Shown: in pieces, positions 1 through 64,000 of the stretch
How the letters are laid out: every line of letters starts with the position of its first letter
Position numbering within the stretch: the stretch's first letter is position 1
From: a virus
DNA: 64,000 nt
Strand: one strand, 5' to 3'
Virus record (IMG/VR): IMGVR_UViG_3300025133_000023
Translations under genes and position numbers: made by a program
The notes under the pieces: model-generated
Seen by the model: the letters and a program-made list of their open reading frames with translations, nothing else
Database searches by the model: none
Told to the model about the DNA's origin: nothing

Positions 1-2
1 GC

Positions 3-1961
3 TTTCGTTTATCTGACAATTTCCTAGCAAGGTTTGAAGGCAAACAACCCCAATGGGGACCGCTAGGATACGTTACCTTTAAGAGAACCTACGCACGTAG
101 GCTCCCTAAGGGTGGAACAGAAGAGTTCTGGCAAACATGCAAGAGGGTCGTTGAAGGAACCTATTCAGTTCAACGAAACCACTGCAAGCAGCTAGGTCTT
201 CCATGGAATGGACACAAGGCTCAGCATTCAGCACAACGAATGTTTGATCTGATGTGGCAAATGAAATGGCTTCCTCCGGGTCGGGGACTGTGGATGATGG
301 GGACTGAGTTCATTGAAAAACATGGCTCAGCAGCCTTAAACAACTGCGGTTTTATTAGCACAAGAGATATCAAGAGCGACTTCTCGTTTCCATTTATTTG
401 GTTAATGGACATGTCCATGTTGGGCGTAGGGGTTGGTAGCGATACAAGAGGTGCAGGAACCGTAACTATTAGGGAACCCAAGCGTACCGATGAGATTTTT
501 CTCATTCCAGATACGCGTGAAGGGTGGTACGAGGCAGTAAGAATTGTCCTCAATGCCTATGTCGGTAAAGGAACAATCCCAAGCTTCGATTACACCGCCA
601 TCCGTAAGGCTGGAGAACTCATCCACGGGTTTGGCGGAATTGCCGCAGGCCCAGGCCCACTAAAGCAGCTAATTGAGATTGACATCTCCTATGTCTTGGA
701 TCAATTGCCTGGAAAACTTATCACCTCTGAAGCTATCACTGACCTTCTCAACTATATTGGGAAGTGTGTGGTAAGTGGAAATGTGCGACGTAGTGCTGAA
801 TTAGTTCTAGGTAACCCTGAAGACAAGAACTTCTTGTCTCTTAAGGACCCCGAGACTAATGGAAAAGCACTAGCAGACAGGCGATGGGCATCAAACAATT
901 CTGTCATCGTTAATACTTTGACAGACTTCTCGGATCTCGCTTGGCGTACCCAGAAGAATGGAGAGCCTGGTTACTACTGGCTAAACAATGCACGAGCCTT
1001 TGGGCGAATGATTGATATGCCAGACTATAGAGATCATCGAGTAATGGGAGCCAACCCTTGTGTTGAGCAACCCCTAGAACACGGTGAGCTTTGTAACCTT
1101 GTTGAAAACTTCATGGCTAGGTGTGACTCTCAGGAAGAATTCCTTGAGGTGTTGAAGTATTCCTATCTCTATGCAAAGACTGTTACTCTCATTCCCACAC
1201 ATTGGGAGATAACTAATGCAGTTATGCTTCGCAATAGACGTATTGGTTGTAGCCTCAGTGGCATCACAAGAGCAAAGAATAAGCTAGGCACAGGAAAGTT
1301 TATCCAATGGCTAGACAAGGGCTATAATCGCATCAGAGAGCTCGATAAGATCTACTCTGAATGGTTGTGTTGTCCTGAATCTATTAAGGTCACTAGCGTT
1401 AAGCCTTCCGGAACTGTGAGTCTGCTACCTGGTGAACCGCCCGGTGTTCACTACCCACATTCTGAATACTACAATCGAATCATTCGTATTGGAGTTCAGT
1501 CTCCCCTCATCCCAAAGCTGGAGGCTGCGGGATATTATATGGAGCCAGACACCTATGCTCCTAATTCTATCTGTGTTTACTTCCCTGTAAGGGAACAGGA
1601 CTTTGATAGGTCTAAGACTGAGGTATCTATGTGGGAACAGTTAGAGCTTGTAGCATTGCTGCAGTCTTTCTGGGCAGACAATATGGTTTCAGCTACTGTT
1701 ACATTCAATGAGGTAGAAGGCAAGCAGATGAAGCATGCCTTGGAGATGTTTAGTCATAGACTCAAATCAATCTCCTTCCTGCCATTGAAGGACCACCAAT
1801 ATGAGCAAGCTCCCTATCAGGAGATTACTGGAGAGCAGTATCTCTCTTTTATCAAGAGCTTGGATCGTTTGGATCTAGATGACAGCGTTCATGAACACAC
1901 TGAACGTTTCTGTGATACTGATGTTTGTGAGATTAAGGCCTTTACATTACAGAATCGTTAG
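3..1961 (+). CDS. nrdJ: Class II (adenosylcobalamin-dependent) ribonucleoside-triphosphate reductase, monomeric RTPR type; 5' end lies at or beyond the window edge
   Basis: The frame of ORF 240..1961 is open back to nt 3 (FRLSDNFLARFEGKQPQWGPLGYVTFKRTYAR). Motifs: NNCGF, GNVRRSAE, ANPCVEQ (thiyl-radical Cys), CNLVE, TSVKPSGTVS and C-terminal CDTDVC. Confidence 0.93.
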   Translation, partial: FRLSDNFLARFEGKQPQWGPLGYVTFKRTYARRLPKGGTEEFWQTCKRVVEGTYSVQRNHCKQLGLPWNGHKAQHSAQRMFDLMWQMKWLPPGRGLWMMGTEFIEKHGSAALNNCGFISTRDIKSDFSFPFIWLMDMSMLGVGVGSDTRGAGTVTIREPKRTDEIFLIPDTREGWYEAVRIVLNAYVGKGTIPSFDYTAIRKAGELIHGFGGIAAGPGPLKQLIEIDISYVLDQLPGKLITSEAITDLLNYIGKCVVSGNVRRSAELVLGNPEDKNFLSLKDPETNGKALADRRWASNNSVIVNTLTDFSDLAWRTQKNGEPGYYWLNNARAFGRMIDMPDYRDHRVMGANPCVEQPLEHGELCNLVENFMARCDSQEEFLEVLKYSYLYAKTVTLIPTHWEITNAVMLRNRRIGCSLSGITRAKNKLGTGKFIQWLDKGYNRIRELDKIYSEWLCCPESIKVTSVKPSGTVSLLPGEPPGVHYPHSEYYNRIIRIGVQSPLIPKLEAAGYYMEPDTYAPNSICVYFPVREQDFDRSKTEVSMWEQLELVALLQSFWADNMVSATVTFNEVEGKQMKHALEMFSHRLKSISFLPLKDHQYEQAPYQEITGEQYLSFIKSLDRLDLDDSVHEHTERFCDTDVCEIKAFTLQNR

Positions 1962-1984
1962 GTGGTTGAAAGAGTCTAGCTAAG

Positions 1985-2019
1985 CCAAGAGGGAGTAGGT
2001 TATGCCTGCTCCCTTTTGG
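1985..2019 (+). terminator. Stem-loop after nrdJ, probable intrinsic terminator
   Basis: ccaagagggagtagg / ttatg / cctgctcccttttgg forms a 15-bp stem with two G-U pairs. It is intergenic; the U run lies inside the 3' arm. Confidence 0.6.
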
Positions 2020-2027
2020 TATGTTAA

Positions 2028-2777
2028 ATGGGCATGATTATTTATGAAGGGCCATCAAGGCTCGATAAAAACCCCATCGTAGTTATAGCAACCAAGAAAT
2101 CTAACAACTCCAAAACAGGTAATATGATTCAGACTTGGATCATTCGCTCAGACATTAAGCCATCTGAAGCTATTCAGCAGGGGCTTGACAGTACCGTTTG
2201 TGGAGACTGTCCTTCTCGTCCCATTATGAAGAAGCTAGACAAAGGTCCGGGCGATTGCTACGTTACCATGATGGCACCTGCTGCTATCTATAAAACCTAT
2301 AAAGAGAATCGCTACACGAAAGCACTTCTTAATTCAGAAATCTCTTCCTTTGCCAAGGGGAGAGTAGTAAGGTTGGGAGCCTATGGTGACCCAGCTGCTG
2401 TTCCAGTCAAAGTTTGGAAGGCACTGCTTGCAGAAGCTAGTGGCTACACAGGCTATACACATCAGTGGGAAAACAAGGTTGCCAAAGACCTTAAGCCACT
2501 GTGTATGGCTTCTTGTGACTCATTCGAAGACTGGGGAAAGGCAACGGCTCAAGGATGGAGAACCTTTAGGGTTGTTCGAGACACTGCCACTATTGGCAAG
2601 AGAGAATTCCGATGCCCATCGGACCCACTACTAGCAACAGCCATTCCTTGCGCAAAGTGCAAGGCGTGCGATGGAGCTGACATCAACAAACCACTAAAAG
2701 GGTCTCCCTACATCGTGGCACACGGCTATCGAAGTAAGAAGGTCCAGAGAAGAACAGCAAAATTAATGGTCTTATGA
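2028..2777 (+). CDS. Conserved phage protein, gp88-like / radical-SAM-related Fe-S candidate
   Basis: SKTGNMIQTW, CGDCP...DCYV (CxxC..C), RLGAYGDP, GYTHQW and C-terminal CAKCKAC resemble a recurring phage family. Fold assignment is inference. Confidence 0.5.
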   Translation: MGMIIYEGPSRLDKNPIVVIATKKSNNSKTGNMIQTWIIRSDIKPSEAIQQGLDSTVCGDCPSRPIMKKLDKGPGDCYVTMMAPAAIYKTYKENRYTKALLNSEISSFAKGRVVRLGAYGDPAAVPVKVWKALLAEASGYTGYTHQWENKVAKDLKPLCMASCDSFEDWGKATAQGWRTFRVVRDTATIGKREFRCPSDPLLATAIPCAKCKACDGADINKPLKGSPYIVAHGYRSKKVQRRTAKLMVL

Positions 2778-3202
2778 GTACAGAAGAATATCTAAATGAA
2801 CTAACAGGCCCTCTGATAAGGTCCTTCATATGGAACAATAAAACGTTCTATGTGGTAAGCGCTGAGTGTACGATTGCAGACACAGCAAAGCTTATGACAG
2901 AAATCATTCACCAAGCTGTGAAAGATTTTGAGCGACTAGCTCTACCGTCAGCCCGTAAGGATAAGGCTAGTCGAGAGAACTGGACCACAGCACGTGGACT
3001 CCTATTTGAAGACGACTACACAATTGACTACGGAGACATCCCAGTTACATTCAAAGACATGCTTGAGTTTATCTCAACAGACGGAAGCTTTAGCGTGTCT
3101 TCGATGAGAAAGTCTCTGATAACACAAACCTTTGGATACTGGAAAATTAAAGGCGAACAATTAGAGGAAGAATTTTGGAAACAGGAGCAACAGAAACAAT
3201 GA
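2774..3202 (+). CDS. Hypothetical protein
   Basis: 142-aa ORF with an ATGA overlap to the upstream gene. Confidence 0.7.
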
Positions 3203-4284
3203 GCCCAGCCCCATTCAACAACGCAAACATTATGAGAACCCCAAAAGAGGTTGCCCAAGACCAAGCTTCTATTGACCTTATCTTTAAGGTAATCAATAAG
3301 GAGTTTGGAAAAGGAACGATTGGAATACTAGGGAACTATGAAGTAGTCCCCTGCCCCACCATCTCTACTGGTTCTATTGGTCTTGACCTAGCTACCGGTG
3401 TTGGCGGGATTCCTAGAGGACGTATCATAGAAATCTATGGACCTGAATCTAGTGGTAAGACAACCCTATCTCTACAAATCATTGCAGAAGCTCAGAAAAG
3501 AGGTGGACGGTGTGCATTCATTGACGCTGAGCACGCACTTGATGTTGAATATGCACAAAAGCTTGGAGTTCACCTAGAGGGTCTCACTATCCACCAGCCA
3601 GACTGGGGAGAGATGGGTTTGAACGTAACCGAAAAGCTAACAACCACTGGTGCTTTCGACATCATTGTCATCGACTCTGTCGCTAACCTTGTTCCTAAGA
3701 AGGAACTTGAAGCAGACATGGGCAAGCAGCTACCAGGTCTGCAAGCAAGGATGATGGCCCAGGCCCTTAGAAAGCTTACTGCTATTGCAGAGAAAACCAA
3801 CACCACTATCATCTTCATCAATCAGATTCGATACAAGATTGGTGTGATGTTTGGTAGTCCAGAAACTACTCCAGGCGGTAATGCCCTTAAGTTCTACTGT
3901 TCTATGCGTCTAGATATTAGGCGTACAGGAAAGATTCAGAAGGACGGAGAGTTCCTTGGATGTAGTACCAAGGTGACTATTGTGAAGAACAAGGTGGCCG
4001 CACCATTTAAGAAGGCTGAGTTCAACATTCTCTTTGGTCAGGGAGTCGATCGAACAGCTGAACTAATTGACTTGGCTATTGAAAACAATGTAGTCAAGAA
4101 GAGCGGTAGCTGGTTCTCCTATAATGGAGCACAGCTAGGACAAGGCTCCGAAAAGGTTAAGGCTCTCTTCCTTAGTCAGCCTGACATCCGTGAAGAAATT
4201 GAGACCAAGGTCTTCAATATCCTATTCCCCTCTCCAACAGGAGTGAGCAATGACAAAGAAGAGGCCACAGCGACCGGAAGTTAA
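3199..4284 (+). CDS. recA: RecA recombinase
   Basis: GPESSGKTT Walker [34 protein letters not shown] and [11 protein letters not shown] 3199 has an AGGAG upstream; the ORF track starts at TTG 3175. Confidence 0.97.
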
Positions 4285-5056
4285 AGACTGTTCAAAGTTG
4301 ATATGTAGCTGGCTTGATGAATTTAGGGCTGTGGTTGGTGTCGAAGAAGACATCGCCACACACCCTAGGCCATTTTATCCTTCACTACCTATTACAGCAT
4401 GGACTGGACCTATTCTAGGAAGCTGGTCTGACAGTCCAGAACATATGTTTTTCTCTATCTCTAAGCGTATGGTTAGGGGAAAGACAGGACGCATAAAGTT
4501 CCAAGCCAAAAGGTTAAAGGAAGTAACTGCTCGTAATTATAGGCCAACATGGATTCTAGAATACATTCTGGCTTCTCTATATCAAAATGAAGGACAAGCC
4601 CACATGATTAGACCTAACTCGAAGACTAATCTTCGAATAGGTTTGACTAAAGGTTTCAGCCTGACTGACATGTCCCTCTATATCTATTCTGTTTATGAAA
4701 ACATGAGAGATGCAGAGAATAATGACTACATGCTAACCCTGAAAGAAGAATATGATGGACCACCCCGTAGCCCTAGAGTCTACGGTCACTGGACAATCTA
4801 TCCTGCACTTCTTAATGACCACACTCACCCCTATGTTTTGGATGAGATTCGTAGAAGAGTTAAGGGGAGCGTAAAGCGTTTCATTCTCCTCCACGCAATC
4901 AACCTACACAGAACAGAAAGACGATTTTTTAATTGGATAGAGCGACACGGAGCTATGGAAGTTCTCGCTATGGATGATGACATCATCACCAAGACACTAG
5001 CCAAAGGTTTGAAGTCCTTTGTCGAGGAATGTGAAGTCTATGACAGACCGAAGTAA
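4250..5056 (+). CDS. Hypothetical protein
   Basis: 268-aa ORF overlapping the recA end; no motif recognised. Confidence 0.7.
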
Positions 5057-5069
5057 TTGGAAAGAATAG

Positions 5070-6080
5070 ATGTTAAATATTATTGATAAGGAATACCTTA
5101 CTTTTGATGATGTCATGATGCTCCCTCAAACAAGTGATATTTCTTCACGAAGCCTAGTCGATGTATCTACTAAAGTAGGGCCGCTTGAACTGAATAATCC
5201 TATCATCTCTGCCAACATGGATACTATTACTGGACCAGTAATGTTAGAAGCAATGCAAAAGGCTGGAGGATGGGGCTATCTGCATAGATTTGTAGACGAG
5301 ACTACTCGTAAGCAATGGGCCTGTACACGTCGTCGCCCCGTCACCGTTGGCGTAGGAGAGGGAGAGCGTGAGTTCCTAAGGCAAATTATGGACTTTGACA
5401 TCAGTCATTTTCTTATCGATATCGCTCACGGTGACTCTAGGCAAACCATGGACATGATTAAGTTCATTCGATATGACTGGCCCGATGCAATCATCTGTGC
5501 GGGCAACGTAGCTACAGCTAATGCTGCCCTTATGTTAGCCGAAACAGGAGCTGACATTATCAAGGTAGGAGTAGGTCCAGGCAGTGTATGTATTACACGC
5601 TCTGTTACGGGCCATGGGGTCCCACAGTTAACAGCGATTGCAGACGTTGCTGAAGCCCTCAGGCCTCTCAACGTGGGCATTATTGCTGACGGAGGGATCC
5701 GGACATCAGGAGACATTGTAAAGGCCTTAGCTGCCGGTGCAGACGCTGTAATGATAGGGGGATTGTTCGCTGGCTGCGTGGAGACACCTGGTGAAAACAT
5801 TATCACCCCTAGTGGAAATTTTAAGGTCTATCGAGGCATGGCATCTAAGGAAGCCTATGCTGATAACCCTAATCGTAAAAGTAAGCATCCAACAGCAGAA
5901 GGAATCAACACCATGGTCCCCTCCAATGGACCAGCACAAGAAGTAGTTAGCAGATTAGTAGGTGGTATTCAATCAGGACTGACTTACTCTGGTGTAGCTA
6001 ATCTTACTGCCCTTAGAGAAAAGGCACAATTCATTCGGGTAACTCCCACTACATTGATTGAATCAGGAGTAAGACTATGA
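5070..6080 (+). CDS. IMP dehydrogenase / GMP reductase family (no CBS domains)
   Basis: [39 protein letters not shown] (catalytic Cys), IADGGI and YRGMAS. GuaB versus GuaC is not resolved. Confidence 0.92.
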
Positions 6081-6115
6081 AAGTACCAATGAGTGTCGAC
6101 ACGCGAGGCTAAACA

Positions 6116-6559
6116 ATGAAGAAATACACACTAGGCTTTGCCTTCATACCAAAAGTTGAGCTAATGGTGATGATTCATAAGAACCGAGGACCCCGTGGGG
6201 TAAAGGGACTATGGAATGGATTAGGCGGTAAGCTTGAAGAAGGTGAAACCCTACACGAATGCATGACTAGAGAGTTCCAAGAAGAGTGCGGTCTTTATAT
6301 ACCAGAGGAAGACTGGAGTCACTTCGCCACATTTGGTGACGGTGAAACCTGGGAAGTTTACTGCTTTAAGACGGTACTGCCTGAAGGGCATGCCAACCCA
6401 CAAACAATGGAGGACGAAGAGGTCGATTATCAAGCTGTATGGGATGATGTTGTTTTAAATGAATGCATTACCACATCTCGACACTTCAAGTACCTAACCT
6501 TGCTAGCGAAAGACAGCAGGCTAGTTAATCCACCTCCATACTTTAGATTCAATTTCTAA
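6116..6559 (+). CDS. Nudix (MutT-like) hydrolase
   Basis: Nudix box GGKLEEGETLHECMTREFQEECGL. Confidence 0.9.
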   Translation: MKKYTLGFAFIPKVELMVMIHKNRGPRGVKGLWNGLGGKLEEGETLHECMTREFQEECGLYIPEEDWSHFATFGDGETWEVYCFKTVLPEGHANPQTMEDEEVDYQAVWDDVVLNECITTSRHFKYLTLLAKDSRLVNPPPYFRFNF

Positions 6560-6570
6560 GAGGAAAGATC

Positions 6571-7182
6571 ATGGGAGCACACGATTACACCGTAACCTAC
6601 GGACCAATGAGCAAGAGCAAAGTCAGAAAAGAATGGGCCCTACAGATCGAAGACGATCGTGCTGAGACTGGAGGCGGTGCTTACGCAGGAAACGCCACGA
6701 CAATGCATGGTCCTGTTTGGTTTGAAGACCGAAAGTTTGCTTCCTACAACAGGGCCGTGGACTTTGTCCTAGACAACCACCAGAAATGGACAGGCCCAAT
6801 TGCCTGCTCCTATGCCATTGCCTATGCCCCTACCGACAGAGAGCTAGCCAAACGGCAGAAGCTTAGCGATGCAGTCAGAGCCAGCCAGCAGAAACTGGTT
6901 GATATGAGACAGAAGATGACAAAGGACTTCTATGAAAGGAAGTCTAGGTTTGTTGGTTGTCAAGAGTGTAAGTCAAGGATAAGCATTGACTATATGCAGA
7001 AGAAAAAACACAGCCTTAGCTGTCCTGTGTGTGGACACTCATTCATTAGCAAGACCAATCAAGATAAACTAACCGCTGCCGATATTAAGGTAGCCAAAGC
7101 AAACGACAGACTAGCTCTCGCAAACAAGCCAAGACCAAGCAAGGAGTTTGGTTGGGTTGTAGGCGGCTGGGCAGCCTGTTAA
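6571..7182 (+). CDS. Hypothetical protein with a zinc ribbon inside a coiled coil
   Basis: CQEC...CPVC flanked by helical K/A-rich segments; SD-like AGGA upstream. Confidence 0.65.
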   Translation: MGAHDYTVTYGPMSKSKVRKEWALQIEDDRAETGGGAYAGNATTMHGPVWFEDRKFASYNRAVDFVLDNHQKWTGPIACSYAIAYAPTDRELAKRQKLSDAVRASQQKLVDMRQKMTKDFYERKSRFVGCQECKSRISIDYMQKKKHSLSCPVCGHSFISKTNQDKLTAADIKVAKANDRLALANKPRPSKEFGWVVGGWAAC

Positions 7183-7231
7183 ATCATAACTAGCTGCCAT
7201 CTAGTTTTATCAACTGGCATCAGGAGATAGC

Positions 7232-10200
7232 ATGAGCTTCGTACATCTACACAATCACACAGAGTATTCTCTTCTTGACGGGATCACCCGTATCAGCGAG
7301 CTCCCTTCGGCTGTAAAGGAAATGGGAATGCCAGCCATCAGTATTACTGATCATGGTTCCCTAGCAGGAACACTCAGGTTTTATGACGAGTGTGTTAAGG
7401 CTAATATCAAGCCCATCATAGGGCTTGAAGCATACTTCAGTGAAGAGCGTTCCTTAAGGGCTGTTGATGAATTAGAAAAGTCATTCTATCACCTGGTGCT
7501 ACTTGCTAAGACCGAGCAAGGCTTTCGCAATCTAATCAAAATGAACTCCCTAGGTTGGGAGACGGGCTTCTATAAGAAGGGCCGTATTGATGACAAACTC
7601 CTTGAAGAGTACGGTGATGGGATCATTGCTACTTCAGCCTGTCTGGGTGGACGGATAGCTCAGCTGTTCCGCCGTGGCTCCAGAAAAGCTGCAGAGCATA
7701 AGATTCTCTATTACCGTGAACTCTTCAGGGAGAATTTCTTTCTAGAGATTCAGGACCACGACATCCCTGAACAAGTAGAGCTGAATAAGTTCCTTCTAGA
7801 AATTGGAGCCAAGTATGACATTCCTCCTATCCTTACAGGAGACTGTCACTATCTAAACCGTGTTGACGGTGGCGGTACTGACTCACCCCATGAGTTACTG
7901 CTTGGTGTTCAGACAAACAAGACAGTTAACGATCCTAAGAAGTTCTCCTTCGACCAAAGGGAGCACTGGGTTAAGTCTCCAAGAGAAATCCAAGAGGTAA
8001 TCGACCGTAATGGTTGGCCTCAGGATCTCATGACGAACACGTTATCTATTGCCAACATGTGTGACGGAGATTACTTCGGGACCATTCGAGGCAACTACAT
8101 GCCCAAGGTGGAGGACTTCACCAAGTGGCCTAAGTTCCTCAAGAAGGATGCCAGTAAGATTCTAGAGTACGAAGCCAAGTGTGGATTAGTGAAGCGCTTT
8201 GGTGATGTTAGCTCTATTCCTGACAAATATAAGGAACGACTTAACTATGAGCTTGGAGTTATCTCTGAGCTTGGATACTCTGACTATTTCCTCATCGTAC
8301 AGGACTATACCGAGTGGGCCAAGGAACGAGAAATCCAAATTGGCCCTGGTCGAGGTAGTGTTGGGGGTAGCCTGGTGGCATGGGCTCTTGCCCTTACCTC
8401 CAGGGCTTGTGATCCTATTAAGAATGGTCTCTACTTTGAGAGGTTCCTCAACAAGTCACGAGTAAGTCCCCCAGATATTGACTCTGACTTTCAGAGGTCT
8501 AGACGAGAAGAGGTCTTGGAATATGTCCGCTCCAAGTATGGAGAAGATTATGTTGCTCATATCGGGACAAACGGAACGTTCCATCCTCGATCCGCAGCTA
8601 AAGACATGGCGCGTATTTACGGAATGTCCAGCTACGACATTAAGCAGTTGCAGGACGGTATTCCAGAGACGTGGCGAGGACTCCCTCCTACTATTGAAGA
8701 TTGTGAACGGCAGTTTCCAGCTCTCACCACCGGTAAGTTCTCAGAGATCTGGGCCAAGGCTGTTAGAATCGTCGGCCTACCGCGCACTGCGGGAAGTCAT
8801 GCAAGCGGAGTTGTTATTGGAACGGGTGCACCTCTTAGGGATGTAGTCCCCATGTACAAAAGAGCCAAAGGCAAGATGATGATCACCGAGTTCGACATGA
8901 ACGAACTCGAAGACCTAGGCTTTTTCAAATTTGACTTCCTTGGACTCAAGAACCTCGATGTCGTTGACAAGAGCCTTGAATTCATTGAGCAAAATCATGG
9001 AAAGAGAATTGATCTAGATGCTGTTAGTCACAAAGACCCCGCAGTCTTCGACCTTATGTGTCGTGGAAAACTCAGTGGGGTTTTTCAGTTGGAGAAATCC
9101 CTTCGTAATATCACGATCAGAGTCCAGCCAAGAAGTCTTGATCATCTTTCTGCTATCAATGCACTTGGAAGGCCGGGACCACGAGACGCGGGTCTTGTCG
9201 AACAATACGTATCAAATAGACACGCTGCTAGCTATGAACTCCCCTACTCTGAGAAACTCTCTGAAGTTCTTCGGCCCATTCTTGAAGAATCTTTTGGGGT
9301 GATGGCCTATCAGGAACAAATCATGCGCATGGCTCAGGAGATTAGTGGCTTCTCATTGGTAGAAGCTGACAATCTTCGTAAAGCTATTGGCAAGAAGAAG
9401 CGTGACCTCATGGATAAGATGAGGTTCCAGTTTGTAGAAGGTGCCGTAGATAACGGACACAACCGAAAAGAAGTAGAAACCCTTTGGGGTAGTCGAGATG
9501 AAGTCACAGGCAAGGGTAGTGGCATCGTTGGCTTCGCTGACTATTGCTTTAACAAAGCTCACTCCTTTGCTTACAGCATCCTCTCCTACAGAGAGGCATG
9601 GCTTAAGTGCTTCTATCCTGCTGAATTCATGGCAGCTCTTATGTCCTATGAAGAGAATCATGACCTTATCAGTGCCTATGTCGCAGAAGCTAAGTCTCTT
9701 GACGTAGAGGTGAGAGGCCCCAGTGTTAACATCTCTAGGAACGGCTTCACATTCGATAACCAAAGAGCTATCGTCTTTGGTCTTGACTCTATCAAGGGGC
9801 TAGGCAAGCAAGCCGTAGCCGCTATTGTCAAGGCTAGGGGGAAGAAGGGATTTAGTTCCTTCGAGGACTTCTACGGTAGGGTTGACCAACGTAAGGTTAA
9901 CCGTGGAGTCATTGAGAAGCTCATCTTTGCAGGAGCTTTCGATGAGTTCAAGTACTCTAGGCAAACACTGCTTGACCATCTCGATGGACATAATAAATAT
10001 TATTCAGACGTAGTCAAATATCATGAAAGACTGTTAGAGTGTGCAAAGCGTGATGATGAAGTTGCAATTGCAAAAGGTAAACTCTTTGAAATTGAGGCCG
10101 CTATGGCATTAATTCCAATGAGGAGAAAGGACAAGGTTACCAAGTCTCCAGACGATCAGGAAACCTTTGACGCCCTAAGAGCAAAGAAAATGCTTTGGAG

Positions 10201-10654
10201 AAAGGCAAGACCGCTAAAAGTTCCAGAGCAGCCAGTCCTTGAGACTATTCCTGTTCACTCAGGACCCAGACCAATCACCCTTGACCTATTGGGCAAGGAA
10301 CGAGAGGTACTTGGGTATTATGTCTCTTTGCATCCAACTGACTTTATTACAACAGACAACCAAACTAACCACATCAACGAGATCCTGTCCGGTGACACTG
10401 GCATTTGTAACGGTGTGATTACAAGCATTAAGCGAATTATTACAAAGAGAACACGTCAACCGATGTGCTTCTTAACCATTGAGGATGCCACAGGGATGGC
10501 GGAAGTCGTAGTCTTCTCCTCTCTGTATGTGAAGTGTGCAAATAGTTTAGAAGTTGGTAGGGTAGTTCGGCTCATTTTTGATGCTGAAACTGAAGATATT
10601 CAGCCTATCAAGCTGAAAGCAAAGAGCATTCGCCTAGTGGAAGTGGAGGACTAG
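7232..10654 (+). CDS. dnaE: DNA polymerase III alpha subunit (family C)
   Basis: PHP motifs HLHNHTEYSLLDG, TDHG and GDCHY; GPGRGS; catalytic PDIDSDF and KFDFLGL; FNKAHS; C-terminal OB fold. Confidence 0.97.
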   Translation: MSFVHLHNHTEYSLLDGITRISELPSAVKEMGMPAISITDHGSLAGTLRFYDECVKANIKPIIGLEAYFSEERSLRAVDELEKSFYHLVLLAKTEQGFRNLIKMNSLGWETGFYKKGRIDDKLLEEYGDGIIATSACLGGRIAQLFRRGSRKAAEHKILYYRELFRENFFLEIQDHDIPEQVELNKFLLEIGAKYDIPPILTGDCHYLNRVDGGGTDSPHELLLGVQTNKTVNDPKKFSFDQREHWVKSPREIQEVIDRNGWPQDLMTNTLSIANMCDGDYFGTIRGNYMPKVEDFTKWPKFLKKDASKILEYEAKCGLVKRFGDVSSIPDKYKERLNYELGVISELGYSDYFLIVQDYTEWAKEREIQIGPGRGSVGGSLVAWALALTSRACDPIKNGLYFERFLNKSRVSPPDIDSDFQRSRREEVLEYVRSKYGEDYVAHIGTNGTFHPRSAAKDMARIYGMSSYDIKQLQDGIPETWRGLPPTIEDCERQFPALTTGKFSEIWAKAVRIVGLPRTAGSHASGVVIGTGAPLRDVVPMYKRAKGKMMITEFDMNELEDLGFFKFDFLGLKNLDVVDKSLEFIEQNHGKRIDLDAVSHKDPAVFDLMCRGKLSGVFQLEKSLRNITIRVQPRSLDHLSAINALGRPGPRDAGLVEQYVSNRHAASYELPYSEKLSEVLRPILEESFGVMAYQEQIMRMAQEISGFSLVEADNLRKAIGKKKRDLMDKMRFQFVEGAVDNGHNRKEVETLWGSRDEVTGKGSGIVGFADYCFNKAHSFAYSILSYREAWLKCFYPAEFMAALMSYEENHDLISAYVAEAKSLDVEVRGPSVNISRNGFTFDNQRAIVFGLDSIKGLGKQAVAAIVKARGKKGFSSFEDFYGRVDQRKVNRGVIEKLIFAGAFDEFKYSRQTLLDHLDGHNKYYSDVVKYHERLLECAKRDDEVAIAKGKLFEIEAAMALIPMRRKDKVTKSPDDQETFDALRAKKMLWRKARPLKVPEQPVLETIPVHSGPRPITLDLLGKEREVLGYYVSLHPTDFITTDNQTNHINEILSGDTGICNGVITSIKRIITKRTRQPMCFLTIEDATGMAEVVVFSSLYVKCANSLEVGRVVRLIFDAETEDIQPIKLKAKSIRLVEVED

Positions 10655-10675
10655 GGGTTAACCCCTAGTTCCTCC
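10645..10675. repeat. Palindrome overlapping the dnaE stop codon
   Basis: Perfect 20-bp palindrome actaggggttaacccctagt (10650-10669), extended by ggagg/cctcc with a 1-nt bulge. Confidence 0.9.
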
Positions 10676-10688
10676 CAAAGGAATATAT

Positions 10689-11834
10689 ATGGCTAAAAGT
10701 AAGTTTAGATTTTGGACAAAGGAAGAAGACACCGTTGTTATTGATAACAGAGATACCCACACAGATGCAGAAATCGTGGTGCTCCTTGCATCGGAAGGCT
10801 ATATGCGGAGTAGAGATGCAGTGGGACGCCGCGCAAGACGCCTCGGGCTCAATTCGGCCAGTGTCCAAGCGGTGGCTACTGACTCTGGATTCGGGGTGGC
10901 GGCTGTTAAGCCTCCTACGAAGCTCGAACTCAAAAGAATCGAAGTAGCCAAGGACATTGATGTTCAGTGGAAGAAAATCCTTGAGATGAGTAAGACCTTT
11001 AAGGAGTACCCAGTTAATAGGACGAGGGGATTTGCCCAGCCACAGCGACGTATCGTCAGCTTGTCTGATATTCACTTCCCCTTCCAGCATGACGAATTCC
11101 TTGAGGAAGCTGTCGACATGGCCAAGGGCTGTGACGTACTGGTACTTAATGGTGACATCTTTGACTGCTATGGAATCTCTACCTTCAAGAAGGCTAAGAA
11201 AATCCCTCTGCTTAGAGAGTATGCAATCGTTCTTGAGTTCCTAAAGGGCCTAGTCAATCAGTTCCCTATTATTGTTCTCAATGCAGGCAATCACGAAGAA
11301 AGGTTCTCTGGAACCTTACAGACAGCATTGCAGATGACAACTGAACCACCAGTAGGTGATGACCTTATGACTCGCCTAGCTCGTGGAGATATTTACGATG
11401 AGGACGGAACTCTTGCAGGAAACTACAACTGGGACAACGTCATCTACAATCCTCTACAGTCATGGTGGACTAAGATTGGCAAGACAATCTTCTGTCACCC
11501 AAGGAACTTCTCTCGTCGTCCAGGAGCCACCGTTAAACAAGCAGCTGACTGGTTCCATCAGGTAGATCATGTGGGAGAGTGGGACTCAATCGTAATGGGT
11601 CATACTCACCAGGCAGCAAAGTTCATCTATGAGGGACGTCTCATGATGGAGCAAGCTTGTCTCACCGCAGTCCACGCCTATCAGTGGGCATCACACATTC
11701 GCTATGTTGGACAAGCCAACGGCTTCGCTGAAGTCTGGCAAGACAAGGACGGCAATACAAACTATGACAAGTCTAGGATTATTTATCTTGGACAGCAGAG
11801 TCCACCAGCGACAAAGGTAATATTAGATGACTAA
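10689..11834 (+). CDS. Calcineurin-like metallophosphoesterase with an N-terminal Myb/HTH-like domain
   Basis: SDIH, NGDIFD, GNHE, CH and GHTH motifs; N-terminal FWTKEED...RSRDAVGRRARRLGL. Confidence 0.8.
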   Translation: MAKSKFRFWTKEEDTVVIDNRDTHTDAEIVVLLASEGYMRSRDAVGRRARRLGLNSASVQAVATDSGFGVAAVKPPTKLELKRIEVAKDIDVQWKKILEMSKTFKEYPVNRTRGFAQPQRRIVSLSDIHFPFQHDEFLEEAVDMAKGCDVLVLNGDIFDCYGISTFKKAKKIPLLREYAIVLEFLKGLVNQFPIIVLNAGNHEERFSGTLQTALQMTTEPPVGDDLMTRLARGDIYDEDGTLAGNYNWDNVIYNPLQSWWTKIGKTIFCHPRNFSRRPGATVKQAADWFHQVDHVGEWDSIVMGHTHQAAKFIYEGRLMMEQACLTAVHAYQWASHIRYVGQANGFAEVWQDKDGNTNYDKSRIIYLGQQSPPATKVILDD

Positions 11835-12111
11835 AGACGGATTTAAAGACCTCCTAGGCATGGTAAATGCCACAGATGAAAAGATTGATGACCTGGCCTT
11901 CGCCGTGAGGGAGTCTATAACTGCCTTGGGCGGAGACGCTGTGAAGATGGCTGTTCAGATTGTCACCATCTATCGTCTGCTATTGGAACTAGACTTAACA
12001 ACGGAAGAGAAATTTAAGGAGATGTTCCTTAACACAGCAGCAACTATGCAAGAGCAAAACCTCGCCAACACAGCGCAGGAAACAGACGAGCTATCAGACA
12101 TTAGTGTCTAA
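11827..12111 (+). CDS. Hypothetical helical protein
   Basis: 94-aa ORF coupled to the upstream stop. Confidence 0.7.
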   Translation: MTKDGFKDLLGMVNATDEKIDDLAFAVRESITALGGDAVKMAVQIVTIYRLLLELDLTTEEKFKEMFLNTAATMQEQNLANTAQETDELSDISV

Positions 12112-12124
12112 GGAATAAGGAAAC

Positions 12125-13129
12125 ATGGGAGAAATATTTGACGTACTCGACCAATCGAAAATGAGCCGTGGTCCCATCAAGGGGGACTACACAACAAACC
12201 TTTACCCAAGTGAAGGCGCGGCTGAGGTGGGAGGCGTAGTCTATGGCAAGTGTATGCGTGCCTGCTTCTTCCGTTACATGGGAAGTACCGGACAGGAAGT
12301 AAAGCTTGAAGACGGTACAGTGGCTGTTCCACAGTCAACAAGACCTGGGCCCAAGGCACAGTGGATCTTTAAAGCAGGCAACATGTTTGAGGATGCAATC
12401 CTTGAAGCTGCCCGAGATGCACGTATTCTTTTACAGGGTCATCTCAAAATCTCTATCCCTATTGCTGGACTTAAGCTTAACGGTGAAGTCGACATGGTCT
12501 TTCAAGATAAGAACGGAGACCCAGTAGGGATTGAAGTTAAGTCTGTTCATGGATCTATGGCTGAGTCTCATATCATTGGGACTGCAGGAATGAGGCGGAA
12601 GGGGCTCAAGGGTGAGCCTAAGCCTGAGCACGTCATCCAGACTGCTATCTATGCTTGGCATTTACGTGAGCAAATCCCAAGGTTCAAGCTTCTCTACATT
12701 ATGAGAGGTAAATGTTTCAGGGAAGAGTTTGAGGTCATAGTTAAGAAGGACGCAGAGGGACGTCGTCAGATTTATATCGACGGCAAGCTCTGGAAGTACT
12801 TCAATCTTGACGATGTCTTTGACAGGTATAAGAAGCTTGCTTTCAACATCAATTCAGGTAAGTTGCCTGGTCGCGACTACACTCTTCTTTATGATGATGA
12901 TGCCATGAACCAGCTACTCAAGGATGGAAAGCTTACTCGTGGAGTCAAGGCCGACTGGACCAAGTACTGGGGCAGAGAGACGGACCATGCTAAGTGGACC
13001 GAGGCTGATAAAGAACTAAGAGGCAAAGAGCCTCGCAGACTGAAGCGCCCCCTAAAGGGAGACTGGCAATGTAGTTACTGCGACTTCCAAAGCCTATGCT
13101 GGAAGAAGGACGCTTCACCAAGGAAATAA
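12125..13129 (+). CDS. Cas4/AddB-like PD-(D/E)XK exonuclease with a 4-Cys Fe-S motif
   Basis: N-terminal KCMR Cys, GEVD...IEVKS, QTAIY and C-terminal CSYCDFQSLC (CxxCx5C). Confidence 0.8.
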   Translation: MGEIFDVLDQSKMSRGPIKGDYTTNLYPSEGAAEVGGVVYGKCMRACFFRYMGSTGQEVKLEDGTVAVPQSTRPGPKAQWIFKAGNMFEDAILEAARDARILLQGHLKISIPIAGLKLNGEVDMVFQDKNGDPVGIEVKSVHGSMAESHIIGTAGMRRKGLKGEPKPEHVIQTAIYAWHLREQIPRFKLLYIMRGKCFREEFEVIVKKDAEGRRQIYIDGKLWKYFNLDDVFDRYKKLAFNINSGKLPGRDYTLLYDDDAMNQLLKDGKLTRGVKADWTKYWGRETDHAKWTEADKELRGKEPRRLKRPLKGDWQCSYCDFQSLCWKKDASPRK

Positions 13130-13131
13130 AG

Positions 13132-13347
13132 ATGCTTCAAGCGAATGATCTACCTAGCCTCGCCCTTACCGTTAAGAGACCACAAACTCCAATCTGTCAT
13201 GGAGGAAAACTTGTGGAATTCATGACAGGCAGAACGAGCTACTACATTAACGATGATCTTGTTAGTGAAGACACCTTCCGTAAAGTCAGCTTCTATGTTC
13301 AGGTAGCTTATGACTCTTGTGGAGGCGATGATAATGCAGACACTTAG
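13132..13347 (+). CDS. Hypothetical protein
   Basis: ATG 2 nt after the previous stop; same frame as track ORF 13096..13347. Confidence 0.55.
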   Translation: MLQANDLPSLALTVKRPQTPICHGGKLVEFMTGRTSYYINDDLVSEDTFRKVSFYVQVAYDSCGGDDNADT

Positions 13348-13636
13348 ACGAACACAGCTTGTCTTTGATGATATCGAAGACCTAACAGCAATTATAATTG
13401 AAGTTATTGTTGAAGCTATGGATATCTTTGGTGAACTTGATGGTCGAGACCCAGACGTTGTTGACTTGATCGAAGACCTAACAGACCTAGAGGTGTGGGA
13501 GGTCGTTGAGATTTTCAAGGGACTGCTCGAAGCAAATGAAGACATGTTTTTGTTTGAATTTGAAGCTCTCACACGGTGGGAGGTTGTCGACCCAGACTTC
13601 CATGAACGGGTAGTTGATTGTCTTGATGACGAATAA
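13334..13636 (+). CDS. Acidic hypothetical protein
   Basis: GGAGG 8 nt upstream of ATG 13334; very D/E-rich. Confidence 0.65.
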   Translation: MQTLRRTQLVFDDIEDLTAIIIEVIVEAMDIFGELDGRDPDVVDLIEDLTDLEVWEVVEIFKGLLEANEDMFLFEFEALTRWEVVDPDFHERVVDCLDDE

Positions 13637-13907
13637 GCTCCACTATCATGAAGTTTTATTTTATCGCCTAAAGTGGCCAGTTAAACAAGAGCTGATGCGT
13701 TTGTTTGGTTGGAAAACAGTAGAAGAAGCTGCGCAGGAATTTGATTTCCTACCTCAAGACTACCTGCCATACATACTAACAACTCCTCCCATATGGGAGG
13801 GAGACATTCTCTACTATGAAGGTGACATCTTCATGAGTAGGTACAAAGGAAAGACACATGATCTCACGCAATCAGCTGACAGATTATCTTCGAACACACT
13901 GGATTAA
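13626..13907 (+). CDS. Hypothetical protein
   Basis: ORF overlapping both neighbours; likely ATG at 13626. Confidence 0.55.
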   Translation: MTNKLHYHEVLFYRLKWPVKQELMRLFGWKTVEEAAQEFDFLPQDYLPYILTTPPIWEGDILYYEGDIFMSRYKGKTHDLTQSADRLSSNTLD

Positions 13908-14325
13908 TGACGTTGACAGCGTAGCTACGGGCATTCAGGCCTGGCTAAGCACTATTAACGTTCCCGCTAAGACAGTGGTAACACATACAACAACCCCAAG
14001 CACTTCTCGTTCTGAAGCTGGTCGGAAGGCAGCTGCAACGCGTACAGCAGCTCGAACTTGGGTCTCCAGAGACGGTAAGAGCTACGTAGTATTCTCTCGT
14101 GATGACACCAATGGTGTGAGAGTTCCGCGTACTTTTGTTCGGGACCGTCTGGGTGCAAGCCCTGGTGACAATGTATTAATCGTTGGAACTAAGGGAATCA
14201 GTTCAACCTCCTTAACCGTTAGACGTGATGGTAGCCTGTACGTAGGCTCTAGCATTATTAACGGATTTAAGAACTTGAGCTTCCGGTTCCGGACAGACAA
14301 CGGTAAGCTTGTAATCAAGGCGTAA
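13858..14325 (+). CDS. AbrB/MraZ-like swapped-hairpin DNA-binding protein (putative)
   Basis: DDTNGVRVPRTFVRDRLGASPGDNVLIV matches the AbrB-type pattern; a weaker second copy is RRDGSLYVGSSII. Confidence 0.5.
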   Translation: MISRNQLTDYLRTHWINDVDSVATGIQAWLSTINVPAKTVVTHTTTPSTSRSEAGRKAAATRTAARTWVSRDGKSYVVFSRDDTNGVRVPRTFVRDRLGASPGDNVLIVGTKGISSTSLTVRRDGSLYVGSSIINGFKNLSFRFRTDNGKLVIKA

Positions 14326-14876
14326 TGACAAAGATTGGGATCTTCTTAGACCGGGATGGTGTGTTGAATATCAACACCCATTACCCACACCTTATTGAAG
14401 ATTGTTACCCGGCACCTACGGCCAAGAAGGCTATGGAACGAATCCTCGCGGACGATAGGTTTATTCCTATTGTGGTAACAAACCAAGGAGGAGTGGGTCA
14501 GGGGCACTACTCTAAAAGGGACTGCTTTAGCTTTCAGCTAGAGCTAATGAGGCAGCTTGACTGCACGATCCCTCGAAGACAGTGGTATCACAGCTGGGCC
14601 ACAGAAGATAATCACTTCCTAAGGAAGCCCAATCCAGGCATGTTGTTGAGGGCTGCCCAGGATCATGATATTGATCTTGGGCAGTCCGCTATGTTTGGGG
14701 ATAAAGAGTCGGACATGCTAGCTGGAATAAAAGCTGGCTGTTGTGCGGTATACTTAATAGGAGAGGGACGACCGTCTCTCTTTTCACAAGTAGACGCATT
14801 CATGGAGGCCACATGTCAGACTACGAACGACCTCACCTCAGACTCCCGGTACCCGAAAGGAAGATTACCGAGGTAG
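14325..14876 (+). CDS. gmhB: D,D-heptose 1,7-bisphosphate phosphatase-like HAD (GmhB / histidinol-phosphatase family)
   Basis: FLDRDGVLN, VTNQGG, RKPNPGML and GDKESDM. Confidence 0.85.
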   Translation: MTKIGIFLDRDGVLNINTHYPHLIEDCYPAPTAKKAMERILADDRFIPIVVTNQGGVGQGHYSKRDCFSFQLELMRQLDCTIPRRQWYHSWATEDNHFLRKPNPGMLLRAAQDHDIDLGQSAMFGDKESDMLAGIKAGCCAVYLIGEGRPSLFSQVDAFMEATCQTTNDLTSDSRYPKGRLPR

Positions 14877-15007
14877 CAGACAACAGGGAAACTATCCCTG
14901 ATAAGGCTGTTATCGAAAAGAATACATTTGTTGTTGACCTTACAGTCGACTTCGATGCTTACGGAGAGTACGACGCCAACAATGGGAAGAACGTATTCGA
15001 TATGTAG
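14813..15007 (+). CDS. Hypothetical protein
   Basis: GGAGG upstream of ATG 14813. Confidence 0.55.
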   Translation: MSDYERPHLRLPVPERKITEVADNRETIPDKAVIEKNTFVVDLTVDFDAYGEYDANNGKNVFDM

Positions 15008-15015
15008 GACACACC

Positions 15016-15297
15016 ATGGAAGAATCTAACGACCTTAACGTCACTGAAAAGCTAGCCGAGCTTGATGACGCAATGGAGAGCCTTGGCTTTCACCAAGCAA
15101 ACTCAGTAGAAGAAGCTCTTGAAGCTGCTCCTGAGCAAGCCCCAGTACCAGAGAAGTCTAACTTCACACCTATTCCTAAGAAGATGAACGGTGTTTACTT
15201 TCAGCTAAAGAGAGTAAGCCCAAACCGAACTGAGATCTTCATGCATGGGCCTGACGGTGATGCATTCCCTACAGGTGTTGGTTGGGATAAGAGATAG
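15016..15297 (+). CDS. Hypothetical protein
   Basis: 93-aa ORF with AGGA upstream. Confidence 0.65.
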   Translation: MEESNDLNVTEKLAELDDAMESLGFHQANSVEEALEAAPEQAPVPEKSNFTPIPKKMNGVYFQLKRVSPNRTEIFMHGPDGDAFPTGVGWDKR

Positions 15298-15584
15298 TGA
15301 GTATCCTTAATGAGGTTAATGGGTGGGGTGAACCTGCTCCTATTCGCAACGAACTACCTGGCTGTTGGCAAGCTGTCATTGAAGACATGAAAAGCCGAGA
15401 CAGGTTTGGTCGAGAAAAGTATGGAACACCACTTCAACCTAACAATGGAAGGAATGCCTTGCAGGATGCATACGAAGAAGTCCTTGACTTAGCTGTGTAT
15501 TTGAAGCAAAAGATTATGGAAGAGGAGATGAAAGATGCTGAAAGAAAAGGGACCAAAGCCGTGGGAAACCCAAGTACTGATTGA
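15297..15584 (+). CDS. MazG-like all-alpha NTP pyrophosphohydrolase family (putative)
   Basis: GREKYGTPL...LQDAYEEVLDLAVYL (ExxD helix motif); GTG overlaps the previous TAG. Confidence 0.6.
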   Translation: MSILNEVNGWGEPAPIRNELPGCWQAVIEDMKSRDRFGREKYGTPLQPNNGRNALQDAYEEVLDLAVYLKQKIMEEEMKDAERKGTKAVGNPSTD

Positions 15585-16080
15585 TTGTGATGGAGTTCTA
15601 GCAGAACTCATCATTCCAGCAGAGTTCTTTGCTGGAGATCGCAATCGGCCTGAACTCAAGCCACTAGACGAACCAAACTGGGCCTATGCAATGAATCCAG
15701 TAAAGGGGAGTCGTGAGCTTATCGACTCTATCGAAGAGATGGGGCTTGAAACAACCGTACTCACCTCACCCTGGGACACTAGCATGACCTGGGACTGGGA
15801 CCGTAAGAGATGGCTACTTCAGATATATGGGATTGATAAGTACCACGTTATTTTTGCTAAGCAGAAATGGCTAGTGGGTGGACTAACCCTCATAGAGGAC
15901 AAGGCAGAGAATGCTAACTGGTGGTCGGAACAACACAACCGTCCATCCATCCTAATCAACCAATATTGGAATGTAGAAGAAGAACTAGACCCTAGAGTTA
16001 TTCGAGTGGATAACCTAGAGGAGGCTACTGCAGCCGTAAGGAGCCTACATGCTTGGCATCATTGTCGCAGTAAGCGATAA
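15535..16080 (+). CDS. 5'(3')-deoxyribonucleotidase-like HAD phosphatase
   Basis: IDCDGVL (DxDG), LTSPW, LIEDK and NQYWN. Confidence 0.75.
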   Translation: MLKEKGPKPWETQVLIDCDGVLAELIIPAEFFAGDRNRPELKPLDEPNWAYAMNPVKGSRELIDSIEEMGLETTVLTSPWDTSMTWDWDRKRWLLQIYGIDKYHVIFAKQKWLVGGLTLIEDKAENANWWSEQHNRPSILINQYWNVEEELDPRVIRVDNLEEATAAVRSLHAWHHCRSKR

Positions 16081-16534
16081 CAACGTCATTGGGAAGAACA
16101 ATGAAATTCCTTGGGACTGTCCAGAAGACATGGCAAGATTTGTTACCATCACCAAGCGCCACCCTATTATCATGGGAAGACGAACGTTTAAGTCTATTGG
16201 TAAACCTCTCCCAGGACGCATTAACATCGTTGTGACTAGAAAGTACATCGATTTGATTAATGTCCACTCCGTAAACAGCTTGGAGAACGCCCTAAGGGTT
16301 GCTGAGTCCTTTTCTCCAATGATGCCTTTCGTCATTGGTGGGACTAGGCTTTATGCCGAAGCTCTACCTATCGCAACACACTTGTTCTTTACTAGAATCC
16401 ATCAAGAAGTAGAGGGAGATACTTTCTTCCCACCAATCGAATGGACTCACTGGGAACAAACAGAAGAAGAGAAGCATACCAGCTTTACCTTCTCCACTTG
16501 GGAGCATAAAGATCCATGGGACATCGAATACTAG
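16049..16534 (+). CDS. folA: Dihydrofolate reductase
   Basis: IVAVSDNNVIGKNNEIPW, IIMGRRTF, LPGRINIVVT, IGGTRLY and GDTFFP; SD AAGGAG. Confidence 0.95.
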   Translation: MLGIIVAVSDNNVIGKNNEIPWDCPEDMARFVTITKRHPIIMGRRTFKSIGKPLPGRINIVVTRKYIDLINVHSVNSLENALRVAESFSPMMPFVIGGTRLYAEALPIATHLFFTRIHQEVEGDTFFPPIEWTHWEQTEEEKHTSFTFSTWEHKDPWDIEY

Positions 16535-17286
16535 TTGTAGGTGATCATATCTATGATGACTACATTCAGGGCACAATTGATGAAGCTAATGAGGGTGGCC
16601 CAAGGTTCAGGGCAAACGAATATCTAGCGAGAACAGAACAGGGAGGCGCGGCGTTCGTTAGAGACGCTGTGGCCTCCTTTTCTCATGTTAATCACTCCAA
16701 CGTTGACTACATTAGAACGTCTATCAGTCGCATTAAGCGCTTTCAGAATCAAGAGACAAAGGAAACTCTCCTTACTGTTGATGACTTTGAAGATCACTAC
16801 TTCGAGACTGATAAGTGTAGAGGTTATACACATGACGCAGCTATTGTATGGGATGACAGCAGGTGTGAAGATTCATACCCGTGGGGAGACGCCCTAACTA
16901 CTCTTCACCCTGAGGCCTTAACCGTAGTTGATAGCGTCCGCGCCAAGAGCTGGGACACACCCTTCACCTGCTACATTAAGATGACACTAAGTGACTGGGA
17001 TGGATACAGGCCCAAGCATGCAACATTAATTCTAACTAGCTCTAGAGCTGTCTCTCTTTATGAGCCTCGCAAACCTCTTCGAGTCTATAATGTAAATGAA
17101 ATCGACCCCATTGATCCTATTGGAGCAGGCGATGTGTTCCTTAGTGTGTTTGTAACCATACTTCTCGAAGGATGGGGCGAGGATAAGGCAATTCGAGAAG
17201 CCATACATTATGCCAGTAAGTCAGTGACTTACCATGGCTGCCGTATCCCGAGGCGAGACCGTGCCAGAACATTTAGTACTGTTTGA
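16516..17286 (+). CDS. PfkB-family sugar kinase resembling the HldE/RfaE kinase domain
   Basis: ILVVGDHIYDDY, GGAAFV and DPIGAGDVF (PfkB anion hole); the central part is divergent. Confidence 0.72.
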   Translation: MGHRILVVGDHIYDDYIQGTIDEANEGGPRFRANEYLARTEQGGAAFVRDAVASFSHVNHSNVDYIRTSISRIKRFQNQETKETLLTVDDFEDHYFETDKCRGYTHDAAIVWDDSRCEDSYPWGDALTTLHPEALTVVDSVRAKSWDTPFTCYIKMTLSDWDGYRPKHATLILTSSRAVSLYEPRKPLRVYNVNEIDPIDPIGAGDVFLSVFVTILLEGWGEDKAIREAIHYASKSVTYHGCRIPRRDRARTFSTV

Positions 17287-18088
17287 TTTTGACGGAACTC
17301 TTACCCTGCCTAGAGAAGCAATAGATTCAGCTGCGCTCAAAGCTCTTTATAAGCTTTGGGAAGCTTGTTCTACTGGAATCGTTACTGGTTCCACTATTGA
17401 ACATGTTGAAGAACAACTAGGTAGCTACCTTAAAGACCCCAAATATACAGAAATGTGGGAAGACATGCTCTTCCTGCCATGTAATGGAACCCAGCAATGG
17501 GGTTGGGAAGCTGATGTTCAAGAGTTCAGGCTCATTAGAGGTGCCAACATGATTGATAAGCTAGGTGAGTATAACTATAGACGTCTCATTAGCTATGTCC
17601 TAGAGCTTCAGTGTACTCTCATCCGAAGGAATGAATCCGTACCCCTTACTGGAGAGTTCATCCAGTATAGAGACTCAATGGTGAACTGGTGTCCCATTGG
17701 TAGAGCAGCTGGTACTGCCTACCGTAAGCAGTTCAAAGAGCTTGACGCTAAGCATAACATCAGGACTCAATACCTCCGAGACCTTAATGCTTGGCTTGCC
17801 AAAAGAGAAATCGAAGTAACCTGTGCTCGTGGGGGAAATACTTCATTTGACATTTATCCTACTGGCTGGAATAAGTCTTATGTTCTAGATCACTTAGACG
17901 GTGGGGACTATGATATCTGGTTCGTAGGGGACAGATGTACCGGTGACGGCAACGATAAGGCCCTGTATGATGTCCTTCCAGAGGGTCGTCGTTGGGAAAC
18001 AACAGGCCCTAAGAACACAGTAAATATCATCTTGAAAGAGATACTCCCAAGAGTAGAAAATAATGAAACAACATCCTTCGATTACTAG
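17261..18088 (+). CDS. Phosphomannomutase, eukaryotic PMM/Sec53-type HAD IIB
   Basis: LFDFDGTLT, FIQYRDSMVNWCPIGR, GGNTSFDIYPTGWNK and FVGDRCTGDGND. Likely GTG start at 17261 (track ORF from 17234). Confidence 0.85.
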   Translation: MPEHLVLFDFDGTLTLPREAIDSAALKALYKLWEACSTGIVTGSTIEHVEEQLGSYLKDPKYTEMWEDMLFLPCNGTQQWGWEADVQEFRLIRGANMIDKLGEYNYRRLISYVLELQCTLIRRNESVPLTGEFIQYRDSMVNWCPIGRAAGTAYRKQFKELDAKHNIRTQYLRDLNAWLAKREIEVTCARGGNTSFDIYPTGWNKSYVLDHLDGGDYDIWFVGDRCTGDGNDKALYDVLPEGRRWETTGPKNTVNIILKEILPRVENNETTSFDY

Positions 18089-18467
18089 AGACGATAAGCA
18101 AACAAGAGTAAAGAAAACATGGGGAGAAGAAGTTTGGCTTGCCAACTCTCCCCTCTATTGTGGAAAGAGGCTATTCATCCGTAAGGGATATGGATCAAGC
18201 ATGCACTTCCACGTACTCAAGACTGAAACTATAAGTGTAGAGAGCGGTTCTTTGGAACTGAAAATACTGGAAGAAGGGGAGGAGGCCCGGTACATCTTAT
18301 ATTCTGGTGATTCAATCTTGATAACACCAGGGCTTATGCATCAGCTTATAGCTAAGACCGAGGATGTCGTTCTATATGAGTTTTCTACTCAGCACTTCGA
18401 TACGGATTCATACAGAGTCAGGCTTCATGCCCCTCTTGCTTCCCGTAACGTTAGCGCCGACTTATAA
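18063..18467 (+). CDS. Cupin sugar isomerase (mannose-6-phosphate isomerase type II C-terminal / lyxose isomerase-like)
   Basis: KKTWGEE, SSMHFH..KTET and ITPGLMHQL cupin metal motifs. Confidence 0.75.
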   Translation: MKQHPSITRDDKQTRVKKTWGEEVWLANSPLYCGKRLFIRKGYGSSMHFHVLKTETISVESGSLELKILEEGEEARYILYSGDSILITPGLMHQLIAKTEDVVLYEFSTQHFDTDSYRVRLHAPLASRNVSADL

Positions 18468-18645
18468 GGTTACACTTCCACTAACCCCACCAATACCAAA
18501 ATCAGATTACTGTCTCGTTTACGTGGCCTGGCCCCAAGGGGAAAGGACAGCGGTGGGAGAGTATTACTATCTTCGGGTCGAAAGCGATATGCTCGTACCC
18601 AATGGACGATTACTAAGGGAGCCGTATGCGTATAGAAAACATTGA
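18427..18645 (+). CDS. Small hypothetical protein
   Basis: ATG 18427 in the frame of track ORF 18364..18645; fills the gap before the primase gene. Confidence 0.4.
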   Translation: MPLLLPVTLAPTYKVTLPLTPPIPKSDYCLVYVAWPQGERTAVGEYYYLRVESDMLVPNGRLLREPYAYRKH

Positions 18646-21121
18646 TGAGGTCATGGGAAAGCTTAAGGGTAAGCTCTCCGAATACATGACACATCTCCTG
18701 GGCAGAGACCCAGGTAAGAGCAAATTCATTTGTCCACACCCAGACCACGACGACCACAACCCCAGTGCATGCCTGAATCATCATGAAGACTTTACCGAGG
18801 GGAAGTGCTTCACCTGTGGTGCTAACTTTGACATCTTTACTGTCGCTCACTGGAATGAAGGGCTCCCTGCAGAAGGACCAGAGTTCTTCGAGATAACCGT
18901 CAGAGAGCTTGCTGACCGCTTCGGAATTACTCTAGTAGAGGCAGAGCTGACGGACGCAGAAAAGAAGCTCTACGGAACCTACAGGGCTCTCAGGAGAGCC
19001 TCTGAATATGTAGCTAGCTTTGACCATGGAACATGGCCAGAAGCTACTCTAGAATATATTGAAGAACGAAACTGGACCAAGCAAGAACTCCATGACCAAG
19101 GCATTGGCGTAGGCGATAGAGAAGGTCTCATCAACTACATGAATGACTATGGCTATAGTCCTGAATACCTCCACCAGCTGGGGCTAGTTAGTATTGCTTC
19201 AGGTGATGGTGTTCCACAAGTTATTGACGATGGACGGCTTATCTTTACTCTACACAACCATGTAGGTAGGGTGGTAGCGTTTGCGTCTAGAGGATTTGGC
19301 GGAGTCGGTCCCAAGTACCTGAATTCATCAGCATCCATGAATCTCTACAACAAGTCAGAGCTTCTCTATGGATTGAACGTAGCCCGTAAGGTCAAGAGGA
19401 AGCCCCTCTACCTATTTGAAGGCTATGGTGATGTAGTCACCGCCCGTAAGGGTGGATTACAGAACTGTGCAGCGGTATGTGGCACAGCCCTTACTGTTGA
19501 TCAGGTCCTACAGGCTAAGCAGCTTGGGTTCCAGACAATCATCCTTGCATTTGATTTCGATGATGCAGGCAGAAAGGCTACCGACAGAGCTGTAGTTAAC
19601 ATTTGCGACGTCGTTCGTGACTTAAGCCTTAAGATCCTTCAGCCAACTACCGACTACAATGACCCAGATGAATACATCAGAGCTAATGATATCTCTAAGT
19701 TCATCCTTGAAGAAACTGAAAGTACATTCTCATGGACCCTTAGGCGTAAGAAAGAAGAAGGCCTGGGCAATGAAGAACTAGCTAACCTTATGGTAAGCGT
19801 GATTGCTGCAGAGCCTAACGCCATCTCTAGAGAGGTCCAGATTCGAGAGCTTTCAGACGTTACGTCTGTTCCGTTCCATGCTATTGAGATTGAAGTCTTG
19901 AAGAAGACCGATATCAAGCTAGATGAGCGGCGCTTACGACAGAACGCTGTAGTCAAGCGGCTAGCAATGGACATCGATAACGATCCCAACGCAGCCCTTA
20001 TGTCTACGCACGAGGCTCTTCTAGAGTTCGAGAAGATTAGTCAAGAAGTAGACGCAGACGCTGTCACTAACAAGTCCTTCATTACAATGATCGAGCTTCA
20101 GCAGAAGCAAGAGCAGGTAAGGCTTGAGGAAGGGGCTTCTATAGGTTTCAACCTGCCGCTTATGAAAGACTTCCAGACTATTCTGGATGGTGGTGACGAT
20201 TGGTCCTTCCAGAACCTATGGCTTTTGGGTGGACTAGAAAACACTGGCAAGTCCAGCTTCCTTAGCTGGATGGGTGCCAACATCATCAGTGATGACATGA
20301 ACGATGCTATGTGGATTTGTTTCACTATCGATGATACAGGTCAGCAGATTCTACCTAAGATTGTAACTTCGTTGGACTCAATCATCAATGGAGCTTATTT
20401 CCCATCAGATCCACTAACTATCGGTAATGTAAGAAACCCTAGAACCATCCAAACTCCAACACTTGCAAAAAGAAGAGCTGCAGCGTATGATGTACTGGAA
20501 GGCCTGGCAGCCGACGAGAGAATCATCCTTAAAGACGCCAAGGAGGGTAATACCCTGTCTTATCTTGAGAATGTCGTACGTCATTACAGACGAAGGTATC
20601 CTTCGAGAAGAATCTTCATTACAGTAGACAACACACACAACCTCGGTGACTTTGGTCACATGGATGATAGGTCAGAGCGCTACAAGCGTCTTGCTAACGT
20701 CGAAAAGGGTATTGTAAACAAGTATGACGCAATGATGCTTGCAACCGTTGAGTACAAAAAGGTTGGCCTCAGAGAGAATTCTGACATCCGTAAGATGATG
20801 CCCCAGAATGATGACATCGCTGAGACCAGAGCCCTCAAGTACTTGGCAAACTTCATTGGTCACCTTTACAACGATATTCATTCTCGCCCTAACATCTTTG
20901 ACACTTTCCATATAGACCCAAGAACCGGACAAAAGCTCCCTCGAATCATGATGAACGTAGGTAAGACTAAGTTCAATGACTACAAGGGTGCAGTCTCGTT
21001 TGACTTCTTTCCAGGGTCCTCTACGTTCTTGCCTGTGAGCAACACAGACGTTAAGCTACAAAGAGAAAGGTTTCTTAAGGATAGAGACGAAGGCGACGAG
21101 ATGAAGGACGAGAAATGGTAA
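18626..21121 (+). CDS. DnaG-type primase fused to a DnaB/SF4-like helicase
   Basis: Zn-finger CPHPDH..H...CFTC; PKYLNS; TOPRIM EGYGD, AFDFDDAG and DPDEY; C-terminal GGLENTGKS Walker A and ITVDNTH Walker B. Confidence 0.85.
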   Translation: MRIENIDEVMGKLKGKLSEYMTHLLGRDPGKSKFICPHPDHDDHNPSACLNHHEDFTEGKCFTCGANFDIFTVAHWNEGLPAEGPEFFEITVRELADRFGITLVEAELTDAEKKLYGTYRALRRASEYVASFDHGTWPEATLEYIEERNWTKQELHDQGIGVGDREGLINYMNDYGYSPEYLHQLGLVSIASGDGVPQVIDDGRLIFTLHNHVGRVVAFASRGFGGVGPKYLNSSASMNLYNKSELLYGLNVARKVKRKPLYLFEGYGDVVTARKGGLQNCAAVCGTALTVDQVLQAKQLGFQTIILAFDFDDAGRKATDRAVVNICDVVRDLSLKILQPTTDYNDPDEYIRANDISKFILEETESTFSWTLRRKKEEGLGNEELANLMVSVIAAEPNAISREVQIRELSDVTSVPFHAIEIEVLKKTDIKLDERRLRQNAVVKRLAMDIDNDPNAALMSTHEALLEFEKISQEVDADAVTNKSFITMIELQQKQEQVRLEEGASIGFNLPLMKDFQTILDGGDDWSFQNLWLLGGLENTGKSSFLSWMGANIISDDMNDAMWICFTIDDTGQQILPKIVTSLDSIINGAYFPSDPLTIGNVRNPRTIQTPTLAKRRAAAYDVLEGLAADERIILKDAKEGNTLSYLENVVRHYRRRYPSRRIFITVDNTHNLGDFGHMDDRSERYKRLANVEKGIVNKYDAMMLATVEYKKVGLRENSDIRKMMPQNDDIAETRALKYLANFIGHLYNDIHSRPNIFDTFHIDPRTGQKLPRIMMNVGKTKFNDYKGAVSFDFFPGSSTFLPVSNTDVKLQRERFLKDRDEGDEMKDEKW

Positions 21122-22131
21122 CGAAAGCTAAAGGTTTGCTTCGTAAGCCCGCATTCTGGCTTACTGTGGCCCTAATCATTTTCCTATCAGCTAATGCTGT
21201 ACAGGCATTTGTTCACTACAACAAAGCTAGGTTGTTTAAAGATCAAATAACAGAGCTTACAGATTCAAGCCTTAACCTTTCCGAAAACCTTGCCCGAAGC
21301 AAGGCCGTACACGTAACCGTAGTAGACCTAAAGGATGCTATCGATGACCTCATTGAAGATAACCAAGCGCTTCGAGCAGATCTTGCTGAGCTTAAGGCAA
21401 AGCCGACGTCAGTCACATATGTCCTCGGCTCCACAGGTGAAGAAACTACCGAGACTTTCAGGCCTAACCCTGGTGACACAACCTCATCCGACCTACTTGC
21501 CTGGGTGCCGGATATATATGAGTACCGTACTCCTAACGGACTACCTGTTGCACGGCACGAGCTGGACAGAGAACGGCAAACGTTCGATGCTACAACGGCT
21601 GAGCTTCAATTTGAATCTACAACAGTTCTTTCAGCGAGAGAAGATGATAGTCAAGTCGCGCATACTCAGGTCCGTGTTGTCTCTTCACTCGACCCCGAAA
21701 ATATGGTCACATTAGATACAATCGAAAGCGAGACTAAATTTGTCGATACTCTTAAGCGCAGCATGCGAGTCGCACCTCACCTTAATCTTGGGGCTTCAGT
21801 CGGGGGAAACTTCGCCGCACCGCCTGGGCTTACAGTGGGAGTCCAAGCAGGGGTTAGCCCTTTTGCTTATGGCAGAACTGATAGAGATAACACACTCAGG
21901 TTCGTTAACATCCGTGGCGAAGTGGGCAGTCAAGTTGGCGTGGGCGATGGACAGAGTAGGCCCTACATCGGAGTCGGCATTGATCCAGTCCTTGTTAACA
22001 TTGGGGAATTCCTCCCACTACTTGATGACCTGTGGCTTGGGATTGGCCCAACCGTTGACATCATCCCTGGAACTGAAGGTGTACCCACCATCGGAGCCGG
22101 ACTCAGCTTCGGAATTACTTCCACCATTTGA
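21115..22131 (+). CDS. Membrane-anchored coiled-coil protein with a beta-rich C-terminus
   Basis: N-terminal hydrophobic FWLTVALIIFLSANAVQAF, then heptad region LKDAIDDLIEDNQALRADLAELK, then alternating G/hydrophobic strands. Confidence 0.65.
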   Translation: MVTKAKGLLRKPAFWLTVALIIFLSANAVQAFVHYNKARLFKDQITELTDSSLNLSENLARSKAVHVTVVDLKDAIDDLIEDNQALRADLAELKAKPTSVTYVLGSTGEETTETFRPNPGDTTSSDLLAWVPDIYEYRTPNGLPVARHELDRERQTFDATTAELQFESTTVLSAREDDSQVAHTQVRVVSSLDPENMVTLDTIESETKFVDTLKRSMRVAPHLNLGASVGGNFAAPPGLTVGVQAGVSPFAYGRTDRDNTLRFVNIRGEVGSQVGVGDGQSRPYIGVGIDPVLVNIGEFLPLLDDLWLGIGPTVDIIPGTEGVPTIGAGLSFGITSTI

Positions 22132-22220
22132 GATTAACTTCTTCAGAGGGTTTTATCATTGGGGGAAGGCCTCACCATGGGAGTTTCGTTACGCTAGAAA
22201 GATCGTAAAAGGAAAATAAC

Positions 22221-22730
22221 ATGAGCACTATCACAAGAATCGGAGAAGGAAGAGGCTACTCTCAAAGAGAGGCCCTTCTTGACTGGCTAACCAATGATGA
22301 AACCCTACGGGCTGAAGGCATTTCCTTTGGACAAGAGGCTCTCGTCACAACTGAGCCTATTACTGTAGAGGAGCTTGTCTCTCCCCGTAGAGCTAAGCGT
22401 ATTCACACGGATACTTTCCCTCAAAAGGGACAGCGTAAGTTTGTCACCTCCTATTACGTATGGGACAATGTGGTTGAGAGCAAAGTTGAGTTCAATCTCG
22501 ATTGTAATCTCCACCTCAACATAGCCACAGACAAAGTCAATACTGGTGTCTACTTTAGGCGTCAAATGGATGCTATTGCAGCGGCCAAAGAGCTGTCTAA
22601 GCACACTCACCAATCTTATGAAATCATCATTGCTAAGGTCCTTGTTAGCGGTAACTCAACCGTTGCTAAGATAACCCCAGGCAAGTCACGACCAGGAACA
22701 TACAAGTTCACAGGTCAATTCAAATACTAG
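22221..22730 (+). CDS. Hypothetical protein
   Basis: 169-aa ORF with AAGGA upstream. Confidence 0.7.
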   Translation: MSTITRIGEGRGYSQREALLDWLTNDETLRAEGISFGQEALVTTEPITVEELVSPRRAKRIHTDTFPQKGQRKFVTSYYVWDNVVESKVEFNLDCNLHLNIATDKVNTGVYFRRQMDAIAAAKELSKHTHQSYEIIIAKVLVSGNSTVAKITPGKSRPGTYKFTGQFKY

Positions 22731-22741
22731 GAACCATATCA

Positions 22742-23011
22742 ATGGGACGCAGAATCGTTAAACCACTACAAGGCTTACCTAAAGTAGACCCCCGACGTGG
22801 AGGTAAAGATATTACCAATAGGCTTGAGGCAGAGAAGCTTTTCTTCAAGGAAGGAAGCAAGGAGGCTCGCCTTGTTGTCAAGGCAATTCCAGTGTTAAGG
22901 CTACTTCAGCGCACTGAAACTATGCTGAAGTCCCTTGCGGGAGCTACTGCTGAGGAAAGACAATTAATCGATGAGCTCGGCAAGATGCTGGACTATATCG
23001 AATTCGGATAG
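22742..23011 (+). CDS. Hypothetical protein
   Basis: 89-aa ORF. Confidence 0.65.
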   Translation: MGRRIVKPLQGLPKVDPRRGGKDITNRLEAEKLFFKEGSKEARLVVKAIPVLRLLQRTETMLKSLAGATAEERQLIDELGKMLDYIEFG

Positions 23012-23014
23012 CCT

Positions 23015-23194
23015 ATGATCTACGAGTACAAATGTAAAGACATCACCTGCGGGACAATCTTTGAGCTTATTCGTAAGCTATCAGAGAAGGACGAACCTGC
23101 AGAGTGTCCTACTTGTGGGAAAGATGATTGTCGAAAACTTCTGTCTATCTTTGGGAAGCATTTAAGCTGGTCACAATGGCGAGCATTGGACTAG
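23015..23194 (+). CDS. FmdB-family zinc-ribbon protein (59 aa, absent from the ORF track)
   Basis: Translated by hand: MIYEYKCKDITCGTIFELIRKLSEKDEPAECPTCGKDDCRKLLS... Confidence 0.8.
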   Translation: MIYEYKCKDITCGTIFELIRKLSEKDEPAECPTCGKDDCRKLLSIFGKHLSWSQWRALD

Positions 23195-23261
23195 AGTACG
23201 GCTTCATACAGGGATTCGTTGGAGGATACAAGGGGACGGGCATTACCATTGGACTAGACAT

Positions 23262-23969
23262 ATGTTGGTATCAGAAACCGACCTCGCCCTCTTCAGGGAA
23301 TGCCCTGCAGGGTATGAAAAATATAAAATGGGTAAGCCTAATAGACAATTGGGGAGCTTTTCGGCGGGCATTATCCTTGAAACTCCAGTCCAAGCAGTCA
23401 CAAGATGGCTCTGGGCTAGCCAACTGCGCACTGGTTTCCAGTCAACCCTGCGCGCTACTAAGCATAAGTGGGGACAACTAGTTACACAATGGGGTACAGA
23501 GTGTGGACTAGCACACCGTCAAACGAGAGATTACCTGACATTACACATGTCCGCTCTCATTGCCTATCACCACTTCTACCTCACATCAGGATGTGTACCA
23601 CTGTCAGTGGGGAATCCTACTCGGGTGAAGGTGGGAAGGCACACACTCATAACTCTACCCCAAGCAGTAGTCGCCTCAGGCGACACACCCTTATTGCTTA
23701 ACACTAGCTGTGATTCTTCTAACAGGGATACCTCGAATAACTTCGTCTACAGGGCACGGTTGCACGCTGTGGTTCATTTATCAAAACGACCTATGGCAAT
23801 GCTCAGCCATAGATTTGCAGGAAGACTGGAGTCTGCAGGATTTCGACACAGCCATATGTGTAGTGAGGGGTTTCTTAACAACCTTGAGCTTACATTGGAC
23901 TTAATGGAAGCAGGTTTCAATGCACCTTCTGTTATATGTAAAAGTAAGTGCCCCTGTAAGGAGAGCTAA
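23262..23969 (+). CDS. Hypothetical protein, possibly a degenerate PD-(D/E)XK/Cas4-like fold
   Basis: N-terminal SETDLALFRECPAGY and C-terminal CKSKCPC; no clear D..ExK. Confidence 0.45.
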   Translation: MLVSETDLALFRECPAGYEKYKMGKPNRQLGSFSAGIILETPVQAVTRWLWASQLRTGFQSTLRATKHKWGQLVTQWGTECGLAHRQTRDYLTLHMSALIAYHHFYLTSGCVPLSVGNPTRVKVGRHTLITLPQAVVASGDTPLLLNTSCDSSNRDTSNNFVYRARLHAVVHLSKRPMAMLSHRFAGRLESAGFRHSHMCSEGFLNNLELTLDLMEAGFNAPSVICKSKCPCKES

Positions 23970-24184
23970 TGAAATACCTAGGTGAAGCAGTGGTAACTGT
24001 AGCACTAGCAACAATCACCGGTGTCGTGACATGGATCAAGACACAACAGTACCAAAAACGGAGAGAAGAATACTATGCCAATAGAACAAATGATCAGCAT
24101 TTGCGAATGCAAGAAGTGCAAGAGCACCCTGTTCGAATCAGTCGAGGCGGCTATTATCCAGCAGAACGAGAACGGGACGTATAA
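23969..24184 (+). CDS. Small membrane protein (putative)
   Basis: AAGGAG SD; N-terminal hydrophobic helix followed by a basic tail. Confidence 0.5.
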   Translation: MKYLGEAVVTVALATITGVVTWIKTQQYQKRREEYYANRTNDQHLRMQEVQEHPVRISRGGYYPAERERDV

Positions 24185-24434
24185 CTCTGTTATTACCACC
24201 CTTGTCTATAGGTGTTTGGACTGTGGCATGATGCTTAAGCCTAAGCGTATCATTGGTCAAGGCCAGGTAAGCTCTATCAAGCGTACAATCCATGGACTTC
24301 TGCCCGAAGACGCTACCGATGAGCCAGGCTCTAAGCGTGTTGATTTGGGTGTGCTGACTGGGACGAGGAAGAAGCCTCTAAGAGTCCCTGGAGGCCTCAC
24401 AGGAGCTAACATGGGCTTCCCCAGCGCCAAGTAA
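24075..24434 (+). CDS. Zinc-ribbon hypothetical protein
   Basis: CKKC...CLDC; GGAG upstream; TAATG coupling to the next gene. Confidence 0.6.
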   Translation: MPIEQMISICECKKCKSTLFESVEAAIIQQNENGTYNSVITTLVYRCLDCGMMLKPKRIIGQGQVSSIKRTIHGLLPEDATDEPGSKRVDLGVLTGTRKKPLRVPGGLTGANMGFPSAK

Positions 24435-24679
24435 TGATCTTAGTCTCACAGTCACCCCTAGCGAATAAGGCAAACCTAGTCTCCCACAAGTGGGAACGCT
24501 ACATAGGGGGTAAAATAGCGCTTTGTATTGGGACAAATCCTTTGGGGATTCTCTTTAATGAGCCCTTCACTAGTCAGGATATGATTGACAGTTTCGTCAA
24601 GATGTCCAAGGTAAAGCTAAGGCCTCAAGCCACCATTATCCACCCTAAACAGTGGAAACTCTTCACCAGTGGCCTCTAA
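24434..24679 (+). CDS. Hypothetical protein
   Basis: 81-aa ORF coupled to the upstream stop. Confidence 0.55.
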   Translation: MILVSQSPLANKANLVSHKWERYIGGKIALCIGTNPLGILFNEPFTSQDMIDSFVKMSKVKLRPQATIIHPKQWKLFTSGL

Positions 24680-25256
24680 AAGACACAAGAAAGTAGGGGA
24701 ACTCCTCGATTCTATACCCCTTACTGCCAACATGCAGAAGAAGGAAGAGGTAAGCGTTAAAGAGCTAGTCCCCAGCTTTCCAGGCGGTAGAAAGAAGATT
24801 GATTGGTATGTTAAAGAGTTAAAGTTAGTAATTGAAGTTCATGGTCGACAACATTATGAACCCGTAGCATTCGGTAATAGAGGAGACGCCAAGTTTCAAT
24901 ATGGGAAGCAAGTAAGACATGATATTGATAAGCAAAACGCCCTCCTCGGAGCAGGGTATCTTTACCTCGAAATACCGTACTGGATTAAACTCACCAAAGA
25001 TTGGTTCCTTCAGGCGATCACAGAGCTGGAACACGAATCACGTACCAAGCCTGATGTTGGGCCTACAGCTAAGCCTGTTCGACAACCTAGAGTTGGTAAT
25101 AAACTCCTATCTAGGGGGTTTGAACCTCCCTCAAAGCACAATCTTCTGTCAGGAAATCGTCTCAGATCTAGAGGTTTTCCGAAGAAAGATACTCCTAAAG
25201 ACACCTGGAAGCAGGATTTAGAAAAAATAAAGGATACGCATGATCTCAATGACTGA
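24669..25256 (+). CDS. Vsr/DUF559-like endonuclease
   Basis: IDWY...LVIEVHGRQHY...DIDKQ...GYLYLEIPYW; low-complexity C-tail containing SRGF twice. Confidence 0.7.
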   Translation: MASKRHKKVGELLDSIPLTANMQKKEEVSVKELVPSFPGGRKKIDWYVKELKLVIEVHGRQHYEPVAFGNRGDAKFQYGKQVRHDIDKQNALLGAGYLYLEIPYWIKLTKDWFLQAITELEHESRTKPDVGPTAKPVRQPRVGNKLLSRGFEPPSKHNLLSGNRLRSRGFPKKDTPKDTWKQDLEKIKDTHDLND

Positions 25257-25899
25257 TGCGGAAGCGACAGAAACACTTCCAGAAGAAATGGACATCATGT
25301 CCTTTGAAGCTGGTGGGTTACCACCAGAACTACTCAAGGCTCTCAGTGAGAGCGGAAAAGATAATAGAATCATTGGCCTATTTGGCGATATTGGACCAGA
25401 GATCTCATCTGCTGTGTTAAGTGCACTTGTTTCACTACAGATGGAGAGTCCTGACGAAGAAATAACTATCTTCATTAATTCAGGTGGCGGTAATGTTACC
25501 GACGCTCTTGCTATATGGGATGCAATTGAAGCCTGTACTTGCCCTATCGTCATGGTTGGCGTTGGAAGAGTCATGAGCGCAGCTGCTTTCCTTATGTATG
25601 CAGGAGATAAGGGACGGCGCTACCTTTCCCCCAACACACTGGTTATGGCTCACCAAGTAAGTTATGGAGCTATGGGAACATACTCTGAAATGAAGGTTCA
25701 GCACCGTGCAGCAAGCATGCTCAAGGAAAGAATGATTGACCTCATGGCAAAGAGAGCTAACCTTAAGGGTTCTATTGTCTCTCGTAGGAAGAAGCTCGCA
25801 AAGGTTTGGGAAGATGCACATGACCAGTATTTCTGGCCCGAAGAGGGCATCGAGGCACTAGGCCTAGCAGATAATATCGGCCTGCCTCACTCGGAATAA
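25240..25899 (+). CDS. clpP: ClpP-like serine protease subunit
   Basis: IFINSGGG, AIWDAI, VMSAAA (Ser), MAHQ (His) and HDQYF (Asp). Confidence 0.88.
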   Translation: MISMTDAEATETLPEEMDIMSFEAGGLPPELLKALSESGKDNRIIGLFGDIGPEISSAVLSALVSLQMESPDEEITIFINSGGGNVTDALAIWDAIEACTCPIVMVGVGRVMSAAAFLMYAGDKGRRYLSPNTLVMAHQVSYGAMGTYSEMKVQHRAASMLKERMIDLMAKRANLKGSIVSRRKKLAKVWEDAHDQYFWPEEGIEALGLADNIGLPHSE

Positions 25900-25902
25900 C
25901 AC

Positions 25903-26103
25903 ATGCACCTTAAGTCATACGTTGAAACAAGCCATGTCTGGGACGAGGACACTCAGAAGTTTGTCCCCGTCCCCACTGAAACCTACTATATCGATGGACA
26001 AGAAGTAACTCGTGATACCTACATGGAGAAAATCGCAGAGTGGGAGAGCACGCTTCTTCTAACCGATCCAATTGAGGATAATGAGCAATCCAAAGCAGAT
26101 TAA
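25903..26103 (+). CDS. Hypothetical protein
   Basis: 66-aa ORF 3 nt after clpP. Confidence 0.55.
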   Translation: MHLKSYVETSHVWDEDTQKFVPVPTETYYIDGQEVTRDTYMEKIAEWESTLLLTDPIEDNEQSKAD

Positions 26104-26632
26104 GGTAGTCCACTACGGTGAGCCAATTACCAAAAGTAATGCTCACCACTATAAGTGGAACCATAGAAAGAAGAAGATGGATGTTTTCATCGACACCCCT
26201 AAGGTGGAGTATGAGAATGCCCTTCGGGAGACCGCTATCAAAACGGTAGAGGCCTTGGGACTGACGGAGCCAATAGCTGGACCAGTTATCATCTCTATCC
26301 GATACTTTCTAGGGTCACGACGTGCGAAAGACCTGACGAACCTTCCGAAAACAACCTGTGATGCCCTAAATGGAGTGGTCTACGATGATGACTCGATGAT
26401 CGTCAAGGCTACCCTCGCCAAATATTATGATAAAAACAATCCGCGAGTCGAGATCGTAGTCACTCCAGCTAAGGACCTTAAAACACATGAATGGCCTATC
26501 GCAGAACGTTTCCTTGGTGAGAACCCAGATCGTGCAAAGTCTCGAAGAGCAACTGAAGTTAATTCTGCCCCCAAACCAGCCTATAAGCCCAAGCGTAAGC
26601 GAACTTATAAGCGAAAGCTTAAGAAACGTTAA
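26081..26632 (+). CDS. rusA: RusA-family Holliday junction resolvase
   Basis: KDLTNLPKTTCDALNGVVYDDDSMIV and PRVEI; GAGGA upstream of ATG 26081. Confidence 0.85.
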   Translation: MSNPKQIKVVHYGEPITKSNAHHYKWNHRKKKMDVFIDTPKVEYENALRETAIKTVEALGLTEPIAGPVIISIRYFLGSRRAKDLTNLPKTTCDALNGVVYDDDSMIVKATLAKYYDKNNPRVEIVVTPAKDLKTHEWPIAERFLGENPDRAKSRRATEVNSAPKPAYKPKRKRTYKRKLKKR

Positions 26633-27023
26633 TACAGAGTCAGTTGAAGATGACTTCCAGATTATTGTAACTAAAATCTGGGAGCTGTTGTCTCTGTATC
26701 GAGGAAACCGAAGCCAAGCATATGAATACATTTGCAGGCATCTTTCTACCTTCATTTCCACATTTTCTAATTCTAGCGATCCTTGTCTCTGTGTTTATTC
26801 TCCTAGCGAGAGTAAAAAGCAATTGACACCACCTCCAATGGAGGCTATTATAGACCTATGGTACATGCATCCGTGGGATCAGTATCTTTTGTGGCAATAC
26901 AACGTCGAAGAACGCAGTGTCCGAGACATTCAAAAACTAACTAGTGTTAGTAAAACACTAATAGCTAGAGATTTAAGGAATATACATGGCTATTCTGAGA
27001 AAAAACATTTCCAAGGGCTATGA
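26487..27023 (+). CDS. Sigma-factor-like / HTH protein (putative); start uncertain
   Basis: Region-2-like DDFQIIVTKIWELLSLY and region-4-like YNVEERSVRDIQKLTSVSKTLIARDL. Confidence 0.45.
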   Translation: MNGLSQNVSLVRTQIVQSLEEQLKLILPPNQPISPSVSELISESLRNVNTESVEDDFQIIVTKIWELLSLYRGNRSQAYEYICRHLSTFISTFSNSSDPCLCVYSPSESKKQLTPPPMEAIIDLWYMHPWDQYLLWQYNVEERSVRDIQKLTSVSKTLIARDLRNIHGYSEKKHFQGL

Positions 27024-27450
27024 GCCCCAGACCCAGGCAGACATTGTCGCCCAAAAGTTCCCACGAGAGGACACTAGAATCGCTACCTTTAAGGCAGAGC
27101 ACAACACAGATATGGGCATTGGCAGTTTGCCAGCCCTGAGTGGTGATTTTAACGACGAAGACCAGTTCACGGCATTCACTATTAACACGATGAGAATGAG
27201 ACGGTGCTATGAATGGCAGTATACGGCCTGTGACCCTGGTAAGGAGCTTCAGTGGCGATCTGTTTTGAATGCACGCTCAGCTTCACGACTCGACCTACAG
27301 GCACAGGCAGAAAAAGCAGCCGACGTTATCTTCTCCCAGGAAAATTGTTTGGGTATTAGAATTAGTGTCGAGAATGGAATTGAAGCAGCCTTCAGTAATG
27401 AAGTGCCAGCAGAGGACCCAACCCTGGTCCTCACATACCGTAGAATCTAA
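26986..27450 (+). CDS. Hypothetical protein
   Basis: 154-aa ORF with AAGGA upstream, followed by a terminator. Confidence 0.7.
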   Translation: MAILRKNISKGYEPQTQADIVAQKFPREDTRIATFKAEHNTDMGIGSLPALSGDFNDEDQFTAFTINTMRMRRCYEWQYTACDPGKELQWRSVLNARSASRLDLQAQAEKAADVIFSQENCLGIRISVENGIEAAFSNEVPAEDPTLVLTYRRI

Positions 27451-27478
27451 TCCCCCTTAGACATCTACTACTCCCTGG

Positions 27479-27511
27479 AAGGTCATCTCGGCATAGCTGA
27501 GGTGGCCTTTT
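27479..27511 (+). terminator. Intrinsic terminator
   Basis: aaggtcatctcgg / catag / ctgaggtggcctt forms a 13-bp stem (three G-U pairs) running into tttt. Confidence 0.75.
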
Positions 27512-27533
27512 CTAGTTTCCTTTAGGGGTTCTT

Positions 27534-27752
27534 ATGATAATGCTGAGCAACAAGACAGAATTTAGACCAGTAGTAGCGTTAGTCTGGGAGATGGGTGTGC
27601 AGCACGGTGCTGAAAACCCTGTCTCAGCAGCTATGTGGGTCATACCTACCAAGCTCGAATGCTCCTACCATTCATGGATGCCTAGCCCTCCTGAGAAGGT
27701 TCATCTATGCTGGGGAAATAAGGATCTTCACGAGGGAATGTGCTCTTTATAA
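27534..27752 (+). CDS. Small ORF array member A
   Basis: 72 aa, begins MIMLSN; AGGGG upstream. Confidence 0.5.
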   Translation: MIMLSNKTEFRPVVALVWEMGVQHGAENPVSAAMWVIPTKLECSYHSWMPSPPEKVHLCWGNKDLHEGMCSL

Positions 27753-27934
27753 GCCACAATCCTACCTACAGGATAATACCCCTAGAGGAGTGGAGTCGGT
27801 GGAGCTTCAAGGCTATGGGACTCGAACGCTACCTCTACTTTTACGACACTATCTACAAACGCCATCCTCTTATCTCTCATCTTTACCTTACATTGAGAGC
27901 CCGTGCTGGTTACGATCTTCTAGGTCGCTGGTAG
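27740..27934 (+). CDS. Small ORF array member B
   Basis: 64 aa, GTG start, begins (M)LFISH; contains WSRWSF. Confidence 0.5.
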   Translation: MLFISHNPTYRIIPLEEWSRWSFKAMGLERYLYFYDTIYKRHPLISHLYLTLRARAGYDLLGRW

Positions 27935-27959
27935 AGTCTGATACACTATAAGGACATGT

Positions 27960-28145
27960 ATGTTATTCATGACTTTAGATAAACCAACCTCTCCTTCAAT
28001 CAGGCTACGATGGGGCCGCTTTGATTGGTGGGAGAACGATAAGATTGTATGGCACATTCCTTTGAATGAACATGGAGTCATATGCTTTAAAAACATCCAT
28101 CTCAACTACGCAAAATATCGGTTGGTACTGGCCATATATAAATGA
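27960..28145 (+). CDS. Small ORF array member C
   Basis: 61 aa, begins MLFMTL; contains WGRFDW and VICFK; AAGGA upstream. Confidence 0.6.
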   Translation: MLFMTLDKPTSPSIRLRWGRFDWWENDKIVWHIPLNEHGVICFKNIHLNYAKYRLVLAIYK

Positions 28146-28366
28146 TCTTACTGACTTGTGGGCGACCAATTTATACCCCGGCAAAGCTGGGTAAATTCAC
28201 CTTTTACCCTGGCACAGCTAAGCCTCGTGAGTTCATCCACCGCTTTAGATTCAAGACAGATGTGTGCTTCGAGATCAATTCCTGTAAAGACATTGTCTAT
28301 GATCAACACATCTTCACTTTTACCCGGCATTTGCATCTACGCTGCGTGAATGATCTTCCTATCTAA
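28142..28366 (+). CDS. Small ORF array member D
   Basis: 74 aa, begins MILLTC; contains LGKFTF, DVCFE and RHLHL; ATGA overlap. Confidence 0.6.
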   Translation: MILLTCGRPIYTPAKLGKFTFYPGTAKPREFIHRFRFKTDVCFEINSCKDIVYDQHIFTFTRHLHLRCVNDLPI

Positions 28367-28565
28367 CACACTTAAGCGCGCGCCGACGTTAGTCGGACGC
28401 TACACTTGGGCCTCAGGCTCATCTAGAGTTACGACTCACCACTTCAAGGCTCATGAGCACTGCATCTGCTGGGATATAGAGACTGAGGTTCAGATCGCAA
28501 TAACCCTGGGTGCTCTTGTGCTTACTAAGCATCTTCACTTCTACCTAGGAGCCATCAATGATTGA
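28350..28565 (+). CDS. Small ORF array member E
   Basis: 71 aa, begins MIFLSN; contains VGRYTW, CICWD and KHLHF. Confidence 0.6.
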   Translation: MIFLSNTLKRAPTLVGRYTWASGSSRVTTHHFKAHEHCICWDIETEVQIAITLGALVLTKHLHFYLGAIND

Positions 28566-29046
28566 TTTATATACTTCCGAAGGTTACTTTACGCAGACTC
28601 GACGAGTCCTTGATCTACTATCAAAAGGAAACACCGAAGAGCTCGCGAACTTTGAGCTAAGCCCTCTCAATCACCCCTATTGGTCTCCATACTTCCTTCC
28701 ATTTGAGGATGAAGTCTATGCCATCAATTTTGCCAAGACTCACACCTATATTATCCTCGAAGAGACTGGTGAATTTACTTGGGCTCAAGCGCTTTGGGAA
28801 CATGAACTCCCCACACGCAAAAAAGCTCCCCGTACCCACGAGGAGCCTTGCTTTTTGTGCATGCCAGGGCTTACGGTCTGGTCGAACCGATGGGTTGCTT
28901 CAGACCCCGATCAGTGTGCCTGGTACATAGGGATAAAGATTATGTCCGATGATAACTTTCTAGAATCGCGAGGCGTGCCTCTGTACCCGTTAGGCGTACA
29001 GAATGCTCTGCTACCTCCGTCTGCCGTAGCAAACCTAGTTGGGTAA
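28558..29046 (+). CDS. Hypothetical protein, last gene of the + strand arm
   Basis: GGAG SD; the 3' end overlaps a convergent - strand gene. Confidence 0.55.
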   Translation: MIDLYTSEGYFTQTRRVLDLLSKGNTEELANFELSPLNHPYWSPYFLPFEDEVYAINFAKTHTYIILEETGEFTWAQALWEHELPTRKKAPRTHEEPCFLCMPGLTVWSNRWVASDPDQCAWYIGIKIMSDDNFLESRGVPLYPLGVQNALLPPSAVANLVG

Positions 29047-29155
29047 CTTGGTCTACTGTTACGAACTTCGTGATAGCAGTGAGAATGCTATTTACAGCAG
29101 ACTCTAGAGCCCTGACTCGTCTTTCTAAGTCTAGGTATTCATTAGTGGTTGGCAT
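28940..29155 (-). CDS. Small coiled-coil protein, last gene of the - strand arm
   Basis: LDLERRVRALESAVNSIL heptads; starts immediately after the upstream stop. Confidence 0.65.
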   Translation of the reverse strand: MPTTNEYLDLERRVRALESAVNSILTAITKFVTVDQVTQLGLLRQTEVAEHSVRLTGTEARLAILESYHRT

Positions 29156-29461
29156 TTATAGTAGGTCTCCATCGATCTCCTCTTCAGTGATCGTTATTGT
29201 TGCGCCTTGAGCATCAAGGTCGGCGTTGTATTGATGGTCAGGAAGGAAGCTGGTATGCTTTTCAACAACATTAGCTCCAAAATAAGCAGCCCATAAAAGG
29301 GTAAGCACGGCAGCCCAAGTAGATTCCCCAATCAATACCCAAGTAAAGTTAACACCCAAAGCAACAGCACTAGCACTGGCTAACGTAGGAGCAATAAGCA
29401 TAGCAGTAGCAAGGCTAGTTAAAAGCCAAGCTGCTCTAAGCTTTCTATTCCCTCGTTTCAT
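29156..29461 (-). CDS. Holin-like membrane protein
   Basis: Basic N-terminus, two or three hydrophobic segments and an acidic C-tail. Confidence 0.55.
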   Translation of the reverse strand: MKRGNRKLRAAWLLTSLATAMLIAPTLASASAVALGVNFTWVLIGESTWAAVLTLLWAAYFGANVVEKHTSFLPDHQYNADLDAQGATITITEEEIDGDLL

Positions 29462-29463
29462 AG

Positions 29464-29793
29464 TTAAGATCTATCGTGTTGGTCCTTCATCATCTGCTTA
29501 AGCTCAAGGAGCGTAGCTTCAATGTGAACAAGCCGAGAACTCACCTCTACAAAGGCTTCCTTTTTAACAGTGTGTTCTTCTAGGTTGGTAAACTTTAATT
29601 CAAGTGCCTGAATCTTTAGATTTATCTTATTGTGAGTAGTAGTAGCATCCTTTTCATGCTTGTCTAGCTGTGTCTCAACAATAGCGTCCATGTCTGCCGT
29701 AAAGCTTGACTTAAGCCTGTAGTAGATTGTAAGCAAGCCGCCAAACAGTCCGACAAGACCAATAGCGCTAGTTCCGATTGTAATAGGCTCCAT
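29464..29793 (-). CDS. Single-TM plus coiled-coil protein (holin/lysis accessory-like)
   Basis: IGLVGLFGGLLTIYY followed by a long amphipathic coil. Confidence 0.5.
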   Translation of the reverse strand: MEPITIGTSAIGLVGLFGGLLTIYYRLKSSFTADMDAIVETQLDKHEKDATTTHNKINLKIQALELKFTNLEEHTVKKEAFVEVSSRLVHIEATLLELKQMMKDQHDRS

Positions 29794-29816
29794 CTAGTAT
29801 CCCCTCTGTAAGACGA

Positions 29817-30137
29817 TCAAGACCAACTCGAACCACATCTGCATGTTGTTTTCGCATTAGGGTTATTAAATTGAAACCCCTTACTGAAGGGCTCATCAAT
29901 GTAATCAATCTCAGTGTCCTCTAACAAAGCATATGAATGACTATCCACACACACCGTCAGATCCCCGGCACTAAAGACTATATCCTCTTCGTCTGGCTCA
30001 TCAAAATCTAATGCATAACTATATCCAGAACATCCACCACCCCTTACGGCTACCCGTAGGGCTTTCCCTTGGCATTCAGAATCTTCTTGCATTGTCTGTA
30101 AGATTGTTGTCGTTGCTATTTGAGTTAGGCTTATCAT
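29817..30137 (-). CDS. iscA: A-type Fe-S carrier (IscA/ErpA/HesB family)
   Basis: LRVAVRGGGCSGYSY and FQFNNPNAKTTCRCGSSW (three conserved Cys). Confidence 0.92.
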   Translation of the reverse strand: MISLTQIATTTILQTMQEDSECQGKALRVAVRGGGCSGYSYALDFDEPDEEDIVFSAGDLTVCVDSHSYALLEDTEIDYIDEPFSKGFQFNNPNAKTTCRCGSSWS

Positions 30138-30143
30138 ATAATT

Positions 30144-31301
30144 TTATTCCTTAAGTAGGCGAGAAAGCTCTTCTAGTCTTTTTTCTGGACGTTTTAAGCC
30201 AGCTACTACCGTATAGACACGAAGCTTGCCCCTACCAGATTCATAGATTCCTCTGTGAACAAGCGCATCTCCGACAATATTAGCAGTCGTGTCGAAGCCA
30301 AATTCAATAGCATCCATTAATCCCTCAACTTCTGCGAAAAGATCTCTACCTCCGACGACTACAGTAGCTACGCCCTCAGCCGTACTAAGGTCAAAGCCTC
30401 CTGCAAGCAAAGTCTTTCCAAGGTTATCCTTCAGTGCCTTACTAATAGAGGTATGAGAAGATACATCCCTTACGGTAGTAATGCCTAATAGCATACAACC
30501 ACTTAGGGAGAGTAGGGAGTCGAAATCAGCAGGATCAAAAGACGTGTACTCACTGTTCTTGATTGTAATAACGTTAAGTGTATGGAAAAGTCCAGCCACA
30601 GTGTTATTGACGGTCGGCCAGAACTGCTTGACTGTCATACGAGGATAAAGCTTCTTAATCTTATCGTTATCAACAATTAATAGTGGAGCAATCTGACCTA
30701 CTTCTGCCATAGTGCACAGATCAGTCACTAGATTCTTAGCATTCTGAGCTACTCTAGGAGAGGCACACTCTCCTGAGGTTGGTAGAGCAATCACTACGCC
30801 AGTTCTTCGTTCAGCATCAACATGACCAATATAGCGTAAATATCTCTGAGCCAGGTCGATCAAAACTTTACAAGATCCACCGCCAGATCCACCGCCTGCT
30901 CCAGCAGCCACGAAGATCCTATCAACCTTACCGAAGGTCTTAAGCATTAGGTTGTAGATGTCCTGATCACAGGATTCAGCGGCCAGTCGACCAGCTTCCA
31001 TGTTCTTTCCAGCACCCTTCAAGTCACCACCTAGATGAACCTTCTGATTCTCTGGTAGCTGTATGTGATGAAGGTCGTGCTTAGCTGTGTTGACTACAAG
31101 AGCTTTCTTATATCCAAGCTTATAGAAAGCCTCTACTAAGCGACTACCACCCTGGCCACCACCTAGGAAGGCAATTTCAATAGAGCCACCATGAGTAGAC
31201 TCAAGACCGATGTCCTCATCTTCAGGGATTTCAAAATCTTCAATAGGAAGATCAGGAATACCTAAATCAAAGTCATCTTCTTCGTTAAATTCTTCAGTCA
31301 T
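30144..31301 (-). CDS. FtsZ/tubulin-family GTPase (non-canonical; TubZ/CetZ/PhuZ-like)
   Basis: LGGGQGGSRL (T1), VVNTAKHD, GAGKNMEAGR, AGAGGGSGGG (tubulin signature variant) and SFDPADF (T7 loop). Confidence 0.88.
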   Translation of the reverse strand: MTEEFNEEDDFDLGIPDLPIEDFEIPEDEDIGLESTHGGSIEIAFLGGGQGGSRLVEAFYKLGYKKALVVNTAKHDLHHIQLPENQKVHLGGDLKGAGKNMEAGRLAAESCDQDIYNLMLKTFGKVDRIFVAAGAGGGSGGGSCKVLIDLAQRYLRYIGHVDAERRTGVVIALPTSGECASPRVAQNAKNLVTDLCTMAEVGQIAPLLIVDNDKIKKLYPRMTVKQFWPTVNNTVAGLFHTLNVITIKNSEYTSFDPADFDSLLSLSGCMLLGITTVRDVSSHTSISKALKDNLGKTLLAGGFDLSTAEGVATVVVGGRDLFAEVEGLMDAIEFGFDTTANIVGDALVHRGIYESGRGKLRVYTVVAGLKRPEKRLEELSRLLKE

Positions 31302-31340
31302 AGTAGTGACTCCTTTTTGTAGAGTAGAGTAGAGCTCTTA

Positions 31341-32315
31341 TTATACCAGATCAGTCTCTATCATCATCTTTACTAAGTCGTCAACGGTGTGCGTTGCCTC
31401 CCAGCCTAGTACCTGGTTAATTTTAGTTGGATTGCCTAACAGATTGGGGACTTCAGATGGCCTCATGAAACGTGGATCGTAATCCACATACTTTTCCCAG
31501 GCCGAATCGTCCAATCCAGCGGATCGAATTGCACTGCGTAGGAAGTCTCGAACTGAGATGGACTTGCCTGTAGCAACAATGAACTCGTCTGGCTCATCTG
31601 CATCCAGCATAAGATCCATAGCCTGCACATAATCTCCAGCGAAACCCCAATCTCTTCGGGCGTCAATGTTTCCAAGGCTGATTGTTTCCGCCTTTCCCTG
31701 TGCGATTGCAGAAATTCCAAGAGTAATTTTTCTTGTAACGAAGTCGCTCCCACGACGAGGTGACTCATGATTGAAGAGAATCCCGTTGCAGGCAAAAAGA
31801 CCATACGCTTCGCGGTAGTTTTTAACAGCCCAGTAGGCTGCAAGCTTAGCAACACCATAGGGACTCCTAGGGTAAAGAGGACTGTCTTCAGTGTAGCCAG
31901 TAGAGGGACAGTCAAGTCCACCAAATAGCTCACTAGTAGATGCCTGGTAGAACCTAGTCTCGGGAGAGTTCCTCCGAATGGAATCCAAGACTACAATGAC
32001 CGCTCTAGCATCTGTATCAAAAGTCTCTAAGGGTTCCTTAAAGGATTGCCCAACGTGAGATTGAGCAGCTAGATTGAAGTACTTCTCAGGCTTATACTCT
32101 TGAACTATCCAGTTGATAAATGAGGCGTCCTTTATGTCTCCAAAGCAGGAGATGAAGGATGGGTGATCAGCAAAAAGGGTTGTATTTTCCCCCAGCCCAA
32201 CCCGGGTACTTTTTCTCCTGTCGATCCCGACGACCGTATAGCCCTTGGCTAGAAGATGCTCGGCCAAATACGACCCGTCCTGACCCGAAATGCCTGTTAT
32301 CACAGCTGTTTTCAT
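31341..32315 (-). CDS. gmd: GDP-mannose 4,6-dehydratase; an in-frame upstream start at 32474 adds 53 aa
   Basis: TGISGQDGSYLAE, NLAAQSHV, YQASTSELFG, SPYGVAK, LFNHESPRRG and RDWG; AAGGAG upstream of ATG 32315. Confidence 0.95.
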   Translation of the reverse strand: MKTAVITGISGQDGSYLAEHLLAKGYTVVGIDRRKSTRVGLGENTTLFADHPSFISCFGDIKDASFINWIVQEYKPEKYFNLAAQSHVGQSFKEPLETFDTDARAVIVVLDSIRRNSPETRFYQASTSELFGGLDCPSTGYTEDSPLYPRSPYGVAKLAAYWAVKNYREAYGLFACNGILFNHESPRRGSDFVTRKITLGISAIAQGKAETISLGNIDARRDWGFAGDYVQAMDLMLDADEPDEFIVATGKSISVRDFLRSAIRSAGLDDSAWEKYVDYDPRFMRPSEVPNLLGNPTKINQVLGWEATHTVDDLVKMMIETDLV

Positions 32316-32473
32316 TTTAATCTCCTTAGCAAGTAACCAAGCCTTAAACTCCTCTAAGCCAGAGCATCGCTTTCGAGAGAAATGAACACTAAGCCCCTGG
32401 AAAGTAGTGAAATGCTTGCCACAACAATCAAAACCATCCTGTCCACTGACTCCAGTTACTATTGCTGTCTTCA

Positions 32474-33583
32474 TTACTGACTCCTGTACGCTTCTACGGC
32501 TGCAATGACTTCATCAACCTGTTCATTGGTCATTGTTGGGAACACAGGCAGACTAAGGAGACGATCACAAAGATCTCGGGCCACCCTGAATCCTCCCTTA
32601 TCCTTTGTAAGATAGGGAGTAGAGTCAGTGATAATCGATGGATAGTGTAAACCACAAGCAACACCAGCCTCACCTAGCCAAGCCATAAGGGCCTCTCTAT
32701 CCTCCTTACTATCACACTTATACTCATACAAGTGAAAGACAGGAACAGCTATTGGATCAATGAATGGAGCCCTATTCCCAAAGGCTTTATCATAACGCGC
32801 AGCAACCTCTCGTCGCCTAGCATTCCATGAATCCAAAGACTTAAGTGCATGTCTGAGCTGAGCAGCATGAATAGAGTCCAAGCGATGGTTATGTCCAATA
32901 ATTACATGATCATATTTTGAAGCGCTTCCTTGGTTAATGATTTGTCGAGCAACTTCAGCCAAACCAGGGCTTTTGGTAATAATTGCTCCACCCTGTCCAC
33001 AGGTTCCTAAATTCTTAGCCGGGTAAAAGGACGTACAAGCTATATCACTTAACTCACCCACCCCATAGCCCCCAGACCGGGCTCCAATCGCCTGTGCAGC
33101 ATCTTCAATAAGAGCGACGCCGTAGTCCTTGGCTAGCTCTGCAAAGAGCTTCATATCAACCATCTGTCCATATAGATGAACGGGCATGATGGCCTTAATA
33201 CTCTTCGCATCCTGTTTAGATAGTTCCTTGATACACCCATCAACACTCATTAGGTAGGTAGACGGATCTACATCCACAAACACAGGCGTAGCACCTGCTG
33301 CGGTAATAGCAAAGGCGCTTGCAATGAAAGTGTTAACGGGAACAAGAACTCTATCCCCAGGCCCAATCTCCAAGGCGCGTAGAGCAACCTCTAGAGCTGA
33401 TGTTCCACTACTACAACCAATAGCAAAATCTACACCCATGTATTCGGCAAACTCTTCTTCAAACTTATTCAAAAACGGACCACCAACAACCCACCACGAT
33501 CGAAGCACTTCTAGTACATCGTTTTCGATAGCTTGCTGAATGGGGAGATACTGACCCTTAAGGTCAACGAAGGGAACTGTCAT
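32474..33583 (-). CDS. DegT/DnrJ/EryC1/StrS PLP sugar aminotransferase (WbpE/GnnB/perosamine synthase-like)
   Basis: VPFVDLKGQY, SSGTSAL, PVHLYGQ, IEDAAQAIGA and SFYPAKNLG (PLP Lys). Confidence 0.95.
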   Translation of the reverse strand: MTVPFVDLKGQYLPIQQAIENDVLEVLRSWWVVGGPFLNKFEEEFAEYMGVDFAIGCSSGTSALEVALRALEIGPGDRVLVPVNTFIASAFAITAAGATPVFVDVDPSTYLMSVDGCIKELSKQDAKSIKAIMPVHLYGQMVDMKLFAELAKDYGVALIEDAAQAIGARSGGYGVGELSDIACTSFYPAKNLGTCGQGGAIITKSPGLAEVARQIINQGSASKYDHVIIGHNHRLDSIHAAQLRHALKSLDSWNARRREVAARYDKAFGNRAPFIDPIAVPVFHLYEYKCDSKEDREALMAWLGEAGVACGLHYPSIITDSTPYLTKDKGGFRVARDLCDRLLSLPVFPTMTNEQVDEVIAAVEAYRSQ

Positions 33584-33770
33584 TATAATAATTCCTTAAT
33601 ATGATACGAACCTTCTCGATAAGCTCTAAGTTAGCCCAAAGCTTACCTTTGGTTGCATCAATTGCTAATTGATTAAAAGGTCCTCTCAAGGGCAAGTTAT
33701 GTCTTAGATACTTGCAAGCCATATCGGCAAACTCAACCAGCAGAGCAATTTCTTCAGGAGTGAGTTCCAA
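33564..33770 (-). CDS. Hypothetical protein
   Basis: 68-aa ORF packed within the sugar operon. Confidence 0.55.
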   Translation of the reverse strand: MELTPEEIALLVEFADMACKYLRHNLPLRGPFNQLAIDATKGKLWANLELIEKVRIILRNYYNDSSLR

Positions 33771-33778
33771 AACTAATA

Positions 33779-34549
33779 CTACTTCTTATAGTCCCCAGTT
33801 CTTCCGGGGAGATTTCCGTAAAGGCCGAACTCATATCTAAAGTCCTCCGGCCAATACTCTCGATCAAGCATCCATGTTTGTGCATCGGTTGAATGTTTAA
33901 AGTTTCGAGGGATAGGTGCTAATTCCATACCAGGACCTGGTCTACATTTCTTGGGACCAAAGCCATGATGGTAATGAACTAAATAATCATCAACAACATG
34001 GGCAGGAATGGTTTCCCCATCTCCCATATCTGATGTTGGTAGGCAATGCCTATTAATTCCATCTGGAAATCTTACACCATTGTAGGCAGTCCTATCAAAT
34101 AATCTAAGCTGTGAATCTGGAAACCAAGTAGGAGCATAAGCCTTTCTTGAAAACAATGAATATCTAGGAAAACGATAAGCTGAAGATAACCCACTTAGGG
34201 CTAGGGTGGAAAGGTTTGCGCTATCACTAAGGCATTCGTCAGCACCTAGGAGAAAAACCCAATCAGTGGAAGACATATCTATAAGAAGATTTAATCGACC
34301 TGACTGATCCCAACTGTCATCATACATCCGGCGTACCTTTTGCGGCTTACTTATGTAGGTTACCCGAGAATCTTTCTCTGCAACTTCAGCTAGATATTTT
34401 TCTGTTCCATCTGTACTACCGCCATCCAAAACTATTACATGGTGACAATGCCTTGTAGCATTATGTAATGATGCCCTAATATAAAACATCTCATTCAACG
34501 TCAAAACTAGACCTGTAATTTTCATACTTGAGCCTCTAATATAGCCCAC
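33779..34549 (-). CDS. Glycosyltransferase family 2 (GT-A)
   Basis: VLTLNE, VLDGGSTDGT, DWVFLLGADE and WFPDSQLRLF. Confidence 0.85.
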   Translation of the reverse strand: MGYIRGSSMKITGLVLTLNEMFYIRASLHNATRHCHHVIVLDGGSTDGTEKYLAEVAEKDSRVTYISKPQKVRRMYDDSWDQSGRLNLLIDMSSTDWVFLLGADECLSDSANLSTLALSGLSSAYRFPRYSLFSRKAYAPTWFPDSQLRLFDRTAYNGVRFPDGINRHCLPTSDMGDGETIPAHVVDDYLVHYHHGFGPKKCRPGPGMELAPIPRNFKHSTDAQTWMLDREYWPEDFRYEFGLYGNLPGRTGDYKK

Positions 34550-35361
34550 TCTTTGGGATGAGGGTTAATAGGAAACCACAAATCTTGAAAATGATTAGGG
34601 TGTCGTCCGTTGTATCTTTTAAGATTAGGTAAGCTTTTCTTCATCTCGTAGTCGAACTCATTAAACTTTTCAGGAAGCTCTACTTCAAATTCTTTATCGT
34701 TCGTATACCAAGCCTTTCCTAGGATGCGTCTCATTCCCATAGCGCGAGCTGACCGTACCCATCCATAGTGCCAAAGTGGAATAGATAGGCTAAGCATTTC
34801 TTTACCCCCATAGTTATGAAGAGTAATCTCTTTTCCGTTAACCCTTCCAACTACATCACAAACAGGTCTACGGTTATCGTCTGTGCGGAAGTTCTTAACA
34901 GCAAAACCACTAGAACGATGACCTATTCGACAGTGACGCTTATAGAATGCAGGCCCCTGTGCAATATAGCGAGGCGTCCCATAAAAATGAGTAACCGGAA
35001 GGGAGGCAAATTGTGTTCCCCCTTTTCCCAACTGGTCTTTAAGGGTAGCCATGTGGTCTTCATGAATACCCTCGTCAGCATCCACAGCAAAAACCCAATC
35101 ACAGGAACTCATCTGGAAGGCTACATCCCAGGCCTTCTCTTGCCAGTGACGATTAAATTCAAATCCATATACCTTATAGCGAATGCGTCCTCGATACTTT
35201 GCTGCCAAATCTTCAACAATACCAACAGTATTATCTTGTGATAGGCCGACACTAATAGAAACCTCATCACAACCAACCAAGGCTTGCTCAATAGCAGCCT
35301 CCAGCCCGTAGTCCATAATTTCTACGTTCCGGGCTTTCATAATAGCTGTGATAGAAGTCAT
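34522..35361 (-). CDS. Glycosyltransferase family 2-like (GT-A)
   Basis: SQDNT, DWVFAVDADE (DxD) and LWHYGWV. Confidence 0.8.
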   Translation of the reverse strand: MTSITAIMKARNVEIMDYGLEAAIEQALVGCDEVSISVGLSQDNTVGIVEDLAAKYRGRIRYKVYGFEFNRHWQEKAWDVAFQMSSCDWVFAVDADEGIHEDHMATLKDQLGKGGTQFASLPVTHFYGTPRYIAQGPAFYKRHCRIGHRSSGFAVKNFRTDDNRRPVCDVVGRVNGKEITLHNYGGKEMLSLSIPLWHYGWVRSARAMGMRRILGKAWYTNDKEFEVELPEKFNEFDYEMKKSLPNLKRYNGRHPNHFQDLWFPINPHPKEWAILEAQV

Positions 35362-35363
35362 AA

Positions 35364-36287
35364 TTAGATAGCACTCACTACAGCATATCCATGCTCAAAA
35401 CTAATTCGGTTTACTTCCTCAGGATTAATCCCTGCAACTAGACTTAACCAAAAATCTAATTCGGCCCTGAGTGGCTCGGAGTGATCTTTTACTTCAAGAA
35501 CCTTAAGAATACCAGGCTTATTTTCACCAATAATTCGTTGATCCCAGAAGGCTAACTCCTTAGGCTTAGACATGTCATACTCTATGATACCATCAGTTCC
35601 TAGAATACTTATTTTTCTTACCTTTTCAGTATGAGCCCAACTGTAGTTAACAAGGGCATCAACCCCTGACGCCAGCCTATACAGAGAAGAGCCGGCCACC
35701 GAGATAGACTCATTGTCTAGCGATGTTCTTGACAAAAGAACAGGGTTATCTCCTGTAAGGTACTGGATAATACTAAGGTCATGAGGCAAGAGGTCTAGCT
35801 CTACACCACACTCTTGAAACTTACCCCAGTTAAGACGACTAATATTAATAGCCTTAACCTTTCCTACCTTTCCACTATCTATAAGCCTTTTAAGCTCAAG
35901 GATCTCAGGACTGAAAACGAAAATATGACCAACACAACAAGTAAGGTGACTAAAGGTTCGACTTAAAGAAAGCAACTGACTAGCATCACTATCAGACGCA
36001 GCAAGAGGCTTCTCTACAAAAATATGTTTACCCGCCATTAAGCAAAGCCTAGCGATAGCTAGGTGTGTGGACGGAGGGGTAACAATAGCTACAGCATTAA
36101 CCGTATTGTCACTAAGGATTGTTTCAATAGAAGCAACCTCCACCCCTGGATATTTGTCAGCCTGAGCTTGGGCTAGATCTGGGTCCAGATCGCATACATA
36201 CTTAAGGTCAGATATAGTGTTAAGGTTTCGAGTAATGTTGGGGCCCCAATAGCCACAACCAATAACAGCAGTCCCTAGGTTTTTCAT
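35364..36287 (-). CDS. Gfo/Idh/MocA NAD-dependent oxidoreductase (WbpB/GnnA-like)
   Basis: IGCGYWGPNITRN, HIFVEKPLA, VGHIFVFSP and DLLPHD. Confidence 0.92.
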   Translation of the reverse strand: MKNLGTAVIGCGYWGPNITRNLNTISDLKYVCDLDPDLAQAQADKYPGVEVASIETILSDNTVNAVAIVTPPSTHLAIARLCLMAGKHIFVEKPLAASDSDASQLLSLSRTFSHLTCCVGHIFVFSPEILELKRLIDSGKVGKVKAINISRLNWGKFQECGVELDLLPHDLSIIQYLTGDNPVLLSRTSLDNESISVAGSSLYRLASGVDALVNYSWAHTEKVRKISILGTDGIIEYDMSKPKELAFWDQRIIGENKPGILKVLEVKDHSEPLRAELDFWLSLVAGINPEEVNRISFEHGYAVVSAI

Positions 36288-37252
36288 AGACTGGTAGCTC
36301 CTTTAATTCTGTATTTACGCAAAAAGATCTTCATCATAGCTGAGATGACATGAGGCTTTACGTGACGATTATCATCTGTAAAGGGATCTTTGATTGCTTG
36401 GGTAATAATGTCATACGATTCAAAATATGTTGTGTTGTTATAGCTTTGACAAAAATATTCAGCAGCGGTGCGTAACGTACACTTACTGAGCCCATTAGCC
36501 ACCCAGGTATTAACGTTACGGCGGAAAGTTGCATGTAGAGGAACAGGACTTACACTCAAAATAATCTGAGCTGAAGGGTTGTGCTCTTTAAGGAGCTCAC
36601 GACACCGATTGAGATCACCCAAAACTTCATCAACCGTTTGAATATGGAACTCATGTATTTTTGGATCATAAAGCCCTATGCTAACTGGAGGCATAAGACT
36701 AAAAGTAGAGTGATCTCTCGAATCCCTCCAAGTTTCCGTTAGTCCTAGGGTAAGAATAACTACCTTAGCTGTTGTAAGGGCCTTTCTAGAGGCACTAACA
36801 TGTTTTTGGAAGTCAATCTCTTTAGACTCCCAGTCATAGTATGAGTACTCTCTAAAAGGATCAATAGCCCTTTTATCAGGATGTCTCCACCAACGCTGAA
36901 CTGGATTAAAATTACCCAAAGAGTACTCAAAGATTTGTCTCATTGAAGCACTGTTGTAAACCCTATTCCATCCACAACTAGCATGGAGACAATTGTGAGG
37001 TTCAGTTATCAAATAGTTGTATTTGGCTTTGCGCAAGAAGGTTGCAATATTTCTAGCGAAACAAGACCCCATACTTGTAATTGGGGTTCGCTGATCAATT
37101 AGATGGCATCTTCCATACTTAGCAAACTGATGAATATCTATTTTCCCTGGATTAATAAGATCAGTCAACTGAAAACGACCACCAGAAAAAGGGACAAGCC
37201 TATTACTCAGCTCTGTCGTCAACCCACTCTCCTCGCTTAATTGTAGTTTCAT
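36284..37252 (-). CDS. GSCFA-domain protein (SGNH-like)
   Basis: MGSCFARNI, LTLGLTETW, LSVSPVPL, SKCTLR and DNRHV. Confidence 0.88.
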   Translation of the reverse strand: MKLQLSEESGLTTELSNRLVPFSGGRFQLTDLINPGKIDIHQFAKYGRCHLIDQRTPITSMGSCFARNIATFLRKAKYNYLITEPHNCLHASCGWNRVYNSASMRQIFEYSLGNFNPVQRWWRHPDKRAIDPFREYSYYDWESKEIDFQKHVSASRKALTTAKVVILTLGLTETWRDSRDHSTFSLMPPVSIGLYDPKIHEFHIQTVDEVLGDLNRCRELLKEHNPSAQIILSVSPVPLHATFRRNVNTWVANGLSKCTLRTAAEYFCQSYNNTTYFESYDIITQAIKDPFTDDNRHVKPHVISAMMKIFLRKYRIKGATSL

Positions 37253-37955
37253 TTGATTGTCGAATTAGCTCAGTTAGCATTGTTGCTGTTAGCTGGTCTA
37301 GCAGTGGAAGGTTCTGCATAATGCAGTGTCCGCCAATAACACCAGGGAACTTATTCTGAATATCATAATCGCTAGCTTGAAGCTTCCAAATCTGACTAAC
37401 AAAGTCATAGTCCGCCTGTGCCGTGTCGCATAGTTGTTGAGCCATTTGAGTCCAGGCAATGAGGTACCCAACCAAAGTTGTTTGGAGGATCTTAGCTAGC
37501 TCTGCGTTCTCTGGTTTGTTACCCATCCATCGTGGCTTAAACCCAGCAGCACTTAGCTTAGCCATAAGGTCAGGCTTAAAGTGGGTTCCACTAATGAACT
37601 TAGGATACTTGAGCATGTCCGAAGTCATCTGATCATTAGCATGCTTTCCTAGTACTGGGGAATGGTATACGAAAGACTGGGTCTGTTCCTGAATACGACG
37701 CGTAGTTCCAACGGGAACAGTAGCGTGAATAACTGTATAGAGGGGGGTATAGGTTCGAATATATTCTGAAACAATATTCTCAAATCCCTTTAACTCTCCA
37801 GGGATACAGATATGCATGCAAAACACATTCTCATCCCTTTTGGGCGGATGAAAGCCCTGAGCTGGGTCGATAGCTTTTACGTCATCACAAGCAGCAGCTA
37901 GCAAATGATAAATAGGATTACCAATCTCGCCTAAACCAATAACAAGATGTTTCAT
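37203..37955 (-). CDS. UDP-sugar 6-dehydrogenase family (WbpA/WecC-like), lacking the C-terminal domain
   Basis: VIGLGEIG, TVPVGTT, AELAKILQTT and PGVIGGHCI; only 250 aa. Confidence 0.8.
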   Translation of the reverse strand: MKHLVIGLGEIGNPIYHLLAAACDDVKAIDPAQGFHPPKRDENVFCMHICIPGELKGFENIVSEYIRTYTPLYTVIHATVPVGTTRRIQEQTQSFVYHSPVLGKHANDQMTSDMLKYPKFISGTHFKPDLMAKLSAAGFKPRWMGNKPENAELAKILQTTLVGYLIAWTQMAQQLCDTAQADYDFVSQIWKLQASDYDIQNKFPGVIGGHCIMQNLPLLDQLTATMLTELIRQSNETTIKRGEWVDDRAE

Positions 37956-38590
37956 TAATAGCTCCTTCTATTGGGACGCCGACATTTCTCCCACTCTGCT
38001 TCTAGTCCAGAAATGAAACTATCATCTCCACTAGGGAGATTCCACTTCTTAAAGCTATAAGTGTTCTGGCCTAGCGGCTTGCCGGGAATATATTTAGCAA
38101 GGGGTGGAATGTCTTTAACTATTGTAGAGTTCATAGCAGTCATACTATAAGCGCCCACCGTAGTAAACTGATGAGTTATAACCCCAAGCCCAACATTGGC
38201 TGCTCGCATGATGCGAGTCCAGCCTCCTAAGCATACGTTCGTACTTAAGATAGCGTATGGCTCTAAGTAACAATCGTGACTAATATGGCAACGAGCCATG
38301 ACATAGCAATCATCCCCAATAAAGGTAAGGTCTTTCATTGGAGAGTTCACAGTCGTAAACTCCCTAATGACAATACGATCCCCAATAACAATCTTACCCG
38401 GAGATCTGTATACAGGATTAAGCTCATACTTATCACTAGAGTGCTCAGCCCATTGACCTATACTTACGTGTGGACCAATGTGACAATTTTCCCCAATGAA
38501 CGTATTGCCTTCAATAACACAATAAGGACCGATATAGGTACTTCTAGGAACACTAATATGAGGAGCAACCAAAGCAGTAGAATGAATCAT
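37955..38590 (-). CDS. Hexapeptide-repeat acyl/acetyltransferase, LpxA-like
   Basis: IHSTALV, hexapeptide repeats, IREFTTVN, CHISHDC and THQFTTVG. Confidence 0.85.
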   Translation of the reverse strand: MIHSTALVAPHISVPRSTYIGPYCVIEGNTFIGENCHIGPHVSIGQWAEHSSDKYELNPVYRSPGKIVIGDRIVIREFTTVNSPMKDLTFIGDDCYVMARCHISHDCYLEPYAILSTNVCLGGWTRIMRAANVGLGVITHQFTTVGAYSMTAMNSTIVKDIPPLAKYIPGKPLGQNTYSFKKWNLPSGDDSFISGLEAEWEKCRRPNRRSY

Positions 38591-38599
38591 AGTTTACCT

Positions 38600-40498
38600 T
38601 TAGGCTGTCAAATCTACTTCTTTTGTATCCCACCAGCGAACCATTTCAGTTACTAGGCCAAGCTGTCCTACAAATGAACCAGTCTTCTTTAAGTCTACAG
38701 TGAGGCGACCCTCTACAACTTCACCAACTTTAAGCTCCTTAGGCAATTCGTATAACCCATAGCTTGGATCAGACGCTTCCTTTCCGTTCTTACCAACAGC
38801 TCTGCTGAACCGAACATGAAGCTTATTGTCGGAAGCGTAAACTTTTCCACTATCGTTTGTAACTTTGAAATAGATATAGCGCTTAGAGCTTCTCTTGGTA
38901 ATCTTAATGATTTCGATTTTCATATAATTCTCTCCTTTAAGGATAGGCTTAGTCTCTTCTAAAATCACCAACCTATCTGGGACAGTGATATTCAGAAGGC
39001 TTTTAGCCGCTTGGTTATAGGTATTATTTTCCCGAATCCATTTCGCAGCAGCAAGCCCTACTTTATGGGCCTTGTCTTGCTCACGGTAAACCTGACGCAT
39101 CTTCTGGGCCAGAGCGGGGACATCGATCTCTGCAAATTGTCCGAAAACTTCAGACCCATTATTCTCTGCCTGAAGCCAGCCAGGAATTCTAGCATCCTGA
39201 AGACCCTTAGGATTAACCCAATAGCTTACACCCCTGATACAAATGTCTTCTAAAGCACTCCACTTACATAAAATAACTGGAAGTCCAGTAGACATTGCTT
39301 CACGGGGAGGAAGGCCGAAACCCTCCCCAGAAGAAGCAAAGACCAAACAGTCGACATTCTGCAACAAGCTTAGCATCTTAGGCTGGGATAGCCTCCCATC
39401 TATGATCTTTTCATTAGGCCTTAATCGAGGAACGTTTCCCCCAAAAGAAGTCTTAATGATAAGCTCCACATTTTTGTCTTTAGGAAACGCTGTCCGAAAA
39501 GCTTGAAGGGTAAGATCGGCGTTTTTTCTAGGACAATCCCATCGAGTATTGCTATAGAGTAAAAAGCGAAATGGTCTATCCTTAGTGAGCGATCTCTTAA
39601 GTAGTGGCCAACGTTCAGGATCAACTCCAAGGGGTGAAACCTTAATAGGTATTCTTACTCCAGAGTCTTCAAAGACAGTCTTATTAAACTCAGCAGGGAC
39701 AACAACGTAATCAAAATGAGAGTTGATTTTCTTAGGCCAATTAGAGGGAAGCTGTGTTGTTTCAAACATTGTCATCAACCCTAGCCTTAACCCTTTGGCT
39801 CTAGCAATCCTGCTCTTGGGTGCTTTATTCCAACCATTGGGAGTGTAATAAAGAAGATACTCTCTTATCGTCATGGACTGCTGCCTCTGAGACTCTTTTA
39901 CTAAACGTAATCCATCTTTACTAGCTAGTCTTATAGAGTCTGGAAAGGACTCGAAGGCATCCCAATGCATTTGTTTATCTAGACGAGCCATAGCAACAGC
40001 TAACGCTTCAGCGGAAGACCCATACCCATCACAAGGATTAAACACAGAGGTAAAGCACAGACTAATTTCCTTTTCTCGGTTCATTGGGGAGTCGGAAACC
40101 GCTTCAAGCGCCGACTCTTTGATTTTGATCTTGAATTTGTCACATAGAAACGCCAACGCCGTCTCATACCATAGTGTTCTATGAGTATCTTTGAACACAT
40201 TGCTCACCATCACTGTTGTTGAGAATCTAGAGGGTACAAACCTATTGGTAGGAATATAGGTAATGCTAAAGTTTTGCCTAATGGACTTCAGCATAAAAGG
40301 CTGGACAACAAAGACCCAAGCCATGCTTCTGTTTCCAAAAGCGACAATACACTCAACAGCTCGAGTTATAGCCTCAATCTGTTGAGCATCACTTCCGACA
40401 AAATACAGAGCAATCTTTTTCACTAGAGGGTCATCCTTTGATAGAGAGATGTGGCAATTATAGAAATACTTGGCTTCCCTAGATTCTGTAAACACCAC
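38600..40498 (-). CDS. Glycosyltransferase family 4 (GT-B) with a C-terminal Ig-like domain
   Basis: MTMFET, PLGVDP, RKNAD, FASSGEGFGLPPREAMSTGLPVI (ExxxxxxxE); C-terminal beta domain ending LVTEMVRWW. Confidence 0.88.
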   Translation of the reverse strand: MVFTESREAKYFYNCHISLSKDDPLVKKIALYFVGSDAQQIEAITRAVECIVAFGNRSMAWVFVVQPFMLKSIRQNFSITYIPTNRFVPSRFSTTVMVSNVFKDTHRTLWYETALAFLCDKFKIKIKESALEAVSDSPMNREKEISLCFTSVFNPCDGYGSSAEALAVAMARLDKQMHWDAFESFPDSIRLASKDGLRLVKESQRQQSMTIREYLLYYTPNGWNKAPKSRIARAKGLRLGLMTMFETTQLPSNWPKKINSHFDYVVVPAEFNKTVFEDSGVRIPIKVSPLGVDPERWPLLKRSLTKDRPFRFLLYSNTRWDCPRKNADLTLQAFRTAFPKDKNVELIIKTSFGGNVPRLRPNEKIIDGRLSQPKMLSLLQNVDCLVFASSGEGFGLPPREAMSTGLPVILCKWSALEDICIRGVSYWVNPKGLQDARIPGWLQAENNGSEVFGQFAEIDVPALAQKMRQVYREQDKAHKVGLAAAKWIRENNTYNQAAKSLLNITVPDRLVILEETKPILKGENYMKIEIIKITKRSSKRYIYFKVTNDSGKVYASDNKLHVRFSRAVGKNGKEASDPSYGLYELPKELKVGEVVEGRLTVDLKKTGSFVGQLGLVTEMVRWWDTKEVDLTA

Positions 40499-42219
40499 TT
40501 GATAGTCTGCTTAACTAGCTCGTTTGAATATACTTTATCGTTTTGAAGCCATTCTATTGTTTCTTCTAGGTCACTAGGGTCTACCTTAACTAGAAGACTG
40601 TCTGGAATCAAAAGCTTTGCATCACTATGAACAATACACAGTGCCCCATGGACCGCAGCTTGAGCGATTAATGTTCCATCAGTGTTCGGATCAAGGTCCA
40701 CAACAATGCCAGACATTCCCAGTAGGTTATTAATTGATGTTTCAGATTCACTACGCCAACTGGTGACATCACTAACTGTCTTCCTATCTAGTCTAATCTG
40801 ATCTCTAAAGATGGGTAAGGAAACGATCTGTGTAGGCTTCCTAACTCCAGCATCCCAAATATATTCAGCTTCTTTTGGAGTAGAGCATATGATTACATCA
40901 TAGTATTTAGCTAAGCGGAGAGCAGCCAGCTTATCCACCGGTCCCGGCACAATAGCATAAACACAATTTATGATGCCCTTAGGGGGTAGCTTAGCTTTGG
41001 GTCCAATATTGTCTGTGGAGATAATATCGATAACAATATCCTTCTTATCTATGGCAATTGCGTTTTCAAGGATTGTGTAACCAGCTTCTGTCAGTCCACG
41101 TTTTAGCCCGCGCTTAATAGCTTCAGCCCTGGGGTCTTGTCCTAAGCTGTGAAGAATAAGCTTGTTCTCAGCAAAGGCACCTTCAGGCAGTTTGTACTCA
41201 AGCTTCTTGAGGACATACTCTTGAACCTTGGCAACTGGAAGATCATTCATGCAAGCATGATTATAGCTACATCTAGCATACCAACAATACTGACATCCTA
41301 GCTCTGCAGTGACTGCAATAGCTCCAGGGTAGTGATTGATACGGGCTGCTGGATCAGTGGGCCCAAAGATAGAAACAATATTCAGTCCAAGCGCGCCAGC
41401 CAAATGTAGCATGCCACTGTCAGGGCCAACAAAAAGATCAGACTCATTAATTAACGCCGCCGCAGGCCGGAAGCCAAACTTCTCAGCCGTAGTGTTTGGC
41501 TGTCCCCAGGAATCGGCCCGTCCATTAAAGTCATCAATGATAATTCTCACATCAGGTCGGAAGGCTGTTATCTGGTTAATCAGCTGGGTAGTTTTATCCA
41601 CAGGCCAAGAACGCCTATGGTCGACTGAAGCTACAGAGAGGAAGATAAGCTTATAGCTATCTCTTTCTCCCCACTTTTGCTCTAGCCATTTCTGCGCCCA
41701 TTCTACCTCATCAACCTTGGGTTTGTAAATAGGAGAATACTGTCTTAGCTGAATTCCTACGTACTTGGCAAACAGGTCAATACGATTGATGGGAGGATTA
41801 GATGTCTTCTCATAGGAAGGACAAACACTAGTCACATCAGCAAAGTAATCATAAATCCCTGGATCAATTGTCCGGAAATCTACAATTGTATCAATGTCTG
41901 GATTGTTTTCTACCACCCTAAAAAGGGTAGGGTCTGTAGCATAAGTAATAATACAATTCGGATACTCTTGACGGATAGCCCTAACGGTTGGGGTTGTCAT
42001 AAGAACATCACCCAATCCACCCAGCTTACGTTGAATACAAATTTGAAGAGCTGCTTCCTTATTTTCAAAGGAAAACTTTGAGTGGGCTCTGATGAGTTCA
42101 TGCTGAGCACGAAACTTAGTCCGAGTAAAGCCACCCGGAACTCTCGACACAGGAGCTCGACTCTTAGGCTTAAGAGTTCGTGATCCCCGCGAAGAATTCT
42201 TGCGGAAAATATTGGGCAT
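40423..42219 (-). CDS. Glycosyltransferase family 9 (heptosyltransferase-like) fused to a degenerate second domain
   Basis: GGLGDVLMTTP, RSWP, FVGPDSGMLHLAGAL, IFGPTDP and CWYARC...CM. Confidence 0.9.
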   Translation of the reverse strand: MPNIFRKNSSRGSRTLKPKSRAPVSRVPGGFTRTKFRAQHELIRAHSKFSFENKEAALQICIQRKLGGLGDVLMTTPTVRAIRQEYPNCIITYATDPTLFRVVENNPDIDTIVDFRTIDPGIYDYFADVTSVCPSYEKTSNPPINRIDLFAKYVGIQLRQYSPIYKPKVDEVEWAQKWLEQKWGERDSYKLIFLSVASVDHRRSWPVDKTTQLINQITAFRPDVRIIIDDFNGRADSWGQPNTTAEKFGFRPAAALINESDLFVGPDSGMLHLAGALGLNIVSIFGPTDPAARINHYPGAIAVTAELGCQYCWYARCSYNHACMNDLPVAKVQEYVLKKLEYKLPEGAFAENKLILHSLGQDPRAEAIKRGLKRGLTEAGYTILENAIAIDKKDIVIDIISTDNIGPKAKLPPKGIINCVYAIVPGPVDKLAALRLAKYYDVIICSTPKEAEYIWDAGVRKPTQIVSLPIFRDQIRLDRKTVSDVTSWRSESETSINNLLGMSGIVVDLDPNTDGTLIAQAAVHGALCIVHSDAKLLIPDSLLVKVDPSDLEETIEWLQNDKVYSNELVKQTIKWCLQNLGKPSISIIATSLYQRMTL

Positions 42220-42245
42220 TCATTGCCTCCGATTTTACTTAAAGA

Positions 42246-43772
42246 TTACCAGGTCCAATTAAGGCCTAGCCCAAGGAAGAGAGCATCGTCTGTGTAGGTG
42301 TCTGCAGCGTCTGTAGCTGCGAGGCGACTTATCTTAATATTAATAAGACCAAGGCCACTGACTCCATTCTCAAGCGTTTGAGTAGCGTATTCAAAGTTCT
42401 GCACATCGTCAGCATTGGCGATGGTGAAGACATTGCTTTCTGCCAACCCCCAAGTGCCAGCAAAGGTTTCAGCATCCCCTACCACATCCACATCAGTACC
42501 AGCTAAACCATAGTGTAGATAGAACGCAGCGCCACTGCCACCACCCGGAACGGAGGTTCCCATTACATAAATGGTCGCCTGAACGGTAGCAGGCAAAGTC
42601 CCATCCTCTCGACGGGGGACTTCGATTACCAGAGATGCATACTCATCATCCATACCATCATAGGCAAGAACAATAGCTGCAAAAGCAGCAGCTCCTGCCC
42701 CTTTGATAAGGCTAAGAGTCTCTGGAGTAGTAGCCACATGGGCATTAAACTCACGAGGATGCAACCACGAATGAGTTCTAGTCTGCTTAAGCCCAGAAGC
42801 ACTCTTAGTAAGAGTATCTCCGTCAAGCTCAAGCTGAAACTCGGTTCCCACAAGCTCAAGCCCATCTCCATCAGCAGTATAGGTAGTACCTGAAGCAACC
42901 CTGGGCTCCCATTCAGAACTGACGTTGTTATAGGTGAGAACAAAATCAGCAGTGGGGGCTGCCCCACTAATAGCAACACCCTGAAGAGCACGAGCATTCC
43001 ACCAGTTACCATTATTAAAGGCCGTAATTCCATTAGCACTTTTACTAAGAACAGTGTCACCTGTGGTATCAATCTCCAAAGAAAACTGAGTACCAGTAAG
43101 CTCAATGCCCAGGCCATCGGCTGTGTAGGAAGCAGAGGCTGTCATGGCTGCATCCAATGCACTGATAGCTGCCTCAAGGCTAGTGTTCTGGGTGATGTGG
43201 ACAGTAGAGCTATAGTCAGGAGTACTATCGCCTACCCCGTCACTACCGATGAAGGCTCGAATAGCATCAAGCTGAGCATCCATTGAGCCTGGGCCAGACG
43301 TTAGGGTAGCATCAAATGCCTTTAACCCAATGTAGGCCTTGGTATAGTCTGAGATGGGGTCATTATTAATCTGGAAAAATGCCTGATTAATGGCAGTGAT
43401 AGAGGCATCTAGCTGACCAGCCAGCTTTAAGATCGTTTCCTTGATGGTGAGTTTTCTACCACCGTCCCAGAAGAGCACACTGCTCTTATTGGTTGCAGTG
43501 TTGTCAGTCCAAACCTGGTCACCGCTAAGACCATTTTTAATAGCATCAAGAGCATCCCCAATTGGAGTATCTGTTGCATTGTCTGCATCAAGAATACCAA
43601 GTGGTAGCTGAGCAATCAAAGGCCTTAAGGTATTGTTATAGACCGACTGCAGCTCTTGTATATCACGGGAAAGCTCATTAAAGGTTGAGTTAATACGCTT
43701 TACGCTAAACCCACCACCTTCGGGGGTTTTACGTGACCTTGTGCGTGAAACAATAATTGGGACAGTAGACAT
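42246..43772 (-). CDS. Tail fibre / fibre-like structural protein
   Basis: N-terminal coiled coil, A/G/T-rich shaft with an internal repeat and a beta-rich C-terminal head; lies downstream of the tail genes. Confidence 0.6.
   Translation of the reverse strand: MSTVPIIVSRTRSRKTPEGGGFSVKRINSTFNELSRDIQELQSVYNNTLRPLIAQLPLGILDADNATDTPIGDALDAIKNGLSGDQVWTDNTATNKSSVLFWDGGRKLTIKETILKLAGQLDASITAINQAFFQINNDPISDYTKAYIGLKAFDATLTSGPGSMDAQLDAIRAFIGSDGVGDSTPDYSSTVHITQNTSLEAAISALDAAMTASASYTADGLGIELTGTQFSLEIDTTGDTVLSKSANGITAFNNGNWWNARALQGVAISGAAPTADFVLTYNNVSSEWEPRVASGTTYTADGDGLELVGTEFQLELDGDTLTKSASGLKQTRTHSWLHPREFNAHVATTPETLSLIKGAGAAAFAAIVLAYDGMDDEYASLVIEVPRREDGTLPATVQATIYVMGTSVPGGGSGAAFYLHYGLAGTDVDVVGDAETFAGTWGLAESNVFTIANADDVQNFEYATQTLENGVSGLGLINIKISRLAATDAADTYTDDALFLGLGLNWTW
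42788..43127 (-). repeat. Two protein-level repeats in the fibre gene
   Basis: YTADGLGIELTGTQFSLEID..GDTVLSKSANGI and YTADGDGLELVGTEFQLELDGDTLTKSASGL; boundaries approximate. Confidence 0.8.
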
Positions 43773-43775
43773 AGA

Positions 43776-45830
43776 TTAACCTAGCTTGATTGTGTAAGAG
43801 TCGATGAATGGCGACACAGAAGGGTCTGAAGTGCTTAGGATAGCCCTTAAGGTAATGTTAGTAAAAGTTCTTGTGGGGAGTTTGTACTCTACCCTGAAAC
43901 GTTCACTGAAGTGATCACCAAAACTCTGTTGAGTCTTAAATATAAATGCAATATTGCCAGAAGCATCTACTCTTCGAGTATACACTCCGAGTTCTCCAGT
44001 GTCAGAGAGGCTATCGAACTCCTGCTGAGAGACAAAGACTATCTTCCTTTCTGCCCAGAACACCCCTCCAGTATAAATCTTCTCTCCGGTAAAGCCCGTA
44101 GGATATGGATAGCCTTCTACAATATACTTATGGTTATAGGGATAAAGGGAATCGCTTGCTTCTAGAAGGACTTCTGTGGTTAATGGAGTTGTCGTATCGA
44201 GTAGCTTCCAGTTCTCTGCATCTGTTTGGAATAGATAGTCCCCCTTGCTTAGGAGGATAGCCCCTGTTCGCTCTACTCCATCAATCTTTGCTGAAGTGGA
44301 GCCTAGGTTAATCTCATATCCATTAGGATCATCTACTCTAAGGATGGTTTGATAAACATTCGTCTCTACATCCAAAGACCAACCAGAGGATATTCCCCTA
44401 ACGATCTCATCACGATTTCCTAGGTTACGATATACCACATAGGTAGTTTCATTAATGTCTCCTACAGAAGCCAAAGGAACAAAGGAGTTCAGCGCAACAT
44501 CTGATATTCCATTCAGAGTAATGCCGTGAGCCGCTGTTGAGTCCAGAGCTTCAGCGTCCTTGGTTGCATCGAAAACACTAGTAGACCCTACATTGTTAAC
44601 AGGGACAGAGTCTGTAAAATCAATTACCTGTGGGTGAGAAGGAGCACCGTCACCCAAGGATGAAATCGGAATAAAGGTAACGCCATCTGGGCTTACCCAG
44701 TAGTAGATATCAGTTCCCTCAGGCTTAAAGTCACAAGTATGAAGGGCAACCTTTGAGAAGGTTTTAACTACACCATCGTTGTCTTCTACGCTAAGGGCAT
44801 TGGACTCAAGAAGAGTTCCAAGGGCTACATCAAACTTGGGGCGATAGAAGCTAACATTCTTACACCCAAATTCATACACAAAGTTATTATCGATGTCTAC
44901 GTCATCATAGCCTGACTTGGAGATAATGAACTTAAAGAACCGAGCCTGAATCTCGGGGAACATCCATACCCCTGGACTGCTTACAAGGCTAATGCTTGGC
45001 TGACCTGGGACTAGGACAAAGTCAACCCCATTCTGACTATACATAAGACTTACTACAAAGGCACTCGTACCAGTAGAGCCAAAGGGAACGAAGGTTGCCT
45101 TGCTTACTGCCTTACTCTCTCCCATATCTACAAGTAGACTGTGGGTAATAACTTGAGCAGTTGAAGTTCTAACCACAGAGAGCCACTTAGAGTATTCATC
45201 ATCGATAGCATGAACTACTCCCATTCCTGCTGGGGTCTCCTGTAGGACAAGGCTGTTTGCAGAGAGAAGTTGAGCGCTTGCTATCCATGCATCGTCTGGA
45301 AGAATCCTTGCCGCTCCATTAGGAATCCACTCTTCCCTCATGGCAGCAATGCCTGCATTCGTATCGATTCTTGCAGTCGTTAGGGTCTGATTGATTTGCT
45401 CCATGTTGACGAAGTCGTCAGAAACATAAGCAAAGTATCCAAGGGTATCTCTCTTGAGAAGAAGAAGGTTTTCAATTCGGTCTTCCAGGCTAATCAAACT
45501 TCGCCTTACTGACTCATAATAGGCAGCCCATCGTCTCTCTTGCTTAATGGTAGCTACACTCAGGTCTTTGATCGTGTCATACATTGCTGTGATGTCACGG
45601 TGCTGGCTTGTAAGGGTAGTGTTCCACTTGGAAGCCGAGGCGGTTTCATAATGGACAATATCAAAACTTTCTAAGGCGATAAGGGGCCTATCGCCCAACA
45701 GTGGATTGCTAGCTTCCAGCTCCACCACCTGCTCTTCCAGTTCATCCATATTGGGAACTGTTCCCAGCTTCAACTCCTGTAGGAGGAAGTCGGTAAAGAG
45801 AACGTTATGATATCTGCCCTTTAAACTCAT
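43776..45830 (-). CDS. Virion structural protein with a discoidin (F5/8-type)-like domain, paralog 3
   Basis: 684 aa; LLVDMGESKAVSK...YSQNGVDF...ARFFKFII. Confidence 0.6.
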   Translation of the reverse strand: MSLKGRYHNVLFTDFLLQELKLGTVPNMDELEEQVVELEASNPLLGDRPLIALESFDIVHYETASASKWNTTLTSQHRDITAMYDTIKDLSVATIKQERRWAAYYESVRRSLISLEDRIENLLLLKRDTLGYFAYVSDDFVNMEQINQTLTTARIDTNAGIAAMREEWIPNGAARILPDDAWIASAQLLSANSLVLQETPAGMGVVHAIDDEYSKWLSVVRTSTAQVITHSLLVDMGESKAVSKATFVPFGSTGTSAFVVSLMYSQNGVDFVLVPGQPSISLVSSPGVWMFPEIQARFFKFIISKSGYDDVDIDNNFVYEFGCKNVSFYRPKFDVALGTLLESNALSVEDNDGVVKTFSKVALHTCDFKPEGTDIYYWVSPDGVTFIPISSLGDGAPSHPQVIDFTDSVPVNNVGSTSVFDATKDAEALDSTAAHGITLNGISDVALNSFVPLASVGDINETTYVVYRNLGNRDEIVRGISSGWSLDVETNVYQTILRVDDPNGYEINLGSTSAKIDGVERTGAILLSKGDYLFQTDAENWKLLDTTTPLTTEVLLEASDSLYPYNHKYIVEGYPYPTGFTGEKIYTGGVFWAERKIVFVSQQEFDSLSDTGELGVYTRRVDASGNIAFIFKTQQSFGDHFSERFRVEYKLPTRTFTNITLRAILSTSDPSVSPFIDSYTIKLG

Positions 45831-48800
45831 ACGATTGATTGGTCCAAGACCCTAAATCTAAGATCTCTTAGTACTGGGGTATAGAAAGGAGCTACCTCAA
45901 CTAGGTTTTGGGTAAGCTCAGGAATATATCCATAGAGGTAGTCTACCTTACCAGAGAACAACTGCTCAGTTTCCAGTGAGATAGTGTTGTCCTCTACGTC
46001 AACAGAGAACATTGTCTCTGGGAGAACTCTAGCTACATTATACTTCAACTGATAAAGGGTATAGCGGTAAGAAACTCCCTTACCGTCTTCGACAGTATCA
46101 ATGCAATAGATGATTCCGTTCTTATAGTCAACAGAGTATCGACCATCCGTAGAGGTAGCAAACCCACTACTATAGGTGTAGGTGGTTGATCCAATCTCTG
46201 TCTCGGAGCCAGTGTAATAAACCTGAATGATACCGGTAGCATAATCAATATTGTACTGACCCTCAACCCCCGGAACACCACCTACCTCCGTTACGAAAAG
46301 ATCTGTCCTTGAGAAGACAACTCCAGTCCCCTGAAACAAAGCATTATCCGTACCGTGAGCAAGAGTAAAGGTAAATACTGGACTAGAGTCTACATCCGGA
46401 ATAACCTCAGCCTGAACTCGTAGGTTTTGATAAAGCTCATCGTGCCCATTAGCAAAGACTACCTCTACGGGAGCTACTGCTGGGAGGAAGATATCATCAG
46501 GCATAATGACGCTTCCCTTAACGATATTCTTCTGACTAAGACGAATAACATATCCAGTATTGGTACTGACATTGGTCTCTTCCGTTGGCGGGAAAAAGTA
46601 ACCATTAAAGCCATAAGGAGCTCTGATCGTACCGGTAACATCGCTACCCGCTCCTGGAACAAAGTTGTCAGAAGCAACGACAATCCTATCAAAACCATTC
46701 TCTCTTGTAGAGTATGTGAAACCGATATCTCTATAGATTGGGAAGTATCTATAGCTAACCATTGTGATATTCGTAGAGGAGGTAGCGTTAAAACTAGTGA
46801 TAACTCCATGCTCATAGTCTACGTAATAGTCACCAGCTAGGGTTAAGTCATCAATGCTTGCAACTTCAGTTTGAAATATGCCAGAAGTGATTAGCGTTCC
46901 AGTAAGGTCTCGCTCTGTAATCTGGAAAGACCAATTATGAAGGGTTGCTTCGGTTGAGATAATCTTCTTATGCTGAAGCTGGATGTTTGTCTGACCTTTG
47001 GGAAGGATATAGCTAACAACACCAGAAGGACTGCCCAGCCTTTCTAGGGAACTTCGGCCCACAACACCATCTGAACTAAACTCAAGATTAGCTGCAAAGC
47101 CATTACTGATTGAAGCAAACGTAACAGCTTCGGGAGTAAAGTGCATCCTTACCTTAGCTCCAGCCGGAACAGCCTTACCGTTCGTCCCGTCTCCAAATAC
47201 AATCTTAGCAATACCATCTTCGCTACCCAGTCTGTAAACCAAATCAGTTGAACTATAGAGAGAAAGGTTTCCTACAAGCCCCCACTCAACTCCATCCACA
47301 GAAACAACTAGACTACTAGCTGGAAGCTCATCGATAGCAAAGGGAGCAAACAATTCGAGCTGTCCACCATTCCCAGTACCAATAACAAACGGAACGCGCG
47401 TCGTTCCGTTTGGTCCTCTTGTTGCGATGGTTTCCAAAACGGTGACATCATCTGAGGCTAGAGTTTCTGTAGGGGAGATGAGAGCTGGAGTAATCTCCGG
47501 GTTGACAATAGTGCTTTCTGACTTACGAACTACAGACTCGGTCTCTTCTCCAAAGTTTTCATTGGTAGTAAAGGCTCCACTGTTTCTTTTCAGTACAGCT
47601 CTCCACAGAAATGAACTAGTCACAACCAAATCATCAAAGGTTAAAACCTCTGGAGTGTCGAAGGAGTCCCTCTTTAGTGGCTGAATTTCTTGCCAGTCCT
47701 GACCTTCGTCAGTTGAAATATAAAACTTTATACTTCCAAAAGCAGAACTCTTGGGACGATAGGCAGCAAGAAGGCCAACCTTAAACATGTCTAGGGTAAT
47801 AGATCTACCCTTGGAAATAATCTCAGACTCTTCTGCAAACTCTACAGCCTTAATATCTATTGACCGAACGCCAATAGCCATTCGATACTTATCAACTCCA
47901 AGCTGAGTTGGATAGATGTAGGGTGTAGATTTTCTAAGGCGAACACTTACATGCTTTGCCTTATGGGGTAGGAAGGTATAAGTGAACTTACCATTCCACA
48001 TAGATGAACTTGGGTTTAGGAGGAAAACATCACTCTCAGTCTCGTTTGCATAATCTTTTAAAGGGATGGAATCCTTAACGGAAGTCCAGGTTTCCCCATC
48101 ACGGCTAACACTAATATCAAGGATCTCAACTTCGTCTAGGGTGCCGAAGTTGACTGGGTCAATGACAATTCTATTTACAATGGCAGGCTCCTCGAGAGCT
48201 AGCCTTAAGTTAACCGTGAGGGGAACAATGCTGGCCGCCTCATCAAGGTAATATGTTTTCTCAAACTCTGCCCATGTGTCGGCGTTGAAGTCTTTAATGG
48301 AATCTAAATTATTCCTAGGTGTAAGACTTGCAATTCCTTCGTTATTTCCTAGGACTCCCTCAAAGCTAGTAGTGTCTAGTTCTACAGAGTCTATCTGTAT
48401 ATTAGTTACAGCCGTTTCACCTAGGGTCACAATACCTTCGTCTAGGACAACACTCGCTTCAGTAAGACTCAGCTTACTAGACCCAATGTCTAGTAGGTCA
48501 ACATTAGTAAAAGACTCACTGACTAACTCTCCAGCCGATCCTTCATAAAGCTTAAGGTCATCAAGCTTACTGGCAATACGTCGGATTGAGCCAAGGAGAT
48601 CATCTCGCTCAATCGTTGTCTGGTTAAAGGTACTTACAATAAGTTCACCCAACAACTTTAAGCGGAGGAATAGGATGGCAATATCTCTACCAACATCACG
48701 CATCTCTTCATTGTGCAAACTTGTTTCAGGAGCAGAATCTGGGACAACTCCAATAGGGTCGAAGACTGCCTTCCCTACTGAGTCTTGAAACTCTCCAACT

Positions 48801-48940
48801 AGCTGAGACCACATCTGTAGGAGCTCTTCTCTTGTTTGAAATGCTCCCGATGCAAAAGCAACAGAAAGCTCATCAAGAAGAACCTTAAGTCGGTTTCTCT
48901 CTACGGTTAAGCTAGGAGCCTGTAGGGCATTATATGGCAT
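45827..48940 (-). CDS. Large virion structural protein (discoidin-like plus baseplate-wedge-like motif), paralog 2
   Basis: Likely ATG 48940 (MPYNALQ) overlapping the upstream stop; LRLALEEPAIVNRIVIDP...VSRDGETW; IVFGDGTNGKAVPAG. Confidence 0.62.
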   Translation of the reverse strand: MPYNALQAPSLTVERNRLKVLLDELSVAFASGAFQTREELLQMWSQLVGEFQDSVGKAVFDPIGVVPDSAPETSLHNEEMRDVGRDIAILFLRLKLLGELIVSTFNQTTIERDDLLGSIRRIASKLDDLKLYEGSAGELVSESFTNVDLLDIGSSKLSLTEASVVLDEGIVTLGETAVTNIQIDSVELDTTSFEGVLGNNEGIASLTPRNNLDSIKDFNADTWAEFEKTYYLDEAASIVPLTVNLRLALEEPAIVNRIVIDPVNFGTLDEVEILDISVSRDGETWTSVKDSIPLKDYANETESDVFLLNPSSSMWNGKFTYTFLPHKAKHVSVRLRKSTPYIYPTQLGVDKYRMAIGVRSIDIKAVEFAEESEIISKGRSITLDMFKVGLLAAYRPKSSAFGSIKFYISTDEGQDWQEIQPLKRDSFDTPEVLTFDDLVVTSSFLWRAVLKRNSGAFTTNENFGEETESVVRKSESTIVNPEITPALISPTETLASDDVTVLETIATRGPNGTTRVPFVIGTGNGGQLELFAPFAIDELPASSLVVSVDGVEWGLVGNLSLYSSTDLVYRLGSEDGIAKIVFGDGTNGKAVPAGAKVRMHFTPEAVTFASISNGFAANLEFSSDGVVGRSSLERLGSPSGVVSYILPKGQTNIQLQHKKIISTEATLHNWSFQITERDLTGTLITSGIFQTEVASIDDLTLAGDYYVDYEHGVITSFNATSSTNITMVSYRYFPIYRDIGFTYSTRENGFDRIVVASDNFVPGAGSDVTGTIRAPYGFNGYFFPPTEETNVSTNTGYVIRLSQKNIVKGSVIMPDDIFLPAVAPVEVVFANGHDELYQNLRVQAEVIPDVDSSPVFTFTLAHGTDNALFQGTGVVFSRTDLFVTEVGGVPGVEGQYNIDYATGIIQVYYTGSETEIGSTTYTYSSGFATSTDGRYSVDYKNGIIYCIDTVEDGKGVSYRYTLYQLKYNVARVLPETMFSVDVEDNTISLETEQLFSGKVDYLYGYIPELTQNLVEVAPFYTPVLRDLRFRVLDQSIV

Positions 48941-50804
48941 CAGATTCTCGCACCAACAATGAGTAGTCGGAAATGATTGGGGTATTTCGTGTGGTGAGCA
49001 AGTCAGTGGACCTAGCAATTACCTTTAGATACATCTTGCTATAGCTGACTACGTCTAGGTTTGGGAGATATTCGAATAGCAATCCATTGTCGCCTACCCG
49101 GACTGTTCTCAAATCATTAAGCCACACTGGTTCACCCGTAAGGGTTGGGTGTGCTGTAGCTACAGTATAACTGACCGTATAGCTACTAGCGGATAGGTAA
49201 TCATTTAGCCGCACATGTAATCTAATTGGAGGGCCAACAGGGGCTGTTGCTGGAGCTGGACCGTAGACATTACCACCATCAACACTAAAGTCATAATCAG
49301 TATCAAGGGTTAGTAGAGTGTGATCTCTATAGACTTGAACCGTTGAAAGCACTGGATAAAATCTAGTCTTGGCAAAGCCACTAGCATCTGCAACTAATAC
49401 TTCCTTTTCTATGGTTTTACTCGTGGGAAAGATAGGTATTGTTTCTACGTAGACAAGAGCGTCATCTTCATTATAGTTGTACTTGGAAAGCGTGAACTCG
49501 ATAGCATCCATCACAAGTCCAGTAGAGCTTTCACTTTGAACGATTGTGCTCTTGAGCGCAACCTCTGCTACGGCCTTATCTGTGGTGACTTCCCTTGAAA
49601 CGTAGACTCCCTTGTGTTCAAAGGTTGACAAGTCTACAGAAATGAAGTCAAACCCTATTGTATAAAGATAACCCTTCGAGTAAACCGTCTGAGGCCCACT
49701 ACCAAAAGAAACACCATAGGCGGTTGCCTGATCAATCAGATCAAAGATAGTAGTAGTCGTCTCAGGAGCATCAGCATAGGAGAAGTCAATCAATTCTGTA
49801 TAAGATTTCTGAGTGAACTGTAAGATAATCTCTCGAGTATCGATCTTTTCAAAATAGATAACAGCTCGCTCTAGAAGAGTAAACGAATCTGAAAGCAATG
49901 AATACCACAAGCCATCCGTAGACAAGTAAAGAATCTGAGCTAGATCAAACTGTGTATCGGTGTAGGGGACTAAAGTTAGTGAATTAATTGAGCGATATCC
50001 ACCCAGGTCTAGCCTAAGAGAAAGCTTAGCTCCATCTACTGGTGGACTGATTGGGTTTTGGAAAGCATCTTCATCTAGGCGAAGGATAGACCTTACCCAA
50101 TAAAGCCCATCTCCTTCTGCCGTGATATTAAACAGGGAGTTATCATCAGGGTCAACATTAAGATCACTAGGGGTTGAGTCTGCCCCTTCGTAAAGCTGAA
50201 TCCCTACAATGGTTGAGTTAGTTTTACTTAAGGTCGGTAGAGCTAGGCCTTCCTGATGGACATCAATTAGCAAATCATAGCTAGGCCCGAGCGGAGATCC
50301 CTTACGGGAATCATAATAGAGATCACTAGCTACAGGATGCGCACGACTAAGTCCCGTAGCTCCAAGCATGTTGAAGCTGTTAACGATAGCCAGGTTATAA
50401 TTACTCTCGTCAGCAAGCAATTCAAGCGTCGAGATATTAGAGTCAAGAGCAGAGAGAGCGTTCCTTACATCAATGATATGCTCTTCCATTAGGTCACGAT
50501 GACCAAGGACAGCATCCTGCAAAGCATCAAGCTCAGTAAAGACAGTCTGCATGTCAAGACGCATCATGCGAATTTCATGATTGAGCCGACCGTTGTCTAC
50601 AAGCTCACCCCCCAACACATAAAAGAAAGTAAAGAGAGGAGCATTAATTGCTTGAAGCTCAGCGCTAAGCCGAGTCAAGTCATCGAGGAAGGCTTGCTGA
50701 GTAGCATACTTCCCACCATCTTCTCCTTCCTTTAATAGCTGAGCAACCTGAGCCCTTTGAGAGGCACTCATCGTTGAAGCAAATCGTGAGATAATCTTAG
50801 CCAT
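48930..50804 (-). CDS. Virion structural protein with a discoidin-like domain, paralog 1
   Basis: 624 aa; LRLDLGGYRSINSLTLVP...LSTDGLW...TREIILQFTQ. Confidence 0.6.
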   Translation of the reverse strand: MAKIISRFASTMSASQRAQVAQLLKEGEDGGKYATQQAFLDDLTRLSAELQAINAPLFTFFYVLGGELVDNGRLNHEIRMMRLDMQTVFTELDALQDAVLGHRDLMEEHIIDVRNALSALDSNISTLELLADESNYNLAIVNSFNMLGATGLSRAHPVASDLYYDSRKGSPLGPSYDLLIDVHQEGLALPTLSKTNSTIVGIQLYEGADSTPSDLNVDPDDNSLFNITAEGDGLYWVRSILRLDEDAFQNPISPPVDGAKLSLRLDLGGYRSINSLTLVPYTDTQFDLAQILYLSTDGLWYSLLSDSFTLLERAVIYFEKIDTREIILQFTQKSYTELIDFSYADAPETTTTIFDLIDQATAYGVSFGSGPQTVYSKGYLYTIGFDFISVDLSTFEHKGVYVSREVTTDKAVAEVALKSTIVQSESSTGLVMDAIEFTLSKYNYNEDDALVYVETIPIFPTSKTIEKEVLVADASGFAKTRFYPVLSTVQVYRDHTLLTLDTDYDFSVDGGNVYGPAPATAPVGPPIRLHVRLNDYLSASSYTVSYTVATAHPTLTGEPVWLNDLRTVRVGDNGLLFEYLPNLDVVSYSKMYLKVIARSTDLLTTRNTPIISDYSLLVRESDAI

Positions 50805-51271
50805 TATGAATCTTCTTGCTGGTAGTCGAGCTCCAATTCAAAGAATAGTCTCCGAGCAACCACTGCAGCTGGAACCACTACTTGAATAGAAATAGTAACA
50901 CTCGCTCCAGGCTCAACCTGATTACTGTCATCTCCAGTACCCACCGACAGAGCCACTGGAGTGGCCGCTGTGCCCATATTATAAGTACACTGAGTAGTGG
51001 CTACCCCCTGGACAATAAAGGCTCCCTCAGTGGGGTCTGCTTGTCCCCAGCCTAGGATGTCATACCAGTCAATAGTCTTCCCCAATGAGCTTGGGAAGTC
51101 CTTCTCTCCTTCGGTGACCGCCTCCTTAATATAGAAGCCAACGCTTGTAGCCTTCTTGTCAATAGAGGTGTTAGTAATAGTGAACTGATACAGGGTAGAT
51201 CCCAGTACTGCATATGGCTCATCGATAAGACTGCCATCAGATGTAAGCTCAACGCTCCATGTCACTGCCAT
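50804..51271 (-). CDS. Small beta-rich virion protein (putative)
   Basis: 155 aa; TAATG-coupled within the tail operon. Confidence 0.6.
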   Translation of the reverse strand: MAVTWSVELTSDGSLIDEPYAVLGSTLYQFTITNTSIDKKATSVGFYIKEAVTEGEKDFPSSLGKTIDWYDILGWGQADPTEGAFIVQGVATTQCTYNMGTAATPVALSVGTGDDSNQVEPGASVTISIQVVVPAAVVARRLFFELELDYQQEDS

Positions 51272-53367
51272 TAGTAAATCCTAATTCCCTGAATGCCACT
51301 CTTAGGCCCTTCGATGCTAGAAGGGCTAAGGGCTGTAATGTAGTAATAGTAGACAGCGCCAACAACAAGGCCCTGGTCAAGGTATTCGTTACACGCCCCA
51401 CTACCATCTCCTGCCACAGTAGCTATAAGGTTATAAACCCCATTAATACTGTTGCTGCGATAGATTTTGAATTGATAGGATGGGTCTTCTCTATACCAAG
51501 TAAGCCGAGCTTCTGCCGGATTGTCATTGTATAAGCCTCGGTATTCTTTCGATAGAGGATGATAATCTGCACCACCACAACCCCATTCAGGGATGACTCC
51601 ATCGAATCTAATGATAGCATATTCACCTGCGCTCATATGCTTTTGAACCAAGTCTCTAATCTGCTGCATTGTAAACTCTCCACCATAGTCTAGGTGAAGG
51701 GTATAGGGCACCTTAACAACAAGAGCACCATACCTTGGCCAAGGATATCCACCAGCAGGAGCAACGCCTGGAATGTAGGCGACTCTTGGCTGTGCCAAGA
51801 TTGCATTGTCTTCCCAAGCAATGTTAATCCCACCACCCGGCACTCTCACATCCAGCTCTAGATCTGCTGCACCAATAGAGCAAGTAACAAAGATCTCTGC
51901 AAGGGTAAGGTATTCGGCAGGAAGACTTACACTACCTGAAGCCCCATCATTTATGTATAGAGATCCAATGATGTTGTCTGGATTGTAATCACCATTATCA
52001 TCAACCTCTGCGAACTCAGGCTGACTTGCGAAAACAATAACATTATCTTCCACTAGAAGATACCAAATAGAGTGATTACCATCGGGCTGATCGGGCTGTA
52101 GGTAGATAACGATCTGCTTGCCCAGCACTGCTGGATTGAGGAAAGGATTGAGGTTCAGGTCCTTAAACTCATAAGCAACAGCCTTATAGTTATAGTAGGC
52201 AAGGATCTTAAACTTGTCGGCAATGAGGTTTTCGCTTAGCCGGACAATCCCACCTGGTTCATCGTAGTCAAGAATCTTATCTGTAAAGTCAATATCGGTA
52301 GTGCTGAACTTTGTTCCAATGCGAGCGGGGTCTGTAGTGAAAGCAAACTTTGCATCTCCTGTTGTTTTCTCTACAAGAATAATATCCAAGTGAGTATAGG
52401 AAACACTATCAACATAAAGGTTCTCTCTTTGGAGTTTAATCAAAGCAGGAGACATCTTTATTGCTGTCTCTGCAATGGCCTTTAAATATGGCTTTACTGG
52501 AGTGAAATCAAGATTGTCAAACTCACTAACAGAGTAGGTGTGAGGAACACCATCAATGGTTGCAGTAAAGAAGCCATCAGTAATAGAGATGTACCACGGA
52601 TCAGAGATACTAGTTAGCGTAGGAGGAAGCACAGCAATCTGACTTTCTCTCTTTTCCTTCATGTAATAGGTAGCGAAGTGCGGCATACTAAGAACGAGAT
52701 TAGGTTCAGTTCCCGTCACCCAATAGGCAGGAGCATCAGAATAGATAAGCCCAGTGTCTGGGTCAATGTCATCAATCGTCACTTCACGATAGGCATCCTC
52801 AGAGTTAAGGATTTCTTCATGGCTTGTCCCGTCTGCCTCTATCCACTGGACATAGTAAACCGTGTAGCGTCCAGTATCCTCATCGAAACTATTCTTAAGG
52901 TCTGTGTATAGATCACGTCCACCTGGGGAGAGGATAAAATGAATAGGGTCTACTACCGTTAAGGCTCCATCCCACTGAATAGCTTGGATACTAATTCCAT
53001 TAGGCGGAACCACCATTGGTAATCTATGCCTGTAGAACAAGGGGATCTTAAGTCCAGCATTGTCTGTGGAAGCCTGATCTGTAATAAGAACATTAAGCGT
53101 AGCTACATCAAGGATTGATCCTGCCTCAACTGTAATTCCATCATCAAATACCAAAGAAGCATTCTCTGGAATAGATGCGCTTAAGTCTGTGATGTTCAAC
53201 ACATCCAAAGCATTCACTACGGGCCAGCCCAGAAACTCTACGCCCACACCAGTATGAGGCACGCGAGTGCTGTAGCGAATATAGTCAAGTCGCTTTTGAA
53301 CAACCTGTAGCATCCCCATTGAGTCTGTATAGGATAAGCCTGTATGAAGTAGCTCCAGTGTGAGCAT
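51271..53367 (-). CDS. Virion structural protein with a C-terminal fibronectin type III domain
   Basis: ARLTW...FKIYRS...EYLDQGLVVGAVYYYYITALSPSSIEGPKS. Confidence 0.7.
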   Translation of the reverse strand: MLTLELLHTGLSYTDSMGMLQVVQKRLDYIRYSTRVPHTGVGVEFLGWPVVNALDVLNITDLSASIPENASLVFDDGITVEAGSILDVATLNVLITDQASTDNAGLKIPLFYRHRLPMVVPPNGISIQAIQWDGALTVVDPIHFILSPGGRDLYTDLKNSFDEDTGRYTVYYVQWIEADGTSHEEILNSEDAYREVTIDDIDPDTGLIYSDAPAYWVTGTEPNLVLSMPHFATYYMKEKRESQIAVLPPTLTSISDPWYISITDGFFTATIDGVPHTYSVSEFDNLDFTPVKPYLKAIAETAIKMSPALIKLQRENLYVDSVSYTHLDIILVEKTTGDAKFAFTTDPARIGTKFSTTDIDFTDKILDYDEPGGIVRLSENLIADKFKILAYYNYKAVAYEFKDLNLNPFLNPAVLGKQIVIYLQPDQPDGNHSIWYLLVEDNVIVFASQPEFAEVDDNGDYNPDNIIGSLYINDGASGSVSLPAEYLTLAEIFVTCSIGAADLELDVRVPGGGINIAWEDNAILAQPRVAYIPGVAPAGGYPWPRYGALVVKVPYTLHLDYGGEFTMQQIRDLVQKHMSAGEYAIIRFDGVIPEWGCGGADYHPLSKEYRGLYNDNPAEARLTWYREDPSYQFKIYRSNSINGVYNLIATVAGDGSGACNEYLDQGLVVGAVYYYYITALSPSSIEGPKSGIQGIRIY

Positions 53368-55235
53368 TAGCCGCCTCGGGTGATAAAGGTGTGGTTGAAG
53401 TTGACTTTGATAGCGTATAGCGTGAAGAAGGACGCGCCACTAGTCCATTCTGGATAGATTCTCAGGTAAATACGATTGTCGGACTTGTCGATAGTCTGAA
53501 CAATATCAAAGCTGGTGGTGTGTGAGCCGTCGGCATCGCCCATTGAGTCGTCATCATCCATGAGTACTTCACCAGCTTGTGTCCATGGGTCGTGATATAG
53601 ATCGACATTAACAACTCGGCTACCGCTTGCTGCTGATTCCCACCTGTATCTCATCTCAACACTGGTGATTGATGAACCCTGAGGAAGGTGTGCTCCTAGG
53701 TCAAGAATGAGTTTCTCGTCAGTCAGACTAAACTTAACCCCGGGCTGAGTGCCGGCCGTCTCTGCATACACAATGCTTGCGCCGCTAAGCCAGGTGGCTC
53801 CGTTCCAAGGCATAATGACAACACTGTCTGATCTCGCCGGGTCCCAACCGAAGTTGGTAGAGGCATCATCGAGGATGAGGTCCTTCCTATATACAGCGAG
53901 TGAGTCAGATGAGTTGTGATACCGCACGAACGGCCCAGACGAATAGTCACCAAAGAAGATGCCCATGCTGTCATCACCAACACCAAAGGTTGGTGGATTG
54001 GTGACTCCTGCATTCTTCCCGCTAGCCATGAGGAGGTCCCCAAGCATGGCGTTTTCTGAGTGGGAATCATCTCTTCCCCATCGCCCCAGATACTGAGGGT
54101 GGTCGTTGGTCCAGTCTTGAGAGTCGTCGTCGAAGAAGCTATAGCTATCTCCACCACCGTTGCCAGCTACATGGCCTGTAGCTGACTCACTAAGATTCGC
54201 ATGCGGAATACGCATGTCCATATTGGTTCCATCGTGCTGGTGTTCTCTATGATTAGCCCTAAGTGCATCCACGGTTCTGGTTAAATCAGTACCCCCAGCA
54301 AGGATAAGACTATATCTAACATTACCTGCAATCAAATCTTCACCAACATATTCAACCACTGTAGCTGAAGTAAACTTAAAGCTACCAGGAACAAGTCTAC
54401 TCTCTACTTCATCCCAAAGGCCTAGCAATCCATCAGCAATAATGTCTGTTGCTGCATACTCAGCAGTTAGCCAAGCTGGCAAGAAGAGCTGAACATTATG
54501 GTTAATATCATTCTGTGCAGTAAGGGCACTTGATGTATTTCCCCAGTCTGCTTGCTGATGAGTCAATACTGGAAGCGTGATTATCCCACCTGTGGTGGTA
54601 GTTGAAACGCTACACTTAATAGACTGTTGAGGTCCTGGATAAACATTAAAGTTGGCACCATAATAGGTGTCAGCCATGTTTGTCCCAGATGTATCTGCAA
54701 CATAATCAACAGTCCCATTGGAGCCACTACCATCCCAAACAACAACCAAGCCTGTGAGCGGCTCAAAGTGATAGTCACCATAGGCTGCCACAAGAGCTCT
54801 AGTTGCTCGATAATTAGCAAACTTGCTTGCAGACAGAGAAAAAGTAAGCAGACCATCTGGAATAAATCTTAAGTAAAATTCATTCGCATCACTAGGCAAA
54901 GGCTCAGCTGTAATTGATGCAGTAACTCCACTTAGAATCCTTGGATTAAGCGCTGCCGCAGGTCCCACCAACCTAGCTAGATTTAGAATCTGAAGATGTA
55001 GGTCTGTGGTACTTAGTAGGGTTCCACCCTTACCATAGGCCCATCCAGATATAGGAGTATTAGTACTCGTGAAAAGTGGATGGAAGTCTGCATGCATATC
55101 TCCAAGTGCAGCTTCTAATTGGTTAAGAGCAGCATTAGTCTGGGCTGCCCAAGCCGTAAGCTTAGCAGCGGAAGGCTGCTCTCCGCTTACGAAGGAAATC
55201 GGCACTGGGAAGGTATCTTTAAATTTGTCTGGCAT
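53367..55235 (-). CDS. Tail-associated structural protein
   Basis: 622 aa; N-terminal FVSGEQPSAAKLTAW resembles tail-fibre attachment segments; beta-rich. Confidence 0.55.
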   Translation of the reverse strand: MPDKFKDTFPVPISFVSGEQPSAAKLTAWAAQTNAALNQLEAALGDMHADFHPLFTSTNTPISGWAYGKGGTLLSTTDLHLQILNLARLVGPAAALNPRILSGVTASITAEPLPSDANEFYLRFIPDGLLTFSLSASKFANYRATRALVAAYGDYHFEPLTGLVVVWDGSGSNGTVDYVADTSGTNMADTYYGANFNVYPGPQQSIKCSVSTTTTGGIITLPVLTHQQADWGNTSSALTAQNDINHNVQLFLPAWLTAEYAATDIIADGLLGLWDEVESRLVPGSFKFTSATVVEYVGEDLIAGNVRYSLILAGGTDLTRTVDALRANHREHQHDGTNMDMRIPHANLSESATGHVAGNGGGDSYSFFDDDSQDWTNDHPQYLGRWGRDDSHSENAMLGDLLMASGKNAGVTNPPTFGVGDDSMGIFFGDYSSGPFVRYHNSSDSLAVYRKDLILDDASTNFGWDPARSDSVVIMPWNGATWLSGASIVYAETAGTQPGVKFSLTDEKLILDLGAHLPQGSSITSVEMRYRWESAASGSRVVNVDLYHDPWTQAGEVLMDDDDSMGDADGSHTTSFDIVQTIDKSDNRIYLRIYPEWTSGASFFTLYAIKVNFNHTFITRGG

Positions 55236-55244
55236 TACAAAACC

Positions 55245-58007
55245 TTATGGGGCACTAAGCAGGAATGATATGGAAGCAAATGGGTTGCTCAGTGCTAGGT
55301 AGCTTCCACTAATGGGGTTGATTGTGACGAAGGTACTTCCGCCAAGACCCGACGAGGCACTTGAAGAACTGTCAATGAACTTAAAGCCATATGGAATCTG
55401 GGAACTGTTTTCAAGCGCTACGCCTTTTAGATAATCAGGCAGGCTAACTCGTACTCGAACGATGTTCGAGAATACACGTTTTCCCGTAAGGATACTATCA
55501 GCAAAGGCCTGGAAGGACAACTCTGCATCCAGTGAGAGCCAATAAGCTCCTAGATTATTCGCGTCTACTGTTGCGCTTGGAATTGGAAGGATGAAATCAA
55601 AGACAAAGGTTGTCTTCCCTGCGGTAATCGAAGAAGAGATTGGCTGAACAGGGAAGTAGGCCCCAAGCTCACTGGTGGCTGGATGAACAGCCGTAGGATC
55701 GTATTCATAGATAACCTTCTTCTTGCCGTTAAGGTCAGCCTCTATCCAAGCAGTCCAACTACTGTCCATTAGCTTAACATAATCAGGGGCACCACCAAGG
55801 GTAAGTTCCTGATCTATATGAGCAACTCCGTCACGCCAATAGATAATATTAGCAAGATATTCAGTCCCCAAAGTATCAACGACTGTAATCGTTCCACCAT
55901 CAAAGGTTCCGTCAGGGTATCTTGTCTTTACTGGAAGACTGCTTACTGTAGAAGGATTAGAAGCATCTGTAATAACGTTTCCGACATAGAGCTTAGCCGC
56001 AGCTAGAGGAAAGGCGCTTCCTGACGCATAGCCGGTAGCATTTCCCCATATGCCAACAGTCCCGATTGAAGGGTCATCCTTAGTTACAGCGAAAAGTAGA
56101 ATCTCAGCAAGGTCTGGAGTTAAGATTTCTCTATCTACTGTGATAAGTGTTTGTCCTCCAGCAACAACTGTTGTTTCAGCATACATTCCAACAAGATCAA
56201 GGTCGGTCCCAATAGTAAAGGGGGCCGAGATCTCTCCATCTTGATTAGAGATAGAGGTGTAGTCTGCTGGGCTTCCATTAAGCAAGCCAATAAAGGGGTC
56301 GTTAAGTTCATCGATTGTAATCGTTAGCCCCGGAATAGGAGTTCCCAAGGCGGTAAACGCTGTTGCTGTAAGGATAGCGCTATCGCTTCCCACAGCTAAT
56401 GGACCATATAGTCCACCACCAAGGCTAGGCTTGTCGATTGATAGAATGAGTTCATCTACTTCAAGAGGGTTTCTTCCAATATAGACAATGCCATTAGAAG
56501 ATGGGTTGAGGAGAGGGTGTACGTTTGTTGTGTCGGCAATAATCCAGTCAACAAAGTCAAGAGGCTCATACTCAATTCGTGGTACAGCTACATAGCTAAT
56601 AGCAACAGTTTCTCCAACGGAGACAGCCCTACCACACTGGACAGGGGTGATAGAGGCTCCCTTTGCATGAGCTGCTGCAGTCGTTCCATTGACTCCTCTG
56701 ATTAACCCACCTAGGACATTGTTTTCTTTGGAGGTGTACTGAATCTCTTCTGTTCCTAGCTTAACTCGTCCACTAGCTGGGAGGAGCGTAGCATCATCTA
56801 CAAGAAGACTAGAGCTCGTAGGGCTAACAGCCTCATCAAGGAAGAGAACCGCATCAACAGAGTTCCGAGCAAATTTAATGATTCCATAGTCATAGTCTAC
56901 TTCAAAAACATACTCAGTATCTGAATGATTGGATAGGCTGTTGTCCGTTGCGAGAGTCCACTTCCTTGCTGTGGTTCCGTCATTAGTTATTACTTGAGGA
57001 ACCTCTACGATGCCCGTAGGCAACATACTATCAACGGTCCAAGCCCAAAGAGGGAAGTATCTTGTGAAGAAAGCTTGGTTATCAGTATCACTACCAACTC
57101 CTAACTGCTCCATACAGGTATTAACTCTCTGAAGAGCGATCGTATCTGTTGAAGGGAAGAGTGAGCCATTGCCAAGCTCCCACACATTTAGCTCTCCCAC
57201 AATCAAGTACATAGCACTGCTAAGGTAAGCCTCAGGGCTTCCTACATCCTCACGATAAAGAATCTCAAAGTTGTTGAAGCGCTCAATAGCACTATCGTCA
57301 AAGGGAGGAGTTAATAGTCCATCTCCTTCTCTCTCCCTAGTAGACAAATCAGCAATGCCAGTGAACTCGTCAACGTAGTCTGCATGCCAAAAGGCCTCTG
57401 CAGTCAGGTCTTCTGCCCGACGGAAGATAGTCGCATGCATGGGGGTATTGGGCTTTTTTCTATAGCTTAGAGGAACATTGGTATACTTATCAGTAGCGCC
57501 CCCGACGAAGGGGGTAGAGTTAACATAGGGAACGATAATGCTCTCTTCACTCCACAGATAATAGTCCTTCCAGTTAATGAAGTAATCACCATGGAGTACA
57601 CGTGGGAGCCACGTACATGGATATTTGGCATAGAGGTCAAGATACTTACAGTCATCTCCTCCGCCAATTCCAGAGAGCCAATGCTGGTCTAGGGTTCCTT
57701 CAACCGCAGATAGCTTTCCGTTAAAGAGGCGGCTAGCCTGTCCCGTAGTGATATCATCTTCATCCTCCCACCGTCTGCGGTCATGCATGAAGCCTTCGAT
57801 ATCATGGTCTGTTTGCTCAAGCCTAGCGGCCCTTGTTCCCACAATAGGTAGCTGATCATTGGTCTCGTATACTTCTTGCTGCAAGGGAAGAGTAAGAACA
57901 ACGATACGGTTGTTGAGCAGGGTAGGGGACGCACCCTGGGTTACAGAGATATTGAAATCTCCAGTAACGAGAAGGTTTGTTCCAAAGCCATGGATAACTA
58001 ATTGCAT
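55245..58007 (-). CDS. Large tail/baseplate protein with an Ig-like domain
   Basis: 920 aa; YEVDY..GIIKF-type repeat; Big-1-like SAILTATAFTALGTPIPGLTITI. Confidence 0.6.
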   Translation of the reverse strand: MQLVIHGFGTNLLVTGDFNISVTQGASPTLLNNRIVVLTLPLQQEVYETNDQLPIVGTRAARLEQTDHDIEGFMHDRRRWEDEDDITTGQASRLFNGKLSAVEGTLDQHWLSGIGGGDDCKYLDLYAKYPCTWLPRVLHGDYFINWKDYYLWSEESIIVPYVNSTPFVGGATDKYTNVPLSYRKKPNTPMHATIFRRAEDLTAEAFWHADYVDEFTGIADLSTREREGDGLLTPPFDDSAIERFNNFEILYREDVGSPEAYLSSAMYLIVGELNVWELGNGSLFPSTDTIALQRVNTCMEQLGVGSDTDNQAFFTRYFPLWAWTVDSMLPTGIVEVPQVITNDGTTARKWTLATDNSLSNHSDTEYVFEVDYDYGIIKFARNSVDAVLFLDEAVSPTSSSLLVDDATLLPASGRVKLGTEEIQYTSKENNVLGGLIRGVNGTTAAAHAKGASITPVQCGRAVSVGETVAISYVAVPRIEYEPLDFVDWIIADTTNVHPLLNPSSNGIVYIGRNPLEVDELILSIDKPSLGGGLYGPLAVGSDSAILTATAFTALGTPIPGLTITIDELNDPFIGLLNGSPADYTSISNQDGEISAPFTIGTDLDLVGMYAETTVVAGGQTLITVDREILTPDLAEILLFAVTKDDPSIGTVGIWGNATGYASGSAFPLAAAKLYVGNVITDASNPSTVSSLPVKTRYPDGTFDGGTITVVDTLGTEYLANIIYWRDGVAHIDQELTLGGAPDYVKLMDSSWTAWIEADLNGKKKVIYEYDPTAVHPATSELGAYFPVQPISSSITAGKTTFVFDFILPIPSATVDANNLGAYWLSLDAELSFQAFADSILTGKRVFSNIVRVRVSLPDYLKGVALENSSQIPYGFKFIDSSSSASSGLGGSTFVTINPISGSYLALSNPFASISFLLSAP

Positions 58008-58135
58008 CGGCGTTCCTCGTAATGGCGCTCTTCACATAAGGTGAGCCCGTTTGAAATCTCATATCTCAAACTTTCGCTGTCAACCCATCGAACGTAGCGT
58101 TTTTCTATACAACCAGTTAAATCTTTATTCACCAT
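57998..58135 (-). pseudogene. 45-aa HNH endonuclease remnant (absent from the ORF track)
   Basis: Translated by hand: MVNKDLTGCIEKRYVRWVDSESLRYEISNGLTLCEERHYEERRCN*. It matches the W..xPxLR(Y/F)xxxNGxTLCxxCH pattern but lacks the first His and one Cys. Confidence 0.6.
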
Positions 58136-59087
58136 AATACATCGGGACCACACTCAAAAGTTCGTTGGCATAGTCTGCGCCAGTAACGCTAAGGATTCCG
58201 TCTTGGTTGTCCCCAAATACATCTAGGTTCTGTTCTGTAAGGATGTCCATTGTGTCTGGATCGGTTAAGGTGTTTATTTCAACTGTGCTCATTGGGATGA
58301 TTAAAGGAAAGACAGAGAAGAGAATGTCTATTGTACCAACCATTGGTGGAGTTAGCGTATGAATAGTTCTTCCAAAATCAGGAACTGCAAAGTCTCCACA
58401 TCCCTCTAGATCTTCAATATTGTCGACCTCTTCAGTGACTCCAGAGTCGCGAGAGAATACTGCACTAGTGATCCAATTACTATCTGTCATTTGAGTATAG
58501 AAGGTTTGGAGATTGGTTCCATTAACAGGAACACCGTGCAGAGAGCGGACTGAAGAAATCTTCTTGAGGTATTCTGACTTATCGAAACTTAATGCTGTTC
58601 CCCAGCTAATAGCTTCTAGCCCTGGAATAGCATTCAGTGCAATGAGCAAATCAATTAGGAAGTAGGAGTCTGTTCTTCCCCATGTAGCAATATAGTCGAA
58701 CTCTGGAGTCTCCCATCTCTCGTCAGGCCATCCATCCCATGTTGTTTGGAAGTCTAGTCCCGAAGCTGACATTACTGAGTTAGCAAGAATGCCTCGCTCA
58801 TCCACACTAAGGGCAAACCTATCGCTTACAATAGGAACACCATCCACTCTCTCTACATCAATAATGATTCCACCAGTGTAGGCAGCTTGCCCAAGCTCTC
58901 GACTAATTCCGTTATACAATCCTCCATAGGAAGCATTTGCTGGATGGATATAGTTATCAAGAACACGAAGCTTAAAGGCTTTAAGGCTCTCGTTAGGGAG
59001 TCGATGAAGGTTGATGAGCTGCCCAATCCTATCGAGAGGAGTAGTTACATTAACCTTCTGTGTTGTCTGATTAGTAGCTGAAGACAT
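58125..59087 (-). CDS. Baseplate wedge protein (putative)
   Basis: LDRIGQLINLHRLPNESLKAFKLRVL motif typical of baseplate wedge subunits. Confidence 0.6.
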   Translation of the reverse strand: MSSATNQTTQKVNVTTPLDRIGQLINLHRLPNESLKAFKLRVLDNYIHPANASYGGLYNGISRELGQAAYTGGIIIDVERVDGVPIVSDRFALSVDERGILANSVMSASGLDFQTTWDGWPDERWETPEFDYIATWGRTDSYFLIDLLIALNAIPGLEAISWGTALSFDKSEYLKKISSVRSLHGVPVNGTNLQTFYTQMTDSNWITSAVFSRDSGVTEEVDNIEDLEGCGDFAVPDFGRTIHTLTPPMVGTIDILFSVFPLIIPMSTVEINTLTDPDTMDILTEQNLDVFGDNQDGILSVTGADYANELLSVVPMYYGE

Positions 59088-60862
59088 TAGGGACTATCCT
59101 CCCCAGTTAGTACCGAGACAGAGTCGTACTCTTCTCTGAAGTAGACCGTGTTGCCACGATAGTCTACAGTAAAGTAATCATAGTGCAGGTTAAGATTCCA
59201 GACATCTCCATTATCCAAAAGAACCAAAAGAGCCCCTTCACCATCATAGGTCATACCAGCAACCTTTCCCTGTATGGCTGCAGGAAGAGGAAGGTCTACG
59301 TAGACCCTTGAGAGCTGCTGGCTTAAGAGAATACTATCCTTCTGGATTTCTCCTCCTGCCAACTTCGTCTCCAGTACAAAGATTTCTACTGGCTGTCCAC
59401 CATCTGGATCAGTAAAGGGAGATACCGTGAGCGTCTTCTCTTGCCAATCGTTAGCCGTTCCATTGGCAGCTGTGTTAAAGATGAATCCTTGGAAAGGGTC
59501 AGTCAATGGATTAATCTCATTCCCATCCCAATCCAAAACTGTTGAAACGATTTCGTTATCGCCATCGCTTAAGGTATACCGAGTAAGCCTAGTTGATGTA
59601 ATTATTTGAGTATTGCCAGCATGGTGAGTATAGATATCCATGGAGGGGCCTTCGCTTAGATTCATCCATGTTCTATCTGCGTCAATAAGGAGTTCAGCAT
59701 TAGGTGTTCGATTCTTATATAGAAGATCGATGAACAAAAGGCGTTCACTGTCATCCATAGTCCACAGGAATGGATGAGTCCTTTCTGCAGAGACAACCTT
59801 AAGGGTTGTCTGGTTAATCAGAATCAAATATCGGCTAAAGGGAATTCTCTCGATGGCAATGAAGCTAGGTTCAATTCCTGACTCACTGAAGAGGAGCTCT
59901 TCATAAACAACCTCTTGGTCATCAAAGCCCTCAGCCTCAAAAGCTGATGGATATTCTGGAACTGTCCACTGAAGAACGGCCATAGGGGTTGAGGGATCTC
60001 CTGGGTCTCCCGGGACAGTTAGATTTTCAAACTTATGAGCTAGCCTTTTCTCTGAAGTAGCATCCACCCATAGAGTATATGGGTCTACGATATAGTTCTT
60101 CTTAAAGCCCCGAGTAACTTCCATTGTAGTGTCCTCGGGGTTGTTGATGCCTTCTGTTCCCATAAGCCAGATAGAATCATAAATATTCTTAGTTGGCTGG
60201 ATTCCATTTACAGGGAACGGCATATGTTCAATCCTTTCATCAAGATAGTCAAACTCTACTGGCTGTCCACTGATTACGACCTTAGGCTTAAGGGTCTCTC
60301 CGTCAGAAGTCTCTCCTCCAAATACGGTGGCTCCATTAATCTTGACCCACAGTTTTGACCTAAGCCTAAGCAGCTGTGCATTGTCAAAGCTAGAGCTTCC
60401 TAGCTGGTCTAGATAGGTTTGCGTAAGAAGGGTATCGCTAATCTCGGTAGCGAGAAGCCCTCCAGTAATTCGACTAGGAGGTCGCTCAAAAGGAGACGCC
60501 TTGGCCCATGTATCGACATGGGTCAACTCAATACTTTCCGCTCCTATTCTAGCTGTGATGGTTGGAATCTCGAAAACCCTTGAGCCAGGATCTAGGACAA
60601 ACTCAAACTCCATAGGCAGCCTAAGAACATAGGCAAAGGCTAAGTCGTTTATGTTAACCGAAGGGACGAAGTAGTTATCCCGAACCATAAATTGCCGAGC
60701 ATAGAGCTCATCGTACTTAACAGCAAAGGGATTCACCATTGCCTGAAGAACAGAGTCTTGTCTCGTTCGTGCACGGCTCCATCCAGGTAGACGATTAGCT
60801 ATACGCTGTAGCGTCCATGGACGAGTAACTCCTGCTCGATCTATGGTGGGATTGCATGCCAC
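59087..60862 (-). CDS. Baseplate wedge / tail protein (gpI-like position)
   Basis: RLPGWSRAR...LQAMVNP N-terminus; directly follows the baseplate J gene. Confidence 0.55.
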   Translation of the reverse strand: MACNPTIDRAGVTRPWTLQRIANRLPGWSRARTRQDSVLQAMVNPFAVKYDELYARQFMVRDNYFVPSVNINDLAFAYVLRLPMEFEFVLDPGSRVFEIPTITARIGAESIELTHVDTWAKASPFERPPSRITGGLLATEISDTLLTQTYLDQLGSSSFDNAQLLRLRSKLWVKINGATVFGGETSDGETLKPKVVISGQPVEFDYLDERIEHMPFPVNGIQPTKNIYDSIWLMGTEGINNPEDTTMEVTRGFKKNYIVDPYTLWVDATSEKRLAHKFENLTVPGDPGDPSTPMAVLQWTVPEYPSAFEAEGFDDQEVVYEELLFSESGIEPSFIAIERIPFSRYLILINQTTLKVVSAERTHPFLWTMDDSERLLFIDLLYKNRTPNAELLIDADRTWMNLSEGPSMDIYTHHAGNTQIITSTRLTRYTLSDGDNEIVSTVLDWDGNEINPLTDPFQGFIFNTAANGTANDWQEKTLTVSPFTDPDGGQPVEIFVLETKLAGGEIQKDSILLSQQLSRVYVDLPLPAAIQGKVAGMTYDGEGALLVLLDNGDVWNLNLHYDYFTVDYRGNTVYFREEYDSVSVLTGEDSP

Positions 60863-62091
60863 TAGAAAGTAAATCCAAAGGCGACGGTAAGGCTAGGTTC
60901 AGGCTGCAGCACCTCCCATCCTTCGATAGGGACTTCATTCTGGTCAAGCAGTTCACCTCTTACTCTTTGATTATCTACTCCCTGCTCAAGCCTCCATCGG
61001 CCTATTTGATCGAAGAAGTCTGAGCCGCTTCCAAAGGAATCAATACGACTATCTGATCGGATTAGTTTTGATTTAAGTCTTTCAAGATCTAGGGACTGAC
61101 CAATACGAGTAGCCGTTACCGTCTCTCGGGTGAGAGAAATAAGGTTTTGTCTCATTTCAAGTTGAGCAGAAGCTGTGAGTGGCTCTACGGTATTGACTTT
61201 TGTAGAGAAACTAATCCCCACAATTGGTGGGGTATAGGCTCTTACTTGGATTCCAAAACTTTTAACGGGAGCAATAGCTAGCTCTACCAGTCGAGTCATT
61301 GAATCACTTGGGGTATTGTCTTGTCCTACAGTAAAGATTCCAGCACTTCCGATTCCATCAAAGTAATTGATAAGCATAAGGTCAAGAACGCCAGGAACTC
61401 CAAGAGCAGCAAACCGAATAGCTGTAAGGTTTCCTGCTTGAGCTGCTGTAGCTGCAATAGAGATAAGGAATCTCATGTCTTGATCTGACTGAACGTTCTC
61501 TCCATTGATGATGCCATAGGTGTTGATAACCTTTAAGGTCTCATTGATTTTATCTGTGTAGCCTCTAAAGTCATGGTTCCGCAAAGACAGAGGACCAATT
61601 CGCCCACCCGACCCTTCAAGGACAGCCTCTACTGAAACGAACTGTTGGCTAGCAGAAGAGACAAGGACAACTGGATTAACCAGCTCATACTGGATAGGGT
61701 CTTGAGCTCCAGCAATAATGGGGATTGTCTCGATAATCGTTCCTGCAGGAATGCTGATTGGACTTCCTCCATTAATATCTCCAAAGGTTCCTGAGCTTAC
61801 ATAGAAGGAAACATTAGCTTCAGTTGAGTAAGACAAGCACTTAGAAGATTGTCGTCTTCGTACTCCGAACAGTACTCCCAACGCATCTAGGAATTCCCCA
61901 CTAGCTCCGCTTAGGAAGGCCTTATCGAAGTTGCTATTGAAGAAAGCATAGGCTGTCTCGAGCTCCTTAGAGATGATGCTGGATAAAGCATAAGCCTTAG
62001 AGGAGCGATGGGTATAGGAGAGTCCTGTTGTTCGAAGCTCAGATAAAAGCTCCAAAAGAATCTCTTGACTTGATCTAGTAGGAAGTGCCAT
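60862..62091 (-). CDS. Baseplate J-like protein
   Basis: ASGEFLDALGVLFGVRR, IPAGTII, GENVQSDQDMR and AALGVPGV. Confidence 0.85.
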   Translation of the reverse strand: MALPTRSSQEILLELLSELRTTGLSYTHRSSKAYALSSIISKELETAYAFFNSNFDKAFLSGASGEFLDALGVLFGVRRRQSSKCLSYSTEANVSFYVSSGTFGDINGGSPISIPAGTIIETIPIIAGAQDPIQYELVNPVVLVSSASQQFVSVEAVLEGSGGRIGPLSLRNHDFRGYTDKINETLKVINTYGIINGENVQSDQDMRFLISIAATAAQAGNLTAIRFAALGVPGVLDLMLINYFDGIGSAGIFTVGQDNTPSDSMTRLVELAIAPVKSFGIQVRAYTPPIVGISFSTKVNTVEPLTASAQLEMRQNLISLTRETVTATRIGQSLDLERLKSKLIRSDSRIDSFGSGSDFFDQIGRWRLEQGVDNQRVRGELLDQNEVPIEGWEVLQPEPSLTVAFGFTF

Positions 62092-62100
62092 GGTTATCTC

Positions 62101-62544
62101 TTAGAGGGGGGTAGGGTCAACGTGGTTCTCACCATAGTCATAGTGAATAGTGGTGTTAATAATTCTTGAGTTCTTGTTCCGGGGAGTAGGTGCAACTTGT
62201 AGAGTGATGTGCCCAACAACCGCGTTAATGCTAGTGGGGAAAACATCAACACTAACATCTGTGAGATCGAATACACCATAAGGAAGTAGTGAGTTGAAAA
62301 GCCTTCGCTTTAGTCTCTTTCCGTTAAGTGCAGTGTTGGGTTCACCTGTGAAATCACTAATCGTTGCTCCCAACAGTGGGGCAGGCAACCAATCTCCAAC
62401 ATCAGACTTTCCTCGGTCATAGATATCCTGAGCAGCAGCGAGCAAGGGATCGAACCTTGTATCTGCTATATCTCCATCATGACCCATAACGAAGTCTCCG
62501 GTATTACTCCAAAGAAGATCTATTGCATCATAGTTCTTAGCCAT
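62101..62544 (-). CDS. Baseplate wedge initiator, gp25/gpW/XkdS-like
   Basis: GDI......AQDIYDR.KS..GDW..AP.LGA pattern; immediately upstream of J. Confidence 0.7.
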   Translation of the reverse strand: MAKNYDAIDLLWSNTGDFVMGHDGDIADTRFDPLLAAAQDIYDRGKSDVGDWLPAPLLGATISDFTGEPNTALNGKRLKRRLFNSLLPYGVFDLTDVSVDVFPTSINAVVGHITLQVAPTPRNKNSRIINTTIHYDYGENHVDPTPL

Positions 62545-62547
62545 TAA

Positions 62548-62886
62548 TTATCCTAGCAGCGTCAGCATTGAAGCTGCCGTAGCAACTACTTCAACGATCC
62601 TTCCAATGAGTTCGATGTTGGGAAGCACCCCAGGGAAGGGGGTTGTTAAGGTACTTGGGACCATCATGAGTGGGGTTAGCTGAAACATCATTAACCCACC
62701 CATTTTGATTTGATTAGACATTCCCTGGAGATTAATATTACCAGAGATGCCAATGGCTTCTTCCCCAATACTGATCCAGATATCTTCATCAGCACCCGTA
62801 AGGGTAACTGACTCATCCATAAACTTAATCCCAGCATTCGCTTCGGGATTGGCCTTGAACGTTCGTACAGGTTTGTTAAAACTCAT
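62548..62886 (-). CDS. Hypothetical baseplate/spike-region protein
   Basis: 112 aa; short beta-repeat-like N-half; position in the baseplate module. Confidence 0.5.
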   Translation of the reverse strand: MSFNKPVRTFKANPEANAGIKFMDESVTLTGADEDIWISIGEEAIGISGNINLQGMSNQIKMGGLMMFQLTPLMMVPSTLTTPFPGVLPNIELIGRIVEVVATAASMLTLLG

Positions 62887-62903
62887 TTATTACTCCGATT
62901 ATA

Positions 62904-63443
62904 CTATCCCATGATTGCAGAAGTGAGGCTGTATGCCTTCTGGTCAAGGTACTTTTTGTTGTCAGTGACAGTGGTATCCTCATCATTTTCTGGTTTAAGG
63001 TTTCTTACTGATTGAAGATAGACACGAGCTGTGTTTCTAATGTTAGGCATCATGAACTTAACAGTACAGGGGGCTCCTGCAAGGCCATCACTGCCGTAGA
63101 CAAGACCGACAAGAGCCGGGTTCTCCTCTAGAACAATGGGCAGGTCTTTGATTAGGGCGTCATAATCCTGATCAGCATCTTCAATGATAACAGTTACTCT
63201 GACAATGTTATCGTTCCATTCTCGGCTCTTAGATTTCTTTCGCCCCTTGCGAGTTCGACCCTTTGCGTAGGAGTCATCTTCTTCTTCAGGAAGCTCATCT
63301 CCTGGATGATAGACCTTATCAATGAAACCTTTAACCTCAGTAACAGACCCACGAGCAACGGCAGCACGGCCACGACGTACAGCTCTATCTTGTGCCTGTT
63401 CTCTCATGTTTCTGGCTATACGTGAGCCTGGGTCAAATGACAT
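62904..63443 (-). CDS. Hypothetical baseplate-region protein
   Basis: 179 aa; TAATG-coupled to the upstream gene. Confidence 0.55.
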   Translation of the reverse strand: MSFDPGSRIARNMREQAQDRAVRRGRAAVARGSVTEVKGFIDKVYHPGDELPEEEDDSYAKGRTRKGRKKSKSREWNDNIVRVTVIIEDADQDYDALIKDLPIVLEENPALVGLVYGSDGLAGAPCTVKFMMPNIRNTARVYLQSVRNLKPENDEDTTVTDNKKYLDQKAYSLTSAIMG

Positions 63444-64000
63444 TATTCAGAAGTCTCCTTATCAAATCTCCACTTATCGTCGAGCGTCATATCGCCCTTA
63501 TAAGCAGTAGCAACATTGTAGCCATGTAGCTGTGCAGCTAGAATCTGGGATAGGCGTCCCTCGCGAGCGTTCTTAATAGCTGACTTAGCATTCCCTGCAA
63601 AGTTATCCCAGCCAGTCTCAAACAAATCTTCTGGAATTCCTGCAATCCAAGGCTCTCCATTCCTCATAAGAGGAACAACATTAACAGCGATCTGCTGTTT
63701 AGCCCAGAACCAAAAGTTGTACATGTTAAGGAAAGTGTCAGCAACCTTAGGCTCAAACACGGAGGCAGCTGCCTCAATCACTACTTTAGCCCTTTCAGGC
63801 CTGTTCTCAATCTCGTTAGCAATACTGCCGGTAGTTACTCTTGGGACACCTCCAATAAAGTTAACGATGTTCTGCTGGAAGAAAGAGCCTGTGCTCCAGA
63901 GCCCGCTCCCCAACTTAGCCCGATTTAGACGATTAAGAATAACACCAGCAGATAGCCCGCTCAATACTGGGAAGCTGGCTACCTCATTGGAAATAACGAC
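63443..64000 (-). CDS. C-terminal part of a gene extending beyond the window (baseplate hub/tail region, by position)
   Basis: The frame is open to nt 64000 (VVISNEVASFPVLSGLS...). Confidence 0.55.
   Translation of the reverse strand, partial: VVISNEVASFPVLSGLSAGVILNRLNRAKLGSGLWSTGSFFQQNIVNFIGGVPRVTTGSIANEIENRPERAKVVIEAAASVFEPKVADTFLNMYNFWFWAKQQIAVNVVPLMRNGEPWIAGIPEDLFETGWDNFAGNAKSAIKNAREGRLSQILAAQLHGYNVATAYKGDMTLDDKWRFDKETSE

Follow-up and report, generated by a model that had tools for sequence, protein, structure and literature searches.

Glycosylation of the virion by phage-encoded enzymes has been documented in the mycobacteriophages Che8, Corndog and Myrna (Freeman et al., 2023, as reported in PMC12363180 and PMC12619734). 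As described in those reports, the glycosyltransferases are soluble and phage-encoded, virion proteins are proposed as acceptors, and the trait is accessory, varying from cluster to cluster. All of this is paralleled in the locus described here, an island of about eleven genes for the making and attachment of unusual sugars located directly after the last tail-fibre gene of an uncultured marine phage of 190 kb. Glycosyltransferase genes likewise lie in or beside the structural modules of some actinophages: gp29 of Arthrobacter phage Kitkat, a homologue of the GT4 enzyme of the island, is flanked by the tail terminator and tail chaperone genes. Unlike the mycobacteriophage systems, the marine locus is anchored by a GT9 enzyme and carries its own rare-sugar synthesis, and its GT4 protein gave no tblastn match at 1e-5 in Mycobacterium phage records.

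Giant viruses carry clade-specific glycosylation clusters which combine rare-sugar synthesis with several glycosyltransferases and vary in content between relatives. The LPS-like gene sets of cyanomyoviruses show the same combination, again with content differing between related viruses (PMC12801897, PMC5332604). Both groups represent a different realm or lineage and employ different enzymes, whereas here a single conserved anchor glycosyltransferase occupies a fixed post-fibre site. Within the window, i.e., the whole 64,000-nucleotide stretch of DNA that was analysed, that site is preceded by the following structural genes:

60862..62091, minus strand: Baseplate J-like protein (PF04865, 5.9e-14), marking the upstream baseplate module
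45827..49018, minus strand: 1063-aa virion structural protein with a discoidin-like stretch (phrog_21108, 4.6e-20)
43776..45830, minus strand: 684-aa baseplate or receptor-binding protein (phrog_19683, 1.5e-22)
42246..43772, minus strand: 508-aa candidate distal fibre or receptor-binding protein; the structural genes end here and the island follows

This is a real baseplate and fibre module, in which five of the large proteins between Baseplate_J and the sugar cluster match PHROG 'virion structural protein'. The 1063-aa protein, whose discoidin-like match (PF00754) is weak, is kept upstream of GT9 in relatives, with homologues in 19 loci. The 684-aa protein, modelled (AF2, pLDDT 80.6) as a coiled coil followed by CBM32-like sandwiches, recovered CBM32 modules in Foldseek as well as baseplate chains of phage phi812 at low TM (about 0.1), and served as the conserved tail anchor for the clade (49 related loci). 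The 508-aa protein matched no Pfam or PHROG family, and Atlas gave weak leads to Mtd and tail fibre; a conserved N-terminal region of ~200 aa and a variable C-terminus (n = 6 homologues) make it a candidate receptor-binding protein by architecture. A search of the structural proteins for Ser/Thr-rich acceptor-like tracts found none standing out.

Placement of the cluster genes by Pfam and NCBIfam bore out the ten families named in the initial annotation, all on the minus strand downstream of the baseplate and fibre module:

40423..42219, minus strand: 598-aa bimodular glycosyltransferase GT9 (PF01075, 2.4e-11), the conserved first gene of the cluster
38600..40423, minus strand: 607-aa GT4 glycosyltransferase, from GTG at 40423 (PF00534, PF13692)
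37955..38590, minus strand: 211-aa LpxA-like left-handed beta-helix (LbH) acyltransferase (NF003657, 2.3e-38)
37203..37955, minus strand: 250-aa short NDP-sugar dehydrogenase-like protein (PF00984, 2.7e-6; TIGR03026, 7e-10, weak)
36284..37252, minus strand: GSCFA-family protein (PF08885, 4.5e-42)
35364..36287, minus strand: Gfo/Idh/MocA oxidoreductase (PF01408, 9e-19; NF040723, UDP-GlcNAc 3-dehydrogenase, 8e-33, below cut-off)
34522..35361, minus strand: 279-aa GT2 glycosyltransferase (PF00535, 7.6e-7), found by own-genome scan
33779..34549, minus strand: 256-aa GT2 glycosyltransferase (PF00535, 3.2e-9; phrog_13126)
33564..33770, minus strand: 68-aa ORF from the ORF list, filling the sole long spacer of the cluster
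32474..33583, minus strand: DegT-family PLP aminotransferase (PF01041, 2.9e-102)
31341..32474, minus strand: GDP-mannose 4,6-dehydratase, Gmd (PF16363, 5.9e-113; TIGR01472, 3e-110)
30144..31301, minus strand: tubulin/TubZ-like GTPase (PF00091, 4.9e-10; PF22453, 2.3e-6), further island cargo
28958..29155, minus strand: small conserved ORF at the end of the tail arm, the far island border

From 58007 down to 29156, gaps between listed ORFs are at most 39 nt except for one stretch of 195 nt (33584-33778) holding the 68-aa ORF, which matched no family; the tight packing and overlaps first described are thus confirmed, and a spacing of 2-26 nt throughout is not. The cluster sits close-packed at the end of the structural arm, its genes joined by coupled start/stop overlaps, and a simple terminator scan of its strand recovered intragenic hairpins only and no intergenic terminator-like site, in agreement with the initial annotation. 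In all, an accessory island of ~13 kb holds the sugar cluster, the tubulin gene and a HesB-like gene, and its border ORF was found by tblastn from the 75-aa ORFs of L118 and L136 (2e-6 and 6e-6). Host contamination or misassembly is ruled out by independent assemblies of relatives (L004, L007/L008), which share the gene order.

The GT9 protein, whose ATG follows GGAGG by 7 nt, opens with a basic, disordered N-terminal region of ~58 aa, continues as a GT-B module of GT9 type (~57-345) and ends in a second, compact GT-B module (~347-598) that is GT4-like and has a degenerate EX7E, so that the four glycosyltransferases originally counted comprise five GT modules. In its AF2 model (pLDDT 88.9), the GT9 module gives VIA Z scores of 26.3 (3tov), 24.4 (WaaF), 23.3 (TibC) and 22.6 (WaaC), and the second module 18.0 (BshA). 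The gene for TibC/Aah adjoins that of its fibrous adhesin substrate. Like TibC/Aah, a cytoplasmic, soluble GT9 enzyme acting on beta-helical adhesins (PDB 4rap, 4rb4), the phage protein has the GT9 GT-B fold, with 283 residues aligned; it differs in reaching only 20.7 of the 200 bits required by the NCBIfam TibC/Aah model, in bearing the disordered tail instead of an N-terminal beta-barrel, and in possessing a second GT-B module. WaaC, WaaF and WaaQ belong to the same Pfam family, provide the best HMM and fold matches, and share the N-terminal G-G-x-G-D and C-terminal D-S-G-x-x-H motifs. In NCBIfam, the LPS heptosyltransferases I, III and II (1e-13 to 1e-9) score nearer than TibC/Aah (1.7e-4). 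Unlike the Waa enzymes, the phage protein falls under every equivalog cut-off (50.8 vs. 185 bits), is bimodular and basically extended, and has its gene behind that of a tail fibre, not within a waa locus. It matches no PHROG family, and certain residues are invariant across 62 homologues. Its homologues sit on phage contigs that are 100-230 kb long, and some carry inteins; a search of 185,579 prokaryote species genomes with its signature motifs recovered 3 loci. GT9 belongs to a phage-specific subfamily, a lineage essentially absent from cellular genomes.

The GT4 ORF, first listed as 38600-40498, was assigned a GTG start at 40423 by alignment to L004, L007, L013 and L016, overlapping the GT9 stop by 1 nt. 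Its product (phrog_2170, 1.4e-36) has an intact EX7E and an extra beta-rich C-terminal domain of ~110 aa. In L013 and L016, GT4 is fused to GT9, from which it follows that the two act together. The closest cultured-phage homologues of GT4 belong to actinobacteriophages (145 records), the hosts of which are not known to possess LPS.

Three chemistries lie side by side in the island as in the WbpA/B/E/D (UDP-GlcNAc3NAcA) and GnnA/GnnB/LpxA (UDP-GlcNAc3N-acyl) routes, namely those of a Gfo/Idh/MocA 3-dehydrogenase, a C-3 DegT aminotransferase and an LbH N-acyltransferase; in contrast to those routes, none of these phage enzymes reaches an equivalog cut-off. The Gfo/Idh/MocA protein (top PDB match 7bvj) is a candidate nucleotide-sugar 3-dehydrogenase. 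By its PDB matches (QdtB, 1.7e-75; DesV-like, 5.5e-72; WbpE, 6e-68; perosamine synthase, 2.5e-51), the DegT protein appears closest to C-3 sugar aminotransferases. The acyltransferase matches LpxA structures to 1e-27, and the HxxH of its 'HISHDC' aligns with E. coli 'HIAHDC'; it scores 131.8 bits against a cut-off of 226 on NF003657 and is without the LpxA C-terminal helical domain. The 'WbpA-like' dehydrogenase keeps two motifs (GLGEIG, i.e., GxGxxG, and GGHC) and consists of a Rossmann fold and central domain only, the C-terminal nucleotide-sugar domain being missing; its TIGR03026 match spans positions 108-295 of 413, and no PDB sequence match was found. The GSCFA protein is likely a sugar acyl esterase or transferase, and the translated Gmd has an N-terminal 14-mer duplicated on either side of a 39-aa insert.

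Comparison with related phages supported the adjacency of tail and glycosyltransferase genes. GT9 lies 1.2-8.9 kb downstream in 30 of 41 tail-anchored loci (on the same strand in 29 of these); among 47 GT9-anchored loci, 23 have it as the immediate neighbour behind the distal fibre gene. This placement is kept across fibre lengths from 423 to 2918 aa. By census, the genes behind it vary and include methyl-, sulfo-, amino- and acyl-transferases and dehydratases; relatives' clusters abound in O-methyl-, sulfo- and N-acyl-transferases for sugars, enzymes typical of surface glycans and not of the DNA modifications so far described. Among 313 co-directional downstream ORFs of 44 loci, we found no flippase, polymerase, ligase or Gtr-type enzyme and no convincing multi-pass membrane protein (two were marginal, one of them a DegT). 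Cluster order is common to L007/L008 at 22-54% identity, a sign of long purifying selection on the gene set. In one monophyletic sub-clade of 16 loci, the cluster is inverted, follows ThyX and primase-helicase genes, is co-directional with the primase-helicase arm and converges on the fibre genes; additionally, one complete relative is without GT9. These departures mark the cluster as an accessory island and show that late co-transcription does not apply to all relatives. Late co-expression, as originally proposed, was a deduction from gene order and is not a fixed trait. Of the initial interpretation, adjacency, freedom from contamination and the disfavouring of DNA as target were borne out, and late co-expression as stated was not supported.

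Tentatively, we favour the reading that the sugar block is a phage-owned glycosylation island whose acceptors are phage or virion proteins. Enzyme families, intact motifs, solubility, conserved position and a phage-specific GT9 lineage were observed; that relatives keep a phage-only enzyme at this spot suggests that the phage decorates its own particle with sugars, and a GT9 anchor that stays constant while the genes behind it change accords with a conserved acceptor encoded by the phage. The GT9-GT4 fusions, the want of flippase, polymerase, ligase, Gtr-type and convincing multi-pass membrane proteins, the actinobacteriophage homologues of GT4 and the close packing behind the tail genes count on the same side. 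We infer donors, order of action, acceptor and timing as follows. GT9, fused to its GT4-like module, probably adds the first sugar to an acceptor common to the clade, most likely a structural protein of the tail-fibre/baseplate region or some other protein on the virion surface. GT4 and the two GT2 enzymes would then extend the chain with island-made donors: a UDP-2-acetamido-3-acylamido-2,3-dideoxyhexose, produced by the putative 3-dehydrogenase, C-3 aminotransferase and LpxA-like acyltransferase, and a GDP-6-deoxyhexose from Gmd, with GSCFA adding or trimming an acyl group. Against a virion acceptor run the want of a Ser/Thr tract, the HMM proximity of GT9 to LPS heptosyltransferases, the sub-clade in which the cluster stands opposite to the tail genes, and the nature of the site, which behaves as a cargo slot because the island also holds tubulin and HesB-like genes and a complete relative is without GT9; the post-fibre position can equally be regarded as a cargo site and as a fibre-linked one. 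In temperate phages, O-antigen-modifying genes also lie beside tailspike genes, which likewise counts against a virion acceptor.

Remodelling of the host envelope is a serious rival because the fold of GT9 resembles those of LPS heptosyltransferases and of the protein heptosyltransferase TibC to an equal degree. It is possible, if doubtful, that at the cytoplasmic face GT9 glycosylates either the host's inner core (lipid A-Kdo/heptose) or some other acceptor linked to lipid; an equally guarded view is taken of the accompanying proposal that the other glycosyltransferases build a phage-specified outer glycan exported by host MsbA/Lpt. Such remodelling would mask receptors against superinfection and stop the loss of progeny on cell debris, and since the tail proteins carry CBM32-like lectin modules, the receptor is probably a glycan and hence open to masking. 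The inner core is the characterised acceptor of most GT9 enzymes, the Gfo, DegT and LpxA-like proteins together resemble the GnnA/GnnB/LpxA route by which 2,3-diamino lipid A sugars are made, the strongly basic GT9 tail could bind anionic membrane, the inverted sub-clade would express the cluster earlier, and this is the usual reading of such marine-virus genes in the field (PMC5332604, PMC12801897). Set against these points are the sub-threshold GT9 and LpxA-like scores, the missing C-terminal domain of the LpxA-like protein, a GT9 lineage that is no recently captured waa gene, GT4 homologues in phages of hosts not known to possess LPS, the distal location on the structural arm, and a window in which no lysogeny context was seen.

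We consider it unlikely that the target is a host protein (pilin, flagellin, S-layer) or a soluble or lipid-bound glycoconjugate, or that the island is partly decaying cargo without a coherent product. The truncated dehydrogenase, the EX7E lost in the second GT9-protein module, the odd duplicated start of a Gmd with no partner reductase within the window, and the dispensability of the island all point in this direction; the catalytic motifs kept in GT9, GT4, both GT2 enzymes, DegT, LbH and Gmd, the invariant GT9 residues and the order shared with L007/L008 argue otherwise.

Attachment of the glycan to a hydroxylated base of phage DNA, blocking host nucleases, is highly improbable: GT-B enzymes placing heptose or Kdo on 5hmC (10.1101/2023.12.21.572611) and phage DNA with polyarabinosylated 5-hydroxycytosine (PMC13326640) are known, and the polybasic GT9 tail and the ThyX and primase-helicase neighbours in the inverted sub-clade could be so read, but the one ThyA homologue of the genome is a canonical thymidylate synthase that passes the equivalog cut-offs for that enzyme (402 vs. 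327 bits), no Tet/JBP dioxygenase or C5-methyltransferase was found genome-wide, and the transferase repertoire of relatives points to other products. As regards the wider affinities of the phage, the distant relatives of its primase are Bacteroidota phages.

The sugar genes of this virus (an IMG/VR record of 189,645 bp, complete by CheckV) follow a tail and baseplate module, and all ten gene families that the initial annotation had listed behind that module were recovered in place by Pfam and NCBIfam searches. The arrangement is real and turns out to be more general than the sequence alone could show. The minus-strand features to which it is referred below are as follows.

60862-62091, minus strand: Baseplate_J, in the tail/baseplate module upstream of the cluster
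43776-45830, minus strand: 684-aa tail protein; its model (pLDDT 80.6) has a long coiled coil and, after it, beta-sandwich modules
42246-43772, minus strand: 508-aa "fibre" without a family match
33584-33778, minus strand: long spacer holding a 68-aa ORF of the ORF list
28958-29155, minus strand: ~75-aa ORF at the end of the tail arm, also found in relatives lacking GT9

Five of the large proteins after Baseplate_J match PHROG "virion structural protein" families, and the beta-sandwiches of the 684-aa protein resemble CBM32 lectin domains and, with a low TM (~0.1), baseplate chains of phage phi812. The N-terminal ~200 residues of the fibre are conserved in five homologues and the C-terminal part is divergent, which is how receptor-binding fibres are usually built; an Atlas feature search additionally linked the fibre, weakly (score 0.85), to Mtd-like (major tropism determinant) proteins. 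Between 58007 and 29156, gaps between listed ORFs on the minus strand are at most 39 nt with one exception, the 195-nt spacer, which the original description of tight packing with gaps of 2-26 nt had missed. The start of GT4 has likewise been corrected, to a GTG at 40423 that has one base in common with the GT9 stop codon. Every terminator-like hairpin on the cluster strand lies inside a gene, and a scan for sigma-70 promoters gave fewer sites than shuffled sequence did; scans of this kind are uninformative where a phage brings its own RNA polymerase. The 12.4-kb block had no megablast match among 50,697 phage records. Host contamination or misassembly of the block is ruled out, because its synteny recurs in independent assemblies.

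Pattern scans of IMG/VR that took GT9 or the fibre as single proteins returned no match, and relatives were instead obtained by alignment-based scans: 80 loci fetched via GT9, together with four earlier loci, were compared with the window proteins, and layout classes were drawn from the 47 loci with GT9 identity of at least 31%. The window layout is found in 23 of these: on a single strand come tail proteins of ~1000 and then ~700 aa, between one and six fibre-like genes that vary, GT9, usually a GT4, and finally variable sugar genes. Late co-transcription with the tail genes, initially suggested for this phage, is not universal: in 16 of the 47 loci the cluster is co-directional with the primase-helicase (replication) arm and, where the flank is long enough, convergent on the fibre genes (eight further loci are unclassed). 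In a GT9-domain tree, the 16 inverted loci form one clade nested within the window layout (SH-aLRT 99 in a quick tree, the careful search being unfinished), and one inversion therefore suffices. Two ~190-aa ORFs upstream of GT9 in this sub-clade gave weak HTH matches only.

Independent anchoring on the 684-aa tail protein supported the conservation of adjacency between tail and glycosyltransferase genes. In 41 loci the sequence extends at least 6 kb beyond the anchor; 30 of them have GT9 1.2-8.9 kb downstream of it, co-directional in 29. About eight tail-anchored loci are without GT9, the fibre gene being followed by only ~111-aa and ~75-aa ORFs before the convergent replication arm, and one complete relative (locus L133, record G003; 161,781 bp with terminal repeats) carries the same tail genes and no GT9 anywhere, providing a natural minus control for comparative work. 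As the conserved terminal ORF is present at 28958-29155, the region between the last fibre gene and the end of the arm can be defined as a ~13-kb accessory island that holds, besides the sugar genes, a tubulin/TubZ homologue, a HesB-like gene, and two small ORFs. A 162-aa plus-strand ORF (28558-29046) runs with its end into the terminal ORF, and at most one reading is likely to be real in the overlap. The tubulin/TubZ-like gene (30144-31301) follows the cluster, and in the related locus L002 the equivalent cluster has an actin-like "Volactin" gene close to its end (21776 onward); the site seems to take cytoskeletal genes of both kinds as cargo. When 148 non-redundant ORFs lying behind GT9 in relatives were sorted by Pfam family, the list was led by Methyltransf_24/TylF (10), Gmd and epimerases (9), and DegT (8), followed by sulfotransferases (7), GT4 (7), and hexapeptide transferases (6).

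The GT9 protein scores 43.9 bits against PF01075 (CAZy GT9; cut-off 22), and 45.9 bits in a scan of its own genome. Its confident AlphaFold model (pLDDT 88.9) has two GT-B modules, one of the GT9 type (residues ~57-345) and a compact one that is GT4-like (~347-598); the latter has a Z of 18.0 to BshA and an EX7E motif that is degenerate in this phage. Because this one protein holds two modules, the four glycosyltransferases originally counted, all of which are present, amount to five glycosyltransferase modules. The predicted GT9 fold superposes on solved GT9 enzymes, with Foldseek matches of 5e-13 to 1e-10 and VIA Z scores of 26.3 (3tov, 281 aa, rmsd 2.8), 24.4 (WaaF), 23.3 (TibC), and 22.6 (WaaC); with likeness to TibC equal to that to WaaC and WaaF, fold searches do not separate protein-acting from LPS-acting members. 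The protein lies below the equivalog cut-offs of LPS heptosyltransferases I, II, and III (TIGR02193, 50.8 against 185.3 bits; TIGR02195, 37.7 against 134.6; TIGR02201, 48.7 against 170.2) and of the TibC/Aah protein O-heptosyltransferases (TIGR04414, 20.7 against 200), and a PDB sequence profile built from 16 GT9 homologues did not reach TibC. Complex prediction of GT9 residues 1-350 with the fibre scored 0.00, which counts neither for nor against binding.

More than 200 GT9 homologues were found, nearly all on phage-sized metagenomic contigs and some split by inteins; GT9 has no PHROG family, and its two signature motifs match only three loci among 185,579 prokaryote species genomes. Residues 1-58 form a conserved, disordered, and strongly basic extension (net charge ~+11), with a short motif near its start that is kept across the clade; its partner may be membrane, nucleic acid, or a phage protein. 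Several homologues of GT9 (proteins P0014, P0021, P0069, and P0088) and of Gmd (L019:12776-15001, in a related locus) are split by inteins with LAGLIDADG_3, Intein_splicing, and Hint matches. GT9 and GT4 form one polypeptide of ~690 aa in the related loci L013 (9872-11950) and L016 (9863-11935), and the inverted sub-clade has a tandem double GT9 of ~655 aa. The GT4 of the window carries an extra beta-rich C-terminal domain of ~110 aa (38600-38930) that, by alignment, is shared only with its homologue in locus L004.

The remaining enzymes point to rare-sugar synthesis. DegT is closest to C-3 aminotransferases (QdtB, 1.7e-75; a DesV-like enzyme, 5.5e-72; WbpE, 6e-68), far ahead of perosamine synthase (2.5e-51), and the best model for the Gfo/Idh/MocA protein is UDP-GlcNAc 3-dehydrogenase, under its cut-off. 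The 211-aa hexapeptide protein reaches 131.8 bits against the LpxA equivalog (cut-off 226), and its alignment stops at about LpxA residue 203 of 262, with the catalytic His pair kept and the C-terminal domain absent; the full two-domain architecture of LpxA (acyl-ACP:UDP-GlcNAc O-acyltransferase) is therefore lacking. Together, these three proteins, each below its equivalog cut-off, suggest synthesis of a UDP-2-acetamido-3-acylamido-2,3-dideoxyhexose by a WbpB/E/D-like or GnnA/B-like route. The "WbpA-like" dehydrogenase (250 aa) retains Rossmann and GGHC motifs, but its C-terminal domain is absent: it matches only positions 108-295 of 413 of TIGR03026 (38 against 189.8 bits), has no PDB sequence match, and does not show all three domains (NAD-binding, central, and C-terminal UDP-binding) of a WbpA-type UDP-sugar 6-dehydrogenase. 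Gmd is full-length for its family (PF16363, 378 bits, positions 2-332 of 332), scores slightly below cut-off against TIGR01472 (368.6 against 415 bits), and would produce GDP-4-keto-6-deoxymannose; the window holds no partner reductase for it. At its N-terminus (32274-32474), a 14-residue peptide recurs 53 residues on, at the canonical start, around a 39-aa insert containing Cys and His. Since Gmd in relatives carries an intein (716-741 aa), a mobile element may have left this duplicated start behind as a scar. No sugar nucleotidyltransferase (PF00483) was found in the genome, and the host must therefore supply the starting nucleotide sugars.

As to what is glycosylated, the tools used here leave phage proteins versus host LPS undecided. 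Virion glycosylation is plausible and the leading hypothesis, its acceptor being putative, and we give phage or virion proteins a little under even chances of being the target. In its favor, the GT9 lineage is old, phage-only, and fixed directly after the fibre gene, and the genes behind it vary. Membrane and export components are not co-encoded: no protein of the window cluster has a transmembrane segment or two or more hydrophobic 19-mers, and of 313 ORFs examined in 44 related clusters only two are marginal in this respect; no integral-membrane glycosyltransferase, flippase, or polymerase accompanies the cluster, so that O-antigen modification of the Gtr or Wzx/Wzy type appears not to be encoded. 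The modelled GT9 fold is as near to the adhesin-modifying TibC as to WaaC or WaaF, and the nearest cultured-phage relatives of GT4 are actinophage enzymes, one of which sits inside a tail operon (tblastn with GT4 as the only query matched 145 actinophage records among 50,697 phage records, none named Mycobacterium, the phage group of the glycosyltransferases Che8 gp110 and Corndog gp38). Virion glycosylation is documented in that phage group (PMC12363180, PMC12619734); the present phage is uncultured and known from gene order and homology. Ser/Thr-rich tracts were looked for in all 174 ORFs that reach 100 aa, and no obvious mucin-like acceptor was found.

We tentatively propose that, in a large uncultured marine clade outside the actinobacteriophages, a phage-only, two-module GT9, long kept after the distal fibre, adds the priming sugar of a glycan that varies between lineages and is carried by fibres or other virion proteins of the phage itself. 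Virus-encoded rare-sugar synthesis would feed this glycan, as it likewise feeds virion glycosylation in giant viruses, and decoration would be by aminated, acylated, methylated, or sulfated sugars according to lineage. Virus-encoded glycosylation clusters are a known kind, of which the GT9-led cluster behind tail fibres is a variant; no description of it was found in the literature searched. If the glycan is virion-bound, phage sugar coats would not be confined to mycobacteriophages but would be widespread among large marine phages. This would bear on how hosts are recognized, on the stickiness of particles, on grazing and decay at sea, and on the reading of metagenomic "LPS auxiliary genes."

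Modification of the host envelope or LPS is the default reading of such virus genes in the field (PMC5332604), and we regard it as a serious but rather unlikely alternative to modification of phage proteins. Characterized GT9 acceptors are mostly in the LPS inner core, the HMM scores of the window GT9 lean to LPS, and in the inverted sub-clade expression of the cluster would go along with that of the replication arm. The lectin modules of the tail proteins, moreover, imply a glycan receptor, one that could be masked. Were LPS the acceptor, a phage-specific lineage of core glycosyltransferases would rewrite the cell surface in lytic infection; with either acceptor, the conserved GT9 provides a clean marker and a defined enzyme. 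Other targets are improbable.

DNA is a highly unlikely acceptor. Surface glycans are where methylated and sulfated sugars typically occur, and no base-hydroxylating or base-hydroxymethylating enzyme, as glycosylation of phage DNA via 5hmC, 5hmU, or 5hoC would require, is apparent. Known routes to a glycosylatable base use a ThyA-homologue variant or a C5-methyltransferase with TET/5mYOX (10.1101/2023.12.21.572611; PMC13326640), whereas here the only ThyA homologue is canonical, passing thymidylate-synthase equivalog cut-offs, and PF12851 (TET/JBP) and PF00145 (C5-methyltransferase) have no match in the 189,645-bp record, in agreement with the low rank that DNA glycosylation had initially been given. 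In locus L006 (G000:C1:140000-150000), a canonical ThyA gene lies together with genes for a nicotinate phosphoribosyltransferase-like protein, a NadR-like NMN adenylyltransferase/Nudix protein, and a peptide deformylase, in what looks like an NAD-salvage and nucleotide block.

Follow-up and report, generated by a model that had tools for sequence, protein, structure and literature searches.

The systems closest to the arrangement reported here are the mORF gene hybrids of fungal mitochondria and the MobA element of phage T4, two cases, the latter of another form, for which a strategy has already been documented whereby an endonuclease destroys a gene and itself supplies a substitute for part of it. 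The mORF hybrids, known from Allomyces macrogynus atp6 and from Glomus atp6, atp9, cox2 and nad3, consist of a LAGLIDADG or GIY-YIG endonuclease ORF that is in phase with the host gene and bears a diverged foreign gene end; the 3' end of the gene, encoding the C-terminus, is replaced without any splicing, and the stranded native end is still identical to that of close relatives (PMC3630166). MobA, an HNH element at T4 gene 39-60, deletes 55-75 nt of its target ORF upon insertion and holds the nicking site within its homologous replacement region. The gene is left split between two polypeptides that have gained tails, and its translation includes a bypass of 50 nt (bioRxiv 10.1101/2022.08.31.505936).

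The locus described here lies in the window, the whole 64-kb stretch of DNA that was analysed, in which an uninterrupted gmd ORF of 377 aa reads from a first gene start (copy 1) through 39 unrelated codons and a second gene start (copy 2) into an intact Gmd (Table 1). Very probably, a homing-endonuclease cassette that does without splicing once entered gmd of this marine phage at its 5' end and has since decayed, leaving the locus as a scar. With the mORFs such a cassette has in common an endonuclease ORF, a foreign duplicate of a gene end and a native end matching that of relatives. It works like an mORF but lies outside the described set, since it replaces the 5' end rather than the 3' end, its enzyme is of the HNH type and is found in tailed phages rather than in mitochondria, and translation of the endonuclease would begin at the start of the host gene and meet no stop before the replacement gene. 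As a phage HNH element it also resembles MobA; in contrast to the MobA case, gmd remains whole, ~350 nt are replaced, there is neither a bypass nor a stop and a duplicated start remains. Membership of the T4 MobA/gene 60 class was rejected on the grounds that gmd is a single ORF uninterrupted by a stop or gap. The insertion in the methylase gene of the actinophage ShiLan (PMC11855218) is likewise a homing insertion that is open in the host frame and encodes an HNH endonuclease, with no intein or intron features; there, however, the HNH is encoded out of frame, within a stretch that forms an internal loop in the host protein, and no part of the host gene is described as duplicated or replaced. 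The free-standing Seg and Mob enzymes of T4-type phages share intron-less homing, co-conversion of flanking markers, exclusion of recipient markers beside the endonuclease gene and decay through in-frame deletions but are intergenic, with their own start and stop, and are not known to leave a duplicated gene end (PMC2790892, PMC2988022).

Table 1. Features of the gmd locus, in coordinates of the window.
Feature	Position	Strand	Basis
degT-family aminotransferase gene, end of the upstream glycan module	32474..33583	-	Pfam DegT_DnrJ_EryC1, E 3e-102
Predicted ribosome-binding site AGGAG for the first gmd ATG	within the 3' end of degT	-	sequence
gmd ORF, 377 aa	31341..32474	-	uninterrupted reading frame
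Copy 1: gmd codons 1-14 of native origin, stranded as the leader of the 377-aa ORF	32433..32474	-	14/14 aa to P0003, P0005, P0006
39-codon in-frame remnant, very probably of a homing endonuclease	32316..32432	-	BLASTP, hhalign, HMMER
Zinc-finger-like part of the remnant	~32364-32432	-	HMMER matches to C2HC-type fingers
Predicted ribosome-binding site (Shine-Dalgarno) AAGGAG for copy 2, within the tail of the remnant	32322..32327	-	sequence
Copy 2: donor-derived gmd codons 1-14, putative functional Rossmann start	32274..32315	-	Pfam Gmd match begins here
Donor-derived (probably co-converted) gmd 5' segment, ~116 codons including copy 2	31968..32315	-	identity drop, tree
Native gmd 3' segment	31341..31967	-	87% identity, tree position with P0003

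The duplicated start flanking 39 unrelated residues had been pointed out in an earlier note made from the sequence of the window, and the ORF indeed reads as described there: the two copies share 11 of 14 residues and 27 of 42 nt, with four of the 14 third codon positions matching; the degT stop codon (TAA) overlaps the first gmd ATG as TAATG, and copy 2 has its own AAGGAG, separated from the second ATG by a gap of 6 nt. The Pfam GDP_Man_Dehyd model aligns with residues 59-371 of the 377-aa protein over profile positions 2-332 of 332 (E 6e-113). No third site with the Gmd start motif was found in the six frames of the window, nor was any promoter-like or terminator-like site of note seen in or adjoining the insert. 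An identical 377-aa protein is encoded by 11 contigs, among them independent assemblies (Logan SRR5701579 is 100% identical to the window across 11,134 nt, and JGI 3300008050 has a single mismatch in 6,156 nt), and this agreement excludes the assembly chimera that the note had considered as a possible refutation.

As judged by comparison of sequences, copy 1 is the native gmd start of the lineage. In the syntenic relatives P0003, P0005 and P0006, gmd opens with exactly these residues (14/14 aa) and continues directly into the Gmd body, in a gene order comprising a variable glycan module, gmd, an Fe-S gene, genes for 109-, 101- and 71-aa proteins, RusA and ClpP; at the nucleotide level, copy 1 matches L088 at 37 of 42 positions. 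The first ~116 codons downstream of the insert are foreign. The window gmd is 58% identical to that of its closest relative, P0003, in the 5' segment versus 87% downstream (Fisher p 1.4e-8), and the native relatives display 74-83% identity among themselves in the 5' segment. The two segment trees conflict: by its 5' segment the window gmd falls outside the native clade (SH-aLRT 95), and by its 3' segment it groups with the syntenic phages as the sister of P0003 (support 99). The maximum chi-square breakpoint lies at residue 111; the native/foreign boundary was mapped at the protein level, and the lower edge of the donor segment is approximate (residue 111-116). Mosaic structure was found in the gmd genes of P0001, P0012 and P0013.

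Since the ~116 codons after the insert are foreign, the replaced piece would amount to ~116 codons, the first third of gmd, and not to 14. The earlier proposal that the element supplied a replacement start thus stands as regards foreign origin, but not as regards extent, which had been confined to the 14 duplicated codons. What was described as recoding of copy 2 is divergence of the ordinary kind: because third positions are saturated, the synonymous differences are no evidence of selected recoding and are those expected for any anciently diverged donor allele. The donor segment of the window is equally distant from the P0012 type and from native alleles (58% each), and an intact relative of this cassette lineage was therefore not found.

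Intact alleles of the same architecture are present in the 555-aa gmd products P0012 and P0013, in which a 7-codon leader of native type is followed by ~219 aa and a complete Gmd with no intervening stop. The insert consists of an N-terminal zinc finger with a Cys-Cys pair, an HTH and a C-terminal HNH. It matches PHROG phrog_8446 'HNH endonuclease' (E 1.6e-7 and 5e-6), and its residues 112-218 align with residues 202-284 of a protein from Bacillus phage fHSPT3 (BLASTP E 4e-12) that contains Pfam PF01844 at 241-284 and whose His-His, Asn and His positions are aligned with those of the insert. A tblastn search of a phage database reached 2e-5 to phage proteins bearing Pfam HNH, and in a language-model comparison the clusters closest to the insert consisted entirely of viral HNH+HTH proteins (score 0.94). 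The insert has the HNH motif (His-His ... Asn ... His), with the structural-zinc cysteines replaced, and gave no direct match to the Pfam HNH model; Pfam, NCBIfam and PDB sequence searches with the intact endonuclease returned nothing significant, and an AlphaFold2 model computed from a two-sequence alignment was unusable (pLDDT 46). The P0012 and P0013 phages are AT-rich and unrelated to the window phage.

Empty sites occur in close relatives of filled ones. Between the filled L092 and the empty L096, identity is 98% as far as gene nt 20 and 95% from nt 357 onwards, and the boundaries between the filled L091 and the empty L116 lie at nt 14 and nt 358; the polymorphism affects one site, with co-converted flanks and boundaries at nt 14-20 and 357-358. 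The 3' segments of gmd track the phage backbones (96% for P0012-P0015) and the 5' segments track the cassette (89% for P0012-P0013 and 51% for P0012-P0015). The comparison suggested in the earlier note, a search for a full-length endonuclease or an empty allele at this site, thus had the outcome predicted there among homologous phage gmd genes, P0012 and P0013 being filled and their sister phages empty. Two gains probably account for P0012 and P0013, one ancient gain followed by two reversions being less likely. Together with the foreign 5' tract of the window gmd, these intact HNH alleles and empty sisters bear out the decayed zinc-finger homing endonuclease proposed at the outset.

The 39-codon remnant keeps the N-terminal finger and the junction residues, has neither HTH nor HNH, and is a relic and not a working endonuclease. 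In C2H2 and C2HC fingers the ligands are spaced as C-x2-4-C ... F-x5-L-x2-H-x3-5-[HC]. The second half of the remnant fits C-x3-F-x5-L-x2-H-x5-C, the spacing read from the insert initially, and its two first cysteines are adjacent; this Cys-Cys quirk is shared with P0012 and P0013, as is a 'KEIK' junction before the start. BLASTP of the remnant region against P0012 produced matches at both ends (E 6e-5 and 2e-5), and a HMMER search of 1.8 billion proteins with the remnant retrieved finger repeats of the C2HC type (E 1e-5 to 4e-4); Pfam and PHROG, including the zinc-finger Pfam models, gave no match to the 39 residues. The likeness of these residues alone to the N-terminus of the intact endonuclease is weak (hhalign P 0.007), and its force comes from position. 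In its other two frames the 117-nt insert is full of stops; because these frames are closed, the idea that an upstream gene once ended here, read out of frame, was rejected.

The ancestral cassette would have had two parts. A gene for an HNH endonuclease (Cys-Cys zinc finger at the N-terminus, then HTH, with HNH at the C-terminus) would have been followed directly, with no stop between them, by ~116 codons that replace the 5' segment of gmd and bring their own RBS and ATG. The enzyme would cut gmd alleles devoid of the cassette at a presumed site within the gene, and during co-infection a cassette-bearing genome would act as the repair template for the break, the presumed direction of transfer being from this genome to the cut allele. 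The upstream crossover would fall in a conserved island formed by the first 14-42 nt of gmd and the downstream crossover in a conserved block at about codons 117-120. The first 14-42 nt would remain as a leader in frame with the endonuclease, whose translation would thus begin at gmd's own start, and recipient codons ~15 to 116 would be lost, with the donor's diverged version in their place. A later in-frame deletion, estimated at 170-180 codons, would have removed the HTH and nuclease domains and left 39 codons. Gmd may now be produced from the internal AAGGAG/ATG, as a form 53 aa longer from the degT-coupled ATG, or as both.

More tentatively, the cassette could represent a selfish element of distinct design, suited to the 5' ends of genes: a homing element of 'N-terminal fusion' type for which splicing, a promoter, a start and a stop of its own would all be unneeded. 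The stranded leader of 14-42 nt would then be both the translation start and a portable upstream homology arm, and the endonuclease would be made only as the N-terminal domain of a complete and active Gmd, a fusion that would be tolerated because of its placement before the first Rossmann strand. The frame-preserving deletion would reflect selection for degT-coupled translation of Gmd.

It is improbable that the 53-aa zinc-finger leader, whatever its origin, has been selected as part of a functional isoform with a role in metal or nucleic-acid binding or in assembly. Such a role would suit a leader that is in frame and free of stops, translationally coupled to degT and identical across 11 contigs, and the intact elements too are in-frame Gmd fusions. 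All available copies of the 377-aa protein are near-clonal, however, so their identity says nothing on selection, and the chance of an accidental deletion being in frame is 1-in-3. Furthermore, the leader lacks the spacing that the first Cys pair has in canonical fingers, zinc-finger Pfam models are silent, none of ~200 Gmd proteins inspected has such a leader except the endonuclease fusions, and a strong internal RBS and ATG are predicted.

A scar left without any endonuclease is very unlikely. Exchange of the upstream glycan cassette would in that case have involved illegitimate recombination between diverged gmd alleles and left a partial duplication, the finger-like peptide being due to chance or to former intergenic read-through. 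The gmd start does coincide with the edge of a glycan module whose content varies from one relative to the next, and in the alternative frame the last codons ahead of copy 2 run into an overlap of the ATGA type, as do the upstream genes of relatives. On the other hand, the remaining two frames of the 117 nt are stop-rich, and the foreign patch lies between the native leader and the native 3' segment, as in gene conversion and unlike a one-sided swap. Unrelated AT-rich phages have gmd genes built in the same way, in which the HNH gene is intact and the boundaries coincide, and the Cys-Cys finger quirk is common to the remnant and those endonucleases.

Conserved nucleotide-binding motifs are frequent intein sites, and the in-frame insertion, known from a metagenome, sits at such a motif; nevertheless, the likelihood of an assembly artefact, an intein or a group I intron is negligible, as independent assemblies contain the same sequence, no Hint/intein Pfam domain was matched in P0001, P0012, P0013 or the window's leader, no Rfam family, group I/II introns included, was matched at E<=1 within 31300-33600, the gmd frame is continuous, and a splicing element gives no explanation for a second complete gene start after the insert.

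The homing cassette would explain the sharp mosaic boundary within gmd, which lies at the border of an exchangeable virion-glycan module, and the series of filled (L091/L092), empty (L096/L116) and decayed (window) alleles provides concrete material on the life cycle of such an element. For annotation, the 377-aa and 555-aa 'Gmd' entries in databases are to be regarded as element-host fusions, in which the predicted start of the enzyme is the internal ATG. A full-text search of the literature found no report of such an arrangement in phage gmd or at the starts of phage genes. Among related loci in IMG/VR, Gmd identity did not exceed 50%, and DegT and a tubulin-like neighbour gave nothing close. 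A word-based search with residues 1-70 matched solely the protein itself, and homologues of the intact endonuclease were found neither among 120-384 aa proteins, nor in IMG/VR, nor elsewhere in the window phage genome. A metagenome scan with the 67-aa leader recovered ordinary gmd starts only, and a degenerate DNA pattern for a Gmd start followed by Cys-Cys produced one chance match in IMG/VR, in a high-GC tape-measure gene. In-frame upstream extensions at 77 other gmd loci included none that was endonuclease-like; three of these loci encode aminotransferase-Gmd fusions.

Two versions of the Gmd start (copy 1 and copy 2) lie within the gmd ORF of the window, which belongs to an IMG/VR virus record of 189,645 bp. 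From copy 2 onwards the ORF encodes GDP-mannose 4,6-dehydratase in its entirety, the Pfam profile being covered in full (E = 6e-113). As proposed in the earlier note, the two starts are alike in protein (11/14 residues) yet synonymously different, with 27/42 nucleotides and only 4/14 third codon positions in common, and copy 1 is coupled to degT, while copy 2 has an AAGGAG of its own. Outside these copies, no Gmd start motif was found in the six frames of the 64-kb window. The identical protein is found on 11 independently assembled contigs, one of them 100% identical across 11 kb and another with one mismatch in 6 kb; the ORF structure is therefore real, and the duplicated start around an unrelated insert is confirmed. 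These contigs are near-clonal and so uninformative on selection.

Features of the gmd locus in the window and in related loci (L, contig or locus; P, protein)
Feature	Sequence	Coordinates	Strand	Remarks
gmd ORF, 377 aa	Window	31341-32474	minus	After degT, whose stop overlaps the ATG
Copy 1, 14 codons of Gmd start	Window	32433-32474	minus	
39 unrelated codons	Window	32316-32432	minus	Between copy 1 and copy 2
Copy 2, second Gmd start	Window	32274-32315	minus	AAGGAG 6 nt ahead of ATG
TubZ/FtsZ-like GTPase gene	Window	30144-31301	minus	Between gmd and IscA-like Fe-S gene
Stretch ahead of first ATG	Window	32475-32490	minus	GGAGT.AGTA..ATG
Stretch ahead of first ATG	L088	5225-5239		GGAGT.AGTA..ATG
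Module upstream of gmd	Window	32474-37252	minus	DegT, two GT2, Gfo/Idh/MocA, GSCFA
Module upstream of gmd	L088 and P0003 contigs			HAD, CTP-transferase/HMGL, GT4
Module upstream of gmd	L086			NeuB, RraA-like, His_Phos
P0014 gmd	L094	4001-4996		First ~126 residues cassette (donor) type, remainder local backbone type
P0014 gmd	L095	493-1488		As in L094

The Gmd proteins nearest to that of the window are P0003 (77%) and P0004-P0009 and P0011 (63-67%). Among these, contigs were retrieved for P0003, P0004 and P0006, and all three have the backbone of the window (gmd, an IscA-like Fe-S gene, small genes, RusA and ClpP), each with a different glycan-synthesis module upstream of gmd. P0003, P0005 and P0006 have the 14 residues of copy 1, unchanged, as their N-termini, with the Gmd body following directly, and in the DNA of the related locus L088 37/42 positions agree with copy 1. 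Copy 1 is therefore the gmd start native to the lineage. Compared with these native genes, the ORF of the window is longer by 159 nt, inserted in frame behind codon 14.

The gene downstream of the insert is itself a mosaic. Numbered from copy 2 and compared with P0003, residues 1-115 are 58% identical and residues 121-324 are 87% identical (Fisher p = 1.4e-8). For native relatives, identity to P0003 over the first segment is 74-83%, higher than over their second, so the drop in the window is not general to this region. A maximum chi-square scan placed the break at residue 111, with scattered mismatches up to residue 116. The second-segment tree pairs the window with P0003 as sisters (support 99) within the native clade; in the first-segment tree the window falls outside that clade (support 95), loosely grouped with P0010 and the P0012/P0013/P0014 group. 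The order is thus a native leader, a foreign patch (the remnant plus ~116 gmd codons) and a native remainder, and since the patch has native sequence on either side it is a gene-conversion tract. The entry of a foreign element after codon 14 is borne out; a replacement start was indeed supplied, but the foreign gmd sequence extends over ~116 codons rather than 14.

Full-length endonucleases at this site, anticipated in related phages, are present in P0012 and P0013, 555-aa Gmd homologues on contigs of AT-rich phages. Each consists of a GGAG site, a seven-codon Gmd-type leader, ~219 residues and a complete Gmd, with no intervening stop codon and the Gmd ATG lying behind GAGGAG. At the start of the ~219 residues is a finger-like motif with adjacent Cys-Cys, as in the insert of the window; an HTH follows, and an HNH motif comes last. 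Although HNH was not matched directly in a Pfam search, the insert matches PHROG 'HNH endonuclease' families (E = 1.6e-7 and 5e-6) and, in tblastn, sequences from Staphylococcus and Bacillus phages annotated as HNH endonucleases, and aligns with a Pfam-HNH-bearing protein (BLASTP E = 4e-12) with coincident His-His, Asn and His positions; its nearest language-model clusters are all viral HNH+HTH proteins. The structure prediction was too poor for use. It is accordingly a predicted HNH endonuclease, in frame at the insertion site of the window.

Several matches, each weak singly, connect the remnant to this enzyme. In BLASTP of residues 1-67 of the 377-aa protein against P0012, leader and finger match the start of P0012 (E = 6e-5), while the last 13 insert residues and copy 2 match the end of its HNH region and the Gmd restart (E = 2e-5), 'KEIK' directly preceding the Gmd start in both. 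The 39 residues alone align with endonuclease residues 6-42 (P = 0.007), and against 1.8 billion proteins they match C2HC-type finger repeats (E = 1e-5 to 4e-4). The best matches, P0124 and P0127, are unannotated proteins with repeated fingers of the form C-x1-2-C-x3-F-x5-L-x2-H-x5-C. Given these matches, the identical position in gmd and the same downstream conversion boundary (~codon 116-120), the remnant is likely to be homologous to the P0012-type endonuclease. The proposed zinc-finger homing endonuclease thus stands as regards its finger-like N-terminus and likely enzyme link, with only a remnant left in the window: some 170-180 codons by estimate, comprising the HTH and the nuclease, are missing, so the element is dead and the locus is a relic, in keeping with the decay envisaged. 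An intein or intron was excluded, there being no Hint/intein domain in the leader or in P0012 and P0013, and no Rfam match at E ≤ 1 across 31300-33600.

Empty alleles were found in sister phages. Between L092 (filled) and L096 (empty), identity is 98% across the upstream region and gmd nt 1-20; the two are then unalignable, and from nt 357 of the gene identity is 95%. For L091 and L116 (empty) the boundaries lie at gmd nt 14 and 358. The 3' segments of gmd track the phage backbones (P0012-P0015 96%, P0013-P0032 91%, P0012-P0013 81%) and the 5' segments track the cassette (P0012-P0013 89%, P0012-P0015 51%), while the leaders differ as the backbones do (MKTAIIT like P0015, MKSAIIT like P0032). 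A single old gain followed by reversions would also explain the distribution of P0012 and P0013, although less parsimoniously; the segments and boundaries are those expected for homing with co-conversion. P0014, in which a donor-type 5' segment stands behind an ordinary intergenic region and the endonuclease is absent, may be an allele from which the element was cleanly lost.

In such homing, the HNH enzyme would cut or nick cassette-free gmd within a conserved stretch, either adjoining the insertion point, at the nucleotide-binding motif of codons 7-15, or near codon 120, just ahead of the catalytic Ser/Thr-Glu block. That the downstream boundary recurs is consistent with a cut at that place, or with this being simply the first stretch identical enough to resolve recombination. 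Repair off a co-infecting cassette carrier would then copy the endonuclease gene together with the donor gmd 5' segment, the short leader providing the sole upstream homology independent of the variable neighbouring module. The synonymous divergence described as recoding is present, but is that of old, saturated divergence between alleles, for which selection need not be invoked; it would also make copy 2 a poor target. As no stop codon occurs from the degT-coupled ATG through Gmd, this start would yield a leader-remnant-Gmd product, and the plain 324-aa enzyme can be made from the strong internal site.

By analogy, the nearest described systems are the gene hybrids formed by mobile endonuclease ORFs (mORFs) in fungal mitochondria (Allomyces atp6; Glomus atp6, atp9, cox2 and nad3), in which an in-phase endonuclease ORF supplies a foreign C-terminus and the stranded native one remains identical to its counterpart in relatives (PMC3630166). 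The gmd case mirrors these hybrids: the 5' end is affected, the setting is phages and the enzyme is of the HNH type. The T4 MobA element similarly exchanges 55-75 nt of its target for a homologous region (bioRxiv 10.1101/2022.08.31.505936) but, unlike the gmd cassette, splits the target gene and requires translational bypass. The ShiLan element (PMC11855218) is an in-frame-open insertion with the HNH hidden out of frame and no duplication. No published account of such an arrangement at phage gene starts was found in the literature searched. With the corrections made here, the original interpretation is supported: the value of the window locus is as the decayed member of a series of filled, empty and decayed alleles for a little-described way for a homing endonuclease to live inside a gene without splicing.

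The surroundings of gmd are also variable. The GTPase gene lies in its position in this phage only, the Fe-S gene directly following gmd on the P0003, L086 and L088 contigs, and seems to have inserted separately, at the opposite end of gmd. The upstream glycan module is wholly different among otherwise syntenic phages, and the gmd start is both the module boundary and the site of the endonuclease cassette. Despite unrelated upstream genes (DegT in the window, HAD in L088), ~13 nt ahead of the first ATG are alike, and module swaps may have their left crossover point in this conserved ribosome-binding stretch. In three IMG/VR contigs (L011, L014 and L025) a DegT-like aminotransferase, ~400 codons upstream of the gmd match and in the same frame, is fused to Gmd in one ORF, a natural fusion of two genes that the window has only in stop/start-coupled form.
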